Shown here: one piece after another, positions 1-39,578 of the stretch
How positions within the stretch are numbered: the stretch's first letter is position 1
How the letters are laid out: each line of letters opens with the position of its first letter
The notes under the pieces: generated by a model
What the model was told of the DNA's origin: nothing
The model's database searches: none
The model's input: the letters and a program-made list of their open reading frames with translations, nothing else
Made by a program: the position numbers and the translations under genes
DNA from: Escherichia phage mEp234
Reading direction: 5' to 3' (one strand)
Sequence record: NC_019715.1
Length of the DNA: 39,578 nt

Positions 1-486
1 ATGGCAGATAAACGAATCCGTTCCGACAGTTCGGCGGCAGCGGTTCAGGCCATGAAAAATGCAGCTGTGGACACCATCGATCCGCCGTCCCATGCAGGTT
101 TGGAGAAAAAAGCCGAACCATTCTGGCATGACAATATCAGATCGAAAGCTCTGGACAGCTGGACGCCTGCCGACCTTCTAGCCGCCGTAGAACTTGCTAA
201 TAATCAGCTCTATATCACCGTTTTACGCAAGGATTTACGCAAAGAAGAGCGCATACGCGGGGAGGAGCGAGACGAAGGCCTTATAAAAGACCTCCGCAAG
301 CAAATTGTTGAGCTACAACGAACTATCCTGGCTCAGCGCCGCGACCTCCAGATCCACTCCCACGCAACCAACGGCGAAAGTCGCGACCAGAAGAAACGTA
401 ATCAGAACGATCGTGATGCACGGAATACCAAAAACGAGCATCAGGACCAGGACGATAACCTGATCGCCTTTCCCAAGCACGGATAA
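1..486 (+). CDS. terminase small subunit (P27-like)
   Basis: ATG at 1, 161 aa, immediately upstream of terminase large subunit; charged C-terminus. Its SD (AAGGTG 39565-39570) lies at the end of the window, 8 nt before position 1 if the sequence is circular. Confidence 0.65.
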   Translation: MADKRIRSDSSAAAVQAMKNAAVDTIDPPSHAGLEKKAEPFWHDNIRSKALDSWTPADLLAAVELANNQLYITVLRKDLRKEERIRGEERDEGLIKDLRKQIVELQRTILAQRRDLQIHSHATNGESRDQKKRNQNDRDARNTKNEHQDQDDNLIAFPKHG

Positions 487-492
487 AAGACT

Positions 493-2007
493 ATGACGCG
501 AGGTGAGCGTGTAATAGCGTTCATTGAGCGCTTTTGCATCGTGCCAGAAGGCAAGCTTATCGGCCAACCTATGCGGTTGGACCCCTTTCAGAAAGATTTC
601 ATCCTGGCGGTTTACGACAATCCAGCCGGAACGGATATGGCGATCCTCTCCATCGCCCGAAAAAATGGTAAGACTGGCCTGATTGCCGGAATTCTGCTGG
701 CTCACCTGGTGGGGCCTGAAGCGGTGCAGAACACGCAGATTGTCAGCGGTGCACTCAGCCGGGAACAGGCGGCCATCGTTTTTAACCTCGCGGTGAAGAT
801 GGTTAACCTGAACCCCAAGCTGCAGGAGATTGTGCACATTACGCCCAGCGGCAAAAAGCTGATCGGCCTGCCGTGTAACGTCGAATACAAGGCTTTATCC
901 GCAGAAGGTAAGACGACGCACGGCCTTTCCCCCATTCTGGCCATTCTCGATGAAACAGGGCAGGTTAGGGGCCCGCAGGATGATTTTATCGATGCAATAA
1001 CTACGGCGCAGGGGGCTCATGAAAACCCGCTGCTAATCGTTATCAGTACGCAGGCAGCAAACGATGCTGACCTGCTTAGCATCTGGATTGATGATGCGGT
1101 CAAATCGAAAGATCCGCACATCGTGTGCCACGTTTATGAAGCGCCAAAAGACGCTGATATCAGTAAACGCGAGTCCTGGCTGGCTGCGAACCCGGCACTG
1201 GGAACATTCAGGTCAGAAAAAGACATGGCGCGCCAGGCTGAGAAAGCTGGCCGAATGCCAAGCTTCGAAAACACCTTCCGAAACCTCAACCTCAATCAGC
1301 GCGTGTCTACCGTATCGCCGTTTATCTCCCGCAGCGTGTGGGAGCTTTGCGGAGAGATGCCGATTAACACCCCGAGGAAGTGGTACGCGGGGCTGGATCT
1401 GTCAGCCAGGAACGACTTAACGGCGCTGGTTATCGCTGGTGAAGCAGATGATGGTGTCTGGGATGTTTTCCCCTTCTTCTGGACACCGCAAAAGACTCTT
1501 GAAGAGCGAACCAAAACGGACCGAGCACCCTATGACGTTTGGGTGAGGGAGGGGCTGCTGCGCACCACGCCAGGAGCTTCGGTGGATTACTCATTCGTCG
1601 TTGCGGATATCGCTGAAATTATCGGTGATTTCGACCTTACCTCGATGGCTTTTGACCGCTGGCGCATTGACCAGTTCAGGAAGGATGCCGATGCCATTGG
1701 GCTGAGCCTCCCGCTGGTCGAGTTCGGCCAGGGCTTTAAGGATATGGGGCCAGCTGTAGACACGCTGGAGTCTCTGATGCTTAACGGGCGCGTGAGGCAT
1801 GGCATGCACCCCGTATTAACGATGTGTGCTGTGAATGCGGTGGTGGTGAAAGATGCTGCTGGCAACCGCAAGCTCGATAAATCCAAAGCAACGGGCCGTA
1901 TTGATGGCATGGTCGCAATGACAATGTCCGTTGGTGCTGCTAATGGGGAAGTTACCGAACAGGGTGGTGACTTCGACGACTTCATTTTCCGACCGCTGAG
2001 CATGTGA
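493..2007 (+). CDS. terminase large subunit (HK97-type)
   Basis: 504 aa ORF, ATG 493; Walker-B-like ILAILDETGQ; position between small terminase and portal; size matches HK97-type TerL. Confidence 0.85.
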   Translation: MTRGERVIAFIERFCIVPEGKLIGQPMRLDPFQKDFILAVYDNPAGTDMAILSIARKNGKTGLIAGILLAHLVGPEAVQNTQIVSGALSREQAAIVFNLAVKMVNLNPKLQEIVHITPSGKKLIGLPCNVEYKALSAEGKTTHGLSPILAILDETGQVRGPQDDFIDAITTAQGAHENPLLIVISTQAANDADLLSIWIDDAVKSKDPHIVCHVYEAPKDADISKRESWLAANPALGTFRSEKDMARQAEKAGRMPSFENTFRNLNLNQRVSTVSPFISRSVWELCGEMPINTPRKWYAGLDLSARNDLTALVIAGEADDGVWDVFPFFWTPQKTLEERTKTDRAPYDVWVREGLLRTTPGASVDYSFVVADIAEIIGDFDLTSMAFDRWRIDQFRKDADAIGLSLPLVEFGQGFKDMGPAVDTLESLMLNGRVRHGMHPVLTMCAVNAVVVKDAAGNRKLDKSKATGRIDGMVAMTMSVGAANGEVTEQGGDFDDFIFRPLSM

Positions 2008-3281
2008 TGGAAGAACCTAAATACACGATTGACCTGCGAACCAATAACGGCTGGTGGGCAAGGCTGCAGTCCTGGTTTGTCGGCGGGCGTTTAGTCACCC
2101 CAAATCAGGGCTCACAGACGGGGCCTGTTTCGGCCCACGGACACCTGGGCGATTCATCCATTAACGATGAACGGATACTGCAAATTTCGACTGTGTGGCG
2201 CTGCGTGAGCCTGATTTCAACGCTCACGGCATGCTTACCGCTTGATGTCTTCGAAACAGACCAGAATGACAACCGTAAAAAAGTGGATTTGAGCAATCCA
2301 CTGGCGCGACTGCTGCGCTACTCACCGAATCAGTACATGACCGCCCAAGAATTCAGGGAGGCCATGACGATGCAGCTCTGTTTCTACGGTAACGCATATG
2401 CACTTGTGGACCGCAACAGCGCAGGTGACGTGATCAGCCTTCTCCCGCTTCAGTCTGCCAATATGGATGTGAAGCTCGTCGGAAAAAAAGTGGTTTATCG
2501 CTATCAACGCGACAGCGAATACGCCGACTTTTCGCAGAAAGAGATTTTTCACCTTAAAGGCTTCGGATTCACCGGGCTTGTAGGCCTGTCACCCATTGCT
2601 TTTGCCTGTAAATCGGCAGGTGTGGCAGTTGCGATGGAGGACCAGCAGCGAGATTTCTTTGCCAACGGCGCCAAGTCTCCGCAAATCCTCTCAACTGGCG
2701 AAAAAGTGCTAACTGAACAGCAGCGCTCCCAGGTCGAAGAGAACTTCAAAGAGATCGCCGGCGGCCCGGTAAAAAAACGCCTCTGGATTCTGGAAGCGGG
2801 TTTTTCTACATCGGCAATTGGCGTAACTCCGCAGGATGCCGAAATGATGGCGTCCCGAAAATTTCAGGTAAGTGAACTGGCGCGATTCTTTGGCGTACCG
2901 CCTCACCTTGTCGGCGACGTCGAGAAATCAACGAGCTGGGGATCGGGCATCGAGCAGCAGAATCTCGGCTTCCTGCAGTACACCCTGCAGCCCTATATCT
3001 CCAGGTGGGAAAACAGCATTCAGCGGTGGCTTATTCCTGCTAAGGATGTTGGCCGCATTCATGCTGAGCACAACCTCGACGGCCTGCTGAGGGGCGATTC
3101 GGCATCCCGCGCTGCCTTTATGAAGGCAATGGGAGAGGCAGGGCTACGCACCATCAACGAGATGCGACGAACGGACAACCTCCCGCCATTGCCGGGTGGC
3201 GATGTGGCAATGCGCCAGTCGCAATACGTGCCGATCACCGATTTAGGAACCAACAAAGAGCCCCGTAATAACGGGGCTTAA
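2007..3281 (+). CDS. portal protein (HK97 family)
   Basis: 424 aa from ATG 2007, which overlaps the TerL stop (TGATG); track ORF starts at GTG 2004. Position after TerL. Confidence 0.85.
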   Translation: MEEPKYTIDLRTNNGWWARLQSWFVGGRLVTPNQGSQTGPVSAHGHLGDSSINDERILQISTVWRCVSLISTLTACLPLDVFETDQNDNRKKVDLSNPLARLLRYSPNQYMTAQEFREAMTMQLCFYGNAYALVDRNSAGDVISLLPLQSANMDVKLVGKKVVYRYQRDSEYADFSQKEIFHLKGFGFTGLVGLSPIAFACKSAGVAVAMEDQQRDFFANGAKSPQILSTGEKVLTEQQRSQVEENFKEIAGGPVKKRLWILEAGFSTSAIGVTPQDAEMMASRKFQVSELARFFGVPPHLVGDVEKSTSWGSGIEQQNLGFLQYTLQPYISRWENSIQRWLIPAKDVGRIHAEHNLDGLLRGDSASRAAFMKAMGEAGLRTINEMRRTDNLPPLPGGDVAMRQSQYVPITDLGTNKEPRNNGA

Positions 3282-3286
3282 TTTTT
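3259..3286 (+). terminator. stem-loop plus U-tract at portal 3' end (terminator-like)
   Basis: AGCCCCGT-AATA-ACGGGGCT 8-bp stem overlapping the portal stop, followed by TTTTT then ATGGGGG. Confidence 0.4.
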
Positions 3287-3298
3287 ATGGGGGCCGTA

Positions 3299-3976
3299 AT
3301 GCCTGAAATCGTAAAAACGCTGTCCTTCGACGAGACAGAAATCAAATTCACCGGTGACGGTAAACAGGGGATTTTTGAAGGCTACGCCTCTGTTTTTAAT
3401 AACACCGATTCCGATGGCGACATCATTCTGCCCGGGGCGTTTAAAAACGCGCTGGCGAACCAGACCCGAAAAGTGGCGATGTTTTTTAACCACAGGACGT
3501 GGGAACTGCCGGTTGGCAAATGGGACAGCCTGGCTGAGGACGAAAAAGGCCTGTATGTGCGCGGTCAACTTACCCCAGGACACAGCGGCGCCGCTGACCT
3601 AAAAGCGGCAATGCAGCACGGTACGGTTGAAGGTATGTCGGTTGGCTTTTCCGTTGCGAAAGACGATTACACCATCATTCCAACAGGCCGCATTTTTAAG
3701 AATATCCAGGCTCTGCGCGAAATCAGCGTCTGCACTTTCCCCGCCAACGAACAGGCTGGCATCGCAGCCATGAAAAGTGTCGATGGCATTGAAACGATTC
3801 GTGATGTGGAGAACTGGCTGAGGGATTCAGTCGGCCTCACCAAATCACAGGCAGTTGGGCTAATTGCCCGGTTTAAGTCAGCGATTCGGAGCGAGTCCGA
3901 GGGCGACGGAAACGAAGCACAAATAAACGCTCTGCTTCAGAGCATCAAATCTTTCCCTTCTAACTTAGGTAAATAA
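3299..3976 (+). CDS. prohead maturation protease (HK97 gp4-like)
   Basis: ORF 3287-3976; likely start ATG 3299 (MPEIVKT) 5 nt after a GGGGG run; between portal and capsid gene. Confidence 0.8.
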   Translation: MPEIVKTLSFDETEIKFTGDGKQGIFEGYASVFNNTDSDGDIILPGAFKNALANQTRKVAMFFNHRTWELPVGKWDSLAEDEKGLYVRGQLTPGHSGAADLKAAMQHGTVEGMSVGFSVAKDDYTIIPTGRIFKNIQALREISVCTFPANEQAGIAAMKSVDGIETIRDVENWLRDSVGLTKSQAVGLIARFKSAIRSESEGDGNEAQINALLQSIKSFPSNLGK

Positions 3977-3978
3977 TT

Positions 3979-5133
3979 ATGTCTGAACTCGCTCTCATTC
4001 AAAAAGCTATCGAAGAATCCCAGCAGAAAATGACCCAGCTTTTCGATGCGCAGAAAGCAGAAATCGAAAGCACAGGCCAGGTTTCCAAACAGTTGCAGTC
4101 CGACCTGATGAAAGTACAGGAAGAGCTGACCAAATCCGGCGCTCGCCTCTTCGATCTGGAACAGAAACTGGCATCCGGCGCTGAGAATCCTGGTGAGAAG
4201 AAATCCTTCTCTGAACGGGCTGCTGAAGAGCTTATTAAGTCATGGGACGGTAAACAGGGCACCTTTGGCGCTAAAACGTTTAACAAGTCACTAGGCAGTG
4301 ACGCTGATTCGGCTGGCTCACTGATCCAGCCTATGCAGATCCCAGGCATCATCATGCCAGGCCTGCGCCGTCTTACCATTCGTGATCTGCTGGCTCAGGG
4401 CCGCACTTCCAGTAACGCTCTGGAATATGTGCGTGAAGAGGTGTTTACCAATAACGCCGACGTGGTGGCAGAGAAAGCACTGAAGCCAGAATCGGATATC
4501 ACCTTCAGCAAACAAACCGCGAACGTGAAGACCATCGCGCACTGGGTGCAGGCATCACGTCAGGTGATGGATGATGCGCCAATGCTTCAGTCCTACATTA
4601 ACAACCGCCTCATGTACGGCCTGGCACTGAAGGAAGAGGGCCAGCTGCTGAACGGCGACGGTACCGGGGATAACCTGGAAGGGCTGAACAAAGTGGCAAC
4701 CGCCTATGACACCTCGCTGAATGCCACCGGCGACACCCGCGCTGACATTATCGCTCACGCTATTTATCAGGTGACCGAGTCTGAGTTCAGCGCTTCCGGT
4801 ATCGTCCTGAACCCGCGCGACTGGCACAACATCGCGTTGCTGAAAGACAATGAAGGCCGCTATATCTTCGGTGGTCCTCAGGCATTCACCAGTAACATCA
4901 TGTGGGGCTTGCCAGTGGTTCCGACTAAGGCGCAGGCCGCCGGCACCTTTACCGTAGGCGGTTTCGATATGGCCTCACAGGTCTGGGATCGCATGGATGC
5001 CACCGTGGAAGTTAGCCGTGAAGACCGCGATAACTTCGTGAAAAACATGCTGACCATCCTGTGCGAAGAGCGTCTGGCGCTGGCGCATTATCGCCCGACA
5101 GCAATCATCAAGGGCACCTTCTCTGCTGACTAA
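3979..5133 (+). CDS. major capsid protein (HK97 gp5-like, with N-terminal delta/scaffold domain)
   Basis: 384 aa; N-terminal coiled-coil MSELALIQKAIEESQQKMTQLFDAQKAEIE recalled as the HK97 gp5 delta domain; mature-domain motifs; strong terminator follows. Confidence 0.9.
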   Translation: MSELALIQKAIEESQQKMTQLFDAQKAEIESTGQVSKQLQSDLMKVQEELTKSGARLFDLEQKLASGAENPGEKKSFSERAAEELIKSWDGKQGTFGAKTFNKSLGSDADSAGSLIQPMQIPGIIMPGLRRLTIRDLLAQGRTSSNALEYVREEVFTNNADVVAEKALKPESDITFSKQTANVKTIAHWVQASRQVMDDAPMLQSYINNRLMYGLALKEEGQLLNGDGTGDNLEGLNKVATAYDTSLNATGDTRADIIAHAIYQVTESEFSASGIVLNPRDWHNIALLKDNEGRYIFGGPQAFTSNIMWGLPVVPTKAQAAGTFTVGGFDMASQVWDRMDATVEVSREDRDNFVKNMLTILCEERLALAHYRPTAIIKGTFSAD

Positions 5134-5142
5134 TGATGGAGG

Positions 5143-5166
5143 GGGCGGGGAAACCCGCCCTTTTAA
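5143..5166 (+). terminator. Rho-independent terminator after capsid gene
   Basis: GGGCGGG-GAAA-CCCGCCC (GNRA loop) followed by TTTT, 10 nt after the MCP stop. Confidence 0.6.
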
Positions 5167-5169
5167 CGT

Positions 5170-5496
5170 ATGGCGATAGATGTTCTGGATGTAATTCCCC
5201 TCAGTCTGTTTAAGCAGCAGATTGAGTTTGAGGAAGACGACAGGGACGAGCTGATCACGCTGTACGCCCAGGCCGCTTTTGACTACTGCATGCGCTGGTG
5301 CGATGAACCAGCATGGAAGGTTGCGGCTGATATTCCTGCCGCCGTTAAGGGCGCCGTTCTGCTTGTCTTTGCTGACATGTTTGAACACCGGACGGCACAA
5401 AGTGAAGTGCAGCTTTATGAGAATGCAGCCGCCGAACGCATGATGTTCATTCATCGCAACTGGCGCGGTAAAGCCGAATCAGAGGAGGGCTCCTGA
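5170..5496 (+). CDS. head-tail connector protein (gp6-like)
   Basis: 108 aa, first gene after capsid; synteny with HK97-type head-tail joining genes. Confidence 0.55.
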   Translation: MAIDVLDVIPLSLFKQQIEFEEDDRDELITLYAQAAFDYCMRWCDEPAWKVAADIPAAVKGAVLLVFADMFEHRTAQSEVQLYENAAAERMMFIHRNWRGKAESEEGS

Positions 5497-5834
5497 TGGA
5501 ACCGGGACGATTCAGGCACCGGGTAAAAATTCTCACCTTCACAACCTCGCGTGATCCATCTGGCCAGCCGGTTGAATCGTGGAGGGGTGGCAGGCCGATT
5601 TCTGCCGAGGTGAAGGGGATCAGCGGCAGAGAGCAGATGTCAGGCGGCGTGGAGACGGCGCAGGCAACTATTCGCGTCTGGATGCGCTTCAGGGCTGACC
5701 TGAACGCCTCTTCTCGTCTGGAAGTGCTAAGCGGGCCGTATAAAGGCCAGGTGCTAAATATCATCGGTCCTCCGGTAGCAAATTCGACCGGCACTCGCCT
5801 GGAAATTCTTTGCAAAACGGGAGCTGAAAAATGA
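5496..5834 (+). CDS. head closure / head-tail adaptor protein
   Basis: 112 aa, start overlaps upstream stop; synteny. Confidence 0.55.
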   Translation: MEPGRFRHRVKILTFTTSRDPSGQPVESWRGGRPISAEVKGISGREQMSGGVETAQATIRVWMRFRADLNASSRLEVLSGPYKGQVLNIIGPPVANSTGTRLEILCKTGAEK

Positions 5835-6280
5835 TAGAAACGAGCCTCGATTTTTCCGGCCTGAATGACATAGCAAAGGATCTGGAGGCGCTTAGCCGCG
5901 CTGAAAACAATAAGGTTCTTCGTGATGCCACGCGCGCCGGCGCGGAAGTGCTTAAGGAAGAAGTGATCGCACGTGCACCGGTACGCACCGGAAAACTGAA
6001 AAAAAACGTGGTGGTGGTTACCCAAAAAAGCCGCCGCCGCGGGGAGATTTCTTCCGGCGTCCATATTCGTGGCGTTAACCCGCGCACCGGCAACAGCGAT
6101 AACACGATGAAGGCGAATAACCCGAGAAACGCCTTTTACTGGCGATTCGTTGAGCTGGGCACCGCGAACATGCCTGCACATCCGTTTGTGCGACCCGCTT
6201 ACGATACGCGCGAGGAAGAGGCCGCCAGCGTCGCCATTGCCAGGATGAATCATGCTATTGATGAGGTATTGAGCAAGTGA
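5831..6280 (+). CDS. tail component (HK97 gp10-like family)
   Basis: 149 aa, overlapping start/stop with neighbours; position before tail terminator and major tail gene. Confidence 0.5.
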   Translation: MIETSLDFSGLNDIAKDLEALSRAENNKVLRDATRAGAEVLKEEVIARAPVRTGKLKKNVVVVTQKSRRRGEISSGVHIRGVNPRTGNSDNTMKANNPRNAFYWRFVELGTANMPAHPFVRPAYDTREEEAASVAIARMNHAIDEVLSK

Positions 6281-6624
6281 ATGAAGATAATATCTACGCC
6301 TTGCTTTCTCCCCTGGCAGAGGGGCGGGTATACCCCTATGTTGCGCCATTAGGTAGTGACGGGAAACCGTCTGTCTCTCCACCCTGGATTATCTTTTCCA
6401 TCGTCGATGATGTTTCCGCTGACGTACTGTGTGGCCAGGCAGAGAGCAGGGTTTCCGTTCAGGTCGATGTGTATGCCACAACGATCACTGAATCACGATC
6501 CCTGAGAGATTTGGCGCTCGCTTCGCTTAAGCAGTTAAACCCTACAGAGGTGGTAAAAATCCCCGGGTACGAGCCAGATTATCGGCTCTACCGTGCCACC
6601 CTGGATTTTAAAGTTACCCCCTGA
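6277..6624 (+). CDS. tail completion / tail terminator protein (gpU-position)
   Basis: 115 aa, last gene before major tail protein. Confidence 0.5.
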   Translation: MNEDNIYALLSPLAEGRVYPYVAPLGSDGKPSVSPPWIIFSIVDDVSADVLCGQAESRVSVQVDVYATTITESRSLRDLALASLKQLNPTEVVKIPGYEPDYRLYRATLDFKVTP

Positions 6625-6642
6625 CGATTAATTCACCCAACG

Positions 6643-6670
6643 AACCCGCCTGATGGCGGGTTTTCTTTTT
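6643..6670 (+). terminator. stem-loop plus U-tract upstream of major tail gene
   Basis: CCCGCC-TGAT-GGCGGG followed by TTTTCTTTTT; SD GGAG and ATG 6684 follow. Confidence 0.45.
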
Positions 6671-6683
6671 CCAGGAGACAGCT

Positions 6684-7388
6684 ATGTCTGCACTTTATGA
6701 AAAATCGCAGCTGACGAAGATCCTTATTTCCTCCCTGCCAGCCACCAAAGAAACGATGGATTCCGCCACCTTTCTCGATCTGAGTTGCACCATCAAAGAA
6801 ATTCAGTTCACTGGTGGCCAGAAGCAGGATATCGACGTAACAACACTTTGCTCTACCGAGCAGGAGAACATCAACGGCCTGCCTTCTCCGTCAGAAATCT
6901 CTCTGTCCGGCAACTTCTACAATAATCCAGCGCAGGACGCCTTGCGTGATGCGTATGACAACGACACCACTTACGGCTTCCAGATCATCTTCCCGTCAGG
7001 TAATGGTTTTAAGTTCCTGGCCGAAGTTCGCCAGCATACCTGGTCATCTGGTACCAATGGTGTTGTGGCAGCTACATTCTCACTGCGCCTTAAAGGCAAG
7101 CCTGTCCCGATTGACTCTGTACTTAAACTGACCACTGATCTTCCTTCCTCACTGTCTGTAGCGGTGGGGGCTGCGATCAGCATGGCTGTAGTAGCTGCCG
7201 GTGGTAAGCCTCCGTATGCCTACACCTGGAAGAAGGCAGGTAGCACCGTCAGCGGGCAGACATCCGATACCTTTAATAAAGCCACCGCAGTTTCAGGTGA
7301 TGCAGGTGATTACACCTGTGTGGTTACGGATTCTTCTTCTCCGGTCAAAACGGTTACCTCAGCTGCCTGCACCCTTACTATCAGTTAA
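6684..7388 (+). CDS. major tail protein with C-terminal Ig-like domain
   Basis: 234 aa; C-terminal ~80 aa (KPPYAYTWKKAGSTVSG...GDYTCVVTD) looks like a Big_2/Ig-like domain as on lambda gpV; precedes G/T chaperone genes. Confidence 0.8.
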   Translation: MSALYEKSQLTKILISSLPATKETMDSATFLDLSCTIKEIQFTGGQKQDIDVTTLCSTEQENINGLPSPSEISLSGNFYNNPAQDALRDAYDNDTTYGFQIIFPSGNGFKFLAEVRQHTWSSGTNGVVAATFSLRLKGKPVPIDSVLKLTTDLPSSLSVAVGAAISMAVVAAGGKPPYAYTWKKAGSTVSGQTSDTFNKATAVSGDAGDYTCVVTDSSSPVKTVTSAACTLTIS

Positions 7389-7422
7389 TGGAGATGCCGG
7401 GTTGTCCCGGCATGGATAAGCG

Positions 7423-7809
7423 ATGTCGCAAACTTTAAAACAATTAGCCATGGCGAAAATGGCTGGCTTTCGCCATAAGACGGTCGTTGTCCCTGAGTGG
7501 GAAGGTGTCAAAGTGGTTCTCCGTGAGCCGTCAGGTGAAGCCTGGCTGCGCTGGCAGGAGGTGGTGAAAGGGGGGGCCGACGATGAAAATGTGTCGGTAT
7601 CGGAAAAGGCGCACCGTAATCTTTGCGCTGACGTGGTGCTCTTCATTGACGTTCTGTGTGACACCGATAAGCAACCGGTATTCAGCGTAGACGAAGAAGA
7701 GCAGGTGCGTGAAATTTACGGGCCAGTGCACTCACGTCTGCTCAAACAGGCGCTTGACCTGATCAACAATGCGGACGAAGCGCGGGAAAAGTCTCAACCC
7801 CCGGCGTAA
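7423..7809 (+). CDS. tail assembly chaperone G
   Basis: 128 aa directly upstream of an overlapping out-of-frame ORF (T) and the tape measure gene; classic G/GT arrangement. Confidence 0.75.
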   Translation: MSQTLKQLAMAKMAGFRHKTVVVPEWEGVKVVLREPSGEAWLRWQEVVKGGADDENVSVSEKAHRNLCADVVLFIDVLCDTDKQPVFSVDEEEQVREIYGPVHSRLLKQALDLINNADEAREKSQPPA

Positions 7810-8096
7810 AGTTTCTGATGTCGCTTGCGCTCCGGATGGGGCGCACGCTCTCAGAGCTTCGGCAGAATATGACGGCAAGCGAGCTTCTGATGTGGATTGA
7901 GTACGACAGGCAAAGCCCGGTTGGCGATATTCGCGGTGATATCCATGCAGCGCAGATTGTCTCTGCCATCTACGGCTCGCAGGGGGCAAAAGTACCGCTG
8001 GACGATGCGATCCTGCGCTGGGGTGGTGATGAGCAATCAGAACCGAAGGACCCGTTTGCAGGGCTTGAGGCGGCACTTACAGCTGCGACACAATAA
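7758..8096 (+). CDS. tail assembly protein T segment (expressed as G-T fusion by programmed -1 frameshift)
   Basis: The -1 frame relative to G is open from 7758 to 8096; GGGAAAAG at 7784-7791 resembles the lambda G/T slippery site GGGAAAG. Confidence 0.6.
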   Translation, partial: PDQQCGRSAGKVSTPGVKFLMSLALRMGRTLSELRQNMTASELLMWIEYDRQSPVGDIRGDIHAAQIVSAIYGSQGAKVPLDDAILRWGGDEQSEPKDPFAGLEAALTAATQ

Positions 8097-8153
8097 TTGC
8101 TTCACATGCCTTCAATGTAGCGATACGCTCTTTCCTTAAGTAAAGGAGGCGTT

Positions 8154-8342
8154 ATGGAACCACTGGTAGTAGTGTTTGGAATATTCGGCTGGCTGATAAA
8201 TCTAATTGTGATTTTTTATTTATTACGGTTTAGCACAAGGGCAAATGAACAAGTTGAAGCCCTTAAAGAGATAAATAAAAAGCAAGATGCGCAAATAGAT
8301 TTATTAATACAAGTCGCTCACCAAAGAAAAGACAGTTTATAA
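8154..8342 (+). CDS. small single-pass membrane protein, HK97 gp15/YebO-like (candidate superinfection exclusion)
   Basis: 62 aa; strong SD AAGGAGG; N-terminal TM helix then RFSTRANEQVEALKEI; AT-rich; located between T and tape measure, the position of HK97 gp15. Confidence 0.55.
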   Translation: MEPLVVVFGIFGWLINLIVIFYLLRFSTRANEQVEALKEINKKQDAQIDLLIQVAHQRKDSL

Positions 8343-8348
8343 CTCACG

Positions 8349-8372
8349 ACCCGCTATCAAGCGGGTTTTTTT
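8349..8372 (+). terminator. stem-loop plus U-tract after gp15-like gene
   Basis: ACCCGCT-ATCA-AGCGGGT then TTTTTTT, immediately followed by ATGGGTGAAAATATG. Confidence 0.5.
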
Positions 8373-8384
8373 ATGGGTGAAAAT

Positions 8385-11300
8385 ATGGCTACGTTGCGCG
8401 AACTGATCATCAAAATATCTGCAAACTCTCAGTCATTCCAGTCTGAAATTTCTCGTGCTTCAAGAATGGGGAATGACTATTACCGGGTAATGCAGACTGG
8501 AGGACGCCAATCGGCCGCAGCTTCGCGTGAAACTCAGCGTGCCTTGGCTGAGGTAACTAGTCAAATAAACACCGCGAAGGCCTCAGCACTGGGAATGGCT
8601 GGTGCATTTGCTGGAGCATTTGCGACTGGTCATCTTATATCGCTGGCCGATGAATGGAGCTCTATTAATGCCAGGCTAAAGCAGGCTTCCCAGTCGTCAG
8701 ATGATTTCACGGAGTCCCAGCGGGCGCTGATGGATATTAGCCAGCGAACCGGAACCGCCTTCTCTGATAATGCGAGTCTTTTTGCGCGTTCAGCCGCTTC
8801 TATGCGTGAATATGGCTACAGTTCAGAAGAGGTTCTGAAGGTAACCGAGGCTATATCAACAGGGCTTAAGCTGTCAGGCGCAAGCGCGTCTGAAGCGAGT
8901 TCGGTAATCACGCAGTTCAGCCAGGCTCTGGCGCAGGGTGTTCTTCGAGGCGAGGAATTTAACTCCGTCAACGAAAACGGTGATCGAGTTATCCGTGCTC
9001 TTGCCGCAGGGATGGGTGTAGCTCGTAAAGATCTGAAGGCAATGGCCGATCAGGGGATGCTAACCGCAGATAAAGTTGTCCCGGCCCTGATAAGTCAACT
9101 TGGCACTATGCGTGGTGAATTTGAGGCAATGCCGCAGACCGTTTCTGCTGCCACGACGAAAGTCGAAAATGCTTTCATGGCATGGGTAGGTGGCGCTAAT
9201 GAAGCCACTGGTGCGACAAGTACTCTTGTTGCCGTATTGAATACGGTTTCTGACAATATAGACACTGTGGCTACGGCTGCCGGAGCTTTGGCTGCGATAG
9301 GTGGAGCTCGCTATCTTGGAGGGATGTTTGGCGATCTTGGGAACCAGACGGCGCAATTAATAGATGCCAGAAAGAACGAAATTGCGCTCGCAGCTGCAAG
9401 GGCTGAATCTGCTACCCAATCACAACGCAAGGCCGCCGCCGATGCTATTGCTGCTGAGCGAGCTTACCAGCTTGCTCAGTCAGAACTTGTGCTGGCAAAG
9501 AATACTAATGCTGAGGCTACTGCCACTCAAAATGCCATATCCAAGCGCCGGGCAATGATTACAGCAAATGCGGCACTGGTACAGTCAAACAGAGCCGTTG
9601 CAGCCTCTCAGCAGGCACTTAACTCTGCAACATCAGTGCTGGGGCTTGTAAAAACTGGCGCTACGGGTCTTTTGTCGTTAGTTGGTGGTTTGCCAGGAAT
9701 TTTAATGTTGGGTGCTGGGGCGTGGTACACGATGTATCAACGCCAAGAACAAGCCAGGGAATCTGCAATCAAATATGCGGACACAATAGAGCAGGTACGA
9801 GATAATCTGAAATCAATGTCTCAGACGCAGATATCCGCCAACCTTGGACAGGCGAATATTTCACTGGATGCTCAGAATAGTGCGATTGAACAGCAGAAGC
9901 AGAAAGTTGCTGAATTATCCAATCAACTTTATAACGCAAAATTAGCAGCCAATTCTGCTTCAGAGGGGACATGGCTGTATAACGATGCGGTTGAGAAAGC
10001 CGCAGACTTTGCTTCAGAACTTGCGGTTGAAGAAGGCCGACTTGAGCAAATGCTCAATAAAAGAAAGCAAACACAACAGTTAATAAACGACATAACTGAT
10101 CAGGCTATAAATAAAACAGTAGAAATGGCTGGCGCCGTAAGTTCTCTTACAGAGATGTATGACCGGCTGAACAAGGTTTCCAGACAGTCTACAGCAGTGT
10201 CCCCACCAAAATATGCAGGACCTGTACTTCCTGCGCTTGATAATAAGCAACAACAAGCTATTGAGAAAGCACAGCGACAGCTTGAGTTATCTGGCCTTCA
10301 GGGTTTGGATAAGGCTCGAAAGCAGGCAGAATTCGATGCATCTGATCTGAACCTTCCAGCTGGTTGGCGTGAGAAATATGTCAGCATGGAAGTTGAGTCT
10401 GCCAGGCAATTACAAGCAATTCGTAACTCAAGCCGCCATAAGGGTGGAAAATCCGAGGCGGAAAAAACAGCTGATACCTATGACAAGCTGATCAAGCAGC
10501 AAAAAGAGCAGATCGCTCTGCAAGGGCAGAATACCGAGCTGGCAAAGGTTAAATATCAGGTAAGCCAGGGTGAGCTTTCTACGCTAAGTCAGGCCCAGAA
10601 AGCCGAAGTTATGCGTAATGCTGCTCTCATCGATCAGGTTAAATTGCGTGAGCAACTGCGAAATTACGAAGCCAACCTTGCTGACAGTAACGCCAGCGCC
10701 CGCGCAGCCAATGAAGCGCAACTGCTGGGATACGGGCAGGGAACCAGGTTCCGTGAAAGACTTCAGGAGCAGTTCAATCTGCGTAAGGAGTTTGAGCAGA
10801 AGAATACCGATCTTCTCCGCCAGCGTCAGGCTGGTGAAATCGACGAGACGTTCTATCAGCAGGGGCTGGCACTTAATAAGCGCTACCTCGAAGAGCGCCT
10901 GCGCGACCAGGAGGGATATTACGCAGCTTCTGATGCGCAGCGTGACGACTGGATGACGGGACTGTCTGAGGGTTATGCGAACTGGGTGGACGAAGCGACA
11001 GATTACTCCTCCATGGCCGCTGACGGCATGAAGCAGGCCATGGGTGGCGCGGTCACCACGATCACCGACATGCTCAATGGCAACGTTGACAGCTGGAAGG
11101 ACTGGGGCGTGAGCGTACTGAAGATCATCCAGAACGTTCTGGTGAACATGGCTGTTGCTAACGGCGTCAGTTCAATTGGTTCTCTCTTCAGCTTTGGCGC
11201 ATCTTCCGCCGCTGCCGCCAGTAGCGGTACTGCAATTCAGAACGCTGGCGCGAACTTCACCTTTAACGCGAAGGGTAATGTTTACGACTCTCCGTCCCTG

Positions 11301-11651
11301 AGCGCATACAGCAATGGCGTGTTTCAGACCCCTCAGCTTTTTGCTTTTGCCAAAGGAGCGGGTGTGTTTGCAGAGGCTGGACCTGAAGCCATTATGCCGC
11401 TTACCCGTGCTGCTGATGGTTCGCTTGGCGTTCGGGCTGTTGGCACTGGTGGTGGTCAGGCTGTATCTTCGGCTCCACAGGTTTACATCACCATCGATGG
11501 CAACGGAAATACTTCCACGCAGACTTCACCCGGCCTTGAGCAATTTGGTGCTGATGTCGGTAAATATATTGATCAGCGATATAAGCAGAACATCATGCGA
11601 GATATTCGCCCTGGCGGTGACATCTGGAACGCAATGAAAGGAACCCGATAA
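8385..11651 (+). CDS. tail tape measure protein
   Basis: About 1090 aa, alanine/glutamine-rich with long coiled-coil stretches; follows G/T. Track ORF begins at ATG 8373, which abuts the U-tract; ATG 8385 is the more likely start. Confidence 0.9.
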   Translation: MATLRELIIKISANSQSFQSEISRASRMGNDYYRVMQTGGRQSAAASRETQRALAEVTSQINTAKASALGMAGAFAGAFATGHLISLADEWSSINARLKQASQSSDDFTESQRALMDISQRTGTAFSDNASLFARSAASMREYGYSSEEVLKVTEAISTGLKLSGASASEASSVITQFSQALAQGVLRGEEFNSVNENGDRVIRALAAGMGVARKDLKAMADQGMLTADKVVPALISQLGTMRGEFEAMPQTVSAATTKVENAFMAWVGGANEATGATSTLVAVLNTVSDNIDTVATAAGALAAIGGARYLGGMFGDLGNQTAQLIDARKNEIALAAARAESATQSQRKAAADAIAAERAYQLAQSELVLAKNTNAEATATQNAISKRRAMITANAALVQSNRAVAASQQALNSATSVLGLVKTGATGLLSLVGGLPGILMLGAGAWYTMYQRQEQARESAIKYADTIEQVRDNLKSMSQTQISANLGQANISLDAQNSAIEQQKQKVAELSNQLYNAKLAANSASEGTWLYNDAVEKAADFASELAVEEGRLEQMLNKRKQTQQLINDITDQAINKTVEMAGAVSSLTEMYDRLNKVSRQSTAVSPPKYAGPVLPALDNKQQQAIEKAQRQLELSGLQGLDKARKQAEFDASDLNLPAGWREKYVSMEVESARQLQAIRNSSRHKGGKSEAEKTADTYDKLIKQQKEQIALQGQNTELAKVKYQVSQGELSTLSQAQKAEVMRNAALIDQVKLREQLRNYEANLADSNASARAANEAQLLGYGQGTRFRERLQEQFNLRKEFEQKNTDLLRQRQAGEIDETFYQQGLALNKRYLEERLRDQEGYYAASDAQRDDWMTGLSEGYANWVDEATDYSSMAADGMKQAMGGAVTTITDMLNGNVDSWKDWGVSVLKIIQNVLVNMAVANGVSSIGSLFSFGASSAAAASSGTAIQNAGANFTFNAKGNVYDSPSLSAYSNGVFQTPQLFAFAKGAGVFAEAGPEAIMPLTRAADGSLGVRAVGTGGGQAVSSAPQVYITIDGNGNTSTQTSPGLEQFGADVGKYIDQRYKQNIMRDIRPGGDIWNAMKGTR

Positions 11652-11653
11652 AA

Positions 11654-11992
11654 ATGGCTATCGAAACTTTCACCTGGTGCCCACGACTTAACGCTGAGGC
11701 AGATATAAATTTCCGCGTCAGGAAAGCACAGTTTGGTGATGGATATGAGCAGGTTTCAGGGGATGGATTGAACACCAGAACCCAGCAATGGACGCTCAAC
11801 TTCACTGGCAACGAAACCTACATTTCTGCCATTAAATCTTTTCTCGACAGGCATGAAGGAACGAAAGCCTTTCAATGGAAGCCACCGCTCGAACCTTTGG
11901 GTTTGTATCGTTGCGAAACGTATAAACCCACCGGGCTTGGCGCGGGGAAATTCAACCTTGAAGCAACATTCATCCAGGCATTTAAACCATGA
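11654..11992 (+). CDS. minor tail protein M
   Basis: 112 aa immediately after tape measure; lambda gpM-like size and position. Confidence 0.75.
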   Translation: MAIETFTWCPRLNAEADINFRVRKAQFGDGYEQVSGDGLNTRTQQWTLNFTGNETYISAIKSFLDRHEGTKAFQWKPPLEPLGLYRCETYKPTGLGAGKFNLEATFIQAFKP

Positions 11993-12747
11993 GCTTAAAC
12001 GCAGATTATCAGAAGCTGGAATCCGGAAACGATGTTCGTCTGATTGAGGTGGACGGTTCTTCCTTTGGGCTAACGGACGTTCTCCGCTTTCACAATTACA
12101 GCATTCCCCACACAGAAGCGGAAATCATCGCCGCTGGTGGGGATGAGTCCAAGCTTCCGGCGAAACCAATCTGGTGGCAGGGAAATGAATACGCCGCCTG
12201 GCCGTATCAGCTGGAAGGTCTGGAGAAATCAACCAGTGGGAGCAATGCAACGCCATCACTGACGGTTGCGAACATCGAAAGCTCCATTTCTGCTCTGTGT
12301 CTTGCGTATGACGATCTGCTGCAGGCTAAAGTCACTATTCACGACACAAAAGAGAAATATCTCGATGCCAGGAATTTCGCAGACGGTAACCCTTCTGCAG
12401 ACCAGACTCAGGAAAAGCTGCAGGTCTGGTATATCGACGGGAAAACGGGCGAGCTTGCCGGTGAAACCGTTGAATTTGTTCTGTCCAGCCCGATGGACCT
12501 GCAGGGGCAAATGATCCCGACGCGACAGCTTCATTCCCTGTGTACCTGGTGCATCCGGAATAAATATCGCACCGGCGACGGCTGCGACTATGCCGGCACC
12601 CGCTATTTCGACAAAAACAACAACCCGGTAAGCGATCCGTCGCTGGATGAATGCAACGGCACGCTGACGGCCTGCAAACTCCGATTCGGCGAAAATAACG
12701 AACTCTCGTTTGGTGGCTTCCCGGGCACGTCTTTGATCAGGAGTTGA
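11989..12747 (+). CDS. minor tail protein L
   Basis: 252 aa; C-terminal cysteine cluster (CTWC...C...C) as in lambda gpL; synteny. Confidence 0.8.
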   Translation: MSLNADYQKLESGNDVRLIEVDGSSFGLTDVLRFHNYSIPHTEAEIIAAGGDESKLPAKPIWWQGNEYAAWPYQLEGLEKSTSGSNATPSLTVANIESSISALCLAYDDLLQAKVTIHDTKEKYLDARNFADGNPSADQTQEKLQVWYIDGKTGELAGETVEFVLSSPMDLQGQMIPTRQLHSLCTWCIRNKYRTGDGCDYAGTRYFDKNNNPVSDPSLDECNGTLTACKLRFGENNELSFGGFPGTSLIRS

Positions 12748-12748
12748 T

Positions 12749-13459
12749 ATGCGTCAGAAAACCGTCGATGAGATTATGGCGCATGCTGCAGCTGAATATC
12801 CTCGCGAGTGTTGCGGCGTGGTGGCGCAGAAAAGCCGTGTTGAACGTTATTTCCCGTGCCGGAATCTTGCCGCGGCGCCGGAGGACAATTTTGTCCTTTG
12901 CCCGGAAGATTACGCAGCTGCTGAGGACTGGGGTACGGTGATCGCCATCGTTCACAGTCACCCTGACGCCACAACGCAACCGAGCGAACTGGATAAAGCG
13001 CAATGCGACGCAACGCTTTTACCCTGGCACATCGTGAGCTGGCCTGAGGGGGATTTGCGCACCATCCAGCCGCGTGGGGAACTGCCGCTGCTGGAGCGTC
13101 CGTTTGTGCTTGGCCACTTCGACTGCTGGGGTCTGGTAATGAGCTATTTCCGGCAAACGCATGGTATCGAGCTCCACGATTACCGGGTTGATTATCCCTG
13201 GTGGGAAAACGACTATCCGGACAACTTCTATCAGGATTGCTGGTATGAGTGCGGATTCCGTGAATTCGACGGACCACCGAAACCCGGCGATATGGTGATC
13301 ATGCAGGTCCAGGCTGATAAGTGGAACCACGCTGGAATTCTGCTGGAGGGCAATATGCTGCTGCACCACCTGTACGGACATCTGAGCCAGCGCGTGCCGT
13401 ATGGTGGCTACTGGCAGGAAAGGACGATGAAGATTCTTAGACATCAGAATTTTATTTAA
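12749..13459 (+). CDS. tail assembly protein K (JAB/MPN plus NlpC/P60 domains)
   Basis: 236 aa; HSHP metal-site motif (VHSHPD), C-terminal Cys/His peptidase-like region; lambda gpK synteny. Confidence 0.8.
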   Translation: MRQKTVDEIMAHAAAEYPRECCGVVAQKSRVERYFPCRNLAAAPEDNFVLCPEDYAAAEDWGTVIAIVHSHPDATTQPSELDKAQCDATLLPWHIVSWPEGDLRTIQPRGELPLLERPFVLGHFDCWGLVMSYFRQTHGIELHDYRVDYPWWENDYPDNFYQDCWYECGFREFDGPPKPGDMVIMQVQADKWNHAGILLEGNMLLHHLYGHLSQRVPYGGYWQERTMKILRHQNFI

Positions 13460-13506
13460 CAAACTGTCACTGATACTATCGTGTAGTACACAGCAAGGAG
13501 AACGAT

Positions 13507-13731
13507 ATGTATACAGTTGGGTTTGGTTGGATCTTCGTCGGTATTTTTATTGGGTTAATTCTCTGGTTTTTCATCAACCGCGCCAGCGTCAGAGCGAACA
13601 GGCAGGTTGAATTACTTGAGTCTATCGACCAGAAATTATCAAAAATAGTAGATCCAAACTTCGAGGCAAATAACAAAGACCAGTCGAAAGAAAACTACCT
13701 TGAAGAAGCAAGGAAAAAAGCTGGGCTTTGA
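13507..13731 (+). CDS. small single-pass membrane protein, paralogue of the gp15/YebO-like gene
   Basis: 74 aa; SD AAGGAG; TM helix then INRASVRANRQVELLESI, the same architecture as the 8154-8342 protein; AT-rich; own hairpin/U-tract follows. Confidence 0.5.
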   Translation: MYTVGFGWIFVGIFIGLILWFFINRASVRANRQVELLESIDQKLSKIVDPNFEANNKDQSKENYLEEARKKAGL

Positions 13732-13746
13732 GAGCGTAAATTAACA

Positions 13747-13769
13747 AACCACCTACGGGTGGTTTTTTT
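13747..13769 (+). terminator. stem-loop plus U-tract after second membrane-protein gene
   Basis: CCACC-TACG-GGTGG then TTTTTTT, followed by ATGGGGGCAGCATG. Confidence 0.5.
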
Positions 13770-13780
13770 ATGGGGGCAGC

Positions 13781-14389
13781 ATGCAAGAGGTAATGACAAG
13801 AATTGAGCTAAGTGGCGTGCTAGCTAAGACATATGGAAGGGTTCATCACCGTCTGGTTCGCACTACTGCTGAAGCCATTAATGCACTCGCGAAAACCATC
13901 AATGGATTCGAGAAATTCTTAAACACAAGCAAAGCCCGAGGGCTGACGTATGCCGTTTATAGAGATAAAAAGAATATTGGCGTTGATGATCTCGGCTTTC
14001 CCGTCACCGGCGAAGTGATCCGGATTGTCCCTGTAGTAATAGGGAGTAAAAAGGCTGGTCTTTTGCAGACGATCTTGGGGGCCGTGCTTATTACTGCTGC
14101 TGTGTTGACTGGAGCCGGCGGTATTGGCGCTGCTTTCGCTGCTGGTGGATTGACGGGGTTTGCTGCTGCCACTGGTGCCTCGTTGGTCCTCGGTGGGGTT
14201 ATTCAGCTGCTTTCACCGCAGCCATCAGGCATAGCCAGTAAACAAAGCGCAGATAACCGTGCATCGTATGCGTTTGGCGGGGTAACCAACACTGCAGCGC
14301 AAGGCTACCCGGTGCCTCTGCTTTATGGTAAGCGTCGAATCGGCGGAGCGATTATTTCTGCCGGAATTTATGTCGAAGATCAGCAGTAG
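13781..14389 (+). CDS. tail assembly protein I
   Basis: 202 aa; glycine/alanine-rich hydrophobic C-terminal half; between K and J. Confidence 0.75.
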   Translation: MQEVMTRIELSGVLAKTYGRVHHRLVRTTAEAINALAKTINGFEKFLNTSKARGLTYAVYRDKKNIGVDDLGFPVTGEVIRIVPVVIGSKKAGLLQTILGAVLITAAVLTGAGGIGAAFAAGGLTGFAAATGASLVLGGVIQLLSPQPSGIASKQSADNRASYAFGGVTNTAAQGYPVPLLYGKRRIGGAIISAGIYVEDQQ

Positions 14390-14408
14390 ATAACTAACCT
14401 TTTTTCTG

Positions 14409-14430
14409 GCCACCTTCGGGTGGCTTTTTT
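14409..14430 (+). terminator. stem-loop (UUCG tetraloop) plus U-tract upstream of J
   Basis: GCCACC-TTCG-GGTGGC then TTTTTT, followed by ATGGGCGCAATATG. Confidence 0.45.
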
Positions 14431-14441
14431 ATGGGCGCAAT

Positions 14442-17400
14442 ATGGCTACAGATAAAGTGTTAAAAGGCCGCAAGGGCGGCAGCTCAAGTTCCCGAACCCC
14501 TACCGAACAGCCTGATGATCTGCAATCTGTAGCGAAGGCAAAGATCCTCGTTGCGCTTGGGGAAGGGGAGTTTGCTGGACAGCTCACCGGGAAGGATATC
14601 TACCTGGACGGAACAGCGCTGGAGAATGCTGACGGCTCCCAAAACTTCAGCGGGGTAACGTGGGAGTTTCGCGCGGGAACGCAGGCGCAAAAATATATTC
14701 AGGGTATTCCCGGTACCGAAAACGAGATCAGCGTAGGAACTGAGGTATCAAGTGCCACAGCCTGGACGCGCACGTTTACCAATACGCAGCTTTCAGCAGT
14801 TCGCCTGCGTCTTAAATGGCCCTCGCTTTTCAAACAGGAAGACGACGGCGATCTGGTGGGTTACTCGGTCAATTATGCGATTGACCTGCAGACGGACGGC
14901 GGCACATGGCAGACGGTACTCAATACCAGCGTGACCGGCAAAACGACGTCTGGTTATGAGCGCAGCCACCGTATCGATTTACCGCAGGCTGGCAGCACAT
15001 GGACAATACGTCTGCGTAAGATTACCTCTGACGCCAACAGCGCGAAGATCGGCGACACGATGATGCTGCAGAGCTTCACCGAGGTGATTGATGCCAAACT
15101 GCGCTACCCGAACACCGCGCTGCTCTACGTCGAATTCGACTCAAGCCAGTTCAACGGCTCTATTCCTCAAATTTCATGCGAACCGCGCGGCCGCGTTATC
15201 CGCGTTCCAGATACCTACGACCCTGAAACCCGCACTTATAGCGGTACATGGACCGGTGCGTTTAAGTGGGCATGGACGGATAACCCTGCGTGGATTTTTT
15301 ACGACCTGGTTGTTTCTGACCGGTTTGGCCTCGGGCACCGTTTGACCGCTGCGAATATTGATAAATGGACTCTTTATCAGGTTGCTCAGTATTGTGATCA
15401 GATGGTACCAGACGGCAAAGGGGGCAACGGTACAGAACCACGCTATACCTGCAACGTGTACATTCAGGACCGGAACGACGCCTACACAGTCCTGCGTGAT
15501 TTTGCCGCTATCTTCCGTGGCATGACCTACTGGGGCGGGGATCAGATTGTGGCCCTGGCTGACATGCCGCGCGATGTTGATTACAGCTATACGCGCGCTA
15601 ACGTTGTTGGCGGTCGCTTCACCTATTCGAGCAGCACCACGAAAAGCCGCTACACCACAGCGCTGGTTTCATGGTCAGATCCGGGTAACGCTTATGCCGA
15701 CGCAATGGAGCCGGTATTTGAGCAGGCGCTGGTGGCGCGATACGGCTTCAATCAGCTGGAAATGACAGCCATCGGCTGCACCAGGCAGTCAGAGGCGAAC
15801 CGAAAGGGGCGCTGGGGTATTCTCACCAACAACAAGGATCGCGTTGTTTCGTTTGATGTCGGGCTGGACGGAAACATTCCGCAGCCGGGCTACATCATCG
15901 CCGTGGCAGACGAGCTGCTTTCCGGAAAGGTTATGGGCGGCCGCATCAGCGCCGTTAACGGTCGCGTTATCAAACTTGACCGCGTAGCTGATGCAGCACC
16001 AGGTGATCGCCTTATTCTCAACCTGCCTTCCGGAGCGTCGCAGAGCAGGACCATTCAGGCCGTGAACGGGGAATCAGTCACAGTCACCACGGCATACAGT
16101 GAGACGCCACAGGCCGAAGCTGTTTGGGTTGTTGAATCTGACGAGCTTTACGCGCAGCAGTATCGTGTTGTCAGCGTCTCCGACAACGGTGATGGCACTT
16201 TCTCAATCACCGGCGCATGGCACGACCCGGATAAATATGCCCGCATCGATACCGGAGCCATCATTGACCAGCGGCCGGTGAGCGTGATCCCGCCTGGTAA
16301 CCAGTCGCCGCCTGCGAACATCGTGATCAGCTCGTTTTCCGTGGTGCAGCAAAATATCAGCGTCGAAACGATGCGCGTGAGCTGGGACCAGGCGCAGAAC
16401 GCTATCGCCTATGAAGCGCAATGGCGCCGCAACGACGGGAACTGGGTTAACGTGCCGCGCACCTCCACCACGTCATTCGACGTCCCGGGGATTTATGCCG
16501 GGCGCTACCTGGTGCGGGTGCGCGCAATCAATGCCGCAGAAATTTCATCCGGATGGGGCTATTCAGAAGAGAAAACGCTGACGGGTAAAGTGGGCAATCC
16601 ACCGAAGCCGGTTGGCTTCATCGCTTCTGAAAATGTGGTTTTCGGCATCGAGCTGAACTGGGGATTCCCGGCGAATACCGACGACACGCTGAAGACGGAA
16701 ATTCAGTACAGCCTGACCGGAACCGAGGACGATGCGATGCTGCTGGCCGATGTGCCTTATCCGCAGCGCAAATATCAGCAGATGGGCCTCAAGGCTGGGC
16801 AGATTTTCTGGTACCGCGCTCAGCTGGTGGACCGCAGCGGCAACGAATCAGGGTACACAGAATGGGTGCGAGGACAGGCCAGCATCGATGTTTCCGACAT
16901 CACAGATGTGATCCTGGAGGACATGAAAGGCTCCGATACGTTCAAAGACCTGATCGAGAACGCTGTGGACAGCAATGAAAAAATTGCTGGCATGGCTGAC
17001 GAAATCAAAAACCATGCCGACGAACTCGAGCAGCAGGCGAAAGACATCCAGGAAAACGCTGACGGGCTGGCCCAGGCCGAAGTGAAGATCGACGAGATTT
17101 CTGTGTCGATGGATGGCATGACGGGAGGCGTGAAGAACTCGGCAATCGCGATTATCCAGAATGGGCTGGCGCAGGTTGTCAGTCGTCGTTCCCAGACCGC
17201 GACAAACGCAGGGAACAGCGCCAGCATTGACCGTATCGACACGACCATAGCCGACACCAGCTCGGCGGTTGCTCGCGCGCTGGTGACGCTGGATGCTTCA
17301 GCTGGTGGGAATATCTCCAACTCTACCGATCTCACTGAAACTCTGGCCGATTTCACGCAGGCATCGGCGACAAAAATTAACACCCTGAATGTTAAATCTG

Positions 17401-17897
17401 GCGAAAACAGTGCCGCGATAAATGTCAACGCACAGGCTATCGCAGATGTAAACGGTAACCTAAGTGCGATGTACAACATCAAGGTTGGTGTCTCCAGCAA
17501 TGGACAGTATTACGCCGCGGGGATGGGTATCGGCGTGGAGAATACGCCATCCGGCATGCAGTCGCAGGTTATCTTCCTGGCTGATCGCTTCGCCGTCACC
17601 ACGGCGGCCGGAAATAGCGTGGCTTTGCCGTTCGTGATCCAGAACGGGCAGACATTCATCCGGGCCAGTTTCATCCAGGACGGCACTATCAGCAACGCAA
17701 AGATTGGTAATTTTATCCAGTCGAACAATTATGTTGCTGGTTCTGCTGGCTGGAAGCTTGATAAAGGGGGGACGTTTGAGAACTACGGTTCGACTGCTGG
17801 TGAGGGAGCCATGAAACTGACAAATCAGACGATCAGCGTCAAAGATGGCAGTAATGTTCTTAGGGTGCAGGTTGGCCGATTAACGGGAGTATTCTGA
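14442..17897 (+). CDS. host specificity protein J (central tail fibre / tip attachment)
   Basis: 1151 aa; lambda gpJ-like size and position after I. Confidence 0.9.
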   Translation: MATDKVLKGRKGGSSSSRTPTEQPDDLQSVAKAKILVALGEGEFAGQLTGKDIYLDGTALENADGSQNFSGVTWEFRAGTQAQKYIQGIPGTENEISVGTEVSSATAWTRTFTNTQLSAVRLRLKWPSLFKQEDDGDLVGYSVNYAIDLQTDGGTWQTVLNTSVTGKTTSGYERSHRIDLPQAGSTWTIRLRKITSDANSAKIGDTMMLQSFTEVIDAKLRYPNTALLYVEFDSSQFNGSIPQISCEPRGRVIRVPDTYDPETRTYSGTWTGAFKWAWTDNPAWIFYDLVVSDRFGLGHRLTAANIDKWTLYQVAQYCDQMVPDGKGGNGTEPRYTCNVYIQDRNDAYTVLRDFAAIFRGMTYWGGDQIVALADMPRDVDYSYTRANVVGGRFTYSSSTTKSRYTTALVSWSDPGNAYADAMEPVFEQALVARYGFNQLEMTAIGCTRQSEANRKGRWGILTNNKDRVVSFDVGLDGNIPQPGYIIAVADELLSGKVMGGRISAVNGRVIKLDRVADAAPGDRLILNLPSGASQSRTIQAVNGESVTVTTAYSETPQAEAVWVVESDELYAQQYRVVSVSDNGDGTFSITGAWHDPDKYARIDTGAIIDQRPVSVIPPGNQSPPANIVISSFSVVQQNISVETMRVSWDQAQNAIAYEAQWRRNDGNWVNVPRTSTTSFDVPGIYAGRYLVRVRAINAAEISSGWGYSEEKTLTGKVGNPPKPVGFIASENVVFGIELNWGFPANTDDTLKTEIQYSLTGTEDDAMLLADVPYPQRKYQQMGLKAGQIFWYRAQLVDRSGNESGYTEWVRGQASIDVSDITDVILEDMKGSDTFKDLIENAVDSNEKIAGMADEIKNHADELEQQAKDIQENADGLAQAEVKIDEISVSMDGMTGGVKNSAIAIIQNGLAQVVSRRSQTATNAGNSASIDRIDTTIADTSSAVARALVTLDASAGGNISNSTDLTETLADFTQASATKINTLNVKSGENSAAINVNAQAIADVNGNLSAMYNIKVGVSSNGQYYAAGMGIGVENTPSGMQSQVIFLADRFAVTTAAGNSVALPFVIQNGQTFIRASFIQDGTISNAKIGNFIQSNNYVAGSAGWKLDKGGTFENYGSTAGEGAMKLTNQTISVKDGSNVLRVQVGRLTGVF

Positions 17898-17898
17898 A

Positions 17899-18201
17899 AT
17901 GGCTTATGGAATACAGACCTGGGATGCTTCAGGAAAACCCAACAACTATGGCATCAAACCCGTTTCCGTCGTTGGGCGAATACAGCTGGCTGCCGGGCAA
18001 ACCTCCGGCAGCTGGTCTTTTACGGTGCCCTCAGGAATGAAAGTTGGTTTTGTTCTTTCACTTGATGAAGGAGGTAACAGCGTAGGGCGGCGCATTGTCG
18101 CGTCAGGGAGCACAATAACCGTAAGCGCTGCATCTTCTGTAGGTCTGGGTAATTATCCGGCCTCAAAGTGTGAAGTGGTCGTTTTCATGGAGAAAGCATA
18201 A
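17899..18201 (+). CDS. hypothetical protein downstream of J
   Basis: 100 aa, ATG 2 nt after the J stop; N-terminal motif GIQTWDASGK recurs in the next protein. Confidence 0.5.
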   Translation: MAYGIQTWDASGKPNNYGIKPVSVVGRIQLAAGQTSGSWSFTVPSGMKVGFVLSLDEGGNSVGRRIVASGSTITVSAASSVGLGNYPASKCEVVVFMEKA

Positions 18202-18839
18202 TGGCCGAATTTGGCGCGATGATATTAATGGACAACGGGAACCCATTTGTAACGCCCCAGTCAACGCCTTTTTGTCTTTACGGCAAGTACACTTTCAACT
18301 CCTCTGCTAATGGCAGTTCGCAGCAGGTTGCTCAGAATATTGCATTAAATGCTGACTACCCTGTGATGGTATTTATCAGGACCACAAATACCGCCCAGCC
18401 CACGCCAGTAATATCTTACCGGAACGGCGGAAATATATATGTCGCGGGGGTTAATCCCTATAACCAGAGCTTCACGTTAACCGCATATATTTTTGCCATA
18501 TTTCCCCAGACGTTACCGAAATGGGGGATGGCCATCTGGGATTCGAGCGGGAAGCTGGTACTCACTAATGAGTCCCGCGTGCTGTCAGACTTGCAGACAA
18601 TCGGAACGCCTGGAGCAAACGGCGGGATTAACATTGACCAGACGCTTGATGGTTCATGGGCAGTGGCTCCATCAAGGCTGGGGCAAGTGAACAGAAACGA
18701 CGCTTACTCATCTTGTAGGTATTCAGGCACAAGTACAAGAATAAACGCCGGTACAGCCGCAAATACACCTGGCGGTGCTGGAGGGGTGATAAATAATGGA
18801 ATTATCCTGACAGCAATTAAAACAGACGCCTATGATTGA
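18201..18839 (+). CDS. hypothetical protein (possible tail-tip accessory)
   Basis: 212 aa, start overlaps the upstream stop (TAATG); contains AIWDSSGK, related to the N-terminus of the preceding protein; Gly/Asn/Thr-rich. Confidence 0.5.
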   Translation: MAEFGAMILMDNGNPFVTPQSTPFCLYGKYTFNSSANGSSQQVAQNIALNADYPVMVFIRTTNTAQPTPVISYRNGGNIYVAGVNPYNQSFTLTAYIFAIFPQTLPKWGMAIWDSSGKLVLTNESRVLSDLQTIGTPGANGGINIDQTLDGSWAVAPSRLGQVNRNDAYSSCRYSGTSTRINAGTAANTPGGAGGVINNGIILTAIKTDAYD

Positions 18840-18946
18840 TTGTTTTGAGCGATCAATAACAAATAATTTATCTATCTAATCAATTATATCCATCGATTAT
18901 GTATTGGTATCTTCGAAGCTACTGAATACCTCTGGATACTATCAAA

Positions 18947-19180
18947 ATGAAAAGGCTAATTATCTGCATAGCGGGCGCTTTAATGCTGTCTGGTTGCGCT
19001 GGTGTACTTGAGAAACAGAAACCGATTTGCAGCGGCACGGCATATATGGGTGGCCATGAGAATACCGTTATGATTTACGCCGTTCGAAAGCAAAACAACC
19101 AGACGCAATACCGGGCCGGATATCCCTTTAACTGGCGCTGGGTAAGTGCGAACACATTCACAAGCACGACATGTAAATAA
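18947..19180 (+). CDS. small lipoprotein (Cor-like superinfection-exclusion candidate)
   Basis: 77 aa; signal peptide with lipobox LSGC; AT-rich upstream region; sits between J and the side tail fibre, where lambdoid phages carry cor/lom-type genes. Confidence 0.5.
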   Translation: MKRLIICIAGALMLSGCAGVLEKQKPICSGTAYMGGHENTVMIYAVRKQNNQTQYRAGYPFNWRWVSANTFTSTTCK

Positions 19181-19197
19181 CTCATGATTTTCAATGC

Positions 19198-19224
19198 AAA
19201 CCTCGCCTCGGCGGGGTTTTTTAT
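19198..19224 (+). terminator. Rho-independent terminator after lipoprotein gene
   Basis: CCTCGC-CTCG-GCGGGG (one G:U) followed by TTTTTTATT; SD GGAG and ATG 19239 follow. Confidence 0.5.
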
Positions 19225-19238
19225 TGCCTGGAGAAAAT

Positions 19239-20507
19239 ATGCTTTATAACACTGGAACCATCGCCATTAACGGAAACAGCGCCACCGGCACGGGCACGAA
19301 CTGGACGGCAACCGCCAGCCAGGTTCGCGCTGGCCAGACGATTATCGTGATGTCTAACCCGGTGCAGCTGTTCCAGATTTCATCCGTGAACAGCGCCACG
19401 TCAATGACGGTTACGCCAGCTGCATCACCGGCGCTGAGCGGCCAGAAGTACGGCATTCTGGTATCAGACAATATCTCGGTTGATGGGCTGGCGCTGGCCA
19501 TGTCGCAGCTTATCAAGGAGTATGACGAGAATATTGGTGCGTGGGAGACGTTCGCCACAACCTCAGCCAACCAGAACATTACCGTTACGATCAATGGCAC
19601 CAGTTTATCAATCCCGGCTCTTGGGAAATTACTGCAGAAGGGGAGCAACGGAGCTTTGCCGGTTAATCAAGGTGGTACCGGCGCAACGAATGCCGCAGAC
19701 GCTCGCACAAACCTTGGTCTGGGAAGTGCGGCGACAAAAAACACAGGAGCGTCCTTCGGCGATGTAATGACAGTGGGGGCTTTTGGGCTGGGAAGCGTTG
19801 CGGACGGGTACTACTACGGTGCGCCAACGGGGTTTTACGGCAGCCCTCCGGATAACCCAAGCAGTGGCATTGGGGTAGCAACAATAAAGAGCGTTGTGGG
19901 TGGATATTCAACAGATTTATCCATGACCCTTGCATCCACAGCCCGCCTTTTTCTGAGAAATATCGGACCTGGTGGCGGCGGTCTATGGGCAGAATTTTAC
20001 AGCAACAGAAATACTACAACAGCTGCAGACGGAACCCTGAAAGTGGCATCCCCCATTGTTAAAATACTTCACGATGGTCGGCATGAAAACAATGATGAAT
20101 CTTATGGCTGCACAGTTACCAGGCTCGGGGTTGGTGAATATCTCATTGAAGGATGTACGGGGCTCAATTCTGATGCAGCCTGGGGTGGTATCGATGGCGG
20201 CTTTGACATCCCCAAAGATCGAAACAGGCAACCACTGATATGGCTGGACTATGAGATCAACGCTGACGGTTCGGTGCTGGTAAAAACCTATCATCGTACC
20301 CATCCTGACGCTCCAGTTTTTGCACGTAACGAGCGGGACGGATACGCCAGTGGTGACCCGATTGATATTCCTGCCGACCAGTTCGTGTCAGTACGTGTAG
20401 AGATGCCACGCGACAGTATCTGGCACCAGAAACAGAAGGAGATGCGGGAAGTGATGGAGGACGCTGAGCGTGGGCGCCAGCAAAATCAGCAGAATACCCA
20501 GTCGTAA
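19239..20507 (+). CDS. side tail fibre protein
   Basis: 422 aa from ATG 19239 (SD GGAG); N-terminus MLYNTGTIAINGNSATGTGTNW and PVNQGGTGATNAADARTNLGL are typical tail-fibre motifs. Track ORF 19194 starts inside the terminator. Confidence 0.75.
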   Translation: MLYNTGTIAINGNSATGTGTNWTATASQVRAGQTIIVMSNPVQLFQISSVNSATSMTVTPAASPALSGQKYGILVSDNISVDGLALAMSQLIKEYDENIGAWETFATTSANQNITVTINGTSLSIPALGKLLQKGSNGALPVNQGGTGATNAADARTNLGLGSAATKNTGASFGDVMTVGAFGLGSVADGYYYGAPTGFYGSPPDNPSSGIGVATIKSVVGGYSTDLSMTLASTARLFLRNIGPGGGGLWAEFYSNRNTTTAADGTLKVASPIVKILHDGRHENNDESYGCTVTRLGVGEYLIEGCTGLNSDAAWGGIDGGFDIPKDRNRQPLIWLDYEINADGSVLVKTYHRTHPDAPVFARNERDGYASGDPIDIPADQFVSVRVEMPRDSIWHQKQKEMREVMEDAERGRQQNQQNTQS

Positions 20508-21020
20508 AAATTATAACTGCCGCAACCATGCCGTATGCAAGAGCATGATTGCGGCCGACTAGCGAACGTTCGATAGTGCGAGTATTGAATGATTTCAAGC
20601 CGTTACCGATTTTACTATGTTTTCAGTAGAACGCTTAGACAAAACTGAGGCGCACAAAGCTTTGCACTGGATTGCAAGACTTTGTTCTATTCGATAGTTT
20701 AAGGTCGCTCACTCTACCTTTTCATCAAGCCAGTCCGCCCACCACAGCATCATTTCTCTGCGCTTAATGTAGCGGATGCCTCACTATCACATAGTGATGG
20801 TTCATTACTGCTTTGTAGAATGGATAGAGAACTGAGGATAAAAAGATATCCCAAAACCCCAAAATCTCATCTTTAGGATTTGCAGAAAGGGAGGCGTGAA
20901 CAGATACCTGCGCATGAAGACGGAACTAGTCCAGATGTGATATTTGTGGTGATCACATACATCATCAACGATGCTCGTTATGGTGAGTTTGATGACTACC
21001 CGCTGAAGTGAAAATAGTGT

Positions 21021-21316
21021 TGTGTACCAAATTGCGTACCAAACTAAAATCACAAATCATGAAACCCTTGTTCATGGCGGTTCTCAGGGGTATTGCGCGT
21101 AATCGTGAAAGAGGAAGGTAGGTTGTTTATCTGTGTCTGTCATTGTCTAGCATTGTCCACTGTAGTTAATTAACTGTCTGTTATAACTCGAAAAACAACC
21201 ATTTTTTCACCTGAGTATGTCTACTAACGTCAAATATAGTTGTTTACTGTGCGCTGTTGTCCATGTGATATTGTGTACCAGATGTGTACCAAACCATTAT
21301 TTCTGAGCGTACCAAA
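21021..21316. other. candidate attP region with integrase arm-type direct repeats
   Basis: Five same-orientation copies of GTACCA(A/G)A at 21024-21031, 21036-21043, 21275-21282, 21286-21293 and 21309-21316, flanking a ~230-bp AT-rich interval immediately upstream of int. Confidence 0.45.
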
Positions 21317-21324
21317 TATTATTT

Positions 21325-22503
21325 ATGGCTATAAGCGACACAAAACTGCGTACTATTTATGGTAAACCATATTCGGGCCCACAAGAAGTGGCTGATGCCG
21401 ATGGCCTCAGCGTACGAATTTCACCGAAGGGGGTCATCCAGTTCCAGTACCGCTATCGCTGGCATGGCAAGCCTAATCGACTTGGGCTTGGTCGATACCC
21501 ATCCCTGTCTTTGAAGGATGCCAGACAGATCACTGCTGACTTGCGAAAGCTCTATTTCTCAGGAACGGATCCACGCACTTATTTTGAAGAGAAGGTGGAG
21601 AACTCCATGACGGTCGCCCAGTGTCTCGACTACTGGTTCGACAATTACGTCTCTACAACTCTCAGAGAAAAGACCCAGGCACTTTACCGATCAACGGTTA
21701 TGAAGCGCATGCATGACGCCTTCCCTAATCGACCGGCATCTTCTATCACGGTTAAGCAATGGGTTGACCTGCTTACCGAAGAAGAAAAAGATAATCCACG
21801 CCGAGCAAGGCAGGTGCTAAGTCAACTAAGATCAGCAATTAGTTGGTGCATGCGGCGTCAGTTGATAGATAGTTGCGCAATTATGAGCATCCAGCCAAGG
21901 GACTTCGGCTCCCGCGCTGAGGTAGGGGATCGGGTACTGTCGTATCACGAACTGGCTAAGATTTGGCTTGCTATTGAAAGAAGCCGTGCGTCTACGTCAA
22001 ATAAGCTCCTTCATCAGATGCTTATGCTGTGGGGGGCGAGGCTCTCAGAGCTTAGGCTGGCAACAAAGACAGAATTTGACCTGCTGGACAACGTATGGAC
22101 CGTACCGAAAGAGCATAGCAAGATGGGTAATGTTATCCGCCGTCCAATCTTCGAACAAATTAAGCCTTTTCTCGAAAAGGCCATGACAACGTACAATGAT
22201 GTTCTTTTCCCTGGAGAAGACATAAACAAACCGATCAGCATCGCTGCAGCCAACCGATTCGTAAACAGAATAAGGGGAGGGATGGATCTAGGTTACTGGC
22301 GAACACATGATTTCAGAAGAACGCTTGTTACACGTCTGTCCGAGATGAATGTCGAGCCTCATGTTACTGAGCGAATGCTCGGTCATGAACTTGGCGGGAT
22401 AATGTCCGTATACAATAAACACGACTGGATAGAGGCTCAGCGCAAAGCGTATGAGCTTCACGCTGATAAATTGTTCTGGCACATCAGGAGCATTTCTGAT
22501 TAA
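21325..22503 (+). CDS. int: tyrosine integrase (P4-like, N-terminal DUF4102 arm-binding domain)
   Basis: 392 aa; N-terminal LSVRISPKGVIQFQYRYRWHGK; catalytic-region motifs (HDFRRT, MLGHE, SVYNKHDW). Confidence 0.9.
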   Translation: MAISDTKLRTIYGKPYSGPQEVADADGLSVRISPKGVIQFQYRYRWHGKPNRLGLGRYPSLSLKDARQITADLRKLYFSGTDPRTYFEEKVENSMTVAQCLDYWFDNYVSTTLREKTQALYRSTVMKRMHDAFPNRPASSITVKQWVDLLTEEEKDNPRRARQVLSQLRSAISWCMRRQLIDSCAIMSIQPRDFGSRAEVGDRVLSYHELAKIWLAIERSRASTSNKLLHQMLMLWGARLSELRLATKTEFDLLDNVWTVPKEHSKMGNVIRRPIFEQIKPFLEKAMTTYNDVLFPGEDINKPISIAAANRFVNRIRGGMDLGYWRTHDFRRTLVTRLSEMNVEPHVTERMLGHELGGIMSVYNKHDWIEAQRKAYELHADKLFWHIRSISD

Positions 22504-22675
22504 CGCCACCGTTAAGAATCCACCCTTCAACAGCTTCACGAAGGTATGATTTGGGGTGGGTTCTGACTGGCTTCGGAAATCCGTGCCGTTTGGTATAGTT
22601 CCAGATTGTCTGACGTGATGAAACACCGAGCTTGTTCATCACTTCTTTCTCAGGAATCAGGCTGGTATCGGTCAT
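22484..22675 (-). CDS. AlpA/Xis-family DNA-binding protein (putative excisionase)
   Basis: 63 aa; SD GGAG; winged-HTH signature KEVMNKLGVSSRQTIWNYTKRHGFPKPV; convergent with int and overlapping its 3' end by 20 nt. Confidence 0.65.
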   Translation of the reverse strand: MTDTSLIPEKEVMNKLGVSSRQTIWNYTKRHGFPKPVRTHPKSYLREAVEGWILNGGVNQKCS

Positions 22676-22754
22676 CTTAATTCTCCAGGCAAAAATAAAC
22701 CGCCATATAGCGGCTCTATCAGATATGTACAGGCCTCATCGAGTGTGAGGCGGG

Positions 22755-23099
22755 TTAGTCCTTGCGTAGCTCACTGATTCTTCTGTAAGTCTCTGGTGCT
22801 TTGTTCCCGTACGTCTTCATTTCAGACTTCAACAGAGCAACGAGGGGATCCCATTCGTTGAGGATGCCTTTGAATGCCGGAACGCGCTTTGCAACCTTGT
22901 CGAATGAATCTCTGATTTCTGGAATCTGCTCGACAAGTGCAACGCATCGTCTGAAATCGGCTGCGTCATGAGGAGCGCCGAAGTGATGACCATAGATATT
23001 CTTTTTCAGGCCACATGCGATTGAGGCAAGAGTTGCGCTACTGATGCCGACATCGCCAGTCGATAGCCATTTCAAAACCTTCATAGCCAAATCTGACAT
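22755..23099 (-). CDS. hypothetical protein (early-left operon)
   Basis: 114 aa, ATG with SD GGAG; no recognisable motif. Confidence 0.5.
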   Translation of the reverse strand: MSDLAMKVLKWLSTGDVGISSATLASIACGLKKNIYGHHFGAPHDAADFRRCVALVEQIPEIRDSFDKVAKRVPAFKGILNEWDPLVALLKSEMKTYGNKAPETYRRISELRKD

Positions 23100-23110
23100 T
23101 TCTTGTCTCC

Positions 23111-23136
23111 ATAAAACAAAACTCGCCGTAGCGAGT
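23111..23136 (-). terminator. stem-loop plus U-tract on minus strand
   Basis: ACTCGC-CGTA-GCGAGT followed (on minus strand) by TTTTGTTTT. Confidence 0.4.
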
Positions 23137-23191
23137 TCAGATAAAAGAAATCCCCGCGAGTGCGAGGATTGTTATGTAATATTGGGTTTAA

Positions 23192-23386
23192 TCATCTATA
23201 TGTTTTGTACAGAGAGGGCAAGTATCGTTTCCACCGTACTCGAACGGCGCTGTAGTTTGTCCATTCTTTCTTTTTTGTCTGGCGATCGTAATACTGAACG
23301 CCAGCACGGATGTTGAATCCGATATTTTCCCCGGCCTGAAACTCTCTTGCGGGCTTGTTTAGTCTTACAGTAATCGAATGTGCCAT
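23192..23386 (-). CDS. hypothetical protein translationally coupled to erf
   Basis: 64 aa from ATG 23384-23386, which overlaps the erf stop (TAATG) with SD GGAG; the track's longer 94-aa version overlaps erf and was not used. Sits where P22 carries abc genes, but the sequence is not recognised. Confidence 0.4.
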   Translation of the reverse strand: MAHSITVRLNKPAREFQAGENIGFNIRAGVQYYDRQTKKKEWTNYSAVRVRWKRYLPSLYKTYR

Positions 23387-23991
23387 TAAGCAGCCGCTCC
23401 TTCTAATTCGTCTCGTCTGATGTTGTAAACGTCCTGCGCTTTGTGCTGCTCCGGTGTTCCTTCGAGCATCTTCCACGCTTTGGCGAACGCCTGTTTAAGC
23501 TCTTCCACGGTGTTTTTTTGCATTGCTGCGTCAGTGAATGCTTTTAGAACCTGTTCAGGTGTAGGTGATGGTTTTGATTGCTTTGCTGCTGCGTTCTGCT
23601 GATGTTTATGTTCGTCGGTATCTGCATCTTTCGCATCATCAATGCCGAACAAACCATTAAGGCAATACTTGCGCGCATAAGAGCTTGTAGCTCCAGTAAC
23701 TTGTGCAGAATCCATTCCTTTCTTGCTTTCTTCCTCTCGTGCAAGAGCAGTTGCCGTATGACTGTTTTCGCCATCGGTAATAGTTGCCGTGGCTTTCACG
23801 TAATACCGATCACCAATCAACACAACTTCATCGCTGATTGATAAAAACAGGCCATTCAGTAACGGCTTAACGCCTTCAAGAATGTCTTCGCAGCTTCTGT
23901 ATTTATATTTACCGAATGAGTTGTACTGATTCTTTGGCGCGTTCAGATTCTCCTGAATAGCTGCCAGTCTTGCGTAAAATTCTTTGCTCAT
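23386..23991 (-). CDS. erf: ERF-family single-strand annealing protein
   Basis: 201 aa from ATG 23989-23991 (MSKEFYARLAAIQENLNAPKNQYNSFGKYKYRSCEDILEGVKPLL), recalled as P22 Erf-like; the track ORF starts at an upstream TTG. Confidence 0.75.
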   Translation of the reverse strand: MSKEFYARLAAIQENLNAPKNQYNSFGKYKYRSCEDILEGVKPLLNGLFLSISDEVVLIGDRYYVKATATITDGENSHTATALAREEESKKGMDSAQVTGATSSYARKYCLNGLFGIDDAKDADTDEHKHQQNAAAKQSKPSPTPEQVLKAFTDAAMQKNTVEELKQAFAKAWKMLEGTPEQHKAQDVYNIRRDELEGAAA

Positions 23992-24001
23992 ATGATTGTT
24001 C

Positions 24002-24172
24002 TCAGAATGGACACGGCCCAAGGAAATAACGCTGATTTAATACTTCAGTCTTTGCCGCATTTAAAAATACGCGAACACCTTCACGATCTCCCTTCTGGCG
24101 ATACATTAACGCCTGCTGCGTGTACATGCGTCTCTGTAACTTGCTCTCCTTCACTGTGGTTGCAAGTGACAT
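24002..24172 (-). CDS. small protein (arf-position, unknown)
   Basis: 56 aa (MSLATTVKESKLQRRMYTQQ...), SD GGAGATATTC before the ATG; ends 10 nt before the erf start. Below the track's 60-aa cutoff; translated by hand. Confidence 0.35.
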   Translation of the reverse strand: MSLATTVKESKLQRRMYTQQALMYRQKGDREGVRVFLNAAKTEVLNQRYFLGPCPF

Positions 24173-24247
24173 GAATATCTCCTTCGTTACCGATTAATTC
24201 TTTCATCTGACGAATGAATTCTTCGTCTGACCAGTTATCTGTAAAAC

Positions 24248-24400
24248 TCATTTCCTGCGATACAACGGAAGGTTGATAGCTGATTTCATCGCTTTATTTG
24301 CTTCAAACCACATTTTGGAATCACCAATAAATCTGGCTATTACTGCTTTGTTTTGTGCAGCACGAAGCATCTGATGATTTATGGCTATTTCATTGCGCAT
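24248..24400 (-). CDS. kil: Kil-like small protein (candidate host division inhibitor)
   Basis: 50 aa; IARFIGDSKMWFEA resembles the FIGD core recalled for lambda/P22 Kil; SD GAGGTC; overlaps cIII end. Confidence 0.4.
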   Translation of the reverse strand: MRNEIAINHQMLRAAQNKAVIARFIGDSKMWFEANKAMKSAINLPLYRRK

Positions 24401-24516
24401 AATAAGACCTCAACTCTTTTCCATCCGTCACGTAATTTACGGGTGATTCGTTCAAGTAAAGATTCATTTAGTTGGAAGGCACCCATGCGAGCGCCTCCCG
24501 CGATTGCGTAAATCAT
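24385..24516 (-). CDS. cIII: CIII-like protein (FtsH inhibitor)
   Basis: 43 aa; NESLLERITRKLRDGWKR matches the lambda CIII central helix as recalled; SD AGGAA. Confidence 0.6.
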   Translation of the reverse strand: MIYAIAGGARMGAFQLNESLLERITRKLRDGWKRVEVLLCAMK

Positions 24517-24540
24517 GGGTGGTTCCTTATGTTGGTTTTA

Positions 24541-25509
24541 TTAGTAGGTTATTTTTGTTGCGAATACTTCGCCTTTTACGATGGCTGTTATGATATTTTT
24601 AGCAACATCTTCTGATGCACCAACCTTGATAAGGTCAGCAAGTATTTTGTTATTTACTTCTTTCCGGTGAGCTTTATCCTTTGCTCTACGCTCTTCTTCG
24701 TCCTTGATTCTTTTTTCTTCTGCTATTCTGGCTTGCTCTTTTGCTTCAGCCTCGCGCCGGATTCGTTCTGCCTCCTCCTGTGCTTTTCGGCGTTCTGCTT
24801 CAATTGCCACCTGCTTTTCTCTTTCAGCTCGTTCTGCTGCCTCTTTTGCTTCGCGCTGTGCTCGTTGCTCGGCTTCAATGCGTTCACGCTCTGCACGTTC
24901 CGCTGCGGCCTTAGCTTCTGCTTCTCGCCTTGCTGCTGCTTCAATTTCGGCTTTTGCCTTTGCTTCGGCTTCAGCTCTGGCTTTCTCTTCAGCTTCTCTT
25001 TTTAAGCGTTCTTCATGCTCTCGCTTTTCCTGCTCCGCTTTGAGTCTTGCCTCTTCTCTTTGGCGGTCAAATTCGCGATCCATCAAAATCGCTATTTCAT
25101 GGTCAGACTCAATTTGCTTTGCGAGAGCTTCAGCTGCTGCCTTAGCTTCTTCTTCGGCTTTAATCCGTGCCTGCTCCTCCTCATAATCAGTAAGAGGCTG
25201 ACGCGCCTTGGCTTTCAGCTCATCAAGTCGATCACGCACTGTCTTGCGGTTGGCATCAATTAGCTTTGGAATTTCCTTCAGTTCAGCAACAAGGTCTTTT
25301 CCAAGACCATCGAGATATGTTTTCGTCTGCGCAACTTTATACGCCAGAGAAGCGATCTCCTTTCTGCCCTTTGCCGTTGTGATATCAGGCACAAAGGACA
25401 TAACTTCACGTTCAACCTTTTGGAGAATTTCTTCAATCTGGTCGGCAGACTGAAATACAGTCATTGCATTTGCTTTTTCAATAACAACTAAATCTGTTAC
25501 TTCACTCAT
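24541..25509 (-). CDS. DUF1351/Gp157-like protein with extended E/A/K/R-rich coiled-coil tract
   Basis: 322 aa from ATG 25507-25509 (strong SD GGAGGATAT); N-terminal ~110 aa globular, then ~180 aa of low-complexity EAKAAAE/RREAEAK repeats; family name is from memory. Confidence 0.5.
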   Translation of the reverse strand: MSEVTDLVVIEKANAMTVFQSADQIEEILQKVEREVMSFVPDITTAKGRKEIASLAYKVAQTKTYLDGLGKDLVAELKEIPKLIDANRKTVRDRLDELKAKARQPLTDYEEEQARIKAEEEAKAAAEALAKQIESDHEIAILMDREFDRQREEARLKAEQEKREHEERLKREAEEKARAEAEAKAKAEIEAAARREAEAKAAAERAERERIEAEQRAQREAKEAAERAEREKQVAIEAERRKAQEEAERIRREAEAKEQARIAEEKRIKDEEERRAKDKAHRKEVNNKILADLIKVGASEDVAKNIITAIVKGEVFATKITY

Positions 25510-25521
25510 ATATCCTCCGTC

Positions 25522-25548
25522 AAAAAAATTGCCCTCACACTGGAGGGC
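25522..25548 (-). terminator. stem-loop plus U-tract immediately upstream of DUF1351-like gene
   Basis: GCCCTC-cagtgt-GAGGGC then TTTTTTT on the minus strand, 13 nt before the SD. Confidence 0.45.
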
Positions 25549-25665
25549 AAAGAAGATTTCCAATAATCAGAACAAGTCGGCTCCTGTTTAGTTACGAGCG
25601 ACATTGCTCCGTGTATTCACTCGTTGGAATGAATACACAGTGCAGTGTTTATTCTGTTATTTATG

Positions 25666-25694
25666 CCAAAAATAAAGGCCGCCATCAGGCAGCC
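25666..25694 (-). terminator. stem-loop plus U-tract at 3' end of the 83-aa gene
   Basis: GGCTGCC-TGAT-GGCGGCC (one G:U) then TTTATTTTT on the minus strand; the gene's stop codon lies in the loop. Confidence 0.45.
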
Positions 25695-25936
25695 TTGTTG
25701 TAAATGTTGCAGGTATCAAGTAAGTAATTAGATGGAGCGCCATAAATTATGAATTCATCGTTTGTCGGGTCCATCTCCATCTCTTGGCCTATTGCCATTC
25801 TTGCGTCAGTGTCATCAGCGGCGAAGCATAAAACAGCCCACGCACCCATTGTTTTAAAAAGAACTGCAATTGGCTGTGGTTTTACTGAATTTGCGTTAGC
25901 GCGAAAATCACAAATCGCACTTTCATGAAATTCCAT
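25685..25936 (-). CDS. hypothetical protein (moron-like, between N and DUF1351 gene)
   Basis: 83 aa, SD GAGGTG; bracketed by its own terminator. Confidence 0.45.
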   Translation of the reverse strand: MEFHESAICDFRANANSVKPQPIAVLFKTMGAWAVLCFAADDTDARMAIGQEMEMDPTNDEFIIYGAPSNYLLDTCNIYNKAA

Positions 25937-25994
25937 ATATCACCTCAAATAAGTGGTTTGCTGCCTAATTTTATTTTCTGGCGACCAACACAAG

Positions 25995-26378
25995 TCACCT
26001 TGCTGTCAGTTGTTTTGATTTCCTGTAGCCTGCCGCGTAAAGAGCTACATTTGGAAGACATACACCAGTTTCTGGTTGCCTATGCCCAAACTCATTCGCG
26101 TACACAATGGCCGCTCTCTCCAGATTGCGTCTGTATTCTTTCTGTTGCCAGATCACGTCCTGTGCCATGAACTTAATTGGCTTAGCGTCTTCTATGCGCT
26201 CAGGCGTTTCGTGAGTACCTTTAGCCTGAATCTGCGCTCTGCTTAGAGTAGGGCGGTGTAATACTTCTGAACTTATTGCTTCTTCGCGGGCCAGTACGCC
26301 GTTAGCTAATGCCTTTGCCTTTAAACGCTCACGACGACGAGAACGTGAATTGCCTTTGAACTGAGTTCTGCGTGTCAT
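25995..26378 (-). CDS. N-like transcription antiterminator (P22 gene 24 type)
   Basis: 127 aa; arginine-rich motif near N-terminus (GNSRSRRRERLKAK); strong SD AGGAGGT; first gene downstream of PL with a boxB hairpin in its leader. Confidence 0.7.
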   Translation of the reverse strand: MTRRTQFKGNSRSRRRERLKAKALANGVLAREEAISSEVLHRPTLSRAQIQAKGTHETPERIEDAKPIKFMAQDVIWQQKEYRRNLERAAIVYANEFGHRQPETGVCLPNVALYAAGYRKSKQLTAR

Positions 26379-26543
26379 ATAGACCTCCTGATGAACTTTG
26401 GTGGTGTGGTAGGTGGGAGACCCATTTCGACCTGTTTCGGCCTACTTCAATTCGGCAATAGTCCCGCAGGCCTCGCCGCTTTACGTGCGACATATTCCCG
26501 TCCATGAACCCTTCACCACACCCCAAAGTTCACTTTGGTTATT

Positions 26544-26558
26544 GCGCTTTGTCAGCGC
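26544..26558 (-). promoter_or_regulatory. nutL boxB hairpin (P22 type)
   Basis: RNA GCGCU-GACAA-AGCGC in the PL leader; the GACAA loop is the P22-type boxB as recalled. Confidence 0.6.
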
Positions 26559-26622
26559 CGTAGATTCATCTCTGAATCGTTGTATATTCACCGCCCTGGT
26601 GAGTAGTGCGTCCTGCTGATGT

Positions 26623-26689
26623 GTTTAGTATCACCGCCAGTGGTATTTATGTCAACACCGCCAGAGATAATTTATCACCGCAGATGGTT
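26623..26689 (-). promoter_or_regulatory. PL promoter with operators OL1-OL3
   Basis: Minus strand -35 TTGACA (26650-26655), 17-bp spacer, -10 GATACT (26627-26632); 17-bp operators TATCACCGCCAGTGGTA (26629-26645), 26653-26669 and TATCACCGCAGATGGTT (26673-26689), matching lambda OL as recalled. Confidence 0.8.
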
Positions 26690-26840
26690 ATCTGTATGTT
26701 TTTTATATAGATTTATTTTTTTGCAGGGGTGTGTGGCTTGGGAGGTGATCGAGAGATCTGAATTGCGATGTTTAGTGAGTTGTATCTATTAATTTTCAAA
26801 TAAATACAATTGGTTATGTGTTTTGGGGCGAACGTGAGGC

Positions 26841-26867
26841 AAAGAAAACCCGGCGCGGTGGCCGGGT
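26841..26867 (-). terminator. Rho-independent terminator ending the cI-side accessory operon
   Basis: ACCCGGC-caccgc-GCCGGGT then TTTTCTTT on the minus strand, 7 nt after the stop of the 141-aa gene. Confidence 0.6.
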
Positions 26868-26873
26868 TGGAGA

Positions 26874-27299
26874 TTATTTTCTAGATGATGTTGGGGACCA
26901 AGGTAACGTTATAGTATCTAACACTGTGTTTTTGAACATATTTTCAAAAACTGTTTTTGTACATACATATACATAATTTTCAAAAAACCAAGCATTTTCA
27001 TTATAAAAATCCTCAGTTACTTCTTCATCGAGGTCACACTCAAATGTTAGTGTCAAGGTAGCCTCTGCCTTGAACAATACATCCTCACCATCATCAAAAT
27101 CTTTTTTATCGCGAGGGAAACCAGTTATCGATGGCTTAACTTCAATAAAGAGCCAATTTCCATCTTCATCTTTTTGAGGAACAACGTGATGCTCAGAAAA
27201 TTTTAAGCTATATTTTCCGCCTTCAGAATTATCACTGTCGTCGATAAAAAGGGAAGAACCCTCGAGATCAAATCCCTTAAAGCGAATTTTATCAAGCAT
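26874..27299 (-). CDS. acidic protein of unknown function, translationally coupled to hicB
   Basis: 141 aa from ATG 27297-27299, overlapping the hicB stop (TGATG); AT-rich coding sequence; no recognisable motif; the track ORF extends to an upstream TTG. Confidence 0.5.
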   Translation of the reverse strand: MLDKIRFKGFDLEGSSLFIDDSDNSEGGKYSLKFSEHHVVPQKDEDGNWLFIEVKPSITGFPRDKKDFDDGEDVLFKAEATLTLTFECDLDEEVTEDFYNENAWFFENYVYVCTKTVFENMFKNTVLDTITLPWSPTSSRK

Positions 27300-27772
27300 C
27301 AATGTGGCACTCCGTTGTCTACTGAAACTTCCCAATAGGTCTCTTCTGTACGTCTACGGGATGAGAAGAAAGTAACTTCTCTAACATCCCTCGGTTTTTC
27401 AAAGTGGTAGTGAACCTCTTTTTTCCCATTAACTGACTCACTGACAGCCTGTTTTACATAATCGTTTAAAGTCATATTCTTAGCTTTAGCAGCTAAATAT
27501 GCTTTTTTATGCAGGGATTCACCTATCCGGATGTTAAACGAACCACTCATTGTCTTATCTGGAGATTTTCCTATCTCTTCACAAGTGGAGAGGTAATCGT
27601 CCACGGCCTCCTCAAAGGCTGCACGGAGTTCTGCAACCGTTGCACCCTCATAAGTGACGAGATCATTTATACATTCGAGTTTTCCATGCATCACCCCATC
27701 TTCAAATGAAATGCTGGAGCTACCATAGTAACCTTTGTATTTCATCAAGTTATTCATGATCATCAATCTCAT
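27299..27772 (-). CDS. hicB: HicB-family antitoxin with C-terminal extension
   Basis: N-terminal MKYKGYYGS...DLVTYEGATVAEL...VDDYL (HicB fold), RHH-like IRIGESLHKKAYLAAKAKNMTLNDYV, then ~45 extra residues; four in-frame ATGs between 27745 and 27772. Confidence 0.7.
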   Translation of the reverse strand: MRLMIMNNLMKYKGYYGSSSISFEDGVMHGKLECINDLVTYEGATVAELRAAFEEAVDDYLSTCEEIGKSPDKTMSGSFNIRIGESLHKKAYLAAKAKNMTLNDYVKQAVSESVNGKKEVHYHFEKPRDVREVTFFSSRRRTEETYWEVSVDNGVPH

Positions 27773-28004
27773 CTAACAGCTGTTTAACTTCTTCCAAGAC
27801 GTACCTTTTGAGGGTGTTTTCAGGATGAGGCTCATGAAAAATGACCAATCTATCAACACGTTGGTTGTAAAATTTACGGCCAGAACCTCGTTTAGCATTC
27901 AAAAGCTTGAAGCCATACTGGTTCATGAGAGTAACGAACTCATCCCAAGTAAAATTTTTGGGTAAGCCGTCTAACTTTGACTTTAGCTTTTCCTTTCTTC
28001 CCAC
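27750..28004 (-). CDS. hicA: HicA/YcfA-family toxin-like protein
   Basis: 84 aa (GTG start); ...FKLLNAKRGSGRKFYNQRVDRLVIFHEPHPENTLKRYVLEEVKQL matches the HicA fold pattern as recalled; directly upstream of hicB. Confidence 0.65.
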   Translation of the reverse strand: MGRKEKLKSKLDGLPKNFTWDEFVTLMNQYGFKLLNAKRGSGRKFYNQRVDRLVIFHEPHPENTLKRYVLEEVKQLLDEIDDHE

Positions 28005-28164
28005 GAAGGATACATCCTCTGTTAAAGGTAGTGCAACTGAAATCTAGTTGCAAGCTATGCTATCTATAGACAAAATGTTTCATTGTTATATCAGAAGATA
28101 CCCGATCTGTTTCACCTTCAACTACTATAATTTGTTATAAGCTATCAACCGGTGGAACTGCGAA

Positions 28165-28263
28165 TTAGCCGCTGGGTGTTGCGTATCCATCGATGATAAA
28201 CCATGCCATAAACCCCATAGCTACGATGAACACCAAGATCGGAAACACTATACCAATTCTCAT
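28165..28263 (-). CDS. 32-aa hydrophobic peptide ORF (candidate small membrane protein)
   Basis: MRIGIVFPILVFIVAMGFMAWFIIDGYATPSG, ATG 28261-28263 with GGGAT upstream; lies in the 363-bp AT-rich spacer between cI and hicA; translated by hand. Confidence 0.3.
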   Translation of the reverse strand: MRIGIVFPILVFIVAMGFMAWFIIDGYATPSG

Positions 28264-28367
28264 GATTTTATCCCTGTCTACCCATGCTTCCTGGGCACCA
28301 GCGGCTCGTTACTCGGCATCACCCTTAATCCGCCGCCCCATGTGTTTGTTGTGATCCGTTGCTGGCC

Positions 28368-29084
<717 letters not shown>

Positions 29085-29091
29085 TTAAATC

Positions 29092-29157
29092 TATCACCGC
29101 AAGGGATAAATATCTAACACCGTGCGTGTTGACTATTTTACCTCTAGCGGTGATAAT
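29092..29157. promoter_or_regulatory. OR3-OR2-OR1 with PRM (leftward) and PR (rightward)
   Basis: OR3 TATCACCGCAAGGGATA (29092-29108), OR2 TAACACCGTGCGTGTTG (29115-29131), OR1 TACCTCTAGCGGTGATA (29139-29155); PR -35 TTGACT 29129-29134 and -10 GATAAT 29152-29157. Confidence 0.85.
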
Positions 29158-29172
29158 GGTTGCATGTACTAA

Positions 29173-29382
<210 letters not shown>

Positions 29383-29389
29383 GTAACAC

Positions 29390-29435
29390 CGCTCTTTTCA
29401 CAATGGACATTCGTCCTACGTCGCTGACAAAGCGA
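29390..29435 (+). promoter_or_regulatory. nutR (boxA plus boxB)
   Basis: boxA-like CGCTCTTTTCA (29390-29400) and boxB hairpin TCGCT-GACAA-AGCGA (29421-29435) just downstream of cro; the loop matches nutL. Confidence 0.6.
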
Positions 29436-29520
29436 GTCCCAATATATCTGACCAACTAAGGCCATATGCGTTTCCACGCATACCTTTCAACTAACTATTC
29501 ACTATTGGAAATCTTAAGAA

Positions 29521-29817
29521 ATGGAAAGAACAAGTTACAGCAAACTATCACAGCGTGACGTTGATCGCGCAGAAACAGATTTACTCATCAACCTGTCAAC
29601 GCTTACCCAGCGCGGTCTGGCAAAGATGATTGGCTGTCATGAATCGAAGATAAGCAGAACGGACTGGAGATTTATTGCTTCGGTCTTGTGTGCTTTTGGA
29701 ATGGCATCAGACATCAGTCCGATTAGCAGGGCTTTTAAGTATGCGCTTGATGAAATCACAAAGAAAAAATCCCCGGCCGCCACCGAGGATTTTAAGCAAA
29801 TTGATATGCAATTCTGA
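29521..29817 (+). CDS. cII: CII-like transcriptional activator
   Basis: 98 aa; HTH region and C-terminus ...KKKSPAATEDFKQIDMQF parallel lambda CII (...KKRPAATERSEQIQMEF) as recalled. Confidence 0.7.
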   Translation: MERTSYSKLSQRDVDRAETDLLINLSTLTQRGLAKMIGCHESKISRTDWRFIASVLCAFGMASDISPISRAFKYALDEITKKKSPAATEDFKQIDMQF

Positions 29818-29849
29818 GGGAATTACTGGATCAATCCACAGGAGTAATT

Positions 29850-30011
29850 ATGACAAAACGTCGTAAGAAATACCAGGAAAAAGAAGAGATTCGACACCCT
29901 GATTCACCTGAGGGATTAGTGGTAGCCGCAGCAAATAACAGGGCGTTCGCAGAGCGCCTTGTTGGTGTTTACAGACTAGCCAAAGCAGGAGTGAAGCATG
30001 GGCGTCGTTAA
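29850..30011 (+). CDS. small basic protein ORF between cII and the replication gene
   Basis: 53 aa (MTKRRKKYQEKEEIRHPDSPEG...), SD GGAG 6 nt upstream; overlaps the start of the next gene by 14 nt; translated by hand. Confidence 0.3.
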   Translation: MTKRRKKYQEKEEIRHPDSPEGLVVAAANNRAFAERLVGVYRLAKAGVKHGRR

Positions 30012-30888
30012 GTTAGCTGATTACAGGCATAACCCTGTACAACATCAGGAGGCATCCAGTATGGGGTATGTCTCTATACACCGCCAGTTTATGGACAGCA
30101 GGCTCTATAAGGACTCTCAGGCAGTACATCTTTGGCTTCACTTAATCCTCAAGGCTAATCACGAATCTACTGTCGTCAATACGGATATCGGTCCGATAAC
30201 TGTTGATCGCGGTCAGATGATAACTGGACGCCCGTCGCTGGTCAGAGAAACATTCATCCCCGACAACAAAGTTCGGAGCTTATTACGGACTTTTGAGTCG
30301 AAAGGGATGCTTAATATTTGCTCGATGGGGAAGAAATTTAGCCTGTTTACAATCGTTAAATATGACGATTTTCAGGCAAAAAATTGTCCAACGGTTGTCC
30401 AACGGTTGTCCAACGCAAACACCAGTAATGGCGCGGATCTCAGCGGAGATTGTCCAACGGTTGTCCAACGGTTGTCCATAAACAATAATATAAATAATAT
30501 CTCTAATACTGACGTATTAGAGAGTGCCACAGCAGACAAAAAGTCTGACAAGAAAAAACCTTCCGTTAGCTGTCAGGATGTTGTCGATGCTTACCACGAA
30601 ATCCTTCCTGAAGCGCCAAGAATCCGCGCACTGAATGACAAGCGTAAAAACCAGATCCGAACGTTCTGGCGCAAAGCCGGAGTGATAACCCGTCAGCTTG
30701 ACGGGCATGGGTTCACGATGCAGGACTGGAGAAATTATTTGAGCTACGTAGGCGAAAATTGCCGATGGATGTTCGAAGAGCGCCCAAACCATCAACGCGG
30801 AACCGTCTGGCACAAAAAGGGATTTGATTTCCTGCTTAACGATAATACCTACCTGAAAGTTCGTGAGGGTGAACACGATGACCGATAA
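29998..30888 (+). CDS. replication initiator (O-type) containing ori iterons
   Basis: 296 aa, SD GGAG; the coding sequence carries six 11-bp iterons, giving the repeated peptide CPTVVQRLS; precedes the helicase gene. Confidence 0.7.
   Translation: MGVVKLADYRHNPVQHQEASSMGYVSIHRQFMDSRLYKDSQAVHLWLHLILKANHESTVVNTDIGPITVDRGQMITGRPSLVRETFIPDNKVRSLLRTFESKGMLNICSMGKKFSLFTIVKYDDFQAKNCPTVVQRLSNANTSNGADLSGDCPTVVQRLSINNNINNISNTDVLESATADKKSDKKKPSVSCQDVVDAYHEILPEAPRIRALNDKRKNQIRTFWRKAGVITRQLDGHGFTMQDWRNYLSYVGENCRWMFEERPNHQRGTVWHKKGFDFLLNDNTYLKVREGEHDDR
30384..30480 (+). repeat. origin iterons (6 x TTGTCCAACGG in two clusters)
   Basis: Direct repeats at 30384-30394, 30395-30405, 30406-30416 and 30450-30460, 30461-30471, 30472-30480, with a 33-bp spacer. 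Confidence 0.8.
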
Positions 30889-32314
30889 TTTTTATGCGCC
30901 GCCCCATAGTATCGAGGCAGAGCAGGCGGTGATTGGTGGATTGCTTCTGGATGATGACAGCAGTGAGCGCGTCCAGAAAGTTCTGGCGATACTGAAGCCT
31001 GATTCATTTTACAGCCGACCACACAAAATCCTTTTCGAAGAAATAACCAGAATGCACCGGGAGCAAAAGCCAGTAGATGGGCTGACGCTTTTCGATGAAC
31101 TGGAGCGCAAATCGTTAACGGCGTCTGTTGGCGGTTTTGCTTATATCGCTGAGATCGCAAAGAACACGCCAAGCGCAGCAAACATCGTTGCCTATGCAAT
31201 GCAGGTTCGTGAAACCGCAATGGAACGCTACGCCATCAACCGCATGACTGAAGCGACGGAATTGCTCTATTCCCGCAACGGAATGACTGCAACGCAGAAG
31301 TACGAAGCTATTCAGTCGATTTTCACGCAACTGACAGACCATGCAAAAACCGGATCGCGTCGCGGCCTTCGCTCATTTGGTGAGGTCATGGAAGACTGGG
31401 TTAGCGACCTTGAGAAGCGATTTGACCCGTCAGGCGAACAACGAGGAATGAGCACAGGGATCCCATCGTTGGACAGGATGCTGTCACCGAAAGGTCTGGT
31501 AAAAGGCTCTCTGTTTGTCATTGGCGCTCGCCCTAAGATGGGGAAAACGACGCTATACAGCCAGATGGCAATCAACTGCGCAGTGCATGAGAAAAAGCCC
31601 GCTCTGATGTTCAGCCTTGAAATGCCAGGTGACCAGATACTGGAAAAACTGGTGGGACAGAAGTCAGGTGTTAACCCGAATATTTTTTACCTTCCGGCGA
31701 CAAATGACGCTGATGACGGCTATCAGGGTGATTACGATGGTGACTTCAACAGGGCGATCGAGACAGCCAATCGCTTGAGTGAAATCGACCTGCTTTACAT
31801 CGACGACACGCCGGGATTATCTCTGGCTCAAATCGTCAGCGAAAGCCGTCGAATCAAACGAGAAAAAGGATGCGTTGGCATGATTCTGGTCGATTACCTG
31901 ACGCTAATGACCGCTGAAAAGGCCGATCGCAACGACCTTGCATACGGCATGATCACCAAAGGACTGAAGAACCTTGCCAAAGAGCTTGATTGCGTTGTTG
32001 TGCTTCTGACACAGCTTAACCGCGCATTGGAAAGCCGAACCAATAAACGCCCATTACCATGTGACTCGCGCGATACAGGGCAGATTGAACAGGATTGCGA
32101 TTATTGGGTGGGGATCCATCGGGAAGGTGCTTTTGATGACAGTGTTCCACCTGGTGAAACCGAACTAATCCTTCGTCTCAACCGTCATGGCAATACCGGC
32201 ACGGTGTATTGCATTCAGGCAAATGGCGCTATTTATGACACAGACCAACAGTCTGCTGAAATGCGCCGCCGTGAACGCGAGGAACCGCAATCCAAGAAGA
32301 AAGGAGGATTCTGA
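30878..32314 (+). CDS. replicative DNA helicase (DnaB-like)
   Basis: About 480 aa; N-terminal DnaB-like domain, Walker A (GARPKMGKT), Walker B (ILVDYLTLM); ATG 30878 with GAGGGTG upstream (track starts at GTG 30863). Confidence 0.85.
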   Translation: MTDNFYAPPHSIEAEQAVIGGLLLDDDSSERVQKVLAILKPDSFYSRPHKILFEEITRMHREQKPVDGLTLFDELERKSLTASVGGFAYIAEIAKNTPSAANIVAYAMQVRETAMERYAINRMTEATELLYSRNGMTATQKYEAIQSIFTQLTDHAKTGSRRGLRSFGEVMEDWVSDLEKRFDPSGEQRGMSTGIPSLDRMLSPKGLVKGSLFVIGARPKMGKTTLYSQMAINCAVHEKKPALMFSLEMPGDQILEKLVGQKSGVNPNIFYLPATNDADDGYQGDYDGDFNRAIETANRLSEIDLLYIDDTPGLSLAQIVSESRRIKREKGCVGMILVDYLTLMTAEKADRNDLAYGMITKGLKNLAKELDCVVVLLTQLNRALESRTNKRPLPCDSRDTGQIEQDCDYWVGIHREGAFDDSVPPGETELILRLNRHGNTGTVYCIQANGAIYDTDQQSAEMRRREREEPQSKKKGGF

Positions 32315-32394
32315 TGACCATCTACATCACTGAGCTAATAACAGGCCTGCTGGTAATCGCAGGCCTTTTTATTTGGGGGAGAGGGAAGTCATGA
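32314..32394 (+). CDS. 26-aa hydrophobic peptide ORF (uncertain)
   Basis: [26 protein letters not shown]; ATG overlaps the helicase stop (TGATG) with a strong SD AAGGAGG 6 nt upstream; ends overlapping the ninB start. Confidence 0.2.
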   Translation: MTIYITELITGLLVIAGLFIWGRGKS

Positions 32395-32831
32395 AAAAAC
32401 TAACCTTTGAAATTCGATCTCCGGCACATCAGCAAAACGCTATTCACGCGGTACAGCAAATTCTTCCAGACCCAACCAAACCAATCGTAGTAACCATTCA
32501 GGAACGCAACCGCAGCTTAGACCAAAACAGGAAGCTATGGGCCTGCTTAGGTGACGTCTCTCGTCAGGTTGAATGGCATGGTCGCTGGCTGGATGCAGAA
32601 AGCTGGAAGTGTGTTTTTACAGCAGCATTAAAGCAGCAGGACGTTGTTCCTAACCTTGCCGGGAATGGCTTTGTGGTAATAGGCCAGTCAACCAGCAGGA
32701 TGCGTGTAAGCGAATTTGCGGAGTTATTAGAGCTTATACAGGCATTCGGTACAGAGCGTGGCGTTAAGTGGTCAGACGAAGCGCGACTGGCTCTGGAGTG
32801 GAAAGCGAGATGGGGAGACAAGGCTGCATGA
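32391..32831 (+). CDS. ninB: NinB recombination protein
   Basis: 146 aa [56 protein letters not shown]..., matching lambda NinB as recalled. Confidence 0.9.
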
Positions 32832-33004
32832 GACGACAGCGACGAAGTATCACCGACATCATCTGTGAAAACTGCAAATACCTTCCAACGAAACGCTCCA
32901 GAAATAAACGCAAGCCAATCCCAAAAGAATCTGACGTAAAAACCTTCAACTACACGGCTCACCTGTGGGATATCCGGTGGCTAAGACATCGTGCGAGGAA
33001 ATGA
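32828..33004 (+). CDS. ninD: NinD
   Basis: 58 aa [22 protein letters not shown]..., matching lambda NinD as recalled; start overlaps the ninB stop (ATGA). Confidence 0.85.
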
Positions 33005-33006
33005 CA

Positions 33007-33369
33007 ATGGATTATTCACAGTTAAGTGATTTTGAAATTAACAAGCGAGTGGCAATTTGCTGTGGATTTGCTCCCGAAGATTGCGAAATCGCAAAGTTGG
33101 GAACATCAATCGTTGGTGTTGAGTGGGATGACGAAACTGGTTATGCAATAAAAACGGTTGATTACTGTAAAAGACCATCAGACGCATGGCCGATTATCAC
33201 TGAAAACAACATCAGCATAATTTTAGACAATCCCTCAATGCCGTGCGCTACAGACAACGCAAGGGACTTGTTTGATGATGCCGGACCGAATGTTGGTGTC
33301 GCATATGACAATCCACTCCGTGCCGCCATGATTGTCTTTCTCATGATTCAGGACGCCAATAATGCTTAG
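33007..33369 (+). CDS. hypothetical nin-region protein (ninE position)
   Basis: 120 aa from ATG 33007 (SD GAGG 8 nt upstream); AT-rich; no lambda counterpart recognised. Confidence 0.5.
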   Translation: MDYSQLSDFEINKRVAICCGFAPEDCEIAKLGTSIVGVEWDDETGYAIKTVDYCKRPSDAWPIITENNISIILDNPSMPCATDNARDLFDDAGPNVGVAYDNPLRAAMIVFLMIQDANNA

Positions 33370-33538
33370 CCCATCCCAATCCCTTCAATACCAGAAAGAA
33401 AGCGTCGAGCGGGCATTAACGTGCGCTAACTGCGGTCAGAAGTTGCATGTGCTGGAAGTTCACGTGTGTGAGCACTGCTGCGCAGAACTGATGAGCGATC
33501 CGAATAGCTCAATGTACGAGGAAGAAGACGATGGCTAA
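33362..33538 (+). CDS. ninF: NinF
   Basis: 58 aa [40 protein letters not shown]..., matching lambda NinF as recalled; translated by hand. Confidence 0.8.
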
Positions 33539-34142
33539 ACCAGCGCGAAGACGATGTAAAAACGATGAATGTCGGGAATGGTTTCACCCTGCATTCGCCA
33601 ATCAGTGGTGGTGCTCTCCAGAGTGTGGAACCAAGATAGCACTCGAACGACGAAGTAAAGAACGCGAAAAAGCGGAAAAAGCAGCAGAGAAGAAACGACG
33701 ACGAGAGGAGCAGAAACAGAAAGATAAACTTAAGATTCGAAAACTCGCCTTAAAGCCCCGCAGTTACTGGATTAAACAAGCCCAACAAGCCGTAAACGCC
33801 TTCATCAGAGAAAGAGACCGCGACTTACCATGTATCTCGTGCGGAACGCTCACGTCTGCTCAGTGGGATGCCGGACATTACCGGACAACTGCTGCGGCAC
33901 CTCAACTCCGATTTGATGAACGCAATATTCACAAGCAATGCGTGGTGTGCAACCAGCACAAAAGCGGAAATCTCGTTCCGTATCGCGTCGAACTGATTAA
34001 TCGCATCGGGCAGGAAGCAGTAGACGAAATCGAATCAAACCATAACCGCCATCGCTGGACTGTCGAAGAGTGCAGGGCCATCAAGGCGGAGTATCAGCAG
34101 AAACTCAAAGACCTGCGAAATAGCAGAAGTGAGGCCGCATGA
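33531..34142 (+). CDS. ninG: NinG (Rap-like recombination protein)
   Basis: 203 aa [35 protein letters not shown]..., matching lambda NinG as recalled. Confidence 0.9.
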
Positions 34143-34345
34143 CGTTCTCAGTAAAAACCATTCCAGACATGCTCGTTGAAGCATACGGAAACCAGACAGA
34201 AGTAGCACGCAGACTGAAATGTAGTCGCGGTACGGTCAGAAAATACGTTGATGATAAAGACGGGAAAATGCACGCCATCGTCAACGACGTTCTCATGGTT
34301 CATCGCGGATGGAGTGAAAGAGATGCGCTATTACGAAAAAATTGA
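34139..34345 (+). CDS. ninH: NinH
   Basis: 68 aa [37 protein letters not shown]... (Fis-like HTH), matching lambda NinH as recalled. Confidence 0.85.
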
Positions 34346-34988
34346 TGGCAGCAAATACCGAAATATTTGGGTAGTTGGCGATCTGCACGGATGCTACACG
34401 AACCTGATGAAAAAACTGGAGACGATAGGATTCGACACCAAAAAAGACCTGCTTATCTCGGTTGGCGATTTGGTCGATCGCGGTACAGAGAACGTCGAAT
34501 GCCTGGAATTAATCACATTCCCCTGGTTCAGAGCTGTACGTGGAAACCATGAGCAAATGATGATTGATGGCTTATCAGAGCGCGGAAACGTCAATCACTG
34601 GATGCTTAATGGCGGTGGCTGGTTCTTTAATCTCGATTACGACAAAGAAATTCTGGCTAAAGCTCTTGCCCATAAAGCAGATGAACTTCCGTTAATCATC
34701 GAACTGGTGAGCAAAGATAAAAAATATGTCATCTGCCACGCCGATTATCCTTGTGACGAATACGAGTTTGGAAAGCCAGTTGATCATCAGCAGGTAATCT
34801 GGAACCGCGAACGAATCAGCAACTCACAAAACGGGATCGTGAAAGAAATCAAAGGCGCGGACACGTTCATCTTTGGTCATACGCCAGCAGTGAAACCACT
34901 CAAGTTTGCCAACCAAATGTATATCGATACCGGCGCAGTGTTCTGCGGAAACCTAACATTGATTCAGGTACAGGGAGAAGGCGCATGA
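34323..34988 (+). CDS. ninI: NinI serine/threonine protein phosphatase
   Basis: 221 aa from ATG 34323 ([25 protein letters not shown]...GNHE), metallophosphatase motifs; matches lambda PPase as recalled. Confidence 0.9.
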
Positions 34989-35608
34989 GACTCGAAAGCG
35001 TAGCTAAATTTCATTCGCCAAAAAGCCCGATGATGAGCGACTCACCACGGGCCACGGCTTCTGACTCTCTTTCCGGTACTGATGTGATGGCTGCTATGGG
35101 GATGGCGCAATCACAAGCCGGATTCGGTATGGCTGCATTCTTCGGTAAGCACGAACTCAGCCAGAACGACAAACAAAAGGCTATCAACTATCTGATGCAA
35201 TTTGCACACAAGGTATCGGGGAAATACCGTGGTGTGGCAAAGCTTGAAGGAAATACTAAGGCAAAGGTACTGCAAGTGCTCGCAACATTCGCTTATGCGG
35301 ATTATTGCCGTAGTGCCGCGACGCCGGGGGCAAGATGCAGAGATTGCCATGGTACAGGCCGCGCGGTTGATATAGCAAAAACAGAGCAGTGGGGGAGAGT
35401 TGTTGAGAAAGAGTGCGGAAGATGCAAAGGTGTCGGCTATTCAAGGATGCCAGCAAGCGCCGCATATCGCGCTGTAACGATGCTAATCCCAAACCTTACT
35501 CAACCCACCTGGTCACGCACTGTTAAGCCGCTGTATGACGCTCTGGTGGTGCAATGCCACAAGGAAGAGTCAATCGCAGACAATATCTTGAATGCGGTCA
35601 CACGTTAG
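34985..35608 (+). CDS. Q: Q late-gene antiterminator
   Basis: 207 aa, zinc-binding CRDCHGTG...CGRCKG; matches lambda Q as recalled; followed by a PR'-like promoter. Confidence 0.9.
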
Positions 35609-35650
35609 CAGCATGATTGCCACGGATGGCAACATATTAACGGCATGATA

Positions 35651-35679
35651 TTGACTTTTTGAATAAAGTTGGGTAAATT
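35651..35679 (+). promoter_or_regulatory. late promoter PR' (qut region follows)
   Basis: -35 TTGACT (35651-35656), 17-bp spacer, -10 TAAATT (35674-35679), ~45 nt downstream of Q; matches lambda PR' as recalled. Confidence 0.7.
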
Positions 35680-35717
35680 TGACATCAACGATGGATAAAT
35701 TCACTCGTTAAATAAAG

Positions 35718-35746
35718 CCCTGAGTTAATATCTCGGGGTTTTTTGC
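35718..35746 (+). terminator. terminator close to PR' (tR'-like)
   Basis: CCCTGAG-ttaatat-CTCGGGG (one G:U) followed by TTTTTT, about 55 nt after the predicted PR' start. Confidence 0.55.
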
Positions 35747-35887
35747 GTTTTAAGCACGGCCTTTCTGAAAGCACATCAAACCAAATACCAGACAGACAAA
35801 AATAATCAACTTATCCGCTGTGGCTACGGTGCGGTGTGCTTTGCATAAAAGAAAACCAGCGCAATGGCTGGCTTCGTGAAAGCGGGT

Positions 35888-35922
35888 GGCATGAGGTTGC
35901 CCTAACAACCTCCTGCCGTTTT
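35888..35922 (+). terminator. long imperfect stem-loop plus UUUU upstream of S
   Basis: GGCATGAGGTTG-ccctaa-CAACCTCCTGCC (11 of 12 bp) then GTTTTG; 121 nt upstream of the S start. Confidence 0.4.
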
Positions 35923-36042
35923 GCCCGTGCATATCGGTCACGAACAAATCTGATTACTAAACACAGTAGCCTGGATTTGTTCTATCAGTAATCGACCTTA
36001 TTCCTAATTAAATAGAGCAAATCCCCTTATTGGGGGTAAGAC

Positions 36043-36366
36043 ATGAAGATGCCAGAAAAAAATGACCTGTTAGCCGCCATTCTCGCGGCAAAGGAACAAG
36101 GCATCGGGGCAATCCTTGCGTTTGCAATGGCGTACCTTCGCGGCAGATATAATGGCGGTGCGTTTACAAAAACAGTAATCGACGCAACGATGTGCGCCAT
36201 TATCGCCTGGTTCATTCGTGACCTTCTCGGCTTCGCCGGACTAAGTAGCAATCTCGCTTATATAACGAGCGTGTTTATCGGCTACATCGGTACTGACTCG
36301 ATTGGTTCGCTTATCAAACGCTTCGCTGCTAAAAAAGCCGGAGTAGAAGATGGTGGGAATCAATAA
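36043..36366 (+). CDS. S: holin S (class I, dual start)
   Basis: 107 aa [20 protein letters not shown]... with Met1-Lys2-Met3 dual start; matches lambda S as recalled. Confidence 0.95.
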
Positions 36367-36826
36367 TCAACGTAAGGCGTTCCTCGATATGCTGGCATGG
36401 TCAGAAGGAACGGATAACGGACGGCAGAAAACCAGAAATCATGGTTATGACGTCATTGTAGGCGGAGAGCTATTTACTGATTACTCCGATCACCCTCGCA
36501 AGCTTGTCACGCTAAACCCCAAACTCAAATCAACAGCAGCCGGACGTTATCAGCTTCTTTCACGCTGGTGGGATGCTTACCGTAAGCAGCTTGGCCTGAA
36601 AGACTTCTCCCCCAAAAGCCAGGACGCAGTGGCATTGCAGCAGATTAAAGAACGTGGCGCTTTACCGATGATTGATCGCGGTGATATCCGTCAGGCAATC
36701 GACCGTTGCAGCAATATCTGGGCTTCACTGCCGGGGGCTGGTTATGGTCAGTTCGAGCATAAGGCTGATAACCTGATTGCAAAATTCAAAGAAGCTGGCG
36801 GAATGGTCAGAGAGATTGAGGTATGA
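36350..36826 (+). CDS. R: endolysin R (lytic transglycosylase)
   Basis: 158 aa [35 protein letters not shown]..., matching lambda R as recalled. Confidence 0.95.
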
Positions 36827-37260
36827 GCAGAGTAACCGCGATTATCTCCGCTCTGGTTATCTGCATCATCGTCTGCCTGTCATGGGCGGTTAATCATTAC
36901 CGTGATAACGCCATTACCTACAAAGAGCAGCGCGATAAGGCCACATCCACAATCGCTGACATGCAGAAGCGTCAACATGATGTAGCAGAACTCGACGCCA
37001 GATACACAAAGGAGCTTGCTGATGCTAACGCGACTATCGAAAGTCTCCGTGCTGATGTTTCTGCTGGGCGTAAGCGCCTGCAAGTCGCCGCCACCTGTGC
37101 AAAGTCAACGACCGGAGCCAGCAGCATGGGCGATGGAGAAAGCCCAGGACTTACAGCAGATGCTGAACTCAATTATTACCGTCTCCGAAGTGGAATCGAC
37201 AAGATAACCGCGCAGGTTAACTACCTGCAGGAATACATCAGGACGCAATGCCTGAAATAA
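36823..37260 (+). CDS. Rz: i-spanin Rz
   Basis: 145 aa, N-terminal TM helix [23 protein letters not shown] then coiled coil; lambda Rz-like with a divergent C-terminal half. Confidence 0.9.
37022..37207 (+). CDS. Rz1: o-spanin Rz1 (embedded in Rz, +1 frame)
   Basis: 61 aa from ATG 37022 (SD GGAG); lipoprotein signal with lipobox VSAC and proline-rich mature part; wholly inside Rz. Confidence 0.8.
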
Positions 37261-37291
37261 TTTTTTTGCAAATCACAAAGTCAATTTAATG

Positions 37292-37316
37292 AGCCTCGCG
37301 ATGCGGGGCTTTTTTA
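37292..37316 (+). terminator. Rho-independent terminator after Rz
   Basis: AGCCTCGC-GAT-GCGGGGCT (one G:U) followed by TTTTT. Confidence 0.55.
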
Positions 37317-37466
37317 CATCTGCAGTAAACCGCGCATTCTCGTGCGCATATCAACCAAGAGCTTTTCGGGATATGAGACAGAGACAGGACGGTGGCTTAC
37401 ATCGTGCCGCTCTTGGGCTGTCCATGTCTGCGAGAACTGGCTCATATCACCAAAAAGGTAAATACG

Positions 37467-38195
37467 ATGTCCAATATCATCCCGATTGATTTCGAAGGCC
37501 ATCCCATGCGTTTTTCTGACGATGGCTGGTTTGACGCGACTGCGGCAGCTGACAAGTTCAACAAGGAGCCGGCTCAGTGGCTTAGGCTTCCTGAGACTGT
37601 CCGTTACATCGAGGCGTTAAAGAGTAGATATGGGAATATCACATATGTAAAAACCAGCCGCGCTCGCAAAGACCGTGGCGGCGGAACATGGCTTCACCCA
37701 AAACTGGCGGTCAGATTTGCTCGATGGCTTTCTGTAGATTTTGAGATCTGGTGTGATGAGCAAATTGACGCAATCATTCAGGGTTCCGTTCATCATATCG
37801 ACGATGAAAGAATAAAGGCTATTTTCCTTCTGGATAAATCTCAGCCATGGGAAAAGAGGTTTAGCGATCCGTTTTATTCTGCGATGTTCAAAATGTCAGG
37901 GCTGCCCCGCCATCGACCAGGTCGTCGCCCAGCACTATTTGGGATGATCAGTGCCAAGTGGGTATATGGCCCGGTATTACCACCAGAAGTATATGCAGAG
38001 GTTAAAAGACGGCTGGCTGCGGGAGACAAAATCCATCAGCACCTTAAACCTGACGCGCTGACATTGGTTGAGCGACAGATCATTGCCGTTACCAGCATTG
38101 CCAATGGGTGCTCTGATTATCGTGATTTCGAAGCGCGTTGCATGTCGGCATTCCAGGTGAAAGGGCAGATGAAATTGCTCTATGCGGCGGCCTGA
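37467..38195 (+). CDS. KilA-N domain protein with uncharacterised C-terminal domain
   Basis: 242 aa from ATG 37467 (SD AAGGT); N-terminal ~100 aa fit KilA-N (IPIDFEGHPMRF...TWLHPKLAVRFARWLSVDFEIW); C-terminal ~140 aa unknown. Confidence 0.65.
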   Translation: MSNIIPIDFEGHPMRFSDDGWFDATAAADKFNKEPAQWLRLPETVRYIEALKSRYGNITYVKTSRARKDRGGGTWLHPKLAVRFARWLSVDFEIWCDEQIDAIIQGSVHHIDDERIKAIFLLDKSQPWEKRFSDPFYSAMFKMSGLPRHRPGRRPALFGMISAKWVYGPVLPPEVYAEVKRRLAAGDKIHQHLKPDALTLVERQIIAVTSIANGCSDYRDFEARCMSAFQVKGQMKLLYAAA

Positions 38196-38197
38196 TC

Positions 38198-38455
38198 ATG
38201 AGCACCCGAATAATAGAATGCGCCTCCAGAGCGGGGCGCGACTTCTCAGAGTTCATGAAAGGCGAGAAGGGCATGATGGAAGCATTGGCCTCGGTGGATG
38301 AGTTTGGCGAGCAGCTGCGCCTCAACGGCTGTGTCAATCATCACTTTGTTAGCTACATGATGCGGAACTCGATCATGCAGGCATTCATGGACATGGCAAA
38401 AGCCGAGAGGAAAGAAGAGCGCCGGCGTAAGCGAGCGGAAGCAAAAGCGAAGTAG
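38198..38455 (+). CDS. hypothetical protein coupled to KilA-N gene
   Basis: 85 aa; ATG 38198 is 2 nt after the KilA-N stop; basic K/R/E C-terminal tail. Confidence 0.45.
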   Translation: MSTRIIECASRAGRDFSEFMKGEKGMMEALASVDEFGEQLRLNGCVNHHFVSYMMRNSIMQAFMDMAKAERKEERRRKRAEAKAK

Positions 38456-38749
38456 CCATTACAAAGCCCAACTACTGGTGGGCTTGATAATGAAACCGGA
38501 ATTTATTCTGGGCAACCAGTTACGGCAGTACAGCGAAACAACCCAAGCCAGTAAGTGGGGAAATAACACTGGCAGCCACTGAAAGATGAACCTCCTGCCT
38601 TATGGCAAAAAAGATTCTTTGTGGTGGCGGACTGATGGAAAGACATCGGTTATTGCAGAGACCATTCAATGAGTGGTCTCGACAATAGCTTATACCCTAC
38701 ACGGGATAACTTAACTGATATCCCTTTTAACGGATAAACGGAGCCAACA

Positions 38750-38887
38750 ATGGCAGAGATTATTCTCATGACTGAAGAACAGAAATTCCAGTTAGAGATT
38801 TACAAACTGGTCATGAACCAGAACGCCGCCGTGCATGGAGACTGGCATGAACAAAGAGCCCCGCGTATATGGCAGCCGATGGGATAA
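38750..38887 (+). CDS. 45-aa ORF upstream of and overlapping HNH (uncertain)
   Basis: MAEIILMTEEQKFQLEIYKLVMNQNAAVHGDWHEQRAPRIWQPMG; SD GGAG 6 nt upstream; translated by hand. Confidence 0.25.
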   Translation: MAEIILMTEEQKFQLEIYKLVMNQNAAVHGDWHEQRAPRIWQPMG

Positions 38888-39188
38888 GGCCCGTCTGCGT
38901 TTTCTCCAGCAGCACCCACTGTGTGTGATGTGCGAGCAGCAGGGGCGCATAACACCAGCAACGGTGGTCGACCATATCGTGCCCCACAAACTGAAAGATG
39001 CGCTTAAGTCAGGTAACCCTCTGGCCATATCGAAAGCACAGCTCCTGTTCTGGAGTAAAGAGAACTGGCAGCCACTGTGCAAAGCGCATCATGACTCAAC
39101 GAAACAGAGAATGGAGAAGAGCGGCGCGGTAATCGGTTGTGATGCCAACGGCTACCCGCTCGATCCTGCGTCTCACTGGAGCACGTAA
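38835..39188 (+). CDS. HNH endonuclease (terminase-associated, HK97 gp74-like)
   Basis: HNH signature (C..C...VDHIVPH...N...LCKAHH); position just before cos and the terminase genes; likely start ATG 38847 (SD GGAG). Confidence 0.85.
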   Translation: METGMNKEPRVYGSRWDKARLRFLQQHPLCVMCEQQGRITPATVVDHIVPHKLKDALKSGNPLAISKAQLLFWSKENWQPLCKAHHDSTKQRMEKSGAVIGCDANGYPLDPASHWST

Positions 39189-39391
39189 TGAAAGACCTCA
39201 TCATTGAATACCGAGACGGTAAGTTTGTTCAGCTGGCGATTGATGGCGTGGAGATGAAGCGCGTAACGTCTATCCAGTTCTCCCACACCTTAGGCGAGGA
39301 CGTACCGACATTGACCGTGTCAGGACATGTGTGGTCCGAGTATGGGAAAGGCGATCACAAACTCGAACAGGTAGACAAACATTCGGCATAG
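39188..39391 (+). CDS. hypothetical small protein
   Basis: 67 aa, ATG overlaps the HNH stop (TAATG). Confidence 0.45.
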   Translation: MKDLIIEYRDGKFVQLAIDGVEMKRVTSIQFSHTLGEDVPTLTVSGHVWSEYGKGDHKLEQVDKHSA

Positions 39392-39578
39392 CGCGGCGGC
39401 GGCAAGTAGATTATCTATCATGTGAAATCATTTCAAATGCAACGATATCAAATGAGAATGAATCGCATTCAGGGCAGGGGGGGGGGGATCAAATCTTCAA
39501 AACCTTTGCCCCAAATGACCGCCGCCAAAGTTTGAATTTAACGCTAACCCGATTTTTTTAGTTTTAAGGTGTTGACAT
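39392..39578. other. candidate cos / packaging region
   Basis: GC-rich CGCGGCGGCGGC (39392-39403), an 11-G run (39477-39487) and inverted CCGCCGCC (39509-39516) lie between the last late gene and the terminase SD. Confidence 0.4.

Follow-up and report, generated by a model that had tools for sequence, protein, structure and literature searches.

Terminator-like hairpins abutting ribosome-binding sites at late-gene boundaries of an HK97-family lambdoid phage

What is the role of a hairpin, a T-run and the letters ATGGG repeated in front of several late genes of Escherichia phage mEp234? The window, that is, the whole stretch of 39,578 nucleotides analysed here (record NC_019715.1), is the DNA of an HK97-family lambdoid phage, whose positions 3000-15000 are 97.6-99.8% identical to HK97/HK106-type phages. 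A sequence-only reading had described the arrangement, ending in the start codon, before the protease gene, the tape measure gene H and genes I and J. At all four sites the sequence matches that description, and the repeated pattern is real. Two of the sites adjoin morons, a moron being a promoter, an ORF and a terminator inserted between two late genes. The elements of the four cassettes are the following (SD, Shine-Dalgarno sequence).

3258-3279, + strand: cassette 1 hairpin, GAGCCCCGT-AATA-ACGGGGCTT, which overlaps the portal gene's last codons and stop
3282-3293, + strand: cassette 1 U-tract end TTTTTAT (3282-3288) and SD GGGGG (3289-3293); protease ATG at 3299
8348-8367, + strand: cassette 2 hairpin, between a gp15-like (YebO-like) moron gene and the tape measure gene H
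8366-8380, + strand: cassette 2 U-tract T7 plus AT (8366-8374) and SD GGGTGA (8375-8380); H ATG at 8385
13746-13765, + strand: cassette 3 hairpin, between a gp20-like (YebO-like) moron gene and gene I
13763-13776, + strand: cassette 3 U-tract (T7, then AT) followed by SD GGGGG (13772-13776); I ATG at 13781
14408-14425, + strand: cassette 4 hairpin, at the moron-free I/J junction
14425-14435, + strand: cassette 4 U-tract (T6, then AT) followed by a weak SD, GGG (14433-14435); J ATG at 14442

Anatomy of the cassettes and of the other late hairpins

The A of ATGGG lies 12 nt before the gene's ATG in cassettes 1 (ATGGGGG, 3287-3293) and 2 (ATGGGTGA, 8373-8380), and 11 nt before it in cassettes 3 (ATGGGGG, 13770-13776) and 4 (ATGGG, 14431-14435). 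All four stems have 7-9 bp, with 4-6 GC pairs, and carry tetraloops. The hairpins are stable: the minimum-free-energy folds show them with 8-9 bp stems and tetraloops, the centroid folds contain them as well, and the predicted folds leave the SD out of the stem-loop. Uninterrupted T-runs are found in cassettes 2, 3 and 4 (T7, T7 and T6, respectively). Cassette 1 is a weaker match to a terminator, because its U-tract is interrupted by AA (CUUAAUUUUUAU; TTAATTTTT); moreover, its hairpin falls within the portal ORF and would be melted by a translating ribosome. Relatives with 72-81% protease identity keep this hairpin, changed on both arms (GAACCTCGC/GCGGGGTTT) in L074.

The exact 10-mer TTTTTATGGG occurs in four copies in the window, all on the + strand, where 0.04 would be expected, and four copies were reached in 0 of 100 shuffles. 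No promoter-like site was found at any of the four cassettes, and a search of the whole window with Rfam 15 gave no match at or above the gathering score. A processing hairpin of the T7 RNase III type (about 20 bp, two helical turns) was considered and rejected, the stems here having just 7-9 bp.

Further hairpins are located at other late-gene junctions of the window:

6642-6677, + strand: the cassette layout with a canonical SD, namely hairpin (6642-6663), U-tract and AGGAG (6673-6677), then the ATG of the major tail gene at 6684
19198-19233, + strand: hairpin (19198-19219), TTTTTTAT and GGAG (19230-19233), after a cor-like moron gene; side tail fibre (stf) gene ATG at 19239
5138-5169, + strand: post-capsid hairpin (5143-5160), with SD-like GGAGG (5138-5142) upstream and a 9 nt spacer; gp6 ATG at 5170
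7390-7422, + strand: post-major-tail hairpin (7394-7413), with GGAG (7390-7393) upstream and a 9 nt spacer; G ATG at 7423

The hairpin before the major tail gene persists where the major tail proteins are just 48% identical. The last two structures (5143-5160 and 7394-7413) form a second class, in which the SD-like sequence precedes the hairpin and the U-tract is poor or, after the major tail gene, absent. Three hairpin/U-tracts had been claimed in addition to the four cassettes: those before the major tail gene and stf do have good U-tracts, whereas the post-capsid one has four T only, and in relatives L013, L053 and L074 the GGAGG-hairpin arrangement is kept and the T-run is lost. All eight window gaps of at least 17 nt, moron promoter sides left out, contain a hairpin. 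Hairpins are found at every gene boundary that is neither translationally coupled nor a promoter, and at almost none of the coupled ones.

These hairpins are not new. In 2000, Juhala et al. reportedly described putative factor-independent terminators in the late operon of HK97 and HK022. Comparison with the GenBank records of HK97 and HK106 (AF069529 and JQ086369) showed the sites already annotated as terminators: the HK97 record places them at portal/protease, capsid/gp6, gp11/major tail, major tail/G, gp15/H, before I and before J, and the HK106 record has the same set minus major tail/G and before J. The abutting SD and the common TTTTTATGGG are unmarked in both.

Conservation among relatives and the nature of ATGGG

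Conservation was followed in the window plus 82 related sequences (83 in total), counting distinct junctions and hairpins at most 45 nt from the start codon. In this set, TTTTATGGG is found 155 times on the + strand against once on the - strand, and a hairpin and T-run followed by ATGGG 149 times on the coding strand against twice on the other, so that the hairpin/T-run units follow the direction of transcription, as intrinsic terminators do. Hairpins are present at 11 of 14 distinct protease junctions, 32 of 33 for the major tail gene, 23 of 23 for H, 49 of 62 for I, 49 of 51 for J and 28 of 31 for stf. Among the coupled junctions, none was found for portal, capsid, gp11, M and K, and one each for gp7, gp10 and L. 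The stems vary between phages (30 distinct hairpin sequences at J junctions) yet stay paired, in 89% of cells as against 38-55% in five of six slid registers; register +3 gave 92%, but on just 90 of 227 cells. One pair of the J-junction stem covaries (AU 22, GC 14, UA 1).

The sequence-only reading had also suggested that the G-run may serve as the SD, and for three of the cassettes this is likely. The predicted duplexes with the anti-SD reach -8.4 (protease), -8.3 (H) and -8.4 kcal/mol (I), next to -7.4 kcal/mol for the major tail gene, and orthologous junctions carry canonical SDs. At J, in contrast, the SD is weak (-2.6 kcal/mol), although ATGGGCGCAAT is conserved there in 46 of 49 junctions. 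The spacers from SD to ATG are 5, 4, 4 and 6 nt (protease, H, I and J), and in relatives the interval between the duplex 3' end and the start is 2-5 nt in most cases. In orthologues of the I junction, GGGGG alternates with GGAG, AGGAG, GGTGA and GGGGTGA, the sequences carried being ATGGAGAA, ATTTAGGAG, ATGGTGAG, ATTGGGGTGA or ACTGGGG; in relatives, the H junction retains GGTGA while ATGGG turns into ATTTGG or ACGGG. Cassette anatomy, position-specific conservation and this interchangeability of the SD are direct observations.

Furthermore, in about 72 of 99 distinct junction tails the letters after the T-run are AT, independently of the type of SD. Since AT precedes any SD and GGG is exchanged for other SDs, ATGGG does not hold up as a distinct element of its own; it is likely a seam between the AU end of the U-rich tract and a GGG(GG)/GGGUGA Shine-Dalgarno sequence. 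It is highly improbable that its AUG is a start codon, giving an N-terminal extension in the protease and H or a short upstream ORF tuning I and J. In the window, this AUG is indeed in frame with the protease (3287) and H (8373), and the U-rich tract upstream could bind ribosomal protein S1. However, its frame is not conserved: the distance is 12 nt at some junctions and 11 nt at others, the latter including the HK022-type H, L074 protease, I and J junctions. In addition, AUG is swapped for AUU, ACU or AAU in many orthologous junctions, an upstream SD is absent, and the curated records place the gene starts at the second ATG.

Proposed mechanism and its alternatives

The elements of late control are present in the window:

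34985-35742, + strand: late control region with the Q gene (34985-35608), a pR'-like promoter (35651-35679) and a tR'-like terminator (35714-35742)

The Q antiterminator is a PF03589 protein, and the presence of these three elements bears out the earlier placing of the intrinsic-terminator-like structures within a Q-controlled late operon. In lambda, Q-modified polymerase reads through terminators efficiently. The cassette is probably a Rho-independent terminator abutting the ribosome-binding site of the next gene, which stops ordinary polymerase and is passed by the Q-modified enzyme. The hairpins would then mark each boundary at which one translationally coupled block of late genes gives way to the next: ordinary RNA polymerase coming from moron or stray prophage promoters would halt at them, so that non-Q transcription would be confined to its gene block, and Q-modified polymerase from pR' would pass. 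In the long Q transcript, the hairpin would stay as a stable structure immediately 5' of the exposed SD. Termination itself, Q read-through and the benefit maintaining the hairpins (insulation, attenuation or mRNA stability) are what we infer; a literature search found no paper with RNA 3' end or transcription-assay data for HK97-type phages.

Regarding the benefit, it had been proposed that the structures insulate the late genes from moron transcription in the lysogen. Moron genes (gp15-like, gp20-like and cor-like) immediately precede the hairpins of cassettes 2 and 3 and of stf, respectively, and these hairpins would terminate the adjoining moron transcripts. Such insulation cannot explain everything, given that hairpins are also present at moron-free junctions (63 of 65 loci at I/J and 35 of 35 at T/H) and that virulent phage T1 has them at the same junctions. 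A terminator brought in by the moron was likewise rejected, as the hairpins remain where the flanking genes are adjacent without a moron; the hairpin is therefore the junction's own. Since T1 is virulent, prophage insulation can be neither the sole nor the ancestral benefit.

Attenuation during lytic growth is a rather doubtful alternative. Here, even Q-modified polymerase would terminate partially, and the stepwise drop in transcripts would set protein stoichiometry, in parallel with the T7 terminator Tphi after gene 10. The low-copy products of H, I and J are each preceded by a strong hairpin with T6-7, and T1, with no lysogenic state, has terminators at T/tape measure, at I/J and around the capsid gene. 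Nevertheless, attenuation does not fit cassette 1, downstream of which lies the gene block for the most abundant protein: the protease-capsid block is needed in far higher copy than the terminase and portal upstream. The same problem extends to the major tail gene, likewise preceded by a hairpin. Moreover, the efficient passage of Q-modified lambda polymerase speaks against attenuation, and a similar tail is made by lambda, which has no hairpin at T/H or K/I.

A role in the read-through mRNA, which is given the same low weight as attenuation, would make the hairpins either barriers to exonucleases and RNase E, giving block-specific half-lives, or insulators keeping the ribosome-binding site unpaired. 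In its favour, the hairpins lie exactly at the borders of translationally coupled blocks and, in the predicted folds, leave the SD outside. Furthermore, those at 5143-5160 and 7394-7413, which flank the capsid and major tail genes, are conserved without a usable U-tract, and the lambda I/J hairpin survives despite a degenerate one. However, T-runs of T5-8 are kept in all the J tails listed and in nearly all the H tails listed, and a stabiliser or insulator needs none. This strict retention argues for selection on termination, beyond the hairpin alone.

Comparison with known systems

The early operon of the window holds a precedent for a terminator joined to a ribosome-binding site:

32343-32394, + strand: hairpin, TTTTTATTT, GGGGGAGAGGGAAG and ATG, a stretch that lambda has unchanged between ren and ninB

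We take this site to be terminator tR2, which is read through by antiterminated polymerase. The lambda tR2-ninB junction resembles the cassettes in its hairpin, UUUUUAUUU, G-rich SD GGGGGAG and AUG. It differs from them in its longer spacer from U-tract to AUG and in belonging to the N-antiterminated early right operon, in which the early antitermination system, not Q, suppresses termination. Among the lambda late genes, the hairpin is present at I/J, with a degenerate U-tract, and absent before V, H and I (T/H and K/I junctions); the hairpins are therefore dispensable for building such a tail.

Small repeated intergenic units with a terminator stem-loop and variable genes nearby are also known as the PeSLs of T4-type phages, which include a strong sigma-70 promoter and a long conserved sequence and for which recombination has been demonstrated (Arbiol et al. 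2010, PMC2839356). With this documented precedent, the cassettes could be paralogous mobile or recombinogenic linkers that spread with morons and mediate module exchange, which we regard as unlikely. The 10-mer is common to the four copies, in 9 of 75 loci perfect direct repeats of 20-29 nt link the I cassette to that of J, a single 5' sequence type of J adjoins 8 different upstream sequence types, and morons, where found, are immediately upstream of a hairpin also seen in moron-free phages. On the other hand, the window copies share just 10-13 nt and differ in their stems, the longest strings that the protease, H, I and J cassettes have in common measure 10-15 nt, longer ones being confined to I/J pairs, and the shared part is accounted for by the U-tract end and the SD. 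The four-gamete test gave a single quartet at J and none at I, H and the major tail gene, and selection for intact genes is in any case expected to leave mosaic joints at gene borders. A mobile cassette of the PeSL type was rejected, the unit including no promoter and the window copies sharing so little.

Finally, the terminator/ribosome-binding-site pairs recur in virulent T1 (AY216660), with a hairpin, T6-7, (AT)GGAG, GGTGG or GGGGGGG, and ATG, at T/tape measure, decoration/Ig, orf46/connector and J/next; T1 also has an I/J terminator. Unlike the window phage, T1 lacks both a temperate lifestyle and a Q-type late operon, and at M/L and I/J an extended -10-like sequence lies between terminator and ribosome-binding site. 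In a Pseudomonas phage, hairpins recur at the same junctions. The positional conservation of the hairpins spans temperate HK97-like phages, lambda (I/J), virulent T1 and the Pseudomonas phage. Tentatively, terminator-like hairpins may be fixed marks at every boundary of coupled blocks in structural operons, among siphophages whose tail tips are of the lambda type. If so, the hairpins would serve the lytic cycle whether or not the phage can form a lysogen, and morons would exploit terminators already in place, inserting immediately 5' of them and bringing none of their own.

The late operon and its cassettes

Over positions 3000-15000 the window shares 100% identity with Escherichia phage mEp234, 99.8% with HK106 and 97.6% with HK97; its genes run in the order terminase, portal, protease, capsid, connector genes, major tail, G/T, H, M, L, K, I, J and side tail fibre (stf). 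The sequence-only reading had assumed that the cassettes lie inside a Q-controlled late operon, and this was borne out by the presence of three elements:

34985-35608: Q antiterminator gene (PF03589)
35651-35679: pR'-like promoter, downstream of Q
35714-35742: tR'-like terminator, downstream of Q

The recurrent arrangement described by the same reading ahead of four genes was located at all of them:

Site 1 (protease), plus strand: hairpin 3258-3279; ATGGGGG 3287-3293; start codon 3299; distance 12 nt
Site 2 (H, the tape measure gene), plus strand: hairpin 8348-8367; T7, ATGGGTGA 8373-8380; start codon 8385; distance 12 nt
Site 3 (I), plus strand: hairpin 13746-13765; T7, ATGGGGG 13770-13776; start codon 13781; distance 11 nt
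Site 4 (J), plus strand: hairpin 14408-14425; T6, ATGGG 14431-14435; start codon 14442; distance 11 nt

The stems are of 7-9 bp with tetraloops, and the hairpins dominate the predicted folds. The pattern is genuine and greatly exceeds chance: TTTTTATGGG has four exact copies in the window, all on the plus strand, against an expectation of 0.04. Across the window and 82 related sequences the coding strand has 155 occurrences of TTTTATGGG and the opposite strand one; for hairpin, T-run and ATGGG combined the numbers are 149 and 2.

At site 1 a second helix is predicted (window 3282-3317), where U-tract and G-run pair with protease codons 3-7 (GCCU..UCGUAAAAA); the minimum-free-energy structure makes up a fraction of 0.47 of the ensemble, and the 71-nt segment has a z-score of -3.67. 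Such a helix could mask the protease Shine-Dalgarno sequence (SD). An antiterminator-like pairing between the SD and the hairpin's 5' arm was considered, by sequence inspection only, and set aside: it is possible at site 1 (GCCCC with GGGGC) and not consistently so at the other three.

The nature of the ATGGG element

The starts of 21 late genes were mapped by blastx in all 83 sequences, and the upstream regions compared. At orthologous junctions varied SDs occupy the GGG position 3' of the T-run: ATGGGGGC, ATGGAGAA, ATTTAGGAG, ATGGTGAG, ATTGGGGTGA and ACTGGGG at I, ATGGGTGAAAT, ATTTGGTGAAAGC and ACGGGTGAAAA at H, ATCTGGAG, AACTGGAG and CCAGGAG at the major tail gene, and ATTGCCTGGAG at stf. 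In about 72 of 99 distinct tails AT comes directly after the T-run, and it does so at every type of junction, irrespective of the SD behind it. Further, the first ATG shares the reading frame of protease and H in the window, and lies 11 nt from the start, hence out of frame, at the HK022-type H junction, the protease junction of one relative (L074), I and J. ATGGG is therefore a seam, at which the end of a U-rich tract (..UUUAU) meets a G-rich SD; it is not a motif in its own right, and its ATG is not a start codon. An N-terminal extension or upstream ORF beginning at the first ATG was rejected, because neither the frame nor the ATG itself is conserved.

The suggestion that the G-run acts as the SD fared better, given the exchange of SDs at orthologous junctions and predicted SD:anti-SD duplexes of -8.4 (protease), -8.3 (H) and -8.4 kcal/mol (I), with -7.4 at the major tail gene for comparison and only -2.6 at J. 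The anatomical reading, a terminator butted onto an SD, is held with high confidence. Its practical use is chiefly in annotation: in HK97-like phages the first ATG past these hairpins is no start codon, and that a G-run right behind a terminator U-tract can serve as a ribosome-binding site.

Junction specificity, conservation and morons

The hairpins are strictly junction-specific. A terminator-like hairpin lies at most 45 nt from the start in 11/14 distinct junctions for protease, 32/33 for major tail, 23/23 for H, 49/62 for I, 49/51 for J and 28/31 for stf; the count is zero at the starts of portal, capsid, gp11, M and K and one each at gp7, gp10 and L, all of them starts that overlap or directly adjoin the stop codon before them. 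All eight gaps of at least 17 nt in the window contain a hairpin, leaving out the three promoter-side gaps ahead of the moron genes.

The stems vary between phages and remain paired, as in the 30 distinct hairpins of the J junction. In the pooled stem alignment 89% of cells are paired, versus 38-55% in five of six slid registers, the sixth (+3) giving 92% on just 90 of 227 cells; one stem pair varies as AU (22), GC (14) and UA (1). These covariation counts are conservative, since MAFFT placed some stems of the pooled cassettes out of register. The portal-protease hairpin, within coding sequence, is altered on both arms in L074. The junctions thus display a terminator with an SD directly behind it, conserved in position, covarying in its stem, strictly retaining its T-run and independent of morons, while hairpins of different junctions are not demonstrably homologous.

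Moron genes precede cassettes 2 and 3 as well as the stf hairpin. The T-H hairpin, however, is present in 45/45 loci, 35 of them moron-free, and the I-J gap is 48-63 nt in 65/75 loci, with the hairpin in 63 of these 65. In HK97 a pair of moron genes separates I from J, and behind the pair comes a nearly identical hairpin in which only the loop differs (GCCACC-TTTG-GGTGGC versus GCCACC-TTCG-GGTGGC). The hairpin belongs to the junction, with morons sitting just upstream of it, and the comparison with moron-free relatives and with the virulent phage T1 suggests that they use resident terminators.

Several observations concern the morons themselves. The gp15-like gene before H (8154-8342; PF13974, E-value 1.2e-9) and the gp20-like gene before I (13507-13731; PF13974, E-value 1.8e-12) are both YebO-like, so that the phage carries a paralogous pair of YebO-family morons, each at its own tail-gene junction. 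Where the T1 record annotates the Cor lysogenic-conversion protein, the window has a small lipoprotein-like ORF (18947-19180, 77 aa, without a Pfam match). Of the promoter-like sites in the late region, the one belonging to this ORF (18807-18836, 10/12 matches) is the best, and with its own downstream hairpin the ORF makes up a complete moron-like unit (18807-19219). The K-I junction is an almost universal insertion slot, with 321-2260 nt of variable sequence in 75/79 loci of the relatives and a 2.4-kb interval in a Pseudomonas phage (L086 9753-12923); in lambda K and I overlap.

In the HK97 record (AF069529) putative terminators are marked between portal and protease, behind the capsid gene, on either side of the major tail gene, behind gp15 and ahead of both I and J. 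The HK106 record gives rho-independent terminators at the equivalent places apart from two, behind the major tail gene and ahead of J. Phages of this group were thus already known to have these hairpins. Full-text literature searching, which did not extend to Juhala et al. 2000 or Cumby et al. 2012, turned up neither mapped 3' ends nor an account of the ATGGG seam in HK97-type phages, and Rfam gave no family match anywhere in the window. The structures were already annotated, and the recurrence of ATGGG has an ordinary explanation; the comparison with moron-free relatives and T1 adds modest refinements to a picture dating from 2000 and no new system.

Possible roles and comparison with other phages

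The puzzle is that strong terminators are kept at each gene-block boundary although the late operon is transcribed by a terminator-resistant polymerase. Most likely, unmodified polymerase would stop at these putative terminators, so that transcription from moron or stray promoters could not pass from one gene block into the next, while Q-modified polymerase would read through and the G-rich SD would then drive translation of the following block. Retention of the T-run argues that termination itself is under selection. Whether insulation against non-Q transcription is the main benefit we regard as evenly balanced; stopping moron transcripts cannot be the sole explanation, as hairpins are found in moron-free relatives and in the virulent phage T1. 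T1, as well as two hairpins without U-tracts, argues for an additional role on the lytic transcript, which would be either to terminate it in part or to stabilise segments of the mRNA. Attenuation on its own is a poor match for site 1 and the major tail junction, since the genes that follow them encode very abundant proteins. RNase III sites were ruled out, since the stems are too short.

A mobile cassette of the PeSL type (PMC2839356) is not supported: there is no promoter within the unit, and only 10-13 nt are common to the window's copies. Reassortment tables for the 90 nt on either side of the hairpins contained a single four-gamete quartet, at J, with none at I, H or major tail, which carries no information beyond ordinary mosaicism. 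In 9/75 relatives, however, the I and J cassettes are perfect direct repeats of 20-29 nt. The repeats flanking I (e.g. AAGCCACCTTCGGGTGGCTTTTTTTATGG; L032, L043, L057, L024 and others) suggest duplication or gene conversion between neighbouring cassettes.

After the capsid gene (5138-5172) and the major tail gene (7390-7425) the cassette order is reversed: at the gp6 and G starts an SD-like GGAG(G) lies directly 5' of a hairpin without U-tract, followed by a 9-nt spacer and AUG. Neither AUG has an SD close by (-3.8 and -3.2 kcal/mol), and the gp6 arrangement is retained in L013, L053 and L074, which have lost the T-run. T4 genes 38 and 25 have split ribosome-binding sites, in which a hairpin draws a distant SD near the start, and the gp6 and G arrangement resembles these.

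In T1, whose L protein is 46% identical, rho-independent terminators and ribosome-binding sites are annotated between T and the tape measure gene (hairpin, T6, CGTATATAGGGGGGGTTAT, ATG), between I and J, after J and around the capsid gene, and several junctions have the form hairpin, T7, ATGGAG or ATGGTGG. At T1 M-L and I-J (L084 10875-10946 and 13054-13133) extended -10-like sequences (TGTAGAAT, TGTATAAT) stand between the terminator and the ribosome-binding site, which suggests terminator-promoter pairs instead of read-through. In the Pseudomonas phage (L 52% identical) there are hairpins behind the capsid gene and ahead of both the major tail gene and I.

Lambda lacks hairpins before V, H and I. 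Its I-J junction (AACCGCC-TGCG-GGCGGTT, then TTGTCATTTATGGAGCGTGAGGAATG) shares its stem with some HK97-like phages, and its U-tract has decayed. A strong terminator-like hairpin (GAACCCGCC..GCGGGTTT, then TCTTTTGT; L083 4484-4505) lies within gene C, about 50 nt past the end of the portal gene B, analogous in position to the portal-protease hairpin of HK97-like phages. Finally, the layout of the cassettes recurs at the lambda tR2-ninB junction as hairpin, UUUUUAUUU, GGGGGAG and AUG, tR2 being a lambda terminator, and this junction sequence occurs identically at window 32343-32394.

Follow-up and report, generated by a model that had tools for sequence, protein, structure and literature searches.

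The locus between T and the tape measure gene

Between tail gene T and the tail tape measure protein gene (H) of Escherichia phage mEp234 lies a short open reading frame, gene 15, whose product is here called gp15. The window analysed is the whole 39,578-nucleotide stretch of record NC_019715.1, one strand read 5' to 3', and all coordinates refer to it unless another locus is named. Positions 1-21099 and 21098-39578 are each 100% identical to the mEp234 record PV340539.1. The features of the locus are:

7423-7809, plus strand: tail assembly chaperone gene G (Pfam Phage_TAC_1, E = 1.6e-60)
7818-8096, plus strand: tail assembly chaperone gene T (Pfam Phage_tail_T, E = 1.5e-20)
8101-8129, plus strand: weak candidate sigma-70 promoter, TTCACA (8101-8106), 17-nt spacer, TACGCT (8124-8129), 8 of 12 consensus positions, from a looser scan
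8143-8149, plus strand: Shine-Dalgarno sequence AAGGAGG (7 bases), 4 nt upstream of the gene 15 ATG, read from the sequence
8154-8342 including the stop codon, plus strand: gene 15, ATG start, 62 aa, YebO family, predicted here to encode a single-pass inner-membrane superinfection-exclusion protein
8348-8374, plus strand: intrinsic-terminator-like hairpin, GACCCGCT-ATCA-AGCGGGTT, followed by T7, from a terminator scan
8385-11651, plus strand: tail tape measure protein gene, 1088 aa, 1082 of 1089 residues identical to HK97 gp16

The start of the tape measure gene is likelier to be 8385 (MATLRELI) than the first ATG of the program-made ORF, 8373 (MGENMATL...), because both the HK97 annotation and sequence conservation begin at the former. 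The mEp234 record PV340539.1 uses the earlier start, 8373. In the HK97 annotation the T product is made by a -1 frameshift fusion, gp13/gp14.

Gene 15 and its product

Gene 15 encodes MEPLVVVFGIFGWLINLIVIFYLLRFSTRANEQVEALKEINKKQDAQIDLLIQVAHQRKDSL. The protein begins with a hydrophobic segment (residues 3-24, about 4-24) in which the 19-residue Kyte-Doolittle mean is 2.5; the mean lies below 0 from residue 20 onward, and the remainder of the protein is polar. The ORF and the hydropathy scan thus agree with the first-pass annotation, which had described a 62-residue protein with one transmembrane helix. Directly C-terminal of this helix is the motif RFSTRANEQVEALKEI (residues 25-40). The AlphaFold2 model of gp15 is a single continuous helix spanning residues 2-61 (mean pLDDT 86). 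Arginines 25 and 29, read by the positive-inside rule, indicate that the topology is probably N-out/C-in, with the helix of residues 25-61 in the cytoplasm.

The base composition of the gene sets it apart from its surroundings. Its G+C content is 33.3%, compared with 57.7% for T, 50.9% for the tape measure gene and 49.6% for the whole window, and just 0.14% of 189-nt windows in the structural region (1-21000) equal it in AT-richness. The AT-rich composition proposed at first pass is therefore real by measurement against both flanking genes (50.9-57.7%), and the strong Shine-Dalgarno sequence it reported is the AAGGAGG found 4 nt before the ATG. The GGAGG core of this sequence is kept at the same position in the Citrobacter, Klebsiella and JGI prophage homologues.

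Several other searches of the region gave no match. The ORF list holds no ORF of at least 30 aa on the opposite strand across gene 15, Rfam at gathering thresholds finds no family anywhere in the window, and no PADLOC model matches gp15. Two protein-family candidates were rejected: NCBIfam TIGR04561, at 15.6 bits, falls below its cutoff of 30, and the Pfam TUNAR match (E = 0.077) is an artefact of the hydrophobic segment.

A sister copy of HK97 gene 15

The protein is almost identical to HK97 Gp15 (AAF31105.1). Alignment of the two, which takes up the HK97 gp15-like assignment made at first pass, gives 61 identical residues of 62 (98.4%). The sole difference, at residue 14 within the transmembrane helix, is a leucine here and a methionine in HK97 (L14M). 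The Leu14 form is the commoner: the protein is identical in HK75, HK106, HK446, HK544, HK633, mEpX1 and mEp234. A profile match to phrog_5031 (E = 4.2e-29) covers residues 1-61.

The likeness extends to the surrounding DNA. Over 1.3 kb (7400-8700) HK106 and mEp234 match the sequence at 100%, whereas identity to HK97, HK75, HK446, HK633 and mEpX1 is 99.6-99.8%. HK97 carries the gene in the same slot, between gp14 (T) and gp16 (tape measure), with the same Shine-Dalgarno sequence, hairpin and flanking genes, so that the position claimed at first pass is confirmed by synteny on both sides. Only two differences separate the HK97 DNA over the roughly 320 bp aligned, namely the substitution behind L14M and one extra T in the T-run (T7 in mEp234, T8 in HK97).

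By alignment and synteny, mEp234 is a sister phage carrying HK97 gene 15 itself, a gene that is already known and annotated in the public record. In PV340539.1 it is labelled 'Gp15 exclusion protein', and the HK97 record labels its copy '15, Gp15, moron product', with a 'terminator, putative' after the gene. Publications from 2000 to 2015 described gene 15, where it lies, its descent from YebO and its exclusion phenotype, and the term 'moron' was first applied to this gene. What is new here is minor: synteny across genera, an invariant block in the protein, a weak promoter conserved in position, a hairpin in relatives that lack the moron, and alternative cargos in the same slot.

Homologues of gp15 in other genera

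Genomes of Citrobacter, Klebsiella michiganensis and Raoultella, as well as metagenome contigs, encode close homologues of gp15 (58-62 aa, 73-86% identity). Every short homologue retrieved (Citrobacter, Klebsiella michiganensis, Raoultella and two metagenome contigs) has a Phage_tail_T gene on one side and, on the other, a tape measure gene whose product carries PF06120 (Phage_HK97_TLTM). Across these short homologues the block INKKQDAQIDLLIQ.AH, at residues 40-56, is invariant, and the transmembrane helix varies conservatively. The invariant C-terminal block is probably the functional surface.

The detectable family is small, because just 16 clusters reached E <= 1e-3 when 1.84 billion cluster representatives were searched exhaustively with phmmer. 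A word-indexed protein search with gp15 gave 32 matches, all from the close phage-type subfamily, and the moron DNA is present in six of 5426 complete E. coli genomes. RefSeq names the prophage copies of gp15 'YebO family protein'.

A truncated and diverged member of the YebO family

That gp15 is YebO-like, as the first-pass annotation had it, is upheld both by profile and by pairwise alignment. Pfam PF13974 (YebO-like) scores 38.7 bits on gp15 against a gathering score of 27, aligning residues 14-59 with profile positions 8-53 of 80. For the pairwise comparison we used authentic YebO, translated from b1825 of E. coli K-12 (NC_000913.3), and BLASTP aligned 48 residues at 38% identity (pairwise E = 1e-6). 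The match spans the end of the transmembrane helix, the R-x-S-x-R-x-N-E-Q motif and part of the helix that follows. Both proteins share the same order of parts: a single N-terminal transmembrane helix, then this motif, then a polar helix.

The Pfam score above threshold, the shared helix and motif, and the RefSeq name on prophage copies would all fit a reading in which gp15 does in the lysogen the work of chromosomal YebO, itself a small membrane protein with a housekeeping or stress-related role, and phage exclusion is incidental or absent. However, the two proteins differ in ways that make this reading very improbable. YebO is chromosomal, has 95 residues with an acidic C-terminal tail, and its gene in K-12 adjoins mgrB; gp15 is phage-borne, has 62 residues without the acidic tail, and adjoins phage tail genes, always including an HK97-type tape measure gene. 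The full-length chromosomal architecture (~95 aa, acidic tail, mgrB neighbour) is thus not that of gp15. Identity reaches just 38% and is confined to the part near the transmembrane helix, and YebO lacks the block that is invariant in the phage subfamily, INKKQDAQIDLLIQ.AH. Moreover, neither deletion nor overexpression of E. coli yebO affects HK97 propagation, whereas gp15 excludes HK97 (PMC3594210).

We therefore assign gp15, from its 62-residue length, its coverage of profile positions 8-53 of 80 only and its phage-borne context, as a truncated, diverged member of the YebO family and not a YebO orthologue. This assignment fits the published description, in which the N terminus of gp15 strongly resembles YebO and the C terminus has diverged (PMC3594210). 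The protein would have descended from the chromosomal enterobacterial YebO family, its C-terminal half having diverged since. Our search of the published literature on YebO found no newer functional data bearing on gp15.

An insertion between T and the tape measure gene

A sensitive DNA search retrieved many phages in which T and H, at 69-72% identity to the mEp234 genes, lie about 240 bp closer together. In the two examined, vB_EcoS-689R5 and JLK-2012, T is followed by a hairpin with a T-run and then by the tape measure start, with no ORF between. By comparison with these relatives, gene 15 is an insertion between T and the tape measure gene.

A moron in the sense of Juhala et al. (2000) is said to be extra DNA between genes that are adjacent in relatives, differing from them in base composition and carrying its own promoter and its own terminator. 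Gene 15 fits two parts of this description directly, as extra DNA between T and H and as DNA of differing composition. The first-pass placement of a moron between T and the tape measure gene accordingly stands: vB_EcoS-689R5 and JLK-2012 are without the gene, and its composition is foreign.

The slot is filled differently in other phages. Klebsiella phages have a longer YebO-like protein of 77 residues there, 47% identical to gp15; in Kp4873-4 (OK490438.1; locus L010, 659-892) it is encoded between T and the tape measure gene and scores 60 bits with PF13974. Its length falls between those of gp15 (62 aa) and YebO (95 aa), and its C-terminal tail, ...DYLEEARKKAGLI, is common to other longer family members. 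In Salmonella phage SW-37 (CP051275.1; locus L009, 349-762) the slot holds an unrelated 137-residue ORF with a lipobox (LLAGC), for which a DUF2846 match is sub-threshold. Because the slot can hold a lipoprotein-like ORF unrelated to gp15, the comparison suggests that the T-H junction is a recurrent cargo site.

A candidate promoter conserved in position

A sigma-70 consensus scan of 6500-9000 finds no promoter at 9 of 12 positions or better. The looser scan that yielded TTCACA-N17-TACGCT has a high chance rate: 14% of 90-nt windows reach 8 of 12, so the match alone is not significant and is merely suggestive. However, its geometry is conserved. Seven of seven short-gp15 loci have a -35/-10-like pair, spaced by 17 nt, whose end lies 24-26 nt upstream of the ATG, although the spacer sequence varies. 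In the Citrobacter and JGI loci the pair reads TTCACA-N17-TACGAT, and in those of Klebsiella and Raoultella it reads GTGACA-N17-TAGGAT; the counterpart pairs of the six homologous loci score 9 of 12 at the conserved position. Because of this conserved geometry across loci, TTCACA-N17-TACGCT is a reasonable candidate for the promoter that the literature ascribes to the moron. [quoted passage not shown]

A terminator-like hairpin that may predate the insertion

The hairpin downstream of gene 15 (8348-8367) has an 8-bp stem with five G-C pairs and a 4-nt loop, and folds at -14.9 kcal/mol (z = -3.3 against shuffles). Its pairing is kept through compensatory changes in Raoultella and Klebsiella prophages, with CCCTGC/GCAGGG in Raoultella. 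An equivalent hairpin and T-run also precede the tape measure start in vB_EcoS-689R5 and JLK-2012, which lack gene 15 (at about 585-612 in locus L008 and about 588-615 in locus L011). Since these relatives have it too, the terminator may belong to the T-H junction and predate the insertion; it may be an older feature of the junction, not one brought in with gene 15. The first-pass annotation had given gene 15 its own stem-loop and U-tract. A hairpin with T7 does directly follow the gene, but the word 'own' is best softened, given the equivalent in relatives without the gene.

These signals also bear on whether gene 15 is a prophage-expressed moron at all. It could instead be an accessory of the lytic cycle, acting in tail assembly or injection (for example as a membrane helper for handling of the tape measure protein) and expressed from the late operon. 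The gene does lie inside the tail operon on the same strand, its candidate promoter is weak, and a hairpin that also occurs in relatives lacking the gene is no proof of an independent transcription unit. However, close relatives with the same T and H genes have no gene 15, so the gene is dispensable for tail assembly; its composition is foreign (33% G+C); SW-37 has an unrelated lipoprotein-like ORF in the same slot, as for a cargo site; and both prophage expression and an exclusion phenotype have been published (PMC3594210). A lytic accessory role is extremely unlikely on this evidence, and we continue with gene 15 as a prophage-expressed exclusion gene.

A further proposal goes beyond the published picture, and we put it forward tentatively and with some doubt: that the hairpin is an ancestral regulatory feature of the tail module, and that the linkage of gp15 to the tape measure gene, together with the invariant block, reflects co-adaptation and is more than background. 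If this were true, the hairpin could control how much transcript reaches the tape measure gene, or could mark a place where cargo is preferentially inserted. The slot just upstream of it would then have received one cargo or another: gene 15, the longer YebO-like genes of Klebsiella or the lipoprotein-like ORF of SW-37. The linkage of short gp15 proteins to HK97-type tape measure genes over four genera, and the INKKQDAQIDLLIQ.AH block, would in turn reflect co-adaptation between an exclusion protein and its neighbouring target.

Exclusion function and proposed mechanism

The function of gp15 is known from HK97. HK97 gp15, made from the prophage, is inserted in the inner membrane and stops HK97 and HK75 from injecting their genomes; it leaves the outer-membrane receptor untouched and acts independently of repressor immunity (PMC3594210). 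The block of genome injection is described likewise in a later paper (PMC10883804), and the statement made at first pass, that HK97 gene 15 is reported to block phage DNA entry, agrees with both (PMC3594210, PMC10883804). Exclusion is tail-dependent, since it is relieved when tail regions are exchanged for those of HK022 (PMC3594210). Entry of the HK97 genome needs inner-membrane PtsG and periplasmic FkpA (PMC5099701). On the step affected, a 2026 review has gp15 act on the TMP-PtsG step (PMC12939059); a 2024 paper calls the mechanism unknown (PMC10883804).

The tail of mEp234 is of the same kind as that of HK97. Its tail tube protein is identical to that of HK97 at 233 of 234 residues. With tail tube and tape measure proteins both 99% identical to those of HK97, mEp234 has the gp15-sensitive tail type, and mEp234 lysogens should exclude mEp234 and its kin. 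Published work with hybrid phages reportedly maps gp15 sensitivity to the tape measure region. The exclusion phenotype of mEp234 gp15, which carries the Leu14 allele, is carried over from HK97 by analogy, at 98-100% identity. The protein of HK75 is identical to that of mEp234, and HK75 is itself reported to be gp15-sensitive.

We hold with high confidence that gene 15 is an AT-rich, horizontally acquired moron of an HK97-type temperate phage, whose product, expressed from the prophage, would block DNA entry at the inner membrane. The following sequence of events is proposed. In the lysogen, gene 15 would be transcribed on its own, most likely from the weak sigma-70 promoter in the 57-nt spacer after T, and translated from the strong Shine-Dalgarno sequence. 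The 62-residue product would be inserted into the inner membrane via residues ~4-24, its conserved C-terminal helix (residues 25-61) probably facing the cytoplasm. There it would prevent the DNA of superinfecting phages with HK97-type tails from crossing the inner membrane, with adsorption to the outer-membrane receptor unaffected. The target is probably formation of the DNA conduit, the step in which the tape measure protein, once ejected, engages the inner membrane and PtsG. During lytic growth, we infer, the gene 15 cassette would merely be read through within the late tail operon.

The value of the system is as a handle on the way in which an inner-membrane helix of 62 residues keeps the tape measure protein of a siphophage from opening a DNA channel. 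Mutagenesis could be guided by the invariant C-terminal block, by the constant linkage to HK97-type tape measure genes and by the alternative cargos in the slot.

Other accessory regions and exclusion systems

Elsewhere in the window, a small ORF at about 13507-13731 lies between tail genes K and I; PV340539.1 labels it 'hypothetical protein, gp20', and it may be another insertion in the tail operon. Three regions of the early/accessory half (21091-21390, 24161-24730 and 26621-28170) have a G+C content of 38% or less and are candidate horizontally acquired accessory genes. In the tail region, PV340539.1 labels a Cor superinfection-exclusion gene at about 18983-19180, between the J-region genes and the side tail fibre gene; it overlaps a low-G+C island at 18711-19030. 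By this label, mEp234 would have a second exclusion gene in its tail region, acting at the outer membrane.

The mode of action of gp15 has parallels in several systems. SieA of P22, Ltp of Streptococcus phage TP-J34 and Sie2009 of Lactococcus phage Tuc2009 are, like gp15, expressed from a prophage and membrane-associated, and block DNA entry after adsorption. Escape from Ltp of TP-J34, like escape from gp15, maps to the tape measure protein (PMC10883804). However, SieA, Ltp and Sie2009 have no sequence relationship to gp15; Ltp belongs to a Gram-positive host and is a lipoprotein, and SieA is larger and acts on short-tailed phages. Cor of HK022, N15 and phi80 resembles gp15 in its genetic setting, being a small prophage-expressed exclusion gene within the tail-gene region of lambdoid phages (PMC3594210). 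The two act at different membranes: Cor inactivates FhuA at the outer membrane and so blocks adsorption, whereas gp15 leaves the receptors functional and acts at the inner membrane.

Follow-up and report, generated by a model that had tools for sequence, protein, structure and literature searches.

Gene 20 of phage mEp234, a YebO-family moron between tail genes K and I, as a candidate second blocker of DNA entry

Escherichia phage mEp234 (NC_019715.1; its 39,578 nucleotides are the window analysed here) carries two small YebO-like membrane protein genes at two different junctions of its tail operon. One of them encodes gp15, an exclusion protein, and the locus raises the question of what the other, gene 20, does between the tail-tip genes K and I. 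Gene 20 is already an annotated moron of a known family, and HK97-like phages as a rule carry both paralogues. The record PV340539.1, which is 100% identical over positions 12700-14500, lists 13507-13731 as 'hypothetical protein, gp20'; the HK022 record has labelled HK022 gp20 a 'moron gene product' since 2000, and the RefSeq/PGAP name for the identical K-I gene in E. coli prophages is 'YebO family protein'. HK106, HK446, mEpX1, mEp235, HK75, HK97, HK022 and other Hendrixvirinae are 93-99.8% identical over the same interval. No paper discussing gp20 was found in the literature searched. What the present analysis adds is the subfamily structure, a phage-type tail motif, mobility among junctions, a contrast between gp15 and gp20 in their linkage to the tape measure, an amber codon in the HK97 reference and a cargo hotspot at K-I. 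Without a second entry-blocking role, gene 20 would be an ordinary, already annotated moron. The features of the locus are as follows.

12749-13459, + strand: tail-tip gene K, the upstream flank (ORF list and PV340539.1 annotation).
13460-13780, + strand: the whole K-I intergenic cassette ('gene 20 moron'), 321 bp, between the K stop at 13459 and the I start at 13781.
13471-13479, + strand: candidate extended -10 promoter element TGATACTAT, proposed from its conservation in diverged cassettes.
13495-13500, + strand: Shine-Dalgarno sequence AAGGAG, 6 nt 5' of the ATG, read from the letters themselves.
13507-13731, + strand: gp20 open reading frame, 74 aa, YebO-like (PF13974), ATG 13507 and TGA 13731 (translation and profile matches).
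13519-13575, + strand: predicted transmembrane (TM) helix, residues 5-23 (hydropathy and AlphaFold2 model).
13576-13629, + strand: juxtamembrane motif NRASVRANRQVELLESID at residues 24-41, by which the gp20-type subfamily is recognized (homologue alignments).
13603-13605, + strand: codon 33, CAG (Gln), which is TAG (amber) in the HK97 reference genome (alignment column 164).
13696-13728, + strand: C-terminal motif YLEEARKKAGL, residues 64-74 (homologue alignments).
13746-13769, + strand: intrinsic terminator with an 8-bp stem, a TACG loop and a 7-T run (terminator scan and folding).
13781-14389, + strand: tail-tip gene I, the downstream flank (ORF list and PV340539.1 annotation).

The GC content of the gene 20 cassette is 0.40-0.42, compared with 0.52-0.62 in the flanks. 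The hairpin AAACCACC-TACG-GGTGGTTT, with the core CCACC-TACG-GGTGG, occupies 13746-13765, and its 7-T run ends at 13769. This hairpin is reported by the terminator scan (three sites against 0.5 expected) and folds with -13.6 kcal/mol (z = -2.9). The terminator abuts the ribosome-binding site of gene I, and the HK97 record also marks a putative terminator. An earlier note on this DNA had described gene 20 as having its own Shine-Dalgarno sequence and a CCACC-TACG-GGTGG hairpin with a T-run, and both are present, at 13495-13500 and 13746-13769, respectively. The cassette has three properties of a moron, namely extra DNA at a variably filled junction, a deviant base composition and an own terminator; the sense of the term applied here, which reportedly comes from Juhala et al. 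2000, also includes an own promoter and expression from the repressed prophage.

Regarding transcription, a two-hexamer sigma-70 scan found no promoter 5' of gene 20 and none 5' of gp15. The scan carries no information on this point, since it is equally negative for gp15, for which expression from the prophage has been reported (PMC3594210). A TGnTA(C/A/G)TAT box lies in the same place in the diverged K-I cassettes of loci L102 (TGTTAATAT) and L100 (TGTTAGTAT), where the adjoining bases vary, and a TGnTAnTAT extended -10-like box is kept in three of five diverged cassettes. From this we infer that the TGATACTAT box may act as an extended -10-type motif; the transcript would then start near 13486 and carry a short leader with the Shine-Dalgarno sequence. 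All five diverged cassettes have the AGG of the Shine-Dalgarno sequence, and four retain its GGAG core; the start, length and ribosome-binding site of gene 20 are conserved. Among mEp234, HK97, HK022 and mEp506 the cassette DNA is approximately 100% identical, except for codon 33 of HK97.

The sole strongly hydrophobic stretch of gp20 lies at its N-terminus, where the best 19-residue window (residues 5-23) has a mean Kyte-Doolittle value of 2.36. Three arginines, Arg25, Arg29 and Arg32, follow within nine residues past the helix. The AlphaFold2 model, built with 18 homologues, shows a long helix over residues 2-48 and a low-confidence second helix over residues 52-71; the mean pLDDT is 71.5, with values of 83-94 over the first 20 residues. 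The protein would span the inner membrane once. About four residues precede the helix, and the arginines probably place the helical C-terminal part of about 50 residues in the cytoplasm. The motif that follows the helix, NRASVRANRQVELLESID, is nearly invariant among gp20-type homologues with overall identities of 50-76%. It includes the family-wide core R-x-S-x-R-x-N-x-Q, which is common to gp15 and E. coli YebO; Arg25, Ser27, Arg29, Asn31 and Gln33 are invariant in a four-way alignment of gp20, gp15, E. coli YebO and a Klebsiella prophage protein. The Pfam YebO family PF13974, for which membership is set by the curated gathering score of 27 bits, is matched by gp20 with 47.7 bits (E = 1.8e-12) and by gp15 with 38.7 bits. 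An NCBIfam search gave no meaningful match, and PADLOC has no model matching gp20 or gp15.

The paralogue provides the functional reference point for this protein, and its surroundings in the window are given here.

8154-8342, + strand: gp15 paralogue, 62 aa, 'Gp15 exclusion protein' in PV340539.1, flanked by the tail assembly genes on one side and the tape measure gene on the other.
8348-8374, + strand: terminator of the gp15 cassette, 8348-8367 in a narrower delimitation (terminator scan; -13.0 kcal/mol, z = -3.5).
8373-11651, + strand: tape measure protein (H) of the HK97 type, which determines the specificity of gp15 exclusion and matches the tape measure of HK97 (L022) at 99.4% identity.

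Superinfection exclusion by HK97 gp15 was reportedly described by Cumby et al. 2012, with gene 15 said to be a moron between T and the tape measure gene. HK97 gp15 resides in the inner membrane of the lysogen and halts siphophage DNA after adsorption in a manner that depends on the tape measure (PMC3594210, PMC10883804, PMC12939059). HK022 hybrids in the tail tube and tape measure escape this exclusion (quoted in PMC10883804), and the block has been summarized as acting on the tape measure-PtsG complex (PMC12939059). A review of the gp15 work had already placed gp15 in the YebO family (PMC3594210).

The gp15 of the window is 98.4% identical to HK97 gp15. We compared it with gp20. BLASTP aligns the two with 19 identities in 44 positions (E = 5e-9); the identity is 31-43%, and phrog_5031 is matched end to end by both. 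The earlier note had proposed a common architecture, a TM helix followed by RxSxRANxQVExL, and had named a match confined to the helix as one result that would speak against its reading. The alignment supports the proposal: with the TM helix removed, RASVRANRQVELLESIDQK still aligns with RFSTRANEQVEALKEINKK (11 of 19 identical, E = 3e-5), and both proteins carry the helix and then R-x-S-x-RAN-x-Q-V-E-x-L. The cassettes are also alike in layout. Both stand in one tail operon, each with its own Shine-Dalgarno sequence and terminator, and both coincide with a dip in GC content (0.36-0.42 against 0.52-0.62).

The differences between the two proteins lie beyond the shared core. The gp20 protein lacks the conserved KKQDAQIDLLIQ(I/V)AH segment of gp15; proteins of the gp15 type have the hallmark (E/D)INKKQDAQIDLLIQ(I/V)(A/V)H and a length of 58-62 aa, whereas gp20 has SIDQKLSKIVDPNFE in this place and 74 aa. 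Conversely, the YLEEARKKAGL tail of gp20 is absent from gp15-type proteins. The two also differ in position. The gp15 type is found between T and the tape measure gene (T-H), next to a tape measure of the HK97 type, and gp20 is at K-I. Citrobacter, Klebsiella and Raoultella have homologues of the gp15 type, in which R(F/V)S(T/V)RANEQVEALKEINKKQDAQIDLLIQ(I/V)AH is conserved and the protein ends shortly afterwards. Homologues of the gp20 type, 50-99% identical, occur in Enterobacter, Serratia, Pantoea and a species labelled Metakosakonia/Phytobacter massiliensis, and keep NRASVRANRQVELLESID and the C-terminal YLEEARKKAGL almost unaltered. A recent duplication within the genome is ruled out by the 31-43% identity and by subfamilies that are conserved and distributed separately. 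As a side observation, both cassettes end in GGTTTTTTTATGGG; we take these shared ends as a general feature of the junctions and not as evidence of a common origin, since a hairpin and T-run that abut the next ribosome-binding site are likewise present where the cargo is unrelated.

To place the two subfamilies, we compared them with the YebO family as a whole. A profile search of 1.84 billion representative proteins gave only 78 YebO-family clusters, and the aligned clusters split in two, a chromosomal type and phage types with a short N-terminus. Sequences of the chromosomal type resemble E. coli K-12 YebO, with a long N-terminus and an end of the form ...IRLVAER or ...VIPER; for most comparison sequences the label 'chromosomal' denotes this resemblance and not genome context. 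The end (D/E)YLEEARKKAGL occurs in the gp20 type, in the Klebsiella T-H prophage protein and in P0075, P0083, P0084, P0089 and P0094, and is absent from chromosomal-type YebO sequences. The genes for P0075 and P0094 both lie just upstream of a tape measure gene, in other siphophage tail modules. We define a phage-borne YebO-like clade by a short N-terminus, the (D/E)YLEEARKKAGL end and the location of the gene within the tail operon of a siphophage. As the alignable core is only about 45 residues, the clade is based on common motifs and on gene context. The gp20 protein has all three properties, with 74 aa, four residues ahead of the TM helix and the YLEEARKKAGL end. The chromosomal group is instead marked by about 90-100 aa, an N-terminal extension of at least 13 residues and a C-terminal (I/F)xx(V/I)(A/P)ER, none of which is found in gp20.

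E. coli YebO (b1825) is also a member of PF13974, and its local alignment with gp20 has 22 identities in 30 residues, including an identical TM-proximal segment, IGLILWFFINRAS; gp15 and E. coli YebO are 38% identical, which is lower. YebO differs from gp20 in its length of 95 aa, its 13-residue N-terminal extension and its C-terminal ...IIRLVAER in place of the phage-type tail. The likeness in IGLILWFFINRAS is conserved at the protein level only: over this 13-residue segment the DNA of gene 20 and E. coli yebO is identical at 29 of 39 nucleotides, and of 20 codons that specify shared residues only 10 agree. These same figures exclude that gene 20 was recently captured from host yebO or underwent gene conversion with it. 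The highest overall identity to gp20 among the comparators, 49%, belongs to the Klebsiella T-H prophage proteins (for example QBQ71586.1 of ST101-KPC2phi6.3; P0073). The C-terminus is nearly that of gp20 (DYLEEARKKAGLI) and the gene stands in an operon of HK97-like head and tail modules, but the middle is gp15-like (KQSAQIDLLIALAH) and the next gene downstream is that of the tape measure. The Klebsiella protein in effect unites features that gp15 and gp20 each keep only partly. We read gp15 and gp20 as two probable derivatives of one phage-borne lineage, inserted separately.

The gp20 type is not tied to one place in the tail operon. It is found at K-I in Serratia fonticola, Pantoea sp. GM01, a metagenomic contig and a Metakosakonia/Phytobacter prophage, at the T-H junction in Pantoea rwandensis, and between the tape measure gene and M (H-M) in another prophage. 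By locus, the positions of the phage-type genes are K-I in L008, L010, L100 and L102, T-H in L009, L007 and L014-16, and H-M in L012; in L097 and L099, which have other tail types, a phage-type YebO-like gene shortly precedes the tape measure gene. Gene 20 is thus mobile among tail-operon junctions. Every phage-type family member whose context was examined belongs to the tail operon of a siphophage, with the tape measure gene close by. The gp15 type is at T-H in all three contigs examined (Citrobacter/Enterobacteriaceae prophages), even with a different tail-tip module.

The association with the tape measure also differs between the paralogues. For this comparison we used an IMG/VR sample of 80 loci in which K is at least 94% identical to that of the window; these are the best 80 of at least 600 hits, and counts from them are not population frequencies. 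In this sample gp15 occurs only with an HK97-type tape measure, at least 82% identical to that of the window. The gp20 type occurs with three types of tape measure, which are 99%, about 63% and about 44% identical to it. Linkage of gp15 alone to the HK97-type tape measure fits non-redundant specificities of the two proteins; the earlier note had raised different target specificities as a possibility.

The earlier note had regarded two paralogues at two tail-operon junctions as unusual, which the distribution contradicts. By tblastn, gene 20 is present in 13 distinct GenBank phages (HK75, mEp235, HK542, HK446, mEp506, HK544, ECP1, HK022, mEp234, HK106, HK633, mEpX1 and HK97), and gene 15 is present in eight of these; all eight GenBank phages with gp15 also carry gene 20, so that the presence of both is the usual state of the phage group and not an oddity of this genome. 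The suggestion of independent acquisitions holds in part. Separate insertion and independent assortment are seen: HK022, mEp235, HK542, mEp506 and ECP1 carry gene 20 without gp15, as do loci L019, L028 and L032, and L025 has gp15 without gp20 and a lipoprotein at K-I. On our reading, however, both genes come from a phage-borne YebO-like pool and not from two captures of host yebO. Among the best 80 of at least 600 IMG/VR loci, six have gp20 (one of them the amber HK97) and four have gp15. A YebO profile search of all open reading frames in the fetched loci found no further family member hidden among the alternative T-H or K-I cargos. Few sequenced E. coli carry the gene 20 cassette, which is present in 7 of 5426 complete genomes. 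The gp20 and gp15 proteins are old paralogues in separate subfamilies that assort independently.

Gene 20 is a real protein-coding gene under strongly purifying selection. Compared with its L102 orthologue (93% amino-acid identity) it has a dN of 0.041, a dS of 0.945 and a dN/dS of 0.043, a value that rests on this one informative pair, as remoter pairs are saturated at synonymous sites. The finite values for the flanks are in a similar range, 0.035 for I with L102 and about 0.07 for K with L100 and L010. The time that gene 20 has spent at K-I has sufficed for it to diverge alongside K and I.

In HK97 the open reading frame of gene 20 ends after 32 residues, where codon 33 is TAG and not the CAG found elsewhere, and gene 20 is unannotated in the HK97 record AF069529. 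Because HK97 has this amber codon, gene 20 is dispensable for lytic growth, and this dispensability agrees with an accessory, host-side function. The amber codon also means that the published gp15 work, which was carried out on HK97 (PMC3594210), would not have tested an intact gp20. Given this truncation in the HK97 reference, the phages worth testing are HK022, mEp234 or HK75.

What, then, does gp20 do? The reading we favour, at a little less than an even chance, is that gp20 is an inner-membrane protein expressed from the prophage which blocks DNA entry with a specificity unlike that of gp15. This reading is based on homology to the gp15 exclusion protein, on anatomy and on the tail-operon context; its inferred parts are the topology of gp20, expression from the prophage, and the exclusion function with its target. 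The cassette would be a self-contained moron within the late tail operon, with an extended -10 candidate, a strong ribosome-binding site, the open reading frame and a terminator. Made from the prophage, gp20 would block genome entry at the inner membrane as gp15 does, and its specificity would be independent of the tape measure encoded by the resident phage. Since the positive-inside rule predicts a cytoplasmic C-terminal domain for gp20, it is less obvious how the protein would touch a periplasmic tail tip directly. Several observations count against exclusion. Family membership is no guarantee of it, as E. coli YebO is inert on HK97 (PMC3594210); the middle segment of gp15 is missing from gp20, and in this window gene 20 does not neighbour the tape measure gene. 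The negative two-hexamer promoter scan and the lack of a matching PADLOC model also fall on this side.

Prophage-encoded membrane proteins that block DNA entry after adsorption, as proposed here for gp20, include P22 SieA, Tuc2009 Sie2009 and TP-J34 Ltp. SieA is polytopic and far larger, Ltp is a lipoprotein, and we know of no sequence relationship between these three proteins and gp20. The tape measure sets sensitivity both for TP-J34 Ltp and for HK97 gp15 (PMC10883804). The same genome carries another small exclusion gene.

18947-19180: Cor, a small exclusion gene, a moron of the tail region.

Cor is, like gp20, encoded by a small moron in the tail region of mEp234, but it is an unrelated protein and acts at the outer-membrane receptor FhuA and not at the inner membrane (PMC3594210). 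With the entry-blocking role, gp20 would be one of three entry blockers in this genome, together with gp15 and Cor, and HK97-like prophages would hold a layered trio of small exclusion genes in one tail operon. In that case natural YebO-like variants could be used to map how a membrane protein of 60-80 residues stops the DNA channel led by the tape measure.

A broader form of the entry-blocking reading seems to us somewhat unlikely. Phage-borne YebO-like proteins may be interchangeable inner-membrane entry blockers across Enterobacterales prophages, with gp20 heterotypic and gp15 homotypic. Their genes would hop between siphophage tail-operon junctions, the variable middle segment would choose the incoming phage or host entry factor that is blocked, and the YLEEARKKAGL tail would interact with a cytoplasmic partner common to them all. 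On this basis gp20 would exclude phages whose tape measure or inner-membrane route is unlike that of the resident, and the amber codon of the HK97 reference would explain why a second activity has never been seen.

The first alternative takes gp20 out of phage competition altogether, and we consider it unlikely. Here gp20 would serve lysogenic conversion unrelated to phages, as a small membrane regulator tuning a host transporter or sensor. The identical IGLILWFFINRAS segment and the 22 of 30 local identities bring gp20 closer to E. coli YebO than the 38% of gp15, host yebO adjoins mgrB, the gene for a small membrane protein that regulates PhoQ, and gp20 is unlinked to any particular type of tape measure. 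Over-expression or deletion of E. coli YebO has no effect on HK97 (PMC3594210), which is also consistent with a role outside exclusion. However, the C-terminal two thirds of gp20 are unlike the chromosomal type and carry the phage-type motif, all examined phage-type copies are in tail operons near the tape measure and not in the usual conversion regions, and the sole family member of known function is an exclusion protein.

A late lytic function is less likely still. In this case gp20 would block the injection of sibling or foreign DNA into a committed cell, or would condition the membrane before lysis. Gene 20 is co-oriented with and embedded in the late tail operon, and is therefore transcribed late with or without a promoter of its own; the failure of the scan to find a canonical two-hexamer promoter and the long divergence of gene 20 together with K and I in the K-I lineage are consistent with such a role. 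It is opposed by the growth of HK97 with gene 20 truncated at codon 33 and by the close relatives, most of which have unrelated cargo at K-I and a few almost none. An own terminator and a conserved extended -10-like box would, moreover, be needless for a plain operon member.

That gp20 and gp15 form a hetero-oligomer, and so a single exclusion system, is very improbable. The two are single-pass helical membrane proteins of one family and gene 20 accompanies gp15 in all eight GenBank phages, but the genes assort independently, with gp15 alone in L025 and gp20 beside an empty T-H junction in many phages and prophages, and HK97 gp15 is reported to exclude phages (PMC3594210) although gene 20 is cut by the amber codon in the HK97 sequence. 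Finally, a decaying remnant or chance open reading frame without function, for which the inactivation in HK97 and the rarity of the cassette in E. coli might speak, can be set aside almost entirely, since it is contradicted by the dN/dS of 0.043 at a dS of about 0.95, by motifs that persist across genera at 50-76% identity and by the conserved start, length and ribosome-binding site.

The surroundings of gene 20 are of interest in themselves. The survey of K-I occupancy in relatives that the earlier note had suggested shows, over the 80 loci, a gap ranging from 17 to 1525 bp with many unrelated cargos. The shorter length classes are 17, 62-63, 324 (gp20), 369, 404-427, 463 and 503-514 bp, and the longer ones are 578-597, 682, 782-785, 805 and 1186-1525 bp; the T-H junction of the same loci measures 28 to 568 bp. 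Among the alternative cargos at K-I are nine or more unrelated proteins that are predicted to be lipoproteins or secreted and have no match in Pfam, together with one Fic/DOC and one SocA/Panacea protein; the K-I junction of HK140 holds a lipoprotein-like gene. The K-I junction is thus a hotspot of accessory cargo in close relatives, mostly lipoproteins, in which gp20 is one of many cargos of a slot prone to recombination, and it offers a rich and largely unannotated source of prophage accessory genes.

The K–I junction (window 13460-13780) is a hypervariable cargo slot. We compared it in 80 IMG/VR loci (L017-L096, the best 80 of at least 600 matches) from phages that share at least 94% K-protein identity with mEp234, and its length ranges from 17 to 1525 bp. 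Nine or more of the cargo proteins in these loci are predicted to be lipoproteins or to be secreted; they are unrelated to one another and match no Pfam family. L070 carries a Fic/DOC protein here and L033 a SocA/Panacea protein. The spacing from T to the tape measure gene (window 8097-8372) is also variable among the same best 80 of at least 600 matches: it is 28-71 bp where there is no cargo, about 280 bp where gp15 (the YebO-family paralogue of gp20) is present and 409-568 bp with other cargo, which is not YebO-like (for example, L019, L034, L057 and L087).

At the end of both cassettes of the window (8360-8376 and 13760-13776), a hairpin precedes TTTTTTTAT(G/A)GG(T/G)G, which is followed directly by the ATG of the next tail gene. 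This element lies immediately 5′ of the ATG; therefore, the terminator T-run abuts the downstream ribosome-binding site. The hairpin and TTTTTTTAT(G/A)GG(T/G)G are also found 3′ of the YebO-like genes in L009, L012 and L014, and cassettes carrying unrelated cargo end in the same way, with the hairpin and T-run abutting the next ribosome-binding site.

Additional morons occupy the I–J junction in three related phages, and further reading frames lie downstream of J in mEp234:

L002 2223-2683, HK97 I–J junction, gp22/gp23
L003 2212-2532, HK022 I–J junction, 'srb protein'
L004 2210-2524, mEp506 I–J junction, DUF2594 protein
Window 17899-18201 and 18201-18839, two unannotated ORFs between J and cor
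Window 18947-19180, cor (FhuA-directed exclusion), downstream of J

The I–J morons are missing from the window, where I ends at 14389 and J follows directly at 14442. Since cor is located downstream of J, the tail region of mEp234 holds three small genes that are candidates for blocking phage entry.

Codon 33 of gene 20 is CAG in the window (13603-13605), whereas it is TAG in the HK97 reference (AF069529, L002 1404-1406). The HK97 product is thereby truncated to 32 aa, which explains why gene 20 is unannotated in that genome; a supE host would be expected to insert the wild-type Gln at this amber codon. On the minus strand, two ORFs overlap gene 20:

Window 13476-13676, minus strand, 66 aa
Window 13622-13786, minus strand, 54 aa

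Both reappear wherever the gene 20 cassette does. No support was found for either as a gene, and they look like by-products of cassette composition.

YebO-like proteins also occur in further tail regions:

L007 4983-5216, 77-aa protein, T–H junction of Klebsiella phage ST101-KPC2phi6.3
L097 5001-5276 and L099 5001-5267, more distant genes with a YLEEARKKAGL tail, in other siphophage tail modules, a short way 5′ of the tape measure gene

The 77-aa protein is also present in about 20 Klebsiella prophage records. Its middle (KQSAQIDLLIALAH) resembles gp15 and its C-terminus (DYLEEARKKAGLI) resembles gp20, as though the two window proteins had been combined in one. The L097 and L099 modules also carry Arc, antirepressor-domain (P22_AR/Bro-N) and KilA-N genes in the interval from the tail chaperone to the tape measure gene.

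What the first reader, a model, noticed from the sequence alone, without database searches (positions are those of the whole stretch)
17899..18839. Two unknown genes downstream of J sharing a WDxSGK motif
The 100-aa and 212-aa proteins are tightly coupled to J (2-nt gap, then TAATG overlap). Both carry a (I/M)xxWD(A/S)SGK motif (GIQTWDASGK; AIWDSSGK), suggesting a duplicated domain. The position corresponds to host-range or exclusion cargo in other lambdoid phages.
Basis: inference. Interest (0 to 1): 0.5.

Follow-up and report, generated by a model that had tools for sequence, protein, structure and literature searches.

The report
Two-part FhuA receptor-binding cap after J
The two small genes after the tail-tip gene J are the long-known HK022 gp25/gp26 pair, which most likely form the piece at the very tip of the phage tail that grips the bacterial FhuA protein; this idea is already published but has not been proven by experiment.

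Summary
ORF-A (17899-18201, 100 aa) and ORF-B (18201-18839, 212 aa) follow J with a 1-nt gap (not 2) and a TAATG overlap, and both carry the W-D-x-S-G-K motif.

The genes are not new. They are 100% identical to genes of HK446, HK106, mEpX1/2 and mEp234, and 99.8% identical to HK022 gp25/gp26. Homologues sit after J in phi80, T1 (ST32/ST31), N15 and Dhillonvirus. Cor, the FhuA-blocking exclusion lipoprotein, lies next door in 80 of 80 close loci.

Several papers already call this a candidate receptor-binding (RBP) locus. One paper suggests an exclusion role instead.

What I add:
- The motif is a conserved hairpin present three times (A 2-17, B 3-18, B 107-122).
- A is homologous to the first half of B.
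- The three Oekolampad RBP segments that are disordered and face the tail correspond to these hairpins.

Best reading: A plus B form a split, three-repeat, monomeric FhuA-binding cap on the J trimer. They are not cargo and not exclusion genes.

The feature is ordinary and already catalogued. The architecture link appears to be new.

The parts
14442..17897 (+). gpJ-like central tail fibre / tip protein (1151 aa). This is the proposed docking partner.
   Evidence: Pfam FNIII-A_GpJ (E 1.6e-50), Phage_Tail_Tip (E 3.7e-48, residues 993-1126) and Phage-tail_3; PHROG 31 'central tail fiber J'. Its last ~200 residues are homologous to the J ends of FhuA-, YncD- and LptD-type phages. The FhuA-type J proteins end in ..RVQ(I/V)GR(L/I)TGx(W/F); the YncD- and LptD-type ends are shorter (..RVxxG..(F/W)).
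17899..18201 (+). ORF-A, 100 aa (HK022 gp25 / T1 ST32 / N15 gp22 family). One repeat unit: N-terminal hairpin plus beta-sandwich.
17902..17949 (+). Hairpin motif copy 1 (A residues 2-17, AYGIQTWDASGKPNNY)
   Evidence: M1, G4, W8, G12, N16 and G18 are invariant across relatives 39-93% identical. pLDDT is low despite the conservation.
18201..18839 (+). ORF-B, 212 aa (HK022 gp26 / T1 ST31 / N15 gp23 family). Two repeat units. Candidate FhuA-binding subunit.
18207..18254 (+). Hairpin motif copy 2 (B residues 3-18, EFGAMILMDNGNPFVT)
   Evidence: Conserved in 90 cluster representatives. Aligns in register with copy 3, 90.7%. pLDDT 55-63.
18519..18566 (+). Hairpin motif copy 3 (B residues 107-122, KWGMAIWDSSGKLVLT)
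   Evidence: Most conserved stretch of the B family: G109 0.99, G117 0.87, L128 0.94. pLDDT 49-66. Aligns with the third tail-proximal segment of the Oekolampad RBP.
18807..18836 (+). Promoter-like site for cor, inside the 3' end of ORF-B
   Evidence: CTGACA-18-TATGAT, 10 of 12 matches. This is a consensus match only.
18947..19180 (+). cor, the FhuA-directed superinfection-exclusion lipoprotein (77 aa)
   Evidence: NCBIfam NF047972 'phage exclusion lipoprotein Cor', E 4.2e-41. PHROG 1119. Lipoprotein signal MKRLIICIAGALMLSGC. Present after B in 80 of 80 related loci.
19198..19229 (+). Terminator-like hairpin plus T-run just after cor
   Evidence: Nine-pair stem followed by TTTTATTG. Together with the promoter-like site it brackets cor as a separate unit.
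19194..20507 (+). Side tail fibre (stf-like). The likely true start is ATG 19239.
   Evidence: PHROG 1591, E 3e-180, aligned from residue 15. Pfam Phage_tail_C_2, E 2e-58. This fibre varies between otherwise identical J-A-B-cor modules.

Best explanation
ORF-A and ORF-B are late structural genes. Their products together form the terminal receptor-binding module of this HK022-like lambdoid phage: a monomeric cap on the tip of the trimeric J fibre that binds the monomeric outer-membrane transporter FhuA. The neighbouring cor gene is the matching exclusion factor, which blocks FhuA from inside the cell.

The proposed building plan is three repeat units. Each unit is a conserved roughly 16-20-residue hairpin, (Y/W)G-h-x-h-(W)-(D/N)-x-x-G-x-h-h-h, followed by a roughly 80-residue beta-sandwich. 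A supplies one unit and B supplies two.

The three hairpins are proposed to assemble into the tail-proximal element that docks on the three-fold J tip. The variable sandwich loops would face FhuA. In single-chain relatives (DUF6453, for example the LptD-binding RBP of Oekolampad) all three units are in one polypeptide; here the protein is split 1+2.

Shown:
- gene order and translational coupling;
- homology to the FhuA-type locus of phages reported to depend on FhuA;
- three motif copies;
- homology of A to the first half of B;
- relatedness of B to the solved RBP in fold and profile;
- absence of export signals.

Inferred:
- presence in the virion;
- FhuA binding;
- 1:1 stoichiometry;
- the hairpins being the J-docking element.
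For: Position and linkage
- J, A, B and cor lie in this order, with the A stop overlapping the B start, in 80 of 80 IMG/VR loci.
- The A+B pair follows J in T1, Webervirus, Motto, Midgardsormr38, PaulSarasin, PeterMerian, SECphi18 and SRT8.

Receptor correlation
- B homologues occur in phi80 (81.7%), T1 (50%), JLBYU60 and Teewinot (56%). All of these are reported to depend on FhuA.
- PMC13164509, citing Wietzorrek 2006, notes the cassette in T1, HK022, N15, ES18 and phi80, all FhuA users.
- BASEL and a 2026 preprint match alleles of this locus to receptor specificity.

Relation to a proven RBP
- hhalign of B against a diverse DUF6453 profile gives 86.5%, E 4.6e-6, over 98 columns. With the first, less diverse Oekolampad-family profile the score was 32.3 against a shuffle maximum of 22.3, 0 of 60.

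Repeat plan
- A against the first half of B: 93%. The two halves of B against each other: 90.7%.

Hairpins are probably not the receptor face
- They are the best-conserved segments (commonest-residue frequency 0.47-0.50, against 0.26-0.33 for the sandwiches), yet have low pLDDT in single-chain models.
- The same motif, at the same relative positions, occurs in the YncD-type pair of IsaakIselin (101 + 217 aa) and in the pair of phiA2-1, a phage isolated on a fhuA-deleted host.
- The three Oekolampad RBP segments missing from the cryo-EM density and described as tail-proximal (1-25, 113-142, 206-234) are exactly its three hairpin-like segments.
- The J C-termini are homologous across these locus types.
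- PMC13035648 argues that the most conserved RBP surfaces mediate assembly into the tail.

Not membrane or exclusion proteins
- No signal peptide or membrane segment: maximum hydropathy 1.3, against 2.4 for Cor. No PADLOC hit.

Published modelling
- AF2-Multimer places the B homologue as a monomer on the J trimer and on FhuA.
Against: - There is no experimental evidence here or in the papers I read that A or B is in virions or binds FhuA. The T1 cryo-EM map did not resolve the J C-terminus or anything attached to it.
- The three thirds of DUF6453 do not align with one another by hhalign, and the hairpin HMM does not detect the DUF6453 hairpins. The 'three equivalent units' reading of DUF6453 therefore rests on visual similarity and on the coordinates of the disordered segments.
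- No natural A-B fusion was found among 130 cluster representatives.
- Published modelling treated A as a homotrimer rather than a single third unit, and gave it lower confidence.
- Low pLDDT in the hairpins could simply reflect poor modelling.
- I could not run multimer predictions.
Confidence: 0.62

Rival explanations
1. B alone is the FhuA-binding RBP. A is an accessory: a homotrimeric Ig-like collar or adaptor on J, or an assembly chaperone that is not part of a pseudo-threefold cap.
For: Matusiak et al. 2025 modelled the A homologue as a homotrimer, and AF2-Multimer preferred the B-type monomer as the J terminus and the FhuA partner. The 2026 preprint calls the neighbours of the RBP 'accessory proteins'. 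PMC13164509 reports one Tempevirinae species with B and Cor but without the small protein. A's link to DUF6453 is weak.
Against: A is homologous to the first half of B over 78 columns. A carries the same N-terminal hairpin, and that hairpin is its most conserved part. A+B total 312 aa and the YncD-type pair totals 318 aa, against 321 aa for the single-chain RBP with three hairpin segments. A precedes B in 80 of 80 loci, with stop/start overlap favouring equimolar synthesis.
Confidence: 0.24
2. [quoted passage not shown]
For: PHROG and RefSeq names. Constant adjacency to cor. PMC13164509 proposes a link to exclusion because of that adjacency and a predicted membrane location.
Against: There is no signal peptide, lipobox or hydrophobic segment, unlike Cor. 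Published membrane-affinity estimates for homologues are far below that of Lom. The genes are coupled to J rather than to cor; cor sits on the opposite strand in T1, Motto, PaulSarasin, SECphi18 and SRT8, and is absent in the Webervirus IMGroot, while the A+B pair stays in place. B resembles a solved RBP. No PADLOC hit.
Confidence: 0.06
3. The shared motif is a chance or compositional resemblance, and the two proteins are unrelated hypothetical proteins of no particular function.
For: With low-diversity profiles only 12-13 columns align. Beta-rich proteins rich in G, S, T and N can give spurious matches; the false positive P0343 is an example.
Against: Column-shuffle controls never approach the observed scores: 34-37 against a maximum of 15 for A against B, 0 of 60. 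The motif is the most conserved part of both families. It recurs at the unit boundaries in other J-downstream pairs.
Confidence: 0.03

Closest known systems
HK022 gp25/gp26, N15 gp22/gp23, T1 ST32/ST31, phi80 homologues (PHROG 557 and 425): the 'FhuA-type bona fide RBP locus' of Maffei et al. 2021
   Same: Identical or homologous sequences: 99.8% DNA identity to HK022, and 81.7% (phi80) and 50% (T1) protein identity for B. Same position after J, same A-then-B order, and cor alongside.
   Different: Nothing material. This window simply carries that module in an mEp234/HK446-like lambdoid phage. In T1 the pair is flanked by annotated terminators and cor is on the other strand.
RBP of Dhillonvirus Oekolampad (Bas18), Pfam DUF6453, PDB 9RPT chain C, bound to LptDE
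   Different: One 321-aa chain rather than 100 + 212 aa. Encoded on the opposite strand. Binds LptD, not FhuA. No Pfam DUF6453 hit for A or B. About 13% identity.
YncD-type locus of Drexlerviridae phage IsaakIselin (Bas10) and the GP23/GP24 pair of phiA2-1
   Same: Small protein plus a roughly two-fold larger protein after J. The hairpin motif is at the N-terminus of both proteins and at the midpoint of the larger one. The 217-aa protein aligns with B, 72%, E 3e-5.
   Different: Different receptor (YncD, or unknown but not FhuA). Sandwich domains are not recognisably similar by BLAST. Opposite strand in IsaakIselin. The exclusion candidate is not Cor.
T5 pb5 / Llp
   Same: What it works like: a monomeric RBP on the tip of a trimeric straight fibre, binding FhuA, paired with a periplasmic lipoprotein that blocks FhuA. 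The tail-proximal part is disordered in the receptor complex.
Lambda J C-terminal receptor-binding domain
   Same: Same job at the same place on the virion.
   Different: In lambda the receptor-binding domain is part of J, trimeric, and binds trimeric LamB. Here J ends at the conserved tip, and the binding function is proposed to lie in separate polypeptides.

Membership tests
FhuA-type RBP locus downstream of gpJ (Maffei 2021; PHROG 557 + 425) | Encoded immediately downstream of a gpJ homologue | tested here: met
   1-nt gap after J, then a TAATG overlap. Same layout in 80 of 80 related loci.
FhuA-type RBP locus downstream of gpJ (Maffei 2021; PHROG 557 + 425) | Sequence homology to the locus proteins of phages with reported FhuA dependence | tested here: met
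   PHROG 557 E 2.4e-36 and PHROG 425 E 9.7e-75. For B: phi80 81.7%, T1 50%, JLBYU60 and Teewinot 56%. FhuA dependence of these phages is taken from the literature.
FhuA-type RBP locus downstream of gpJ (Maffei 2021; PHROG 557 + 425) | Cognate superinfection-exclusion lipoprotein adjacent | tested here: met
   Cor, NF047972, E 4.2e-41, at 18947-19180.
FhuA-type RBP locus downstream of gpJ (Maffei 2021; PHROG 557 + 425) | Product is a virion component and binds FhuA | not testable with these tools
   Only published in-silico models exist. The T1 map lacks this region.
Pfam DUF6453 (solved member: Oekolampad RBP, 9RPT_C) | Match to the Pfam model above the gathering score | tested here: not met
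   No DUF6453 hit for A or B even at E up to 10. The Oekolampad RBP hits at 2e-121.
Pfam DUF6453 (solved member: Oekolampad RBP, 9RPT_C) | Shared fold | tested here: met
Pfam DUF6453 (solved member: Oekolampad RBP, 9RPT_C) | Remote sequence homology (profile-profile) | tested here: inconclusive
   B: 86.5%, E 4.6e-6, B 55-164 aligned to Oekolampad 162-264. Shuffle control on the earlier profile: 0 of 60. A: not significant.
Pfam DUF6453 (solved member: Oekolampad RBP, 9RPT_C) | Three units in a single chain of about 320 aa | tested here: not met
   Split into 100 + 212 aa. No fused form among 130 cluster representatives.
Outer-membrane or membrane-associated protein / Cor-type exclusion factor (database names) | Signal peptide, lipobox, membrane segment or beta-barrel | tested here: not met
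   Maximum 15-residue hydropathy is 1.27 (A) and 1.35 (B), against 2.37 for Cor. No basic N-region. The models are soluble beta-sandwiches. No PADLOC hit.
Lambda-J-like Ig receptor-binding domain (proposed for the small protein by Matusiak 2025) | Fold match to the J C-terminal domain | tested here: inconclusive

The most novel reading that the evidence does not exclude
The roughly 100-aa 'accessory' protein and the roughly 212-aa protein are two pieces of one pseudo-threefold receptor-binding protein. It has three hairpin-plus-sandwich units (1+2), and the three conserved hairpins together dock on the three-fold J tip. This would solve the mismatch between a trimeric fibre and a monomeric receptor.

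On this reading, the supposedly unrelated RBP families encoded after gpJ (FhuA-, YncD-, phiA2-1- and LptD/DUF6453-type) are one superfamily built on this plan, either split or fused. The hairpin triad would then be a portable adaptor, so that receptor specificity could be swapped by exchanging the sandwich units.
Probability: 0.42. Interest if true: 0.6.

Novelty: already known. Interest (0 to 1): 0.36.

Why it matters
Which protein of T1, phi80 and HK022-like phages actually grips FhuA has never been shown by experiment, although FhuA (TonA) is among the oldest known phage receptors.

This window carries the standard candidate module. If the 1+2 split-cap reading is right, it tells experimenters three things:
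- co-express A with B, and with the J tip, to obtain a foldable and attachable RBP;
- the hairpins are the residues to mutate to separate tail attachment from receptor binding;
- retargeting these small siphoviruses and lambdoid phages to other outer-membrane proteins should work by swapping whole A+B modules while keeping the hairpins compatible with J.

It also corrects misleading database names ('outer membrane protein', 'membrane associated protein').

Tried and rejected
Searches that found nothing
- Pfam, NCBIfam and PDB sequence searches gave nothing for A or B.
- PADLOC gave nothing.

Comparisons that fell short
- Low-diversity profiles detected only the 12-13-column motif. Domain-level homology appeared only after I built a diverse B alignment from the representative search.
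- A against DUF6453, and the three thirds of DUF6453 against each other, were not significant.
- A motif HMM built from FhuA-type proteins did not detect the DUF6453 hairpins. It gave only E 0.004-0.3 for the YncD-type and phiA2-1 copies, although these were the top non-self hits among 707 ORFs.

Search for fused forms
- I found no natural A-B fusion. P0252 is a J fragment joined to the C-terminal part of B, and P0343 is a repetitive adhesin and a false positive.

An idea from memory, not supported
- The hairpin recalled the QxDxNxVxY hairpins of bulb-type (beta-prism II) lectins. There was no Pfam B_lectin hit. Only one BFVD hit carries that name, at rank 13, E 3.7e-3. I keep this as a lead only.

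Literature
- Searches for virion proteomics of T1-like or HK022-like phages found nothing usable. The Sfin-1 data concern an LptD-type phage and are of doubtful quality.
- Wietzorrek 2006 is not held.
- The 2026 preprint's swap experiments did not include this locus.

Other
- Guessing BASEL accession numbers produced four irrelevant loci (L002, L088, L091, L092), which I reused as decoy sequence.
- Both structure-prediction jobs went on single chains, so I could not model a fused A-B chain or a complex.

Full report
**What is there**

The window is an HK022-like lambdoid coliphage. Positions 17899-18839 are 100% identical to HK446, HK106, mEpX1, mEpX2 and mEp234, and 99.8% identical to HK022. 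A large part of the window matches mEp234 at 100%.

The ORF list and sequence show:
- J at 14442-17897;
- ORF-A at 17899-18201 (100 aa);
- ORF-B at 18201-18839 (212 aa);
- a lipoprotein gene at 18947-19180;
- a tail-fibre gene ending at 20507.

The J/A gap is one base, not two. The TAATG overlap is as described. Both ORFs have a GGAG upstream of the start. In HK022 these are gp24 (J), gp25, gp26, gp27 (cor) and gp28 (stf-like).

**First-pass annotation**

A and B have no Pfam, NCBIfam or PDB sequence match. They fall in PHROG 557 ('outer membrane protein', E 2.4e-36) and PHROG 425 ('membrane associated protein', E 9.7e-75). The next gene is Cor, the FhuA-directed exclusion lipoprotein (NF047972, E 4.2e-41).

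The PHROG names are not supported by the sequences. Neither A nor B has a signal peptide, lipobox or hydrophobic segment, unlike Cor. There is no PADLOC hit.

**The motif**

GIQTWDASGK (A 4-13) and AIWDSSGK (B 111-118) are real. Evidence that the match is more than chance:
- BLASTP of the two proteins finds only this stretch (E 0.018).
- Family profiles align the same 12-13 columns (E 6e-5 to 9e-5).
- In alignments of homologues the motif is the best-conserved part of both proteins.

A third, more divergent copy sits at the N-terminus of B (EFGAMILMDNGNPFVT). Across 90 cluster representatives of the B family, both B copies are conserved with the pattern (Y/W/F)G-h-x-h-x-(D/N)-x-x-G-x-h-h-h. 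The hairpin segments have a mean commonest-residue frequency of 0.47-0.50, against 0.26-0.33 for the rest of the protein.

**Duplication**

With the diverse B profile:
- A aligns to the first half of B over 78 columns (93%, E 3.5e-7);
- the two halves of B align in register over 31 columns (90.7%, E 1.2e-6);
- A aligns to the second hairpin of B (89%).

Sixty column shuffles of the target never exceeded a score of 15, against observed scores of 34-37.

The AF2 models agree. A (mean pLDDT 77.9) and each half of B (mean pLDDT 83.5 for the whole protein) consist of a roughly 20-residue leader followed by seven or eight beta-strands.

**Distribution and linkage**

- The exhaustive representative search finds only 130 clusters for B, nearly all 205-240 aa.
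- tblastn finds B in 348 phage records, including phi80 (81.7%), T1 (50%), JLBYU60 and Teewinot (56%), Hanrivervirus and Klebsiella Webervirus.
- In 80 of 80 IMG/VR loci the order is J, A, B, cor, with the A stop overlapping the B start. The side fibre downstream varies.
- The A+B pair also follows J in T1, IMGroot, Motto, Midgardsormr38, PaulSarasin, PeterMerian, SECphi18 and SRT8. In these, cor may be on the other strand or absent.

**What the literature says**

- The cassette was noted in T1, HK022, N15, ES18 and phi80, all FhuA users (Wietzorrek 2006, as cited in PMC13164509).
- BASEL called such loci 'bona fide RBP loci' whose alleles match the terminal receptor (PMC8594841).
- Matusiak et al. 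2025 modelled the B-type 'hand-like' protein as a monomer capping the J trimer and binding FhuA, and the A-type protein as an Ig-like homotrimer (PMC12309495).
- A 2026 preprint treats the locus proteins as four unrelated RBP families plus accessory proteins.
- PMC13164509 instead suggests a role with Cor in exclusion.
- The T1 cryo-EM study did not resolve the J C-terminus.

The module and the RBP idea are therefore already published. Experimental proof for the FhuA type is lacking.

**Link to a solved RBP**

That RBP is encoded right after a homologous J, next to its own exclusion lipoprotein. It belongs to Pfam DUF6453 (E 2e-121).

Against a diverse DUF6453 profile, B gives 86.5% probability and E 4.6e-6 over 98 columns. 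B 55-164 aligns with Oekolampad 162-264, which places B's second hairpin on the third hairpin-like segment of the Oekolampad RBP. A does not reach significance against DUF6453.

**The hairpins as the tail-proximal element**

The LptDE paper reports that Oekolampad RBP residues 1-25, 113-142 and 206-234 are missing from the density, and that the tail-proximal part is poorly ordered. Those three segments are MGAGILIDYNDGRP....NAGLLVANSTDFTAIS.. and ..GTGITMTNNQNQVTFST... They are hairpin-like leaders at roughly 100-residue spacing.

In my single-chain models the three hairpins of A and B are the low-confidence parts, despite being the most conserved.

The same motif at the same relative positions occurs in other pairs encoded after J:
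- IsaakIselin (YncD type): a 101-aa protein starting MPGLQAWDASGNLVV.., and a 217-aa protein starting MSGFEVRNNAGVVLINS.. with ..GYLDVFDASGNLVWT.. at 103-117.
- phiA2-1, isolated on a fhuA-deleted host: 123-aa and 265-aa proteins.

An HMM built only from the FhuA-type hairpins ranks these as the best non-self hits among 707 ORFs in 167 kb, at E 0.0044, 0.058 and 0.29. Noise starts at E 3.9.

J C-termini are homologous across the FhuA-, YncD- and LptD-type phages. Total lengths are 312 aa (A+B) and 318 aa (IsaakIselin pair), against 321 aa for the single-chain Oekolampad RBP.

A motif that is independent of the receptor, sits at unit boundaries and faces the tail in the solved relative is best explained as the element that attaches the module to J, that holds the pieces together, or both.

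**Mechanism proposed**

A and B are made with J from the late operon. One A and one B assemble through their three hairpins into a pseudo-threefold cap on the J trimer, and the variable sandwich faces bind FhuA.

Cor is bracketed by a promoter-like site at 18807-18836 and a terminator-like hairpin at 19198-19219. It is expressed separately and blocks FhuA.

Virion location, FhuA binding, stoichiometry and the docking role of the hairpins are all inferred.

**Rivals**

- A as a separate trimeric adaptor or chaperone remains quite possible (0.24).
- An exclusion or membrane role is unlikely (0.06).
- A chance motif is effectively excluded (0.03).

**Verdict**

The feature is an already catalogued module, so overall interest is modest (0.36).

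The most novel reading still open is that the 'unrelated' J-downstream RBP families are one three-unit superfamily, and that here the RBP is split into two chains. I give it about 0.42 probability. It would be of moderate to good interest and is directly testable.

Noticed in passing
window 18807-19239: cor looks like a self-contained unit. A promoter-like site (CTGACA-18-TATGAT) lies inside the 3' end of ORF-B, and a nine-pair terminator-like hairpin with a T-run lies at 19198-19229. That hairpin falls inside the long version of the tail-fibre ORF (start 19194), so the fibre probably starts at ATG 19239 (MLYNTG...), where the PHROG alignment begins.
   Followed up: partly
L014, L015, L019, L025 (IMG/VR loci) compared with window 17899-19180: The mosaic boundary falls at the A/B junction. 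In several loci A is 100% identical to the window while B is only 81-82% identical and Cor 79-90%. In SECphi18 and SRT8 the tblastn match to B covers only residues 1-161, which suggests that the C-terminal ~50 residues are highly divergent or exchanged.
   Followed up: partly
L180:3653-4818 (Escherichia phage phiA2-1, isolated on a fhuA-deleted host): A 123-aa plus 265-aa gene pair after J carries the same hairpin motif at both N-termini and at residue ~123 of the larger protein, but otherwise has no BLAST-level similarity to A or B. The receptor is unknown.
   Followed up: partly
L084:2160-2186 and 3194-3220 (phage T1): In T1 the ST32/ST31 pair is flanked by annotated rho-independent terminators and cor is on the opposite strand. 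There the pair is not simply read through from J.
   Followed up: no
window 13507-13731: A 74-aa ORF between the gpK-like and gpI-like genes has a strongly hydrophobic N-terminus (MYTVGFGWIFVGIFIGLILWFFI...). It lies at the position of HK022 gp20, which is annotated as a moron.
   Followed up: no
window 20508-22503: About 800 bp without a long ORF follow the tail-fibre gene, then a 392-aa integrase-like ORF on the + strand (21325-22503). In HK022 the integrase is on the opposite strand after attP, so the integration module differs.
   Followed up: no
P0252, P0106 and P0098 (protein hits): A few database proteins join a J fragment or a minor-tail-protein fragment to the C-terminal part of a B homologue. 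They may be assembly or frameshift artefacts, or rare natural J-RBP fusions.
   Followed up: partly
phage records MG065670.1, MG065648.1 ('Campylobacter phage' A121, A144) and ON843697.1 ('Pseudomonas phage' Motto): These records carry coliphage-type J (all three). Motto also carries an A/B/Cor module 44% identical in B. The stated hosts look doubtful.
   Followed up: no
BFVD hits of the ORF-B model: Twelve uncharacterised 200-275-aa proteins from unrelated phages, including myoviruses and phages of Proteus, Pectobacterium, Acinetobacter, Xanthomonas and Pseudomonas, share the two-domain fold (E 2e-7 to 3e-4, TM 0.40-0.53). The fold may be a widespread tail-tip module.
   Followed up: no

Follow-up and report, generated by a model that had tools for sequence, protein, structure and literature searches.

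Cor protects lysogens of HK022, N15 and phi80 from FhuA-dependent phages via inactivation of FhuA, which also lowers ferrichrome uptake, according to PMC3594210 (citing Uc-Mass et al. 2004 for the exclusion) and PMC11436027. Together with PMC9311878, these sources report a block of FhuA-dependent phages and of FhuA transport for the Cor proteins of HK022, N15, phi80 and mEp167. A 'cor cassette' has been described for T1, HK022, N15, ES18 and phi80, all of which are FhuA-dependent (PMC13164509, citing Wietzorrek et al. 2006). The locus directly 3′ of gpJ tracks receptor specificity and likely encodes a receptor-binding protein, accessory proteins and a cognate exclusion protein (BASEL study, PMC8594841; bioRxiv 10.64898/2026.04.02.716166); in the literature it has also been proposed to encode an FhuA-specific receptor-binding protein plus accessory proteins.

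The analogue that is understood best is Llp, the lytic conversion lipoprotein of phage T5, which sits in the inner leaflet of the outer membrane. It binds FhuA from the periplasm, moves its plug and makes the extracellular loops EL7 and EL8 fold inward, thereby removing the phage binding site; the authors state that Cor 'likely functions in a similar way' (PMC9586334). Rtp45 of phage Rtp is, like Cor, a small exclusion protein encoded beside the receptor-binding locus 3′ of gpJ, and blocks the receptor of its own phage (PMC12685063). It acts on LptDE and binds the periplasmic face of LptD (bioRxiv 10.64898/2026.04.02.716166). Its target, LptD, is thus a different one, and by the published account it works through steric clashes and not through allostery as described for Llp. 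The genes lom of lambda and gp15 of HK97 resemble cor in being small prophage-expressed accessory genes among the late genes, each with its own terminator, but they encode unrelated proteins with different mechanisms. HK97 gp15 also confers superinfection exclusion and blocks genome entry without affecting the receptor (PMC3594210).

The locus considered here belongs to Escherichia phage mEp234 (NC_019715.1) and lies in a window of 39,578 nucleotides, by which we mean the whole stretch of DNA that was analysed. Over positions 1-21099 this window matches Escherichia phage mEp234 with 100% identity, and its identity to HK446, HK106, HK544 and HK633 is 97-99%. The 701 bases around the gene of interest are 99.3-100% identical to 25 phage records, and the matching records, including those of mEp234 and HK446, name the ORF 'Cor' or 'Cor superinfection exclusion protein' and mark the hairpin behind it as a rho-independent terminator. 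Table 1 gives an overview of the features of the locus and of the inverted cor genes found in three compared phages.

Table 1. Features of the cor locus of mEp234 (positions in the window) and inverted cor genes of compared phages (positions in the compared stretches)
Feature	Position	Strand	Details
J, central tail fibre / host-specificity gene	14442..17897	+	1151 aa; annotated J / central tail fiber in mEp234 and HK446
100-aa gene, first of the module upstream of cor	17899..18201	+	PHROG 557, E 2.4e-36
212-aa gene, second of the module	18201..18839	+	PHROG 425, E 9.7e-75
Candidate sigma-70 promoter for cor, unproven	18807-18836	+	CTGACA, 18-nt spacer, TATGAT
AT-rich intergenic leader before cor	18840-18946	+	107 bp, 29.0% GC
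cor coding sequence, stop included	18947-19180	+	77 aa; from the ORF list with translations
Cor signal peptide (predicted)	18947-18994	+	aa 1-16
Cor lipobox LSGC	18986-18997	+	L14-S15-G16-C17; preceded by MKRLIICIAGALM, followed by AG
Mature Cor lipoprotein (predicted)	from 18995	+	61 aa, from Cys17
Intrinsic terminator (predicted)	19198-19222	+	hairpin AAACCTCGC-CTCG-GCGGGGTTT, stem 19198-19206 / 19211-19219, loop CTCG, then T-run TTTTTTATT
Side tail fibre gene	19239..20507	+	422 aa; Pfam PF25670, E 1.9e-58; PHROG 1591; ATG as in mEp234
Inverted cor, ES18	3336-3578		
Inverted cor, Eco_BIFF	3501-3728		
Inverted cor, SECphi4	2633-2905		

The translation of the ORF is MKRLIICIAGALMLSGCAGVLEKQKPICSGTAYMGGHENTVMIYAVRKQNNQTQYRAGYPFNWRWVSANTFTSTTCK, and it is 100% identical to Cor of HK022 (AF069308), 79% identical to Cor of phi80 and 64.5% identical to Cor of N15. 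It matches the NCBIfam equivalog NF047972 (lamb_exclu_cor, "phage exclusion lipoprotein Cor") with 138.8 bits against a cutoff of 31 bits, covering profile positions 1-76 of 78, and PHROG 1119 with an E-value of 2.4e-37. Pfam contains no family for Cor, nor for the 100-aa and 212-aa proteins encoded upstream. The exact sequence is deposited as AAF30376.1 and under further accessions, named 'phage exclusion lipoprotein Cor', and occurs in 151 contigs. Since the protein is identical to HK022 Cor and homologues are present in 242 phage records, the 77-aa ORF is real beyond chance. An earlier note on this DNA had described a 77-aa lipoprotein with the lipobox LSGC, about 100 bp of AT-rich sequence before it and a terminator behind it, and all three are found at the locus as described. 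The same note had called it a Cor-like lipoprotein moron that excludes superinfecting phages by inactivating the receptor, an activity towards FhuA which PMC3594210 assigns to Cor. The sequence comparisons make it close to certain that we are dealing with cor from a lambdoid phage of the HK022 type, and that the product is Cor itself, not merely a Cor-like protein. The exclusion function of this protein is likewise close to certain.

The N-terminus of Cor, up to and including the lipobox Cys, reads MKRLIICIAGALMLSGC and continues with AGV of the mature part. Its predicted signal peptide is composed of an n-region with K2 and R3, a hydrophobic core (residues 4-13) and the lipobox, and an Ala occupies the +2 position. 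By the sorting rule of the Lol system, an Ala at mature +2 directs a lipoprotein to the outer membrane; the inner-membrane retention signal at +2 is absent in Cor. Thus Cor carries a standard bacterial lipoprotein signal and is predicted to be lipidated. An alignment of 27 Cor homologues, the most distant of them at 56% identity, shows no variation at Cys17 and Cys76 and hardly any at Cys28. The core motif YRAGYPFNW is conserved, and residues Y55, G58, P60, F61 and W65 do not vary among the 27 proteins. The ribosome-binding site of cor is weak, consisting of a GGA 11-13 nt before the ATG.

Some database entries deviate from this description. In the mEp234 record PV340539.1 (38688-38885, corresponding to 18983-19180 of the window) Cor is called as a protein of 65 aa starting from the internal Met13 (MLSGCAG...). 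This start is implausible: the protein would lose its signal peptide and could then be neither exported nor lipidated. The plausible start is that of the 77-aa form, which the records of HK446 and HK022 use. In KY979108.1 (Escherichia phage ECP1, 31074-31304) a Cor homologue of 92% identity is labelled 'lipase chaperone', which is probably a mis-annotation.

How Cor might act on FhuA was approached through its predicted fold. An AlphaFold2 model built from the alignment of 27 sequences reached a pLDDT of 82 overall and of about 90 over the mature part, and shows a small five-stranded beta-barrel. Among PDB structures, FhuA-bound Llp gives the best structural match. In a Foldseek search with the model Llp ranked 42nd (E 0.48), behind generic Tudor/SH3-like barrels, a result that alone is not decisive. 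The predicted fold of Cor is a small beta-barrel that can be superposed on Llp. Furthermore, the precursors of both proteins comprise 77 aa, and the Cys residues are equivalently spaced (C16, C26 and C73 in Llp; C17, C28 and C76 in Cor). A similarity of the predicted HK022 Cor structure to that of Llp has also been described (bioRxiv 10.64898/2026.03.26.714494). By analogy, we infer that Cor binds FhuA as Llp does, and we consider an Llp-like mechanism to be the most likely one for Cor, with a clear preponderance of probability in its favour.

Cor and Llp nevertheless differ in several respects. Outside the signal peptide, Llp (PDB 8A60 chain B, 7QJF) has no detectable sequence similarity to Cor: BLASTP gave no alignment of the two proteins, hhalign aligned only residues 1-33, i.e. 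the signal peptide and the first Cys (probability 81%), and an HMM search of the PDB sequences with Cor returned no Llp match. Llp is made early by a virulent phage from a gene that is divergent from pb5, whereas cor is carried by a prophage and runs in the same direction as the late operon. Only for Llp has direct binding to FhuA been solved structurally.

[quoted passage not shown] Interactions of Cor with these outer-membrane proteins are attributed to Arguijo-Hernandez et al. 2018 in PMC9311878, and a preprint of 2026 calls the mechanism of Cor exclusion not yet elucidated (bioRxiv 10.64898/2026.03.26.714494); the missing sequence similarity to Llp also speaks for it. Against it stand the structural match to FhuA-bound Llp with the same size and Cys pattern, as well as an AF3 model (ipTM 0.84) that places a T1-like Cor at the periplasmic face of FhuA and the specific co-occurrence of cor genes with FhuA-dependent phages (both PMC13164509). 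We therefore regard the action via several outer-membrane proteins as unlikely and prefer the direct, Llp-like one.

Cor of mEp234 is a member of the family formed by the Cor proteins of HK022, phi80, N15, mEp167 and T1 and differs from them in nothing of substance; length, lipobox, Cys pair, motif, position before the side tail fibre gene and terminator are shared. The neighbourhood of the gene is conserved as well. Two ORFs intervene between J and the leader of cor, and the 100-aa gene is found at the same position in N15 (gp22), phi80 (gp22), HK225, ES18 (gp30), T1-like phages and a Dhillonvirus, while homologues of the 212-aa protein are present in 348 phage records. The succession of J, two small genes (for about 100 aa and about 212-225 aa) and cor recurs in N15, phi80, HK225, Erwinia phage 49, ES18, Eco_BIFF and SECphi4. 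Judged by this conserved gene order, cor is the last gene of a conserved, FhuA-associated three-gene module 3′ of J. By analogy to pb5 and llp of T5, the logic of such a module would be the pairing of a receptor-binding gene with a gene that blocks the same receptor.

In about 111 Klebsiella phage records the homologue of the 212-aa protein matches only over the first 163 residues (about 34% identity). In the example that was inspected, Klebsiella phage MassiveIgloo (2187-3160 of the compared stretch), cor is not adjacent to this homologue. Such a distribution would fit a protein whose N-terminal part docks to the tail tip and whose C-terminal part carries the receptor specificity. Eight records labelled as Campylobacter jejuni phages (e.g. 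MG065679.1, Campylobacter phage A13a) contain cor and the 212-aa gene at T1-like identity. As this is odd for Campylobacter, it suggests that these records are T1-like coliphage sequences under a wrong host.

The predicted terminator behind cor was examined by comparison. Its hairpin is kept across mEp234, HK225, phi80 and N15. One base pair differs by a compensatory change (CG to UA), there is one further change from UG to CG, and the T-run with the following ATTGCC is invariant in these four phages. The records of HK446, HK225, phi80 and N15 place a rho-independent terminator at this site 3′ of cor. Terminator-like sites are not above chance in the scanned stretch, with 3 found versus 1.8 expected. 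As far as comparison can show, the terminator after cor is real.

Downstream of the terminator, the side tail fibre gene is preceded by a ribosome-binding site GGAG at 19230-19233. The HK446 record places the start of this gene at a TTG matching position 19224, inside the T-run of the terminator. A better start is the ATG at 19239, which has GGAG ahead of it and is given in the mEp234 record. PV340539.1, an mEp234 record in prophage order, ends at 21099, which suggests an attachment site at 21099/21100. This record also annotates a 43-aa 'UmuD' fragment at 20880-21011, and in N15 a complete umuD-like gene follows the tail fibre gene.

The leader upstream of cor is far more AT-rich than the window as a whole (29.0% versus 49.6% GC). 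Only 0.4% of all 107-bp segments are equally AT-rich, and they are confined to three places in the window. The second of these islands (GC ≤29% over 8196-8312) lies within a 62-aa ORF (8154-8342) that directly precedes a 1092-aa gene of tape-measure size (8373-11651); this ORF may represent a further accessory gene of small size. The third island, which is the most AT-rich one (26870-27060, with a minimum of 21% GC near 26904), lies in the early/regulatory region where ORFs of opposite strands meet. In HK225 and phi80 the cor leader is conserved to about 80%.

Sigma-70 consensus matches between 17800 and 19600 number 1, versus 2.5 expected by chance, and this single match, the candidate promoter of Table 1, falls in the 3′-terminal part of the 212-aa gene, shortly before the leader. 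Weaker matches are found at the same position in HK225 (TTAACC-18-TATGAT) and N15 (TTGACG-18-TACGAT). Their conservation proves little, because the underlying sequence encodes a conserved protein end. Inside the leader, the best match of a lenient scan reached 8/12 (TTGTTT, 16-nt spacer, AATAAT) at a position that is not conserved, and it was rejected as a promoter. We found no published mapping of the cor prophage promoter.

Other kinds of signals were sought in and around the leader. A Fur box, if real, would couple Cor to the iron-regulated FhuA; the best candidate (13/19 at 18788-18806) is one of nine equals in the window and is conserved in neither HK225 nor phi80, so that it was attributed to chance. 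A regulatory RNA or riboswitch was likewise rejected for the leader, as no Rfam family came near its gathering score and the leader folds no better than shuffled sequences (z = +1.0). Sub-threshold Rfam matches overlap or abut the terminator hairpin, except for one unrelated snoRNA match. No tRNA was found in the leader, and its inverted repeats are only short AT-rich ones of 9-10 nt without evident meaning. One might think of an unconventional or regulated prophage promoter of HK022-type cor, for example 18807-18836 with the 107-nt leader, which would match Cor to FhuA via the iron status or via H-NS-type silencing, but we attach little probability to it.

The comparison of genes is the stronger argument for an autonomous cor than the promoter matches. 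ES18 (a temperate Salmonella phage), the T1-like Tunavirus Eco_BIFF and the Dhillonvirus SECphi4 carry cor in the same slot but on the other strand, and it must have its own promoter in these phages, since it is inverted there. In this orientation cor converges on the gene of the 212-aa type, and in the lytic phages Eco_BIFF and SECphi4 the two genes are only about 20 bp apart. In the Klebsiella Webervirus MassiveIgloo, J, the 100-aa gene and a 220-aa gene are present, no cor is annotated and the next gene follows after 28 bp. We found no relatives with the same HK022-type flanks that have no cor. The inversion in ES18, the T1-like phage and the Dhillonvirus and the absence from the Webervirus argue for cor as a separate transcription unit.

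These data also bear on the possibility that cor of mEp234 is not autonomous but a gene of the late operon, co-transcribed with J and the tail fibre gene, with the AT-rich stretch as a mere spacer. In mEp234 cor is indeed co-oriented with the late genes, promoter matches are not above chance and none lies in the leader, and the leader RNA has no special structure. Nevertheless, this arrangement is very unlikely. The phenotype of lysogenic conversion requires expression with the late genes off (PMC3594210; PMC11436027), and therefore cor must have its own transcription in the prophage; the inverted genes and the conserved terminator directly 3′ of cor point in the same direction. The cassette that the earlier note had proposed stands in part. 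Its terminator is conserved, and it lies where the note placed it, behind the J block and ahead of the tail fibre gene. However, the gene neither adjoins J directly nor forms a lone cassette, as it closes the module of three genes, and a promoter function of its AT-rich leader is not evident from the sequence; the single candidate promoter lies upstream of the leader and does not exceed chance. The description of cor as a self-contained cassette thus applies partly.

That the protein is a small lipoprotein with another primary role, for example in the virion, in tail assembly or as an aid to lysis, and excludes phages only incidentally, as its place among tail genes and next to two upstream genes without experimentally proven function might suggest, is extremely improbable given the match to a curated exclusion-lipoprotein equivalog, homologues with published exclusion phenotypes, a predicted fold that is that of the T5 exclusion protein, and the dispensability of cor in relatives, seen in its absence from a Webervirus.

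Together, the identification as cor and the mechanism proposed here for the exclusion via FhuA form the best explanation of the locus, which as a whole we hold to be highly probable. The 77-aa precursor would be exported, and its mature part would form the small beta-barrel, probably clamped by a predicted disulfide between Cys28 and Cys76. Cor would bind the periplasmic side of FhuA, a TonB-dependent transporter, and lock it in a state that HK022-type phages, phi80, N15, T1 and T5 cannot use. A lysogen or an infected cell would in this way be protected from superinfection, progeny would not be wasted on cell debris, and the cost would be a lower uptake of ferrichrome. In the prophage, cor would be transcribed alone from a weak promoter, presumably located at or just upstream of the AT-rich leader, and the transcript would end at the terminator ahead of the tail fibre gene. 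In lytic growth the late transcription, being antiterminated, would be expected to read through this terminator.

The finding carries little weight as a discovery, since the cor gene, its product, its phenotype and its neighbourhood have all been published and identical genomes already annotate cor. For the phage itself it means that mEp234 is predicted to be an FhuA-dependent, cor-positive lambdoid phage, the lysogens of which should resist T1, phi80, T5 and HK022-type phages.

What the first reader, a model, noticed from the sequence alone, without database searches (positions are those of the whole stretch)
20508..21324. 0.8-kb non-coding interval with five GTACCA(A/G)A arm-type repeats: candidate attP without a tRNA remnant
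Two repeats at 21024-21043 and three at 21275-21316, the last ending 8 nt before the int ATG, look like arm-type integrase sites flanking a core within roughly 21044-21272. I could not find a tRNA 3'-end-like sequence, though P4-family integrases usually target tRNA or tmRNA genes. The upstream half (20508-21020) also has a long imperfect hairpin (20519-20555) and no convincing ORF.
Basis: partly seen in the sequence, partly recalled or inferred. Interest (0 to 1): 0.45.

Follow-up and report, generated by a model that had tools for sequence, protein, structure and literature searches.

The report
Known sbcB-targeting phage attachment site
The interval holds the attachment site (attP) of a lambdoid coliphage that integrates into the 5' end of the host exonuclease I gene sbcB rather than into a tRNA gene; the core was already published, so this is an ordinary, well-confirmed case.

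Summary
The window is phage mEp234. Five direct 11-nt repeats TGYGTACCARA lie at 21021-21043 (two copies) and 21272-21316 (three copies). They flank a 13-bp core, CGTAATCGTGAAA, at 21098-21110.

The core was located from attL and attR junctions of prophages whose int region is about 99% identical in DNA, and from the empty K-12 site. This is the published "type 2851" attP, shared with Stx2c phages 2851 and 1717, Sf101 and HK544.

There is no tRNA remnant because the target is codons 13-17 (F-H-D-Y-E) of sbcB. The int-side arm carries a substitute sbcB start on the minus strand (ATG at 21143, MTDTDKQPTFL...). Lysogens therefore keep a full-length sbcB reading frame.

Across 79 relatives of the integrase (41-99% identity), three direct repeats sit at the same place just upstream of int. 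Their sequence changes by lineage: GTACCA, GTACA or GTCCA. In three diverged intact attP sites the left arm uses the same word as the right arm. This supports arm-type integrase sites, but binding has not been tested.

The upstream half (20508-21020) is non-coding debris. It contains a conserved hairpin, the last 18 codons of an IntS-type integrase gene, and a truncated umuD-like pseudogene.

Verdict: already known, low interest.

The parts
20519..20555 (-). Conserved GC-rich hairpin at the 5' end of a ~100-nt non-coding element (20519-20620) found downstream of tail-fibre genes in many lambdoid phages. Probably an intrinsic terminator for leftward transcription. Not part of attP.
   Evidence: Fold z-score is -4.7 on the - strand and -3.3 on the + strand. 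Five pairs show compensatory changes in six phages. A U-rich tail follows the stem on the - strand in five of the six sequences (read). Homologues are listed.
20709..20765 (-). Fossil of the last 18 codons plus the stop codon of an IntS-type integrase gene (Sf6/HK620/HK633 type).
   Evidence: tblastn of HK620 IntS residues 368-385 gives 94% identity at 20712-20765 on the minus strand. DNA alignment with HK620 and HK633. Annotations.
20757..21011 (+). 5'-truncated umuD-like (S24 peptidase) pseudogene with an in-frame stop codon.
   Evidence: HK140 UmuD-like protein residues 45-129 match at 55% identity, E 9e-26. The translation shows an internal stop. The 3' end matches umuD genes of several phages. 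The mEp234 record annotates only the last 43 codons.
21021..21043 (+). Left-arm pair of arm-type repeats: TGTGTACCAAA and TGCGTACCAAA, with starts 12 nt apart. The pair ends 54 bp before the core.
   Evidence: The equivalent pair in SEN34, L122 and L134 uses each lineage's own word, GTACA.
21098..21110 (.). attP core, CGTAATCGTGAAA. This is the 13-bp identity with attB in sbcB, and strand exchange must occur inside it.
   Evidence: Duplications at both ends of prophage 1717. HK544 annotation 'attP (type 2851)'. Four-way attP/attB/attL/attR alignment. The ends of the mEp234 prophage record fall here. Published for 2851 and Sf101 (PMC4159516).
21111..21143 (-). Phage-borne substitute 5' end of sbcB. 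The ATG is at 21143-21141, followed by codons M-T-D-T-D-K-Q-P-T-F-L. After integration this reads through the core into host sbcB.
   Evidence: Translations. A lysogen's sbcB is annotated as an intact 474-codon gene starting here. This stretch matches native sbcB at 26 of 30 positions. Equivalent start codons are present in 32 related loci.
21123..21263 (+). Five of the six same-strand copies of TTGTYYA that lie between 21068 and 21263. In relatives, the copies nearest int are replaced by GTTCA/GTCCA/GTACA words about 11 bp apart. Candidate binding sites for the AlpA-like excisionase or another accessory protein. Low confidence.
   Evidence: Six + strand matches within 196 bp, where about 0.05 would be expected from the window-wide rate (the pattern was chosen after looking at the data). 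Phased words in relatives are visible.
21243..21272 (+). Candidate weak int promoter: TTTACT, 18-nt spacer, TG-n-GATATT. This would place the three right-arm repeats at or just downstream of the transcription start.
   Evidence: Read from the sequence. The block CATGnGATATTG is conserved in relatives. The consensus scan did not call it, because it scores 8 of 12. Inference only.
21272..21316 (+). Right-arm trio of arm-type repeats: TGTGTACCAGA, TGTGTACCAAA and AGCGTACCAAA, with starts 11 and 23 nt apart. The last copy ends 8 nt before the int ATG.
   Evidence: The same three-repeat layout is seen in nearly all of 79 integrase relatives, with lineage-specific words.
21325..22503 (+). Tyrosine integrase (392 aa) with an N-terminal arm-DNA-binding domain.
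   Evidence: Pfam Arm-DNA-bind_3 (E 8e-18) and Phage_integrase (E 1e-16). PHROG 1 integrase. Matches lambda Int structures and CP4-like integrase N-terminal domains in the PDB. The int region is 99-100% identical in DNA to 2851, 1717 and mEp234.
22484..22675 (-). AlpA-family small HTH protein (63 aa). Probable excisionase (recombination directionality factor).
   Evidence: PHROG 66 'excisionase and transcriptional regulator', E 1.9e-8. Pfam Phage_AlpA scores below its cut-off. Annotated as AlpA family in HK544 and Sf101.

Best explanation
Window 21021-21316 is the attP of lambdoid phage mEp234. It belongs to the already described 'type 2851' class.

The adjacent gene, int (21325-22503), encodes a two-domain tyrosine integrase. 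By inference, its N-terminal arm-binding domain contacts the five direct repeats TGYGTACCARA. Two repeats lie 55-77 bp left of the core and three lie 162-206 bp right of it. The core-binding and catalytic domains act on the 13-bp core CGTAATCGTGAAA (21098-21110). This is the arrangement of a lambda-type intasome.

Recombination with the identical 13 bp in the host gene sbcB (nucleotides 37-49, codons F13-H14-D15-Y16-E17) inserts the phage. The junction comparison shows this directly.

Insertion cuts off the native start of sbcB. The phage arm next to int carries a replacement start codon and eleven codons on the opposite strand. The lysogen therefore still has a full-length sbcB reading frame. 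The frame is shown; its expression is inferred.

The three right-arm repeats lie between a weak promoter candidate and the int start codon. Int probably represses its own synthesis in the prophage, as shown experimentally for IntS of KplE1 and reported for P4 Int. For this phage that is inferred by analogy.

The small AlpA-like protein encoded just beyond int is the probable excisionase.

The upstream half of the interval (20508-21020) is not part of attP. It is leftover sequence from earlier module exchanges.
For: - Core position: prophage 1717 has the 13-bp duplication at both ends. Its attL and attR sequences align with the window and with the empty K-12 sbcB site as a clean reciprocal exchange.
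- Many prophage records start at window 21098. HK544 is annotated 'attP type 2851' at the same 13 bp.
- The mEp234 prophage record in MG1655 begins and ends at the core.
- 586 of 5426 complete E. coli genomes carry these junction sequences.
- sbcB repair: translations; an intact 474-codon sbcB is annotated in a lysogen.
- 32 related loci, from Escherichia to Vibrio and Aeromonas, have int 204-222 nt from the sbcB HDYETFG codons. All but one, which is cut by its contig end, have a full-length sbcB frame starting in element DNA.
- Repeats: they are enriched and form one five-copy family. Int has an arm-binding domain.
- 74 of 79 relatives have at least three copies of a 5-mer in the last 110 nt before int, against 29 of 72 control windows. 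The layout is the same in nearly all.
- The repeat word changes with lineage, and in SEN34, L122 and L134 the left-arm pair uses the same word as the right-arm trio.
- Autoregulation precedent: PMC2951348.
Against: - No binding data exist for the repeats, so their assignment to Int rather than to another protein is comparative only.
- No IHF consensus site stands out in the arms.
- No promoter passed the consensus scan on either strand. Both the int promoter and whatever drives the rebuilt sbcB are unidentified.
- The position of strand exchange within the 13 bp is unknown.
- The repeat word does not track overall integrase identity cleanly. GTACCA and GTACA lineages are interleaved at 66-75% identity, so the two words may be variants of one recognition sequence rather than separate specificities.
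Confidence: 0.85

Rival explanations
1. The GTACCARA repeats are operators for a different DNA-binding protein, such as the AlpA-like excisionase or a transcription regulator of int. They would not be integrase arm-type sites.
For: The right-hand trio sits directly in front of int, where a regulator would bind. No binding data exist. AlpA-type proteins also bind direct repeats (general knowledge).
Against: The repeats occur on both sides of the core, two plus three copies. The same word appears in both arms in four diverged attP sites. That is expected for sites that bridge arms to a core, not for a promoter operator. The integrase has a dedicated arm-binding domain. A second, phased repeat family nearer the core is a better candidate for the excisionase.
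Confidence: 0.1
2. The interval is an attP that targets a tRNA or tmRNA gene, as many integrases with this N-terminal domain do, and the tRNA-like core was simply missed.
For: The upstream half holds a remnant of an IntS-type integrase gene, and relatives of that integrase use argW.
Against: ARAGORN finds no tRNA in the window. Rfam finds nothing in 20300-21500. Junctions in hundreds of genomes lie in sbcB. The IntS remnant is only 18 codons long and lacks its own attP, which in HK620 lies beyond the 5' end of int.
Confidence: 0.01
3. The repeats are a chance cluster, or a relic of local duplication, with no function.
For: None beyond their short length.
Against: No shuffle out of 100 reaches the observed count. 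The position, number and spacing are conserved in relatives down to 41% integrase identity, while the surrounding sequence is not.
Confidence: 0.01

Closest known systems
attP 'type 2851' of Stx2c phages 2851 and 1717, Shigella phage Sf101, HK544 and HK140
   Same: Identical 13-bp core CGTAATCGTGAAA. The int region is 97-100% identical in DNA. All five repeats are present at the same places (two carry a single-base change in some records), and attB is the same site in the 5' end of sbcB.
   Different: Nothing in attP itself. The DNA to the left differs by mosaic exchange: oacB in Sf101, an intact umuD-like gene in HK140, and fossils here.
Bacteriophage lambda attP (P1, P2 / core / P'1-P'3)
   Same: A tyrosine integrase with a separate arm-binding domain, detectably related to lambda Int. 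Two arm-type repeats lie on one side of the core and three on the other. A small excisionase gene sits next to int.
   Different: Here int is transcribed away from attP, so its 5' end abuts the long arm. The repeat sequence is unrelated. The target lies inside a coding sequence. No IHF consensus sites were found.
KplE1 (CPS-53) IntS/TorI and satellite phage P4 Int/Vis recombination modules
   Same: int is transcribed away from the attachment site. The int promoter region therefore overlaps arm-type sites in attL. In those systems this gives negative autoregulation by Int (PMC2951348).
   Different: Those elements integrate into tRNA genes. Autoregulation has not been tested for this integrase.
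Phage 21 and e14 integration into icd (gene-end replacement)
   Same: The element inserts inside a protein-coding gene and carries a substitute gene end, so the reading frame stays intact (from my own knowledge of that literature).
   Different: There the 3' end is replaced. Here the 5' end is replaced, including the start codon and, necessarily, the promoter.

Membership tests
Type 2851 (sbcB-targeting) attP | 13-bp core CGTAATCGTGAAA upstream of int | tested here: met
   Exact match at 21098-21110.
Type 2851 (sbcB-targeting) attP | Integrase nearly identical to that of phage 2851 | tested here: met
   99.0% DNA identity to 2851 across int and its upstream arm, and 100% to mEp234.
Type 2851 (sbcB-targeting) attP | Prophage junctions attL and attR in the 5' end of sbcB | tested here: met
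   Junctions of prophage 1717 aligned with the empty K-12 site. A lysogen with int next to sbcB. For mEp234 itself, only the ends of the prophage record coincide with the core.
Lambda-type (heterobivalent) tyrosine integrase attP | Integrase with an arm-binding N-terminal domain plus a catalytic tyrosine-recombinase domain | tested here: met
   Pfam PF13356 and PF00589, both above their cut-offs. PDB matches to lambda Int.
Lambda-type (heterobivalent) tyrosine integrase attP | Repeats on both arms, different in sequence from the core | tested here: met
   Two plus three copies of TGYGTACCARA. The same layout occurs in diverged attP sites.
Lambda-type (heterobivalent) tyrosine integrase attP | Integrase physically binds the arm repeats | not testable with these tools
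   Needs a gel-shift or footprinting experiment.
Lambda-type (heterobivalent) tyrosine integrase attP | Host bending-protein (IHF) sites in the arms | tested here: inconclusive
   The consensus scan gives only one one-mismatch hit, overlapping a repeat. The window-wide count equals chance.
Lambda-type (heterobivalent) tyrosine integrase attP | Adjacent excisionase gene | tested here: met
   63-aa AlpA-like HTH protein at 22484-22675. PHROG 66 E 1.9e-8. The Pfam score is below its cut-off.
tRNA/tmRNA-targeting attP of P4-like integrases | attP carries the 3' part of a tRNA or tmRNA gene | tested here: not met
   No tRNA or tmRNA. No Rfam match. The core lies in sbcB codons 13-17.

The most novel reading that the evidence does not exclude
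The integrase belongs to a wide gammaproteobacterial subfamily with three consistent traits, which may not have been described as a family property.

1. The core-to-int distance is fixed at about 210 bp.
2. The arm-site word changes by lineage, and the same word is used in both arms.
3. Insertion is at the codons D-Y-E-T near the 5' end of a gene, and the element always supplies a new start. The target is sbcB in most lineages and a PfpI/DJ-1-type protease gene in a Klebsiella lineage that shares the core GTTTCGTAATC.

This would imply selection to keep the target gene working under phage-supplied expression signals.
Probability: 0.35. Interest if true: 0.35.

Novelty: already known. Interest (0 to 1): 0.2.

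Why it matters
The site itself matters little as a discovery. sbcB is a standard Shiga-toxin prophage insertion locus, and this 13-bp core is in the literature and in GenBank annotations.

The useful additions are practical:
- A full map of the attP: five arm repeats, the core, and a substitute sbcB start.
- An explanation of why there is no tRNA remnant.
- The point that 'occupied sbcB' does not mean 'broken sbcB', because the reading frame is rebuilt from phage DNA. That bears on how prophage occupancy of sbcB is interpreted in E. coli O157 typing.
- The family-wide conservation of the three repeats in front of int gives a ready set of natural variants for studying arm-site recognition.

Tried and rejected
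- tRNA/tmRNA search of the whole window: none found.
- Rfam at a permissive threshold over 20300-21500: nothing.
- Consensus promoter scan of 20400-21500: no site on either strand. The one terminator-like hit, at 20667-20650, folds no better than shuffles.
- IHF consensus with one mismatch allowed: the count equals chance, with no convincing site in the arms.
- The 82-aa minus-strand ORF at 20805-21053 (annotated as hypothetical gp17 in Sf101) and the 43-aa ORF at 20880-21011: no Pfam or PHROG family. The first overlaps the umuD-like remnant on the opposite strand and I treat it as spurious.
- Homology between the phage arm and the native sbcB promoter region: only the 30 bp at the core match.
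- The original phage 2851 paper (Strauch et al. 2008) is not held in the library. I relied on its citation in PMC4159516.
- Literature searches for a description of the arm sites, or of sbcB repair by the phage, found none. The library is incomplete, so this is weak evidence of absence.
- Exact 6-mer counting understated the repeat conservation, because the words vary at one position. 5-mers with controls were used instead.

Full report
**Identity of the window.** The region around the finding is 100% identical to both ends of the mEp234 prophage record PV340539. It is 97-99% identical to HK544, HK140, Sf101, E212 and many Shiga-toxin prophages. The window is therefore the lambdoid coliphage mEp234 or a near-identical phage.

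**The observation.** GTACCARA occurs 8 times in the window against 1.22 expected, and no shuffle out of 100 reaches 8. Five copies lie at 21024, 21036, 21275, 21286 and 21309, all on the + strand. The repeat finder groups them into one family of 11-nt units, TGYGTACCARA. The last unit ends 8 nt before the ATG of the 392-codon ORF at 21325-22503.

That ORF has an Arm-DNA-bind_3 domain and a Phage_integrase domain, both above Pfam's cut-offs. It also matches lambda Int structures and CP4-like integrase N-terminal domains. No tRNA or tmRNA gene is present in the window, and Rfam finds nothing in 20300-21500.

**Where the core is.**
- Many prophage records begin to match at query position 799 of my first search, which is window 21098.
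- Stx2c prophage 1717 is annotated with a 13-bp 'duplication due to insertion' at both ends.
- I read both junctions and aligned them with the window and with the empty site in E. coli K-12. The left of attR equals the phage and the right of attR equals the host. The left of attL equals the host and the right of attL equals the phage.
- The only block common to all four sequences is CGTAATCGTGAAA, at window 21098-21110.
- HK544 carries the GenBank feature 'attP; prophage attachment site (type 2851)' on the same 13 bp.
- The host flank of attL is sbcB in 5423 of 5426 complete E. coli genomes. 586 genomes carry the phage-side junction sequences, mostly as two places.

**Why there is no tRNA remnant.**
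- In K-12, the 13 bp are nucleotides 37-49 of sbcB, that is codons F13-H14-D15-Y16 and the first base of E17. From my own knowledge, D15 and E17 are catalytic residues of exonuclease I, which would explain why this DNA is conserved enough to serve as a target.
- To the right of the core, the phage resembles the native sbcB start at 26 of 30 positions. This explains why attR matches in E. coli genomes run on to window 21127.
- On the minus strand the phage has an ATG at 21143 followed by T-D-T-D-K-Q-P-T-F-L-F-H-D-Y. In the free phage this frame stops after 19 codons.
- In a lysogen the frame runs into sbcB. It gives MTDTDKQPTFLFHDYETFG..., compared with the native MMNDGKQQSTFLFHDYETFG....
- RefSeq annotates that gene as an intact 474-codon sbcB, not as a pseudogene.

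The phage therefore replaces the 5' end of its target gene. Whether the rebuilt gene is expressed is not shown. No promoter passed the consensus scan on either strand, and beyond the 30 bp at the core the phage arm does not resemble the native sbcB upstream region.

**Are the repeats arm-type sites?** Binding cannot be tested here, so I compared relatives.
- Salmonella phage SEN34 has an integrase 60% identical and the same core. Its repeats read GTACA(n)AA. There are two to the left of the core and three or more to the right, the last just before int.
- A scan of one genome per species gave 79 usable loci at 41-99% identity.
- Nearly all show three direct repeats in the last ~60 nt before int, with the same spacing. 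The word differs by lineage: GTACCA, GTACA, or GTGTCC/GCGTCC in Vibrionaceae.
- 74 of 79 loci have at least three copies of a 5-mer in the last 110 nt. The controls give 29 of 72 windows taken further upstream and 96 of 395 shuffles.
- In viral contigs with an intact attP (L122 at 73% identity, L134 at 62%, and L166, which is SEN34), the left-arm pair uses the same word as the right-arm trio.

Conserved number, position and spacing, a sequence that changes in both arms together, and an integrase with a dedicated arm-binding domain together make the arm-site reading the best one. A rival reading, that the repeats bind the AlpA-like protein or another regulator, is not excluded.

**Other elements in the int-side arm.**
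- A second set of same-strand words, TTGTYYA, is enriched between 21068 and 21263. In relatives it is replaced by GTTCA/GTCCA/GTACA words about 11 bp apart.
- These words are candidates for the excisionase encoded at 22484-22675 (PHROG 66). The pattern was chosen after looking at the data, so this is a lead only.
- A weak promoter candidate (TTTACT, 18 nt, TG-n-GATATT, at 21243-21272) would put the three right-arm repeats at the start of the int transcript.
- In KplE1, where int is also transcribed away from the attachment site, Int represses its own promoter through such sites (PMC2951348). That paper reports the same for P4. I infer the same arrangement here.

**How widespread the sbcB habit is.** In 32 of the 79 genome loci, int lies 204-222 nt from the sbcB codons for (F/I)(H/F)DYETFG and is divergently oriented. 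The loci run from Escherichia, Pantoea, Serratia and Xenorhabdus to Vibrio and Aeromonas. In each, except one cut by its contig end, a full-length sbcB frame begins at an ATG, GTG or TTG in element DNA 10-14 codons upstream of those conserved codons.

A Klebsiella lineage with about 61% integrase identity shares the core GTTTCGTAATC. It sits at the codons E-D-Y-E-T near the start of a gene annotated 'intracellular protease'.

**The upstream half (20508-21020).**
- 20519-20620 is a ~100-nt element conserved downstream of tail-fibre genes in HK633, HK97, phi80, phiP27, Stx phages and, in a different context, lambda.
- Its hairpin at 20519-20555 folds better than shuffles and has five pairs with compensatory changes in six phages. 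On the minus strand a U-rich tract follows the stem in five of the six. It is probably a terminator for leftward transcription.
- 20709-20765 on the minus strand is the last 18 codons plus the stop codon of an IntS-type integrase gene (94% identity).
- 20757-21011 on the plus strand is a umuD-like gene lacking its first ~44 codons and carrying an internal stop.
- The 82-codon minus-strand ORF annotated in Sf101 has no family match and overlaps that remnant.

These are scars of the module exchange typical of lambdoid phages. They are not part of attP.

**Verdict.** The finding is correct and now fully explained. The attP type, its core and its host target were already published and annotated. 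The arm repeats and the substitute sbcB start were not mentioned in the papers I could search. They are, however, ordinary features of known kinds. Interest is low.

Noticed in passing
window 20519-20620: A ~100-nt non-coding element conserved in many lambdoid phages downstream of tail-fibre genes. In HK97 it lies next to sib, and in lambda it lies at 24161-24265 in the b region. Its hairpin has five compensatory pairs and a conserved loop, CGTATGCAAGA. It has no Rfam family. HK633's GenBank record labels it 'attP', which looks wrong. It could be a terminator or the 3' end of a small RNA on the minus strand.
   Followed up: partly
L134 (intact attP) and L138, L141, L155, L010 (attL), about 230 nt upstream of int: Klebsiella-type relatives of the integrase (about 61% identity) share the core GTTTCGTAATC. 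They are inserted at codons E-D-Y-E-T near the start of a gene annotated 'intracellular protease', not at sbcB's H-D-Y-E-T. The same short DNA word is reused in a different gene.
   Followed up: partly
L014-L090 (32 loci), 204-222 nt upstream of int: Integration at the 5' end of sbcB, with an element-supplied start codon, is conserved from Enterobacterales to Vibrio and Aeromonas. The distance from int to the sbcB HDYETFG codons is almost constant.
   Followed up: partly
window 30384-30478: Two sets of three 11-bp-spaced copies of GGTTGTCCAAC, followed by an AT-rich stretch, inside the 296-codon ORF at 29998-30888. This looks like the iterons of a lambdoid replication origin within the initiator gene. 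The heptamer TTGTCCA also occurs twice in the attP arm, probably by coincidence.
   Followed up: no
E. coli O157:H7 MB9-1, NZ_CP040107.1 2015057-2015355 (hit H26): Three complete E. coli genomes contain an uninterrupted attP-like sequence covering both arms and the core in one piece, in addition to junctions. This would be expected for tandem prophages at sbcB.
   Followed up: no
window 20709-21011: The IntS-type integrase remnant (minus strand) and the umuD-like pseudogene (plus strand) abut or overlap by a few bases at about 20757-20765. This marks a mosaic joint that Stx2 prophages also carry at about 92% identity.
   Followed up: partly

Follow-up and report, generated by a model that had tools for sequence, protein, structure and literature searches.

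Phage mEp234 very probably carries a lambda immunity module, composed of OL1-3/PL, cI, OR1-3 and cro with hicAB in the place of rexAB, inside a backbone whose N, nutL, nutR and cII are of the H-19B/HK97/Stx-phage class, the joints lying in short linkers that the two parental types share. This arrangement lies in the window, by which we mean the whole stretch of DNA analysed (39,578 nucleotides), and nothing that we found contradicts the identification of its parts. The joining of a lambda cassette to H-19B-type sequence is already known as a published and annotated arrangement: the "immunity region" record EF120460 (Degnan et al. 2007, Mol Microbiol 64:232, a paper cited in PMC11893012) already labels oL1-3, pL, +1, boxA and boxB of nutL, N, Timm, hicA, hicB, cI, oR1-3, cro, and boxA and boxB of nutR. 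The junction described here is therefore a rediscovery.

Identity of the region and its lambda-type operators

A megablast search of a phage collection with positions 25990-26720 returned mEp234 (EF120460 and PV340539) and HK106 at 100% identity and 100% coverage, and HK97 at 99.3% identity; in a search with the right-hand 24.6 kb, 75% of the query (6099-24579) was 100% identical to mEp234. The sequence thus comes from mEp234, an HK97-like lambdoid phage, and comprises its early-left control region, OL-PL-nutL-N. An Rfam scan of 25500-30500 at E <= 1 gave no match.

The first-pass annotation had stated that OL1-3 and the -35 and -10 elements of PL match lambda, and the match proved to be exact. 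A matrix built from six annotated lambda operators was scanned over the whole 39.6-kb stretch and, together with the lambda annotation and EF120460, placed OL1 at 26629-26645, OL2 at 26653-26669 and OL3 at 26673-26689 (26629-26689 overall), each identical to its lambda counterpart at 17/17 positions. The same scan located OR3 at 29092-29108, OR2 at 29115-29131 and OR1 at 29139-29155 (29092-29155 overall); OR2 and OR3 are identical to lambda, and OR1 has one mismatch, G to A at 29146 (TACCTCTAGCGGTGATA here versus TACCTCTGGCGGTGATA in lambda). With scores of 13.6-22.5 bits these six operators are six of the seven top-scoring 17-mers in the 39.6 kb, and the matches are far beyond chance. The PL promoter occupies 26627-26655 on the minus strand, with a -35 hexamer TTGACA (26655-26650) separated by a 17-bp spacer from the -10 hexamer GATACT (26632-26627), both identical to lambda, and from 26693 to 26605 just two mismatches to lambda occur, at -6 and -4. 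Mapping of the EF120460 annotation onto the window, in line with the lambda identity, puts the presumptive PL transcription start at an A at 26620 (minus strand). The cI repressor (28368-29081, minus strand) is identical to lambda cI at 235/237 residues, the differences being T3A and K71N, and Cro presumably carries K39N relative to lambda Cro. The matrix scan, the promoter scan and the cI identity thus bear out the original observation of a lambda OL/PL, and both the identity of cI and the sequence and spacing of the operators are those of the lambda immunity group. The title of the 2007 paper by Degnan et al. and the EF120460 record imply that mEp234 would be homoimmune to lambda and so fail to plate on a lambda lysogen.

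Elsewhere in the window, the lambda-operator matrix gives 14.0 bits to a perfect 17-bp palindrome, CATCACGTCAGGTGATG at 4553-4569, more than to the real OR2 (13.6 bits). This palindrome is close to the left genome end, a long way from the immunity region, and is probably a chance match.

Two joints flank the lambda cassette

We drew up a blastn segment map of 25000-31000 with lambda, H-19B, HK97, Stx2-86 and P22 as references. Similarity to lambda covers 26588-26868 (89.7%) and 28372-29396 (97.7%); similarity to H-19B covers 25934-26870 (82.5% over 960 aligned columns, poor across the OL/PL operators) and 29375-29857 (95.2%); and similarity to Stx2-86 covers 25934-26621 (98.1%). Alignment to lambda, P22 and phage 21 revealed that the leader is not contiguous lambda sequence and that N is not lambda N. 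The junction that had been claimed at the start of the leader is therefore a true mosaic joint, but its breakpoint is not simply the end of lambda identity, since the alignments show that a 17-mer, CATCAGCAGGACGCACT (26605-26621, minus strand; -1 to +16 of PL), is common to both parents. This 17-mer is found in lambda, H-19B and HK97 alike, and its first 14 nucleotides (CATCAGCAGGACGC, 26608-26621, made up of position -1 and the first 13 transcript nucleotides) are invariant in these three and identical also in Stx2-86, P22 and phage 21. Identity to lambda, which had been said to end about 10 nucleotides into the transcript, actually runs to +16 (AUCAGCAGGACGCACU). From -1 on, H-19B and Stx2-86 read CATCAGCAGGACGCA(C/T)TACTCACCAGGGCGGTGAATATACAACG..., the same as mEp234, whereas lambda diverges after CATCAGCAGGACGCACT; before the 17-mer, the promoters of H-19B and Stx2-86 contain operators that are unrelated. 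Matches to Stx phages start at query 100-102, that is at 26621-26619, and partial matches in E. coli genomes either begin at query 67-72 or stop at 87-103. Because CATCAGCAGGACGCACT is present in both parental types, we place the left crossover somewhere inside 26605-26621, the interval to which it can be confined.

On the right, cro (29182-29382, plus strand) is of lambda type, and the alignments put the crossover in its last two codons, at about 29375-29376, immediately 5' of the nutR boxA. The sequence is of lambda type up to about 29375, H-19B has the same base as mEp234 at each of the three mismatches to lambda (29376, 29383 and 29388), and the block CTGCATAAGTAACACCGCT, which spans the end of cro and boxA, is identical to H-19B. 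The nutR site (29390-29435, plus strand) consists of boxA (CGCUCUUUU, 29390-29398), a spacer hairpin GGAC-AUUC-GUCC (29405-29416) predicted by folding, and boxB (29421-29435; UCGCUGACAAAGCGA, UCGCU-GACAA-AGCGA), whose GACAA loop is that of nutL, just as had been noted for the site after cro. It is identical to the H-19B nutR save for one boxA base, and its boxA and boxB are annotated in EF120460. The adjoining cII gene (29521-29817, plus strand; Pfam PF05269) is of H-19B/HK97 type, not lambda type, with 95% nucleotide identity to H-19B over 29375-29857. The earlier proposal that the immunity cassette was exchanged between the nut sites holds up well, in that both nut sites lie outside the lambda-like segments and the joints fall at the PL start and the cro end. 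From the positions of the joints it follows that nutL, nutR, N and cII belong to the H-19B/HK97-type backbone, with the lambda cassette between them.

The lambda-specificity cassette is itself mosaic as judged from its gene content, hicAB and one open reading frame (ORF) replacing rexA/rexB between Timm and cI. Timm, a terminator-like hairpin that ends the cI operon, lies at 26847-26868 (minus strand; EF120460 and scan), and the cargo at the rexAB position (26874-28004, minus strand) comprises hicA (27750-28004), hicB (27299-27772; Pfam PF07927 and PF05534 for the pair) and an ORF at 26874-27335. This ORF, 153 amino acids long in the ORF list and 141 in GenBank, has no Pfam match, and blastn found no similarity to lambda between 26868 and 28372.

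Beyond N in the early-left operon lies an ORF of 340 residues (24541-25563, minus strand) with a very high content of Glu, Ala, Lys and Arg repeats; the annotated features under the match to PV340539 include a "TolA" product. The replication module at 29998-32314 is not lambda O/P; it encodes a 296-residue initiator and a 483-residue DnaB-like helicase, and PV340539, HK106 and HK97 label their counterparts as O/gene-18-like and DnaB-like helicases.

The conserved start of the PL transcript

To the reference phages and mEp234 we added 120 exact matches to the 14-mer listed from IMG/VR (loci L007-L126), giving 127 instances; among these, 76 are lambdoid PL starts and the remainder are chance matches. 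Among the PL starts in the matches listed, at least 27 promoter/operator classes lie before the 14-mer and no fewer than 12 candidate boxB types after it, and the two are combined in many ways. The lambda OL/PL class is followed by a GACAA boxB in at least 14 cases and by lambda's own GAAGA boxB in at least two, and GACAA boxBs stand behind at least nine operator classes, again among the matches listed; one locus (L122) with a slightly divergent lambda-like OL/PL has a boxB of the GGCUGAAAAGCC type. A second set, assembled through N, contains 80 loci (L128-L207) whose N proteins reach 98% identity or more. Of 79 of these N-found loci, 62 have the exact 14-mer and the rest have 1-nucleotide variants, and the same leader and N occur behind at least five operator classes. 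Of 5,426 complete E. coli genomes, 111 contain the mEp234 junction (coverage of at least 80%) and 488 contain lambda's own, so that, contrary to expectation, the mEp234 junction is the rarer of the two.

How the joints arose can be judged from where they lie. Homologous recombination at the shared linkers appears the most likely route, a reading taken solely from the positions of the breakpoints. The alternative that survives best is that the joints were made by illegitimate recombination followed by selection, the 14-17-mer being conserved as initial transcribed sequence or 5' leader RNA and not as a recombination substrate. This would fit the invariance of the 14-mer behind at least 27 unrelated operator sets among the matches listed and its exact form in most loci found through N, a near-invariance that points to purifying selection; it would also fit the part that the 14-mer plays in P22/phage 21-type leaders, where it forms a 5'-terminal stem (AUCAGC/GCUGGU). 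At either end of the cassette, however, the breakpoint falls in shared sequence, as homology-driven exchange predicts, and the two ideas are compatible rather than exclusive. We regard illegitimate joining as possible but clearly the less probable, and homologous exchange at the linkers as the preferred explanation.

The 5'-terminal stem of the P22/phage 21-type leaders (L004, which is P22, L127, which is phage 21, L036, L084 and others) reads AUCAGC-AGGAC-GCUGGU and forms because UGG(U/A) comes after the 14-mer; leaders of the lambda and H-19B types, in which ACU... follows, are without it. A further and rather unlikely idea is that the near-invariant 14-nucleotide start of the PL transcript, AUCAGCAGGACGC, and the pre-boxA hairpin described below together make up an uncharacterised early-left leader element that might act in promoter escape, RNA stability or control of the N leader, and that perhaps serves in general as the place where immunity and antitermination modules cross over. 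In full-text searching the 14-mer turned up only in vector and primer listings, and no paper on its conservation was found.

Affinities of N and nutL

N (25995-26378, minus strand) is a 127-residue antitermination protein of the H-19B/HK97 class according to the ORF list, Pfam and EF120460, and is preceded by a Shine-Dalgarno sequence, AGGAGG, read at 26384-26389 (minus strand). It is 98% identical to H-19B N and carries the arginine-rich motif 12-RSRRRER-18, which agrees with the earlier statement that its motif differs from that of lambda N; in Pfam it hits the family of the P22 N peptide (PF25694) with 57.8 bits, the gathering cut-off being 27.9, and it does not match PF11438 (N36), the family to which lambda N belongs. 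A phmmer search of N against PDB chains gave no match.

As had been noted, the leader diverges from lambda towards a boxB with a GACAA loop. This boxB (GCGCUGACAAAGCGC, GCGCU-GACAA-AGCGC; 26544-26558, minus strand) was located by folding and by the EF120460 annotation; it is identical to the nutL boxB of P22 and of H-19B and differs from the lambda boxB GCCCUGAAGAAGGGC. It is preceded by a 35-nucleotide stretch with a hairpin, the predicted 16-nucleotide spacer hairpin GAUUCA-GAGA-UGAAUC (26563-26578, minus strand); in the loci found through N the spacer stem GATTC/GAATC is invariant and the loop occurs in five versions. In a scan of the leader, no 9-mer 5' of boxB matches the canonical boxA GCTCTTTAA at 7/9 or more positions, the best reaching 5/9, and a boxA scan that allowed two mismatches gave 402 matches over the whole stretch, too many to discriminate. 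Positions 26579-26587 read AAUAUACAACG where related leaders have (A)UGCUCUUUAACA after the first hairpin. In EF120460, CGCACTACT (+11 to +19, 26602-26610) is labelled as the nutL boxA; this call is doubtful on sequence comparison, because lambda carries CGCACTGAC at that position and has its real boxA further downstream.

The N and nutL of mEp234 had been described as P22-type. One part of this description stands, since the nutL boxB is identical to the P22 boxB-left at 15/15 positions and N falls in PF25694; the other part does not, N being 98% identical to H-19B N versus 39-45% to its P22 counterpart, and the layout of nutL being different. Import of the N/nutL module from P22 or a P22-like Salmonella phage is accordingly very improbable. 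Besides the shared 15-mer with its GACAA pentaloop and the membership in a P22-based Pfam family, such a descent could draw on the C-terminal 33 residues of N, which are 67% identical to P22 gp24 (the sole segment aligned by BLASTP), and on the resemblance of the arginine-rich motif GNSRSRRRERLKAKAL to P22 GNAKTRRHERRRKLAI. P22 gene 24 (N), with 100 residues, does have a related arginine-rich motif and C-terminus, but at E <= 1e-3 blastn aligned neither the leader nor N with P22 DNA, nucleotide homology to P22 being limited to the 14-mer and boxB, and over the whole length N is only 39-45% identical to gp24 in two MAFFT alignments. The P22 nutL, moreover, has a canonical boxA (CGCTCTTTA) and a short, unstructured spacer of 9 nucleotides, both of which are missing from the nutL of mEp234, and this leader and N are found, 98-100% identical, in phages of E. 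coli. Direct descent of N and nutL from P22 is refuted by the absent P22 DNA similarity and the low identity of N. The phage 21 nutL resembles that of P22 in having a canonical boxA and then a short spacer. We conclude from these alignments that the N/nut module is of the H-19B/HK97/Stx-phage class.

From the 98% identity to H-19B N, antitermination by mEp234 N at its own nut sites would be expected. H-19B N reportedly needs fewer host factors, a point attributed to Neely and Friedman in 2000. PMC3526286, from the Sen laboratory, describes two hairpins in the H-19B nutR, and states that H-19B N, with the motif 12-RSRRRER-18, antiterminates at the H-19B nutR with NusA and NusG, mutants in the motif being defective.

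Hairpins in the PL leader

Folding of the 85-nucleotide PL leader predicted three hairpins, one before the spacer, one in the spacer and boxB (z = -2.65). The first, TCACCGCCCTGGTGA (26588-26602, minus strand), corresponds to the RNA UCACC-AGGGC-GGUGA, which spans +19 to +33 in the transcript from PL. In a longer leader RNA of 251 nucleotides (z = -3.89), a long-range stem spanning 26396-26528 (minus strand) is predicted, in which CUUUGGGGUGUGGUG (26528-26514) pairs with ACCACACCACCAAAG (about 26410-26396). It has the position of the lambda N-leader stem, which is processed by RNase III, and both of its arms are partly conserved with lambda; by analogy, it may play the role of that stem.

The first-pass annotation called the palindrome at 26588-26602 degenerate and operator-like. 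The palindrome is real, but on the lambda-operator matrix none of its 17-mers exceeds 1.9 bits (about rank 251 in the stretch), as against 13.6-22.5 bits for the real operators, and phages of other immunities carry it. That it is a fourth, degenerate cI/Cro operator 3' of PL, made at or kept by the junction, is hardly credible: one arm, TTCACCGC, resembles by eye the lambda consensus half-site TATCACCGC, and the palindrome lies 3 bp from the shared 17-mer, but its arms are 2 bp farther apart than the half-sites of a 17-bp operator, so that two consensus half-sites would be out of register, the identical palindrome occurs downstream of the H-19B and Stx2-86 promoters with their unrelated operators, the lambda counterpart is not annotated as an operator, and hairpins with different stems occupy the same place in other leaders. 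In lambda the palindrome aligns with CACCAUGAAGGUGA / CACCATGAAGGTGA, directly 5' of the lambda boxA, and CACCATGAAGGTGA is absent from the operators annotated in the lambda record. On its sequence context and predicted fold, the palindrome is an RNA hairpin and not an operator.

In a sample of lambdoid PL leaders among the matches listed, a hairpin is present at this place in 12 of 19 leader sequence classes and absent from seven. The 12 hairpins end 0-2 nucleotides before boxA, with shuffle p values of 0.01-0.12 each, which is moderate support. By class, the stems include CACC/GGUG, CCAACA/UGUUGG, UCAC/GUGA, GAGAC/GUCUC, GCAAC/GUUGC, GCCAC/GUGGC and GCCAA/UUGGC; they covary, and the loops are rich in A and G (AGGAC, AGGGC, AUGAA, AAGGAA.., AACGGAA..). 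Leaders with the pre-boxA hairpin include L001, L004, L026, L030, L059, L065, L080, L095 and L110, and those without it keep an ACGGA or AAGGA motif at the same spot.

Discussion

We propose that the lambda-type repressor cassette and the H-19B-type antitermination module operate side by side in mEp234. In this model, cI and Cro would act on DNA at the lambda operators, and transcription from PL would begin at 26620, the nascent RNA folding into the hairpin before the spacer, the spacer hairpin and the GACAA-loop boxB. By analogy with H-19B, N made from the same transcript would bind boxB through RSRRRER and, with NusA and NusG, render RNA polymerase resistant to termination, and the same N would read the boxB of nutR, which has the identical loop. 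The cassette would have been exchanged by homologous recombination at the conserved linkers, namely the 17-mer at the PL start and the end of cro with boxA, and selection would afterwards have kept N matched to both nut sites. Such a mosaic would be viable because the specificities of repressor and operator (DNA) and of N and boxB (RNA) are independent and both nut sites stay with N. Among the phages aligned (lambda, H-19B and Stx2-86), the nearest relatives of either module show about 95-98% identity to it, and the exchange could have run in either direction.

The region is a modular exchange of textbook quality, in which repressor/operator and N/boxB specificities reassort independently and the swap points lie in short shared sequences. 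For the annotation of prophages it means that "lambda immunity" does not imply "lambda N", and it is useful for picking orthogonal parts for synthetic circuits. It brings no conceptual change, because the junction had already been sequenced, annotated and published.

Among known systems, the closest are the records of the wild lambda-immunity phages HK97, HK106 and mEp234, which are 99-100% identical to one another here and in which the lambda-type OL/PL, cI and cro are joined to the same N, nutL and nutR. EF120460 has the same hicAB cargo as the window and shows no difference from mEp234; the immunity record of HK106 is EF120461. The HK97 genome record (AF069529) shows the same arrangement, with gp48/gp49 in place of hicAB and a 1-nucleotide deletion after the first leader hairpin; the reference for HK97 is said to be Juhala et al. 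of 2000. The Stx1 phage H-19B, the subject of work by Neely and Friedman (1998, 2000) and the Sen laboratory, is close in its N (98% identical), in a nutL leader that is near-identical from PL +1, and in nutR and cII (95%), and in both phages boxB has a GACAA loop and the spacer contains a hairpin; H-19B differs in what precedes the shared 17-mer, namely a repressor, cro and operators of its own. Hybrids such as lambda imm434 and lambda imm21, and the modular theory, provide the precedent for a repressor-operator-cro cassette that is swapped as a unit between conserved flanks, and OM418625 ("Lambda imm21") is among the sequence matches. When the immunity region moves in the imm21 hybrids, N and nutL go with it; mEp234 differs in that N and both nut sites remain part of the backbone.
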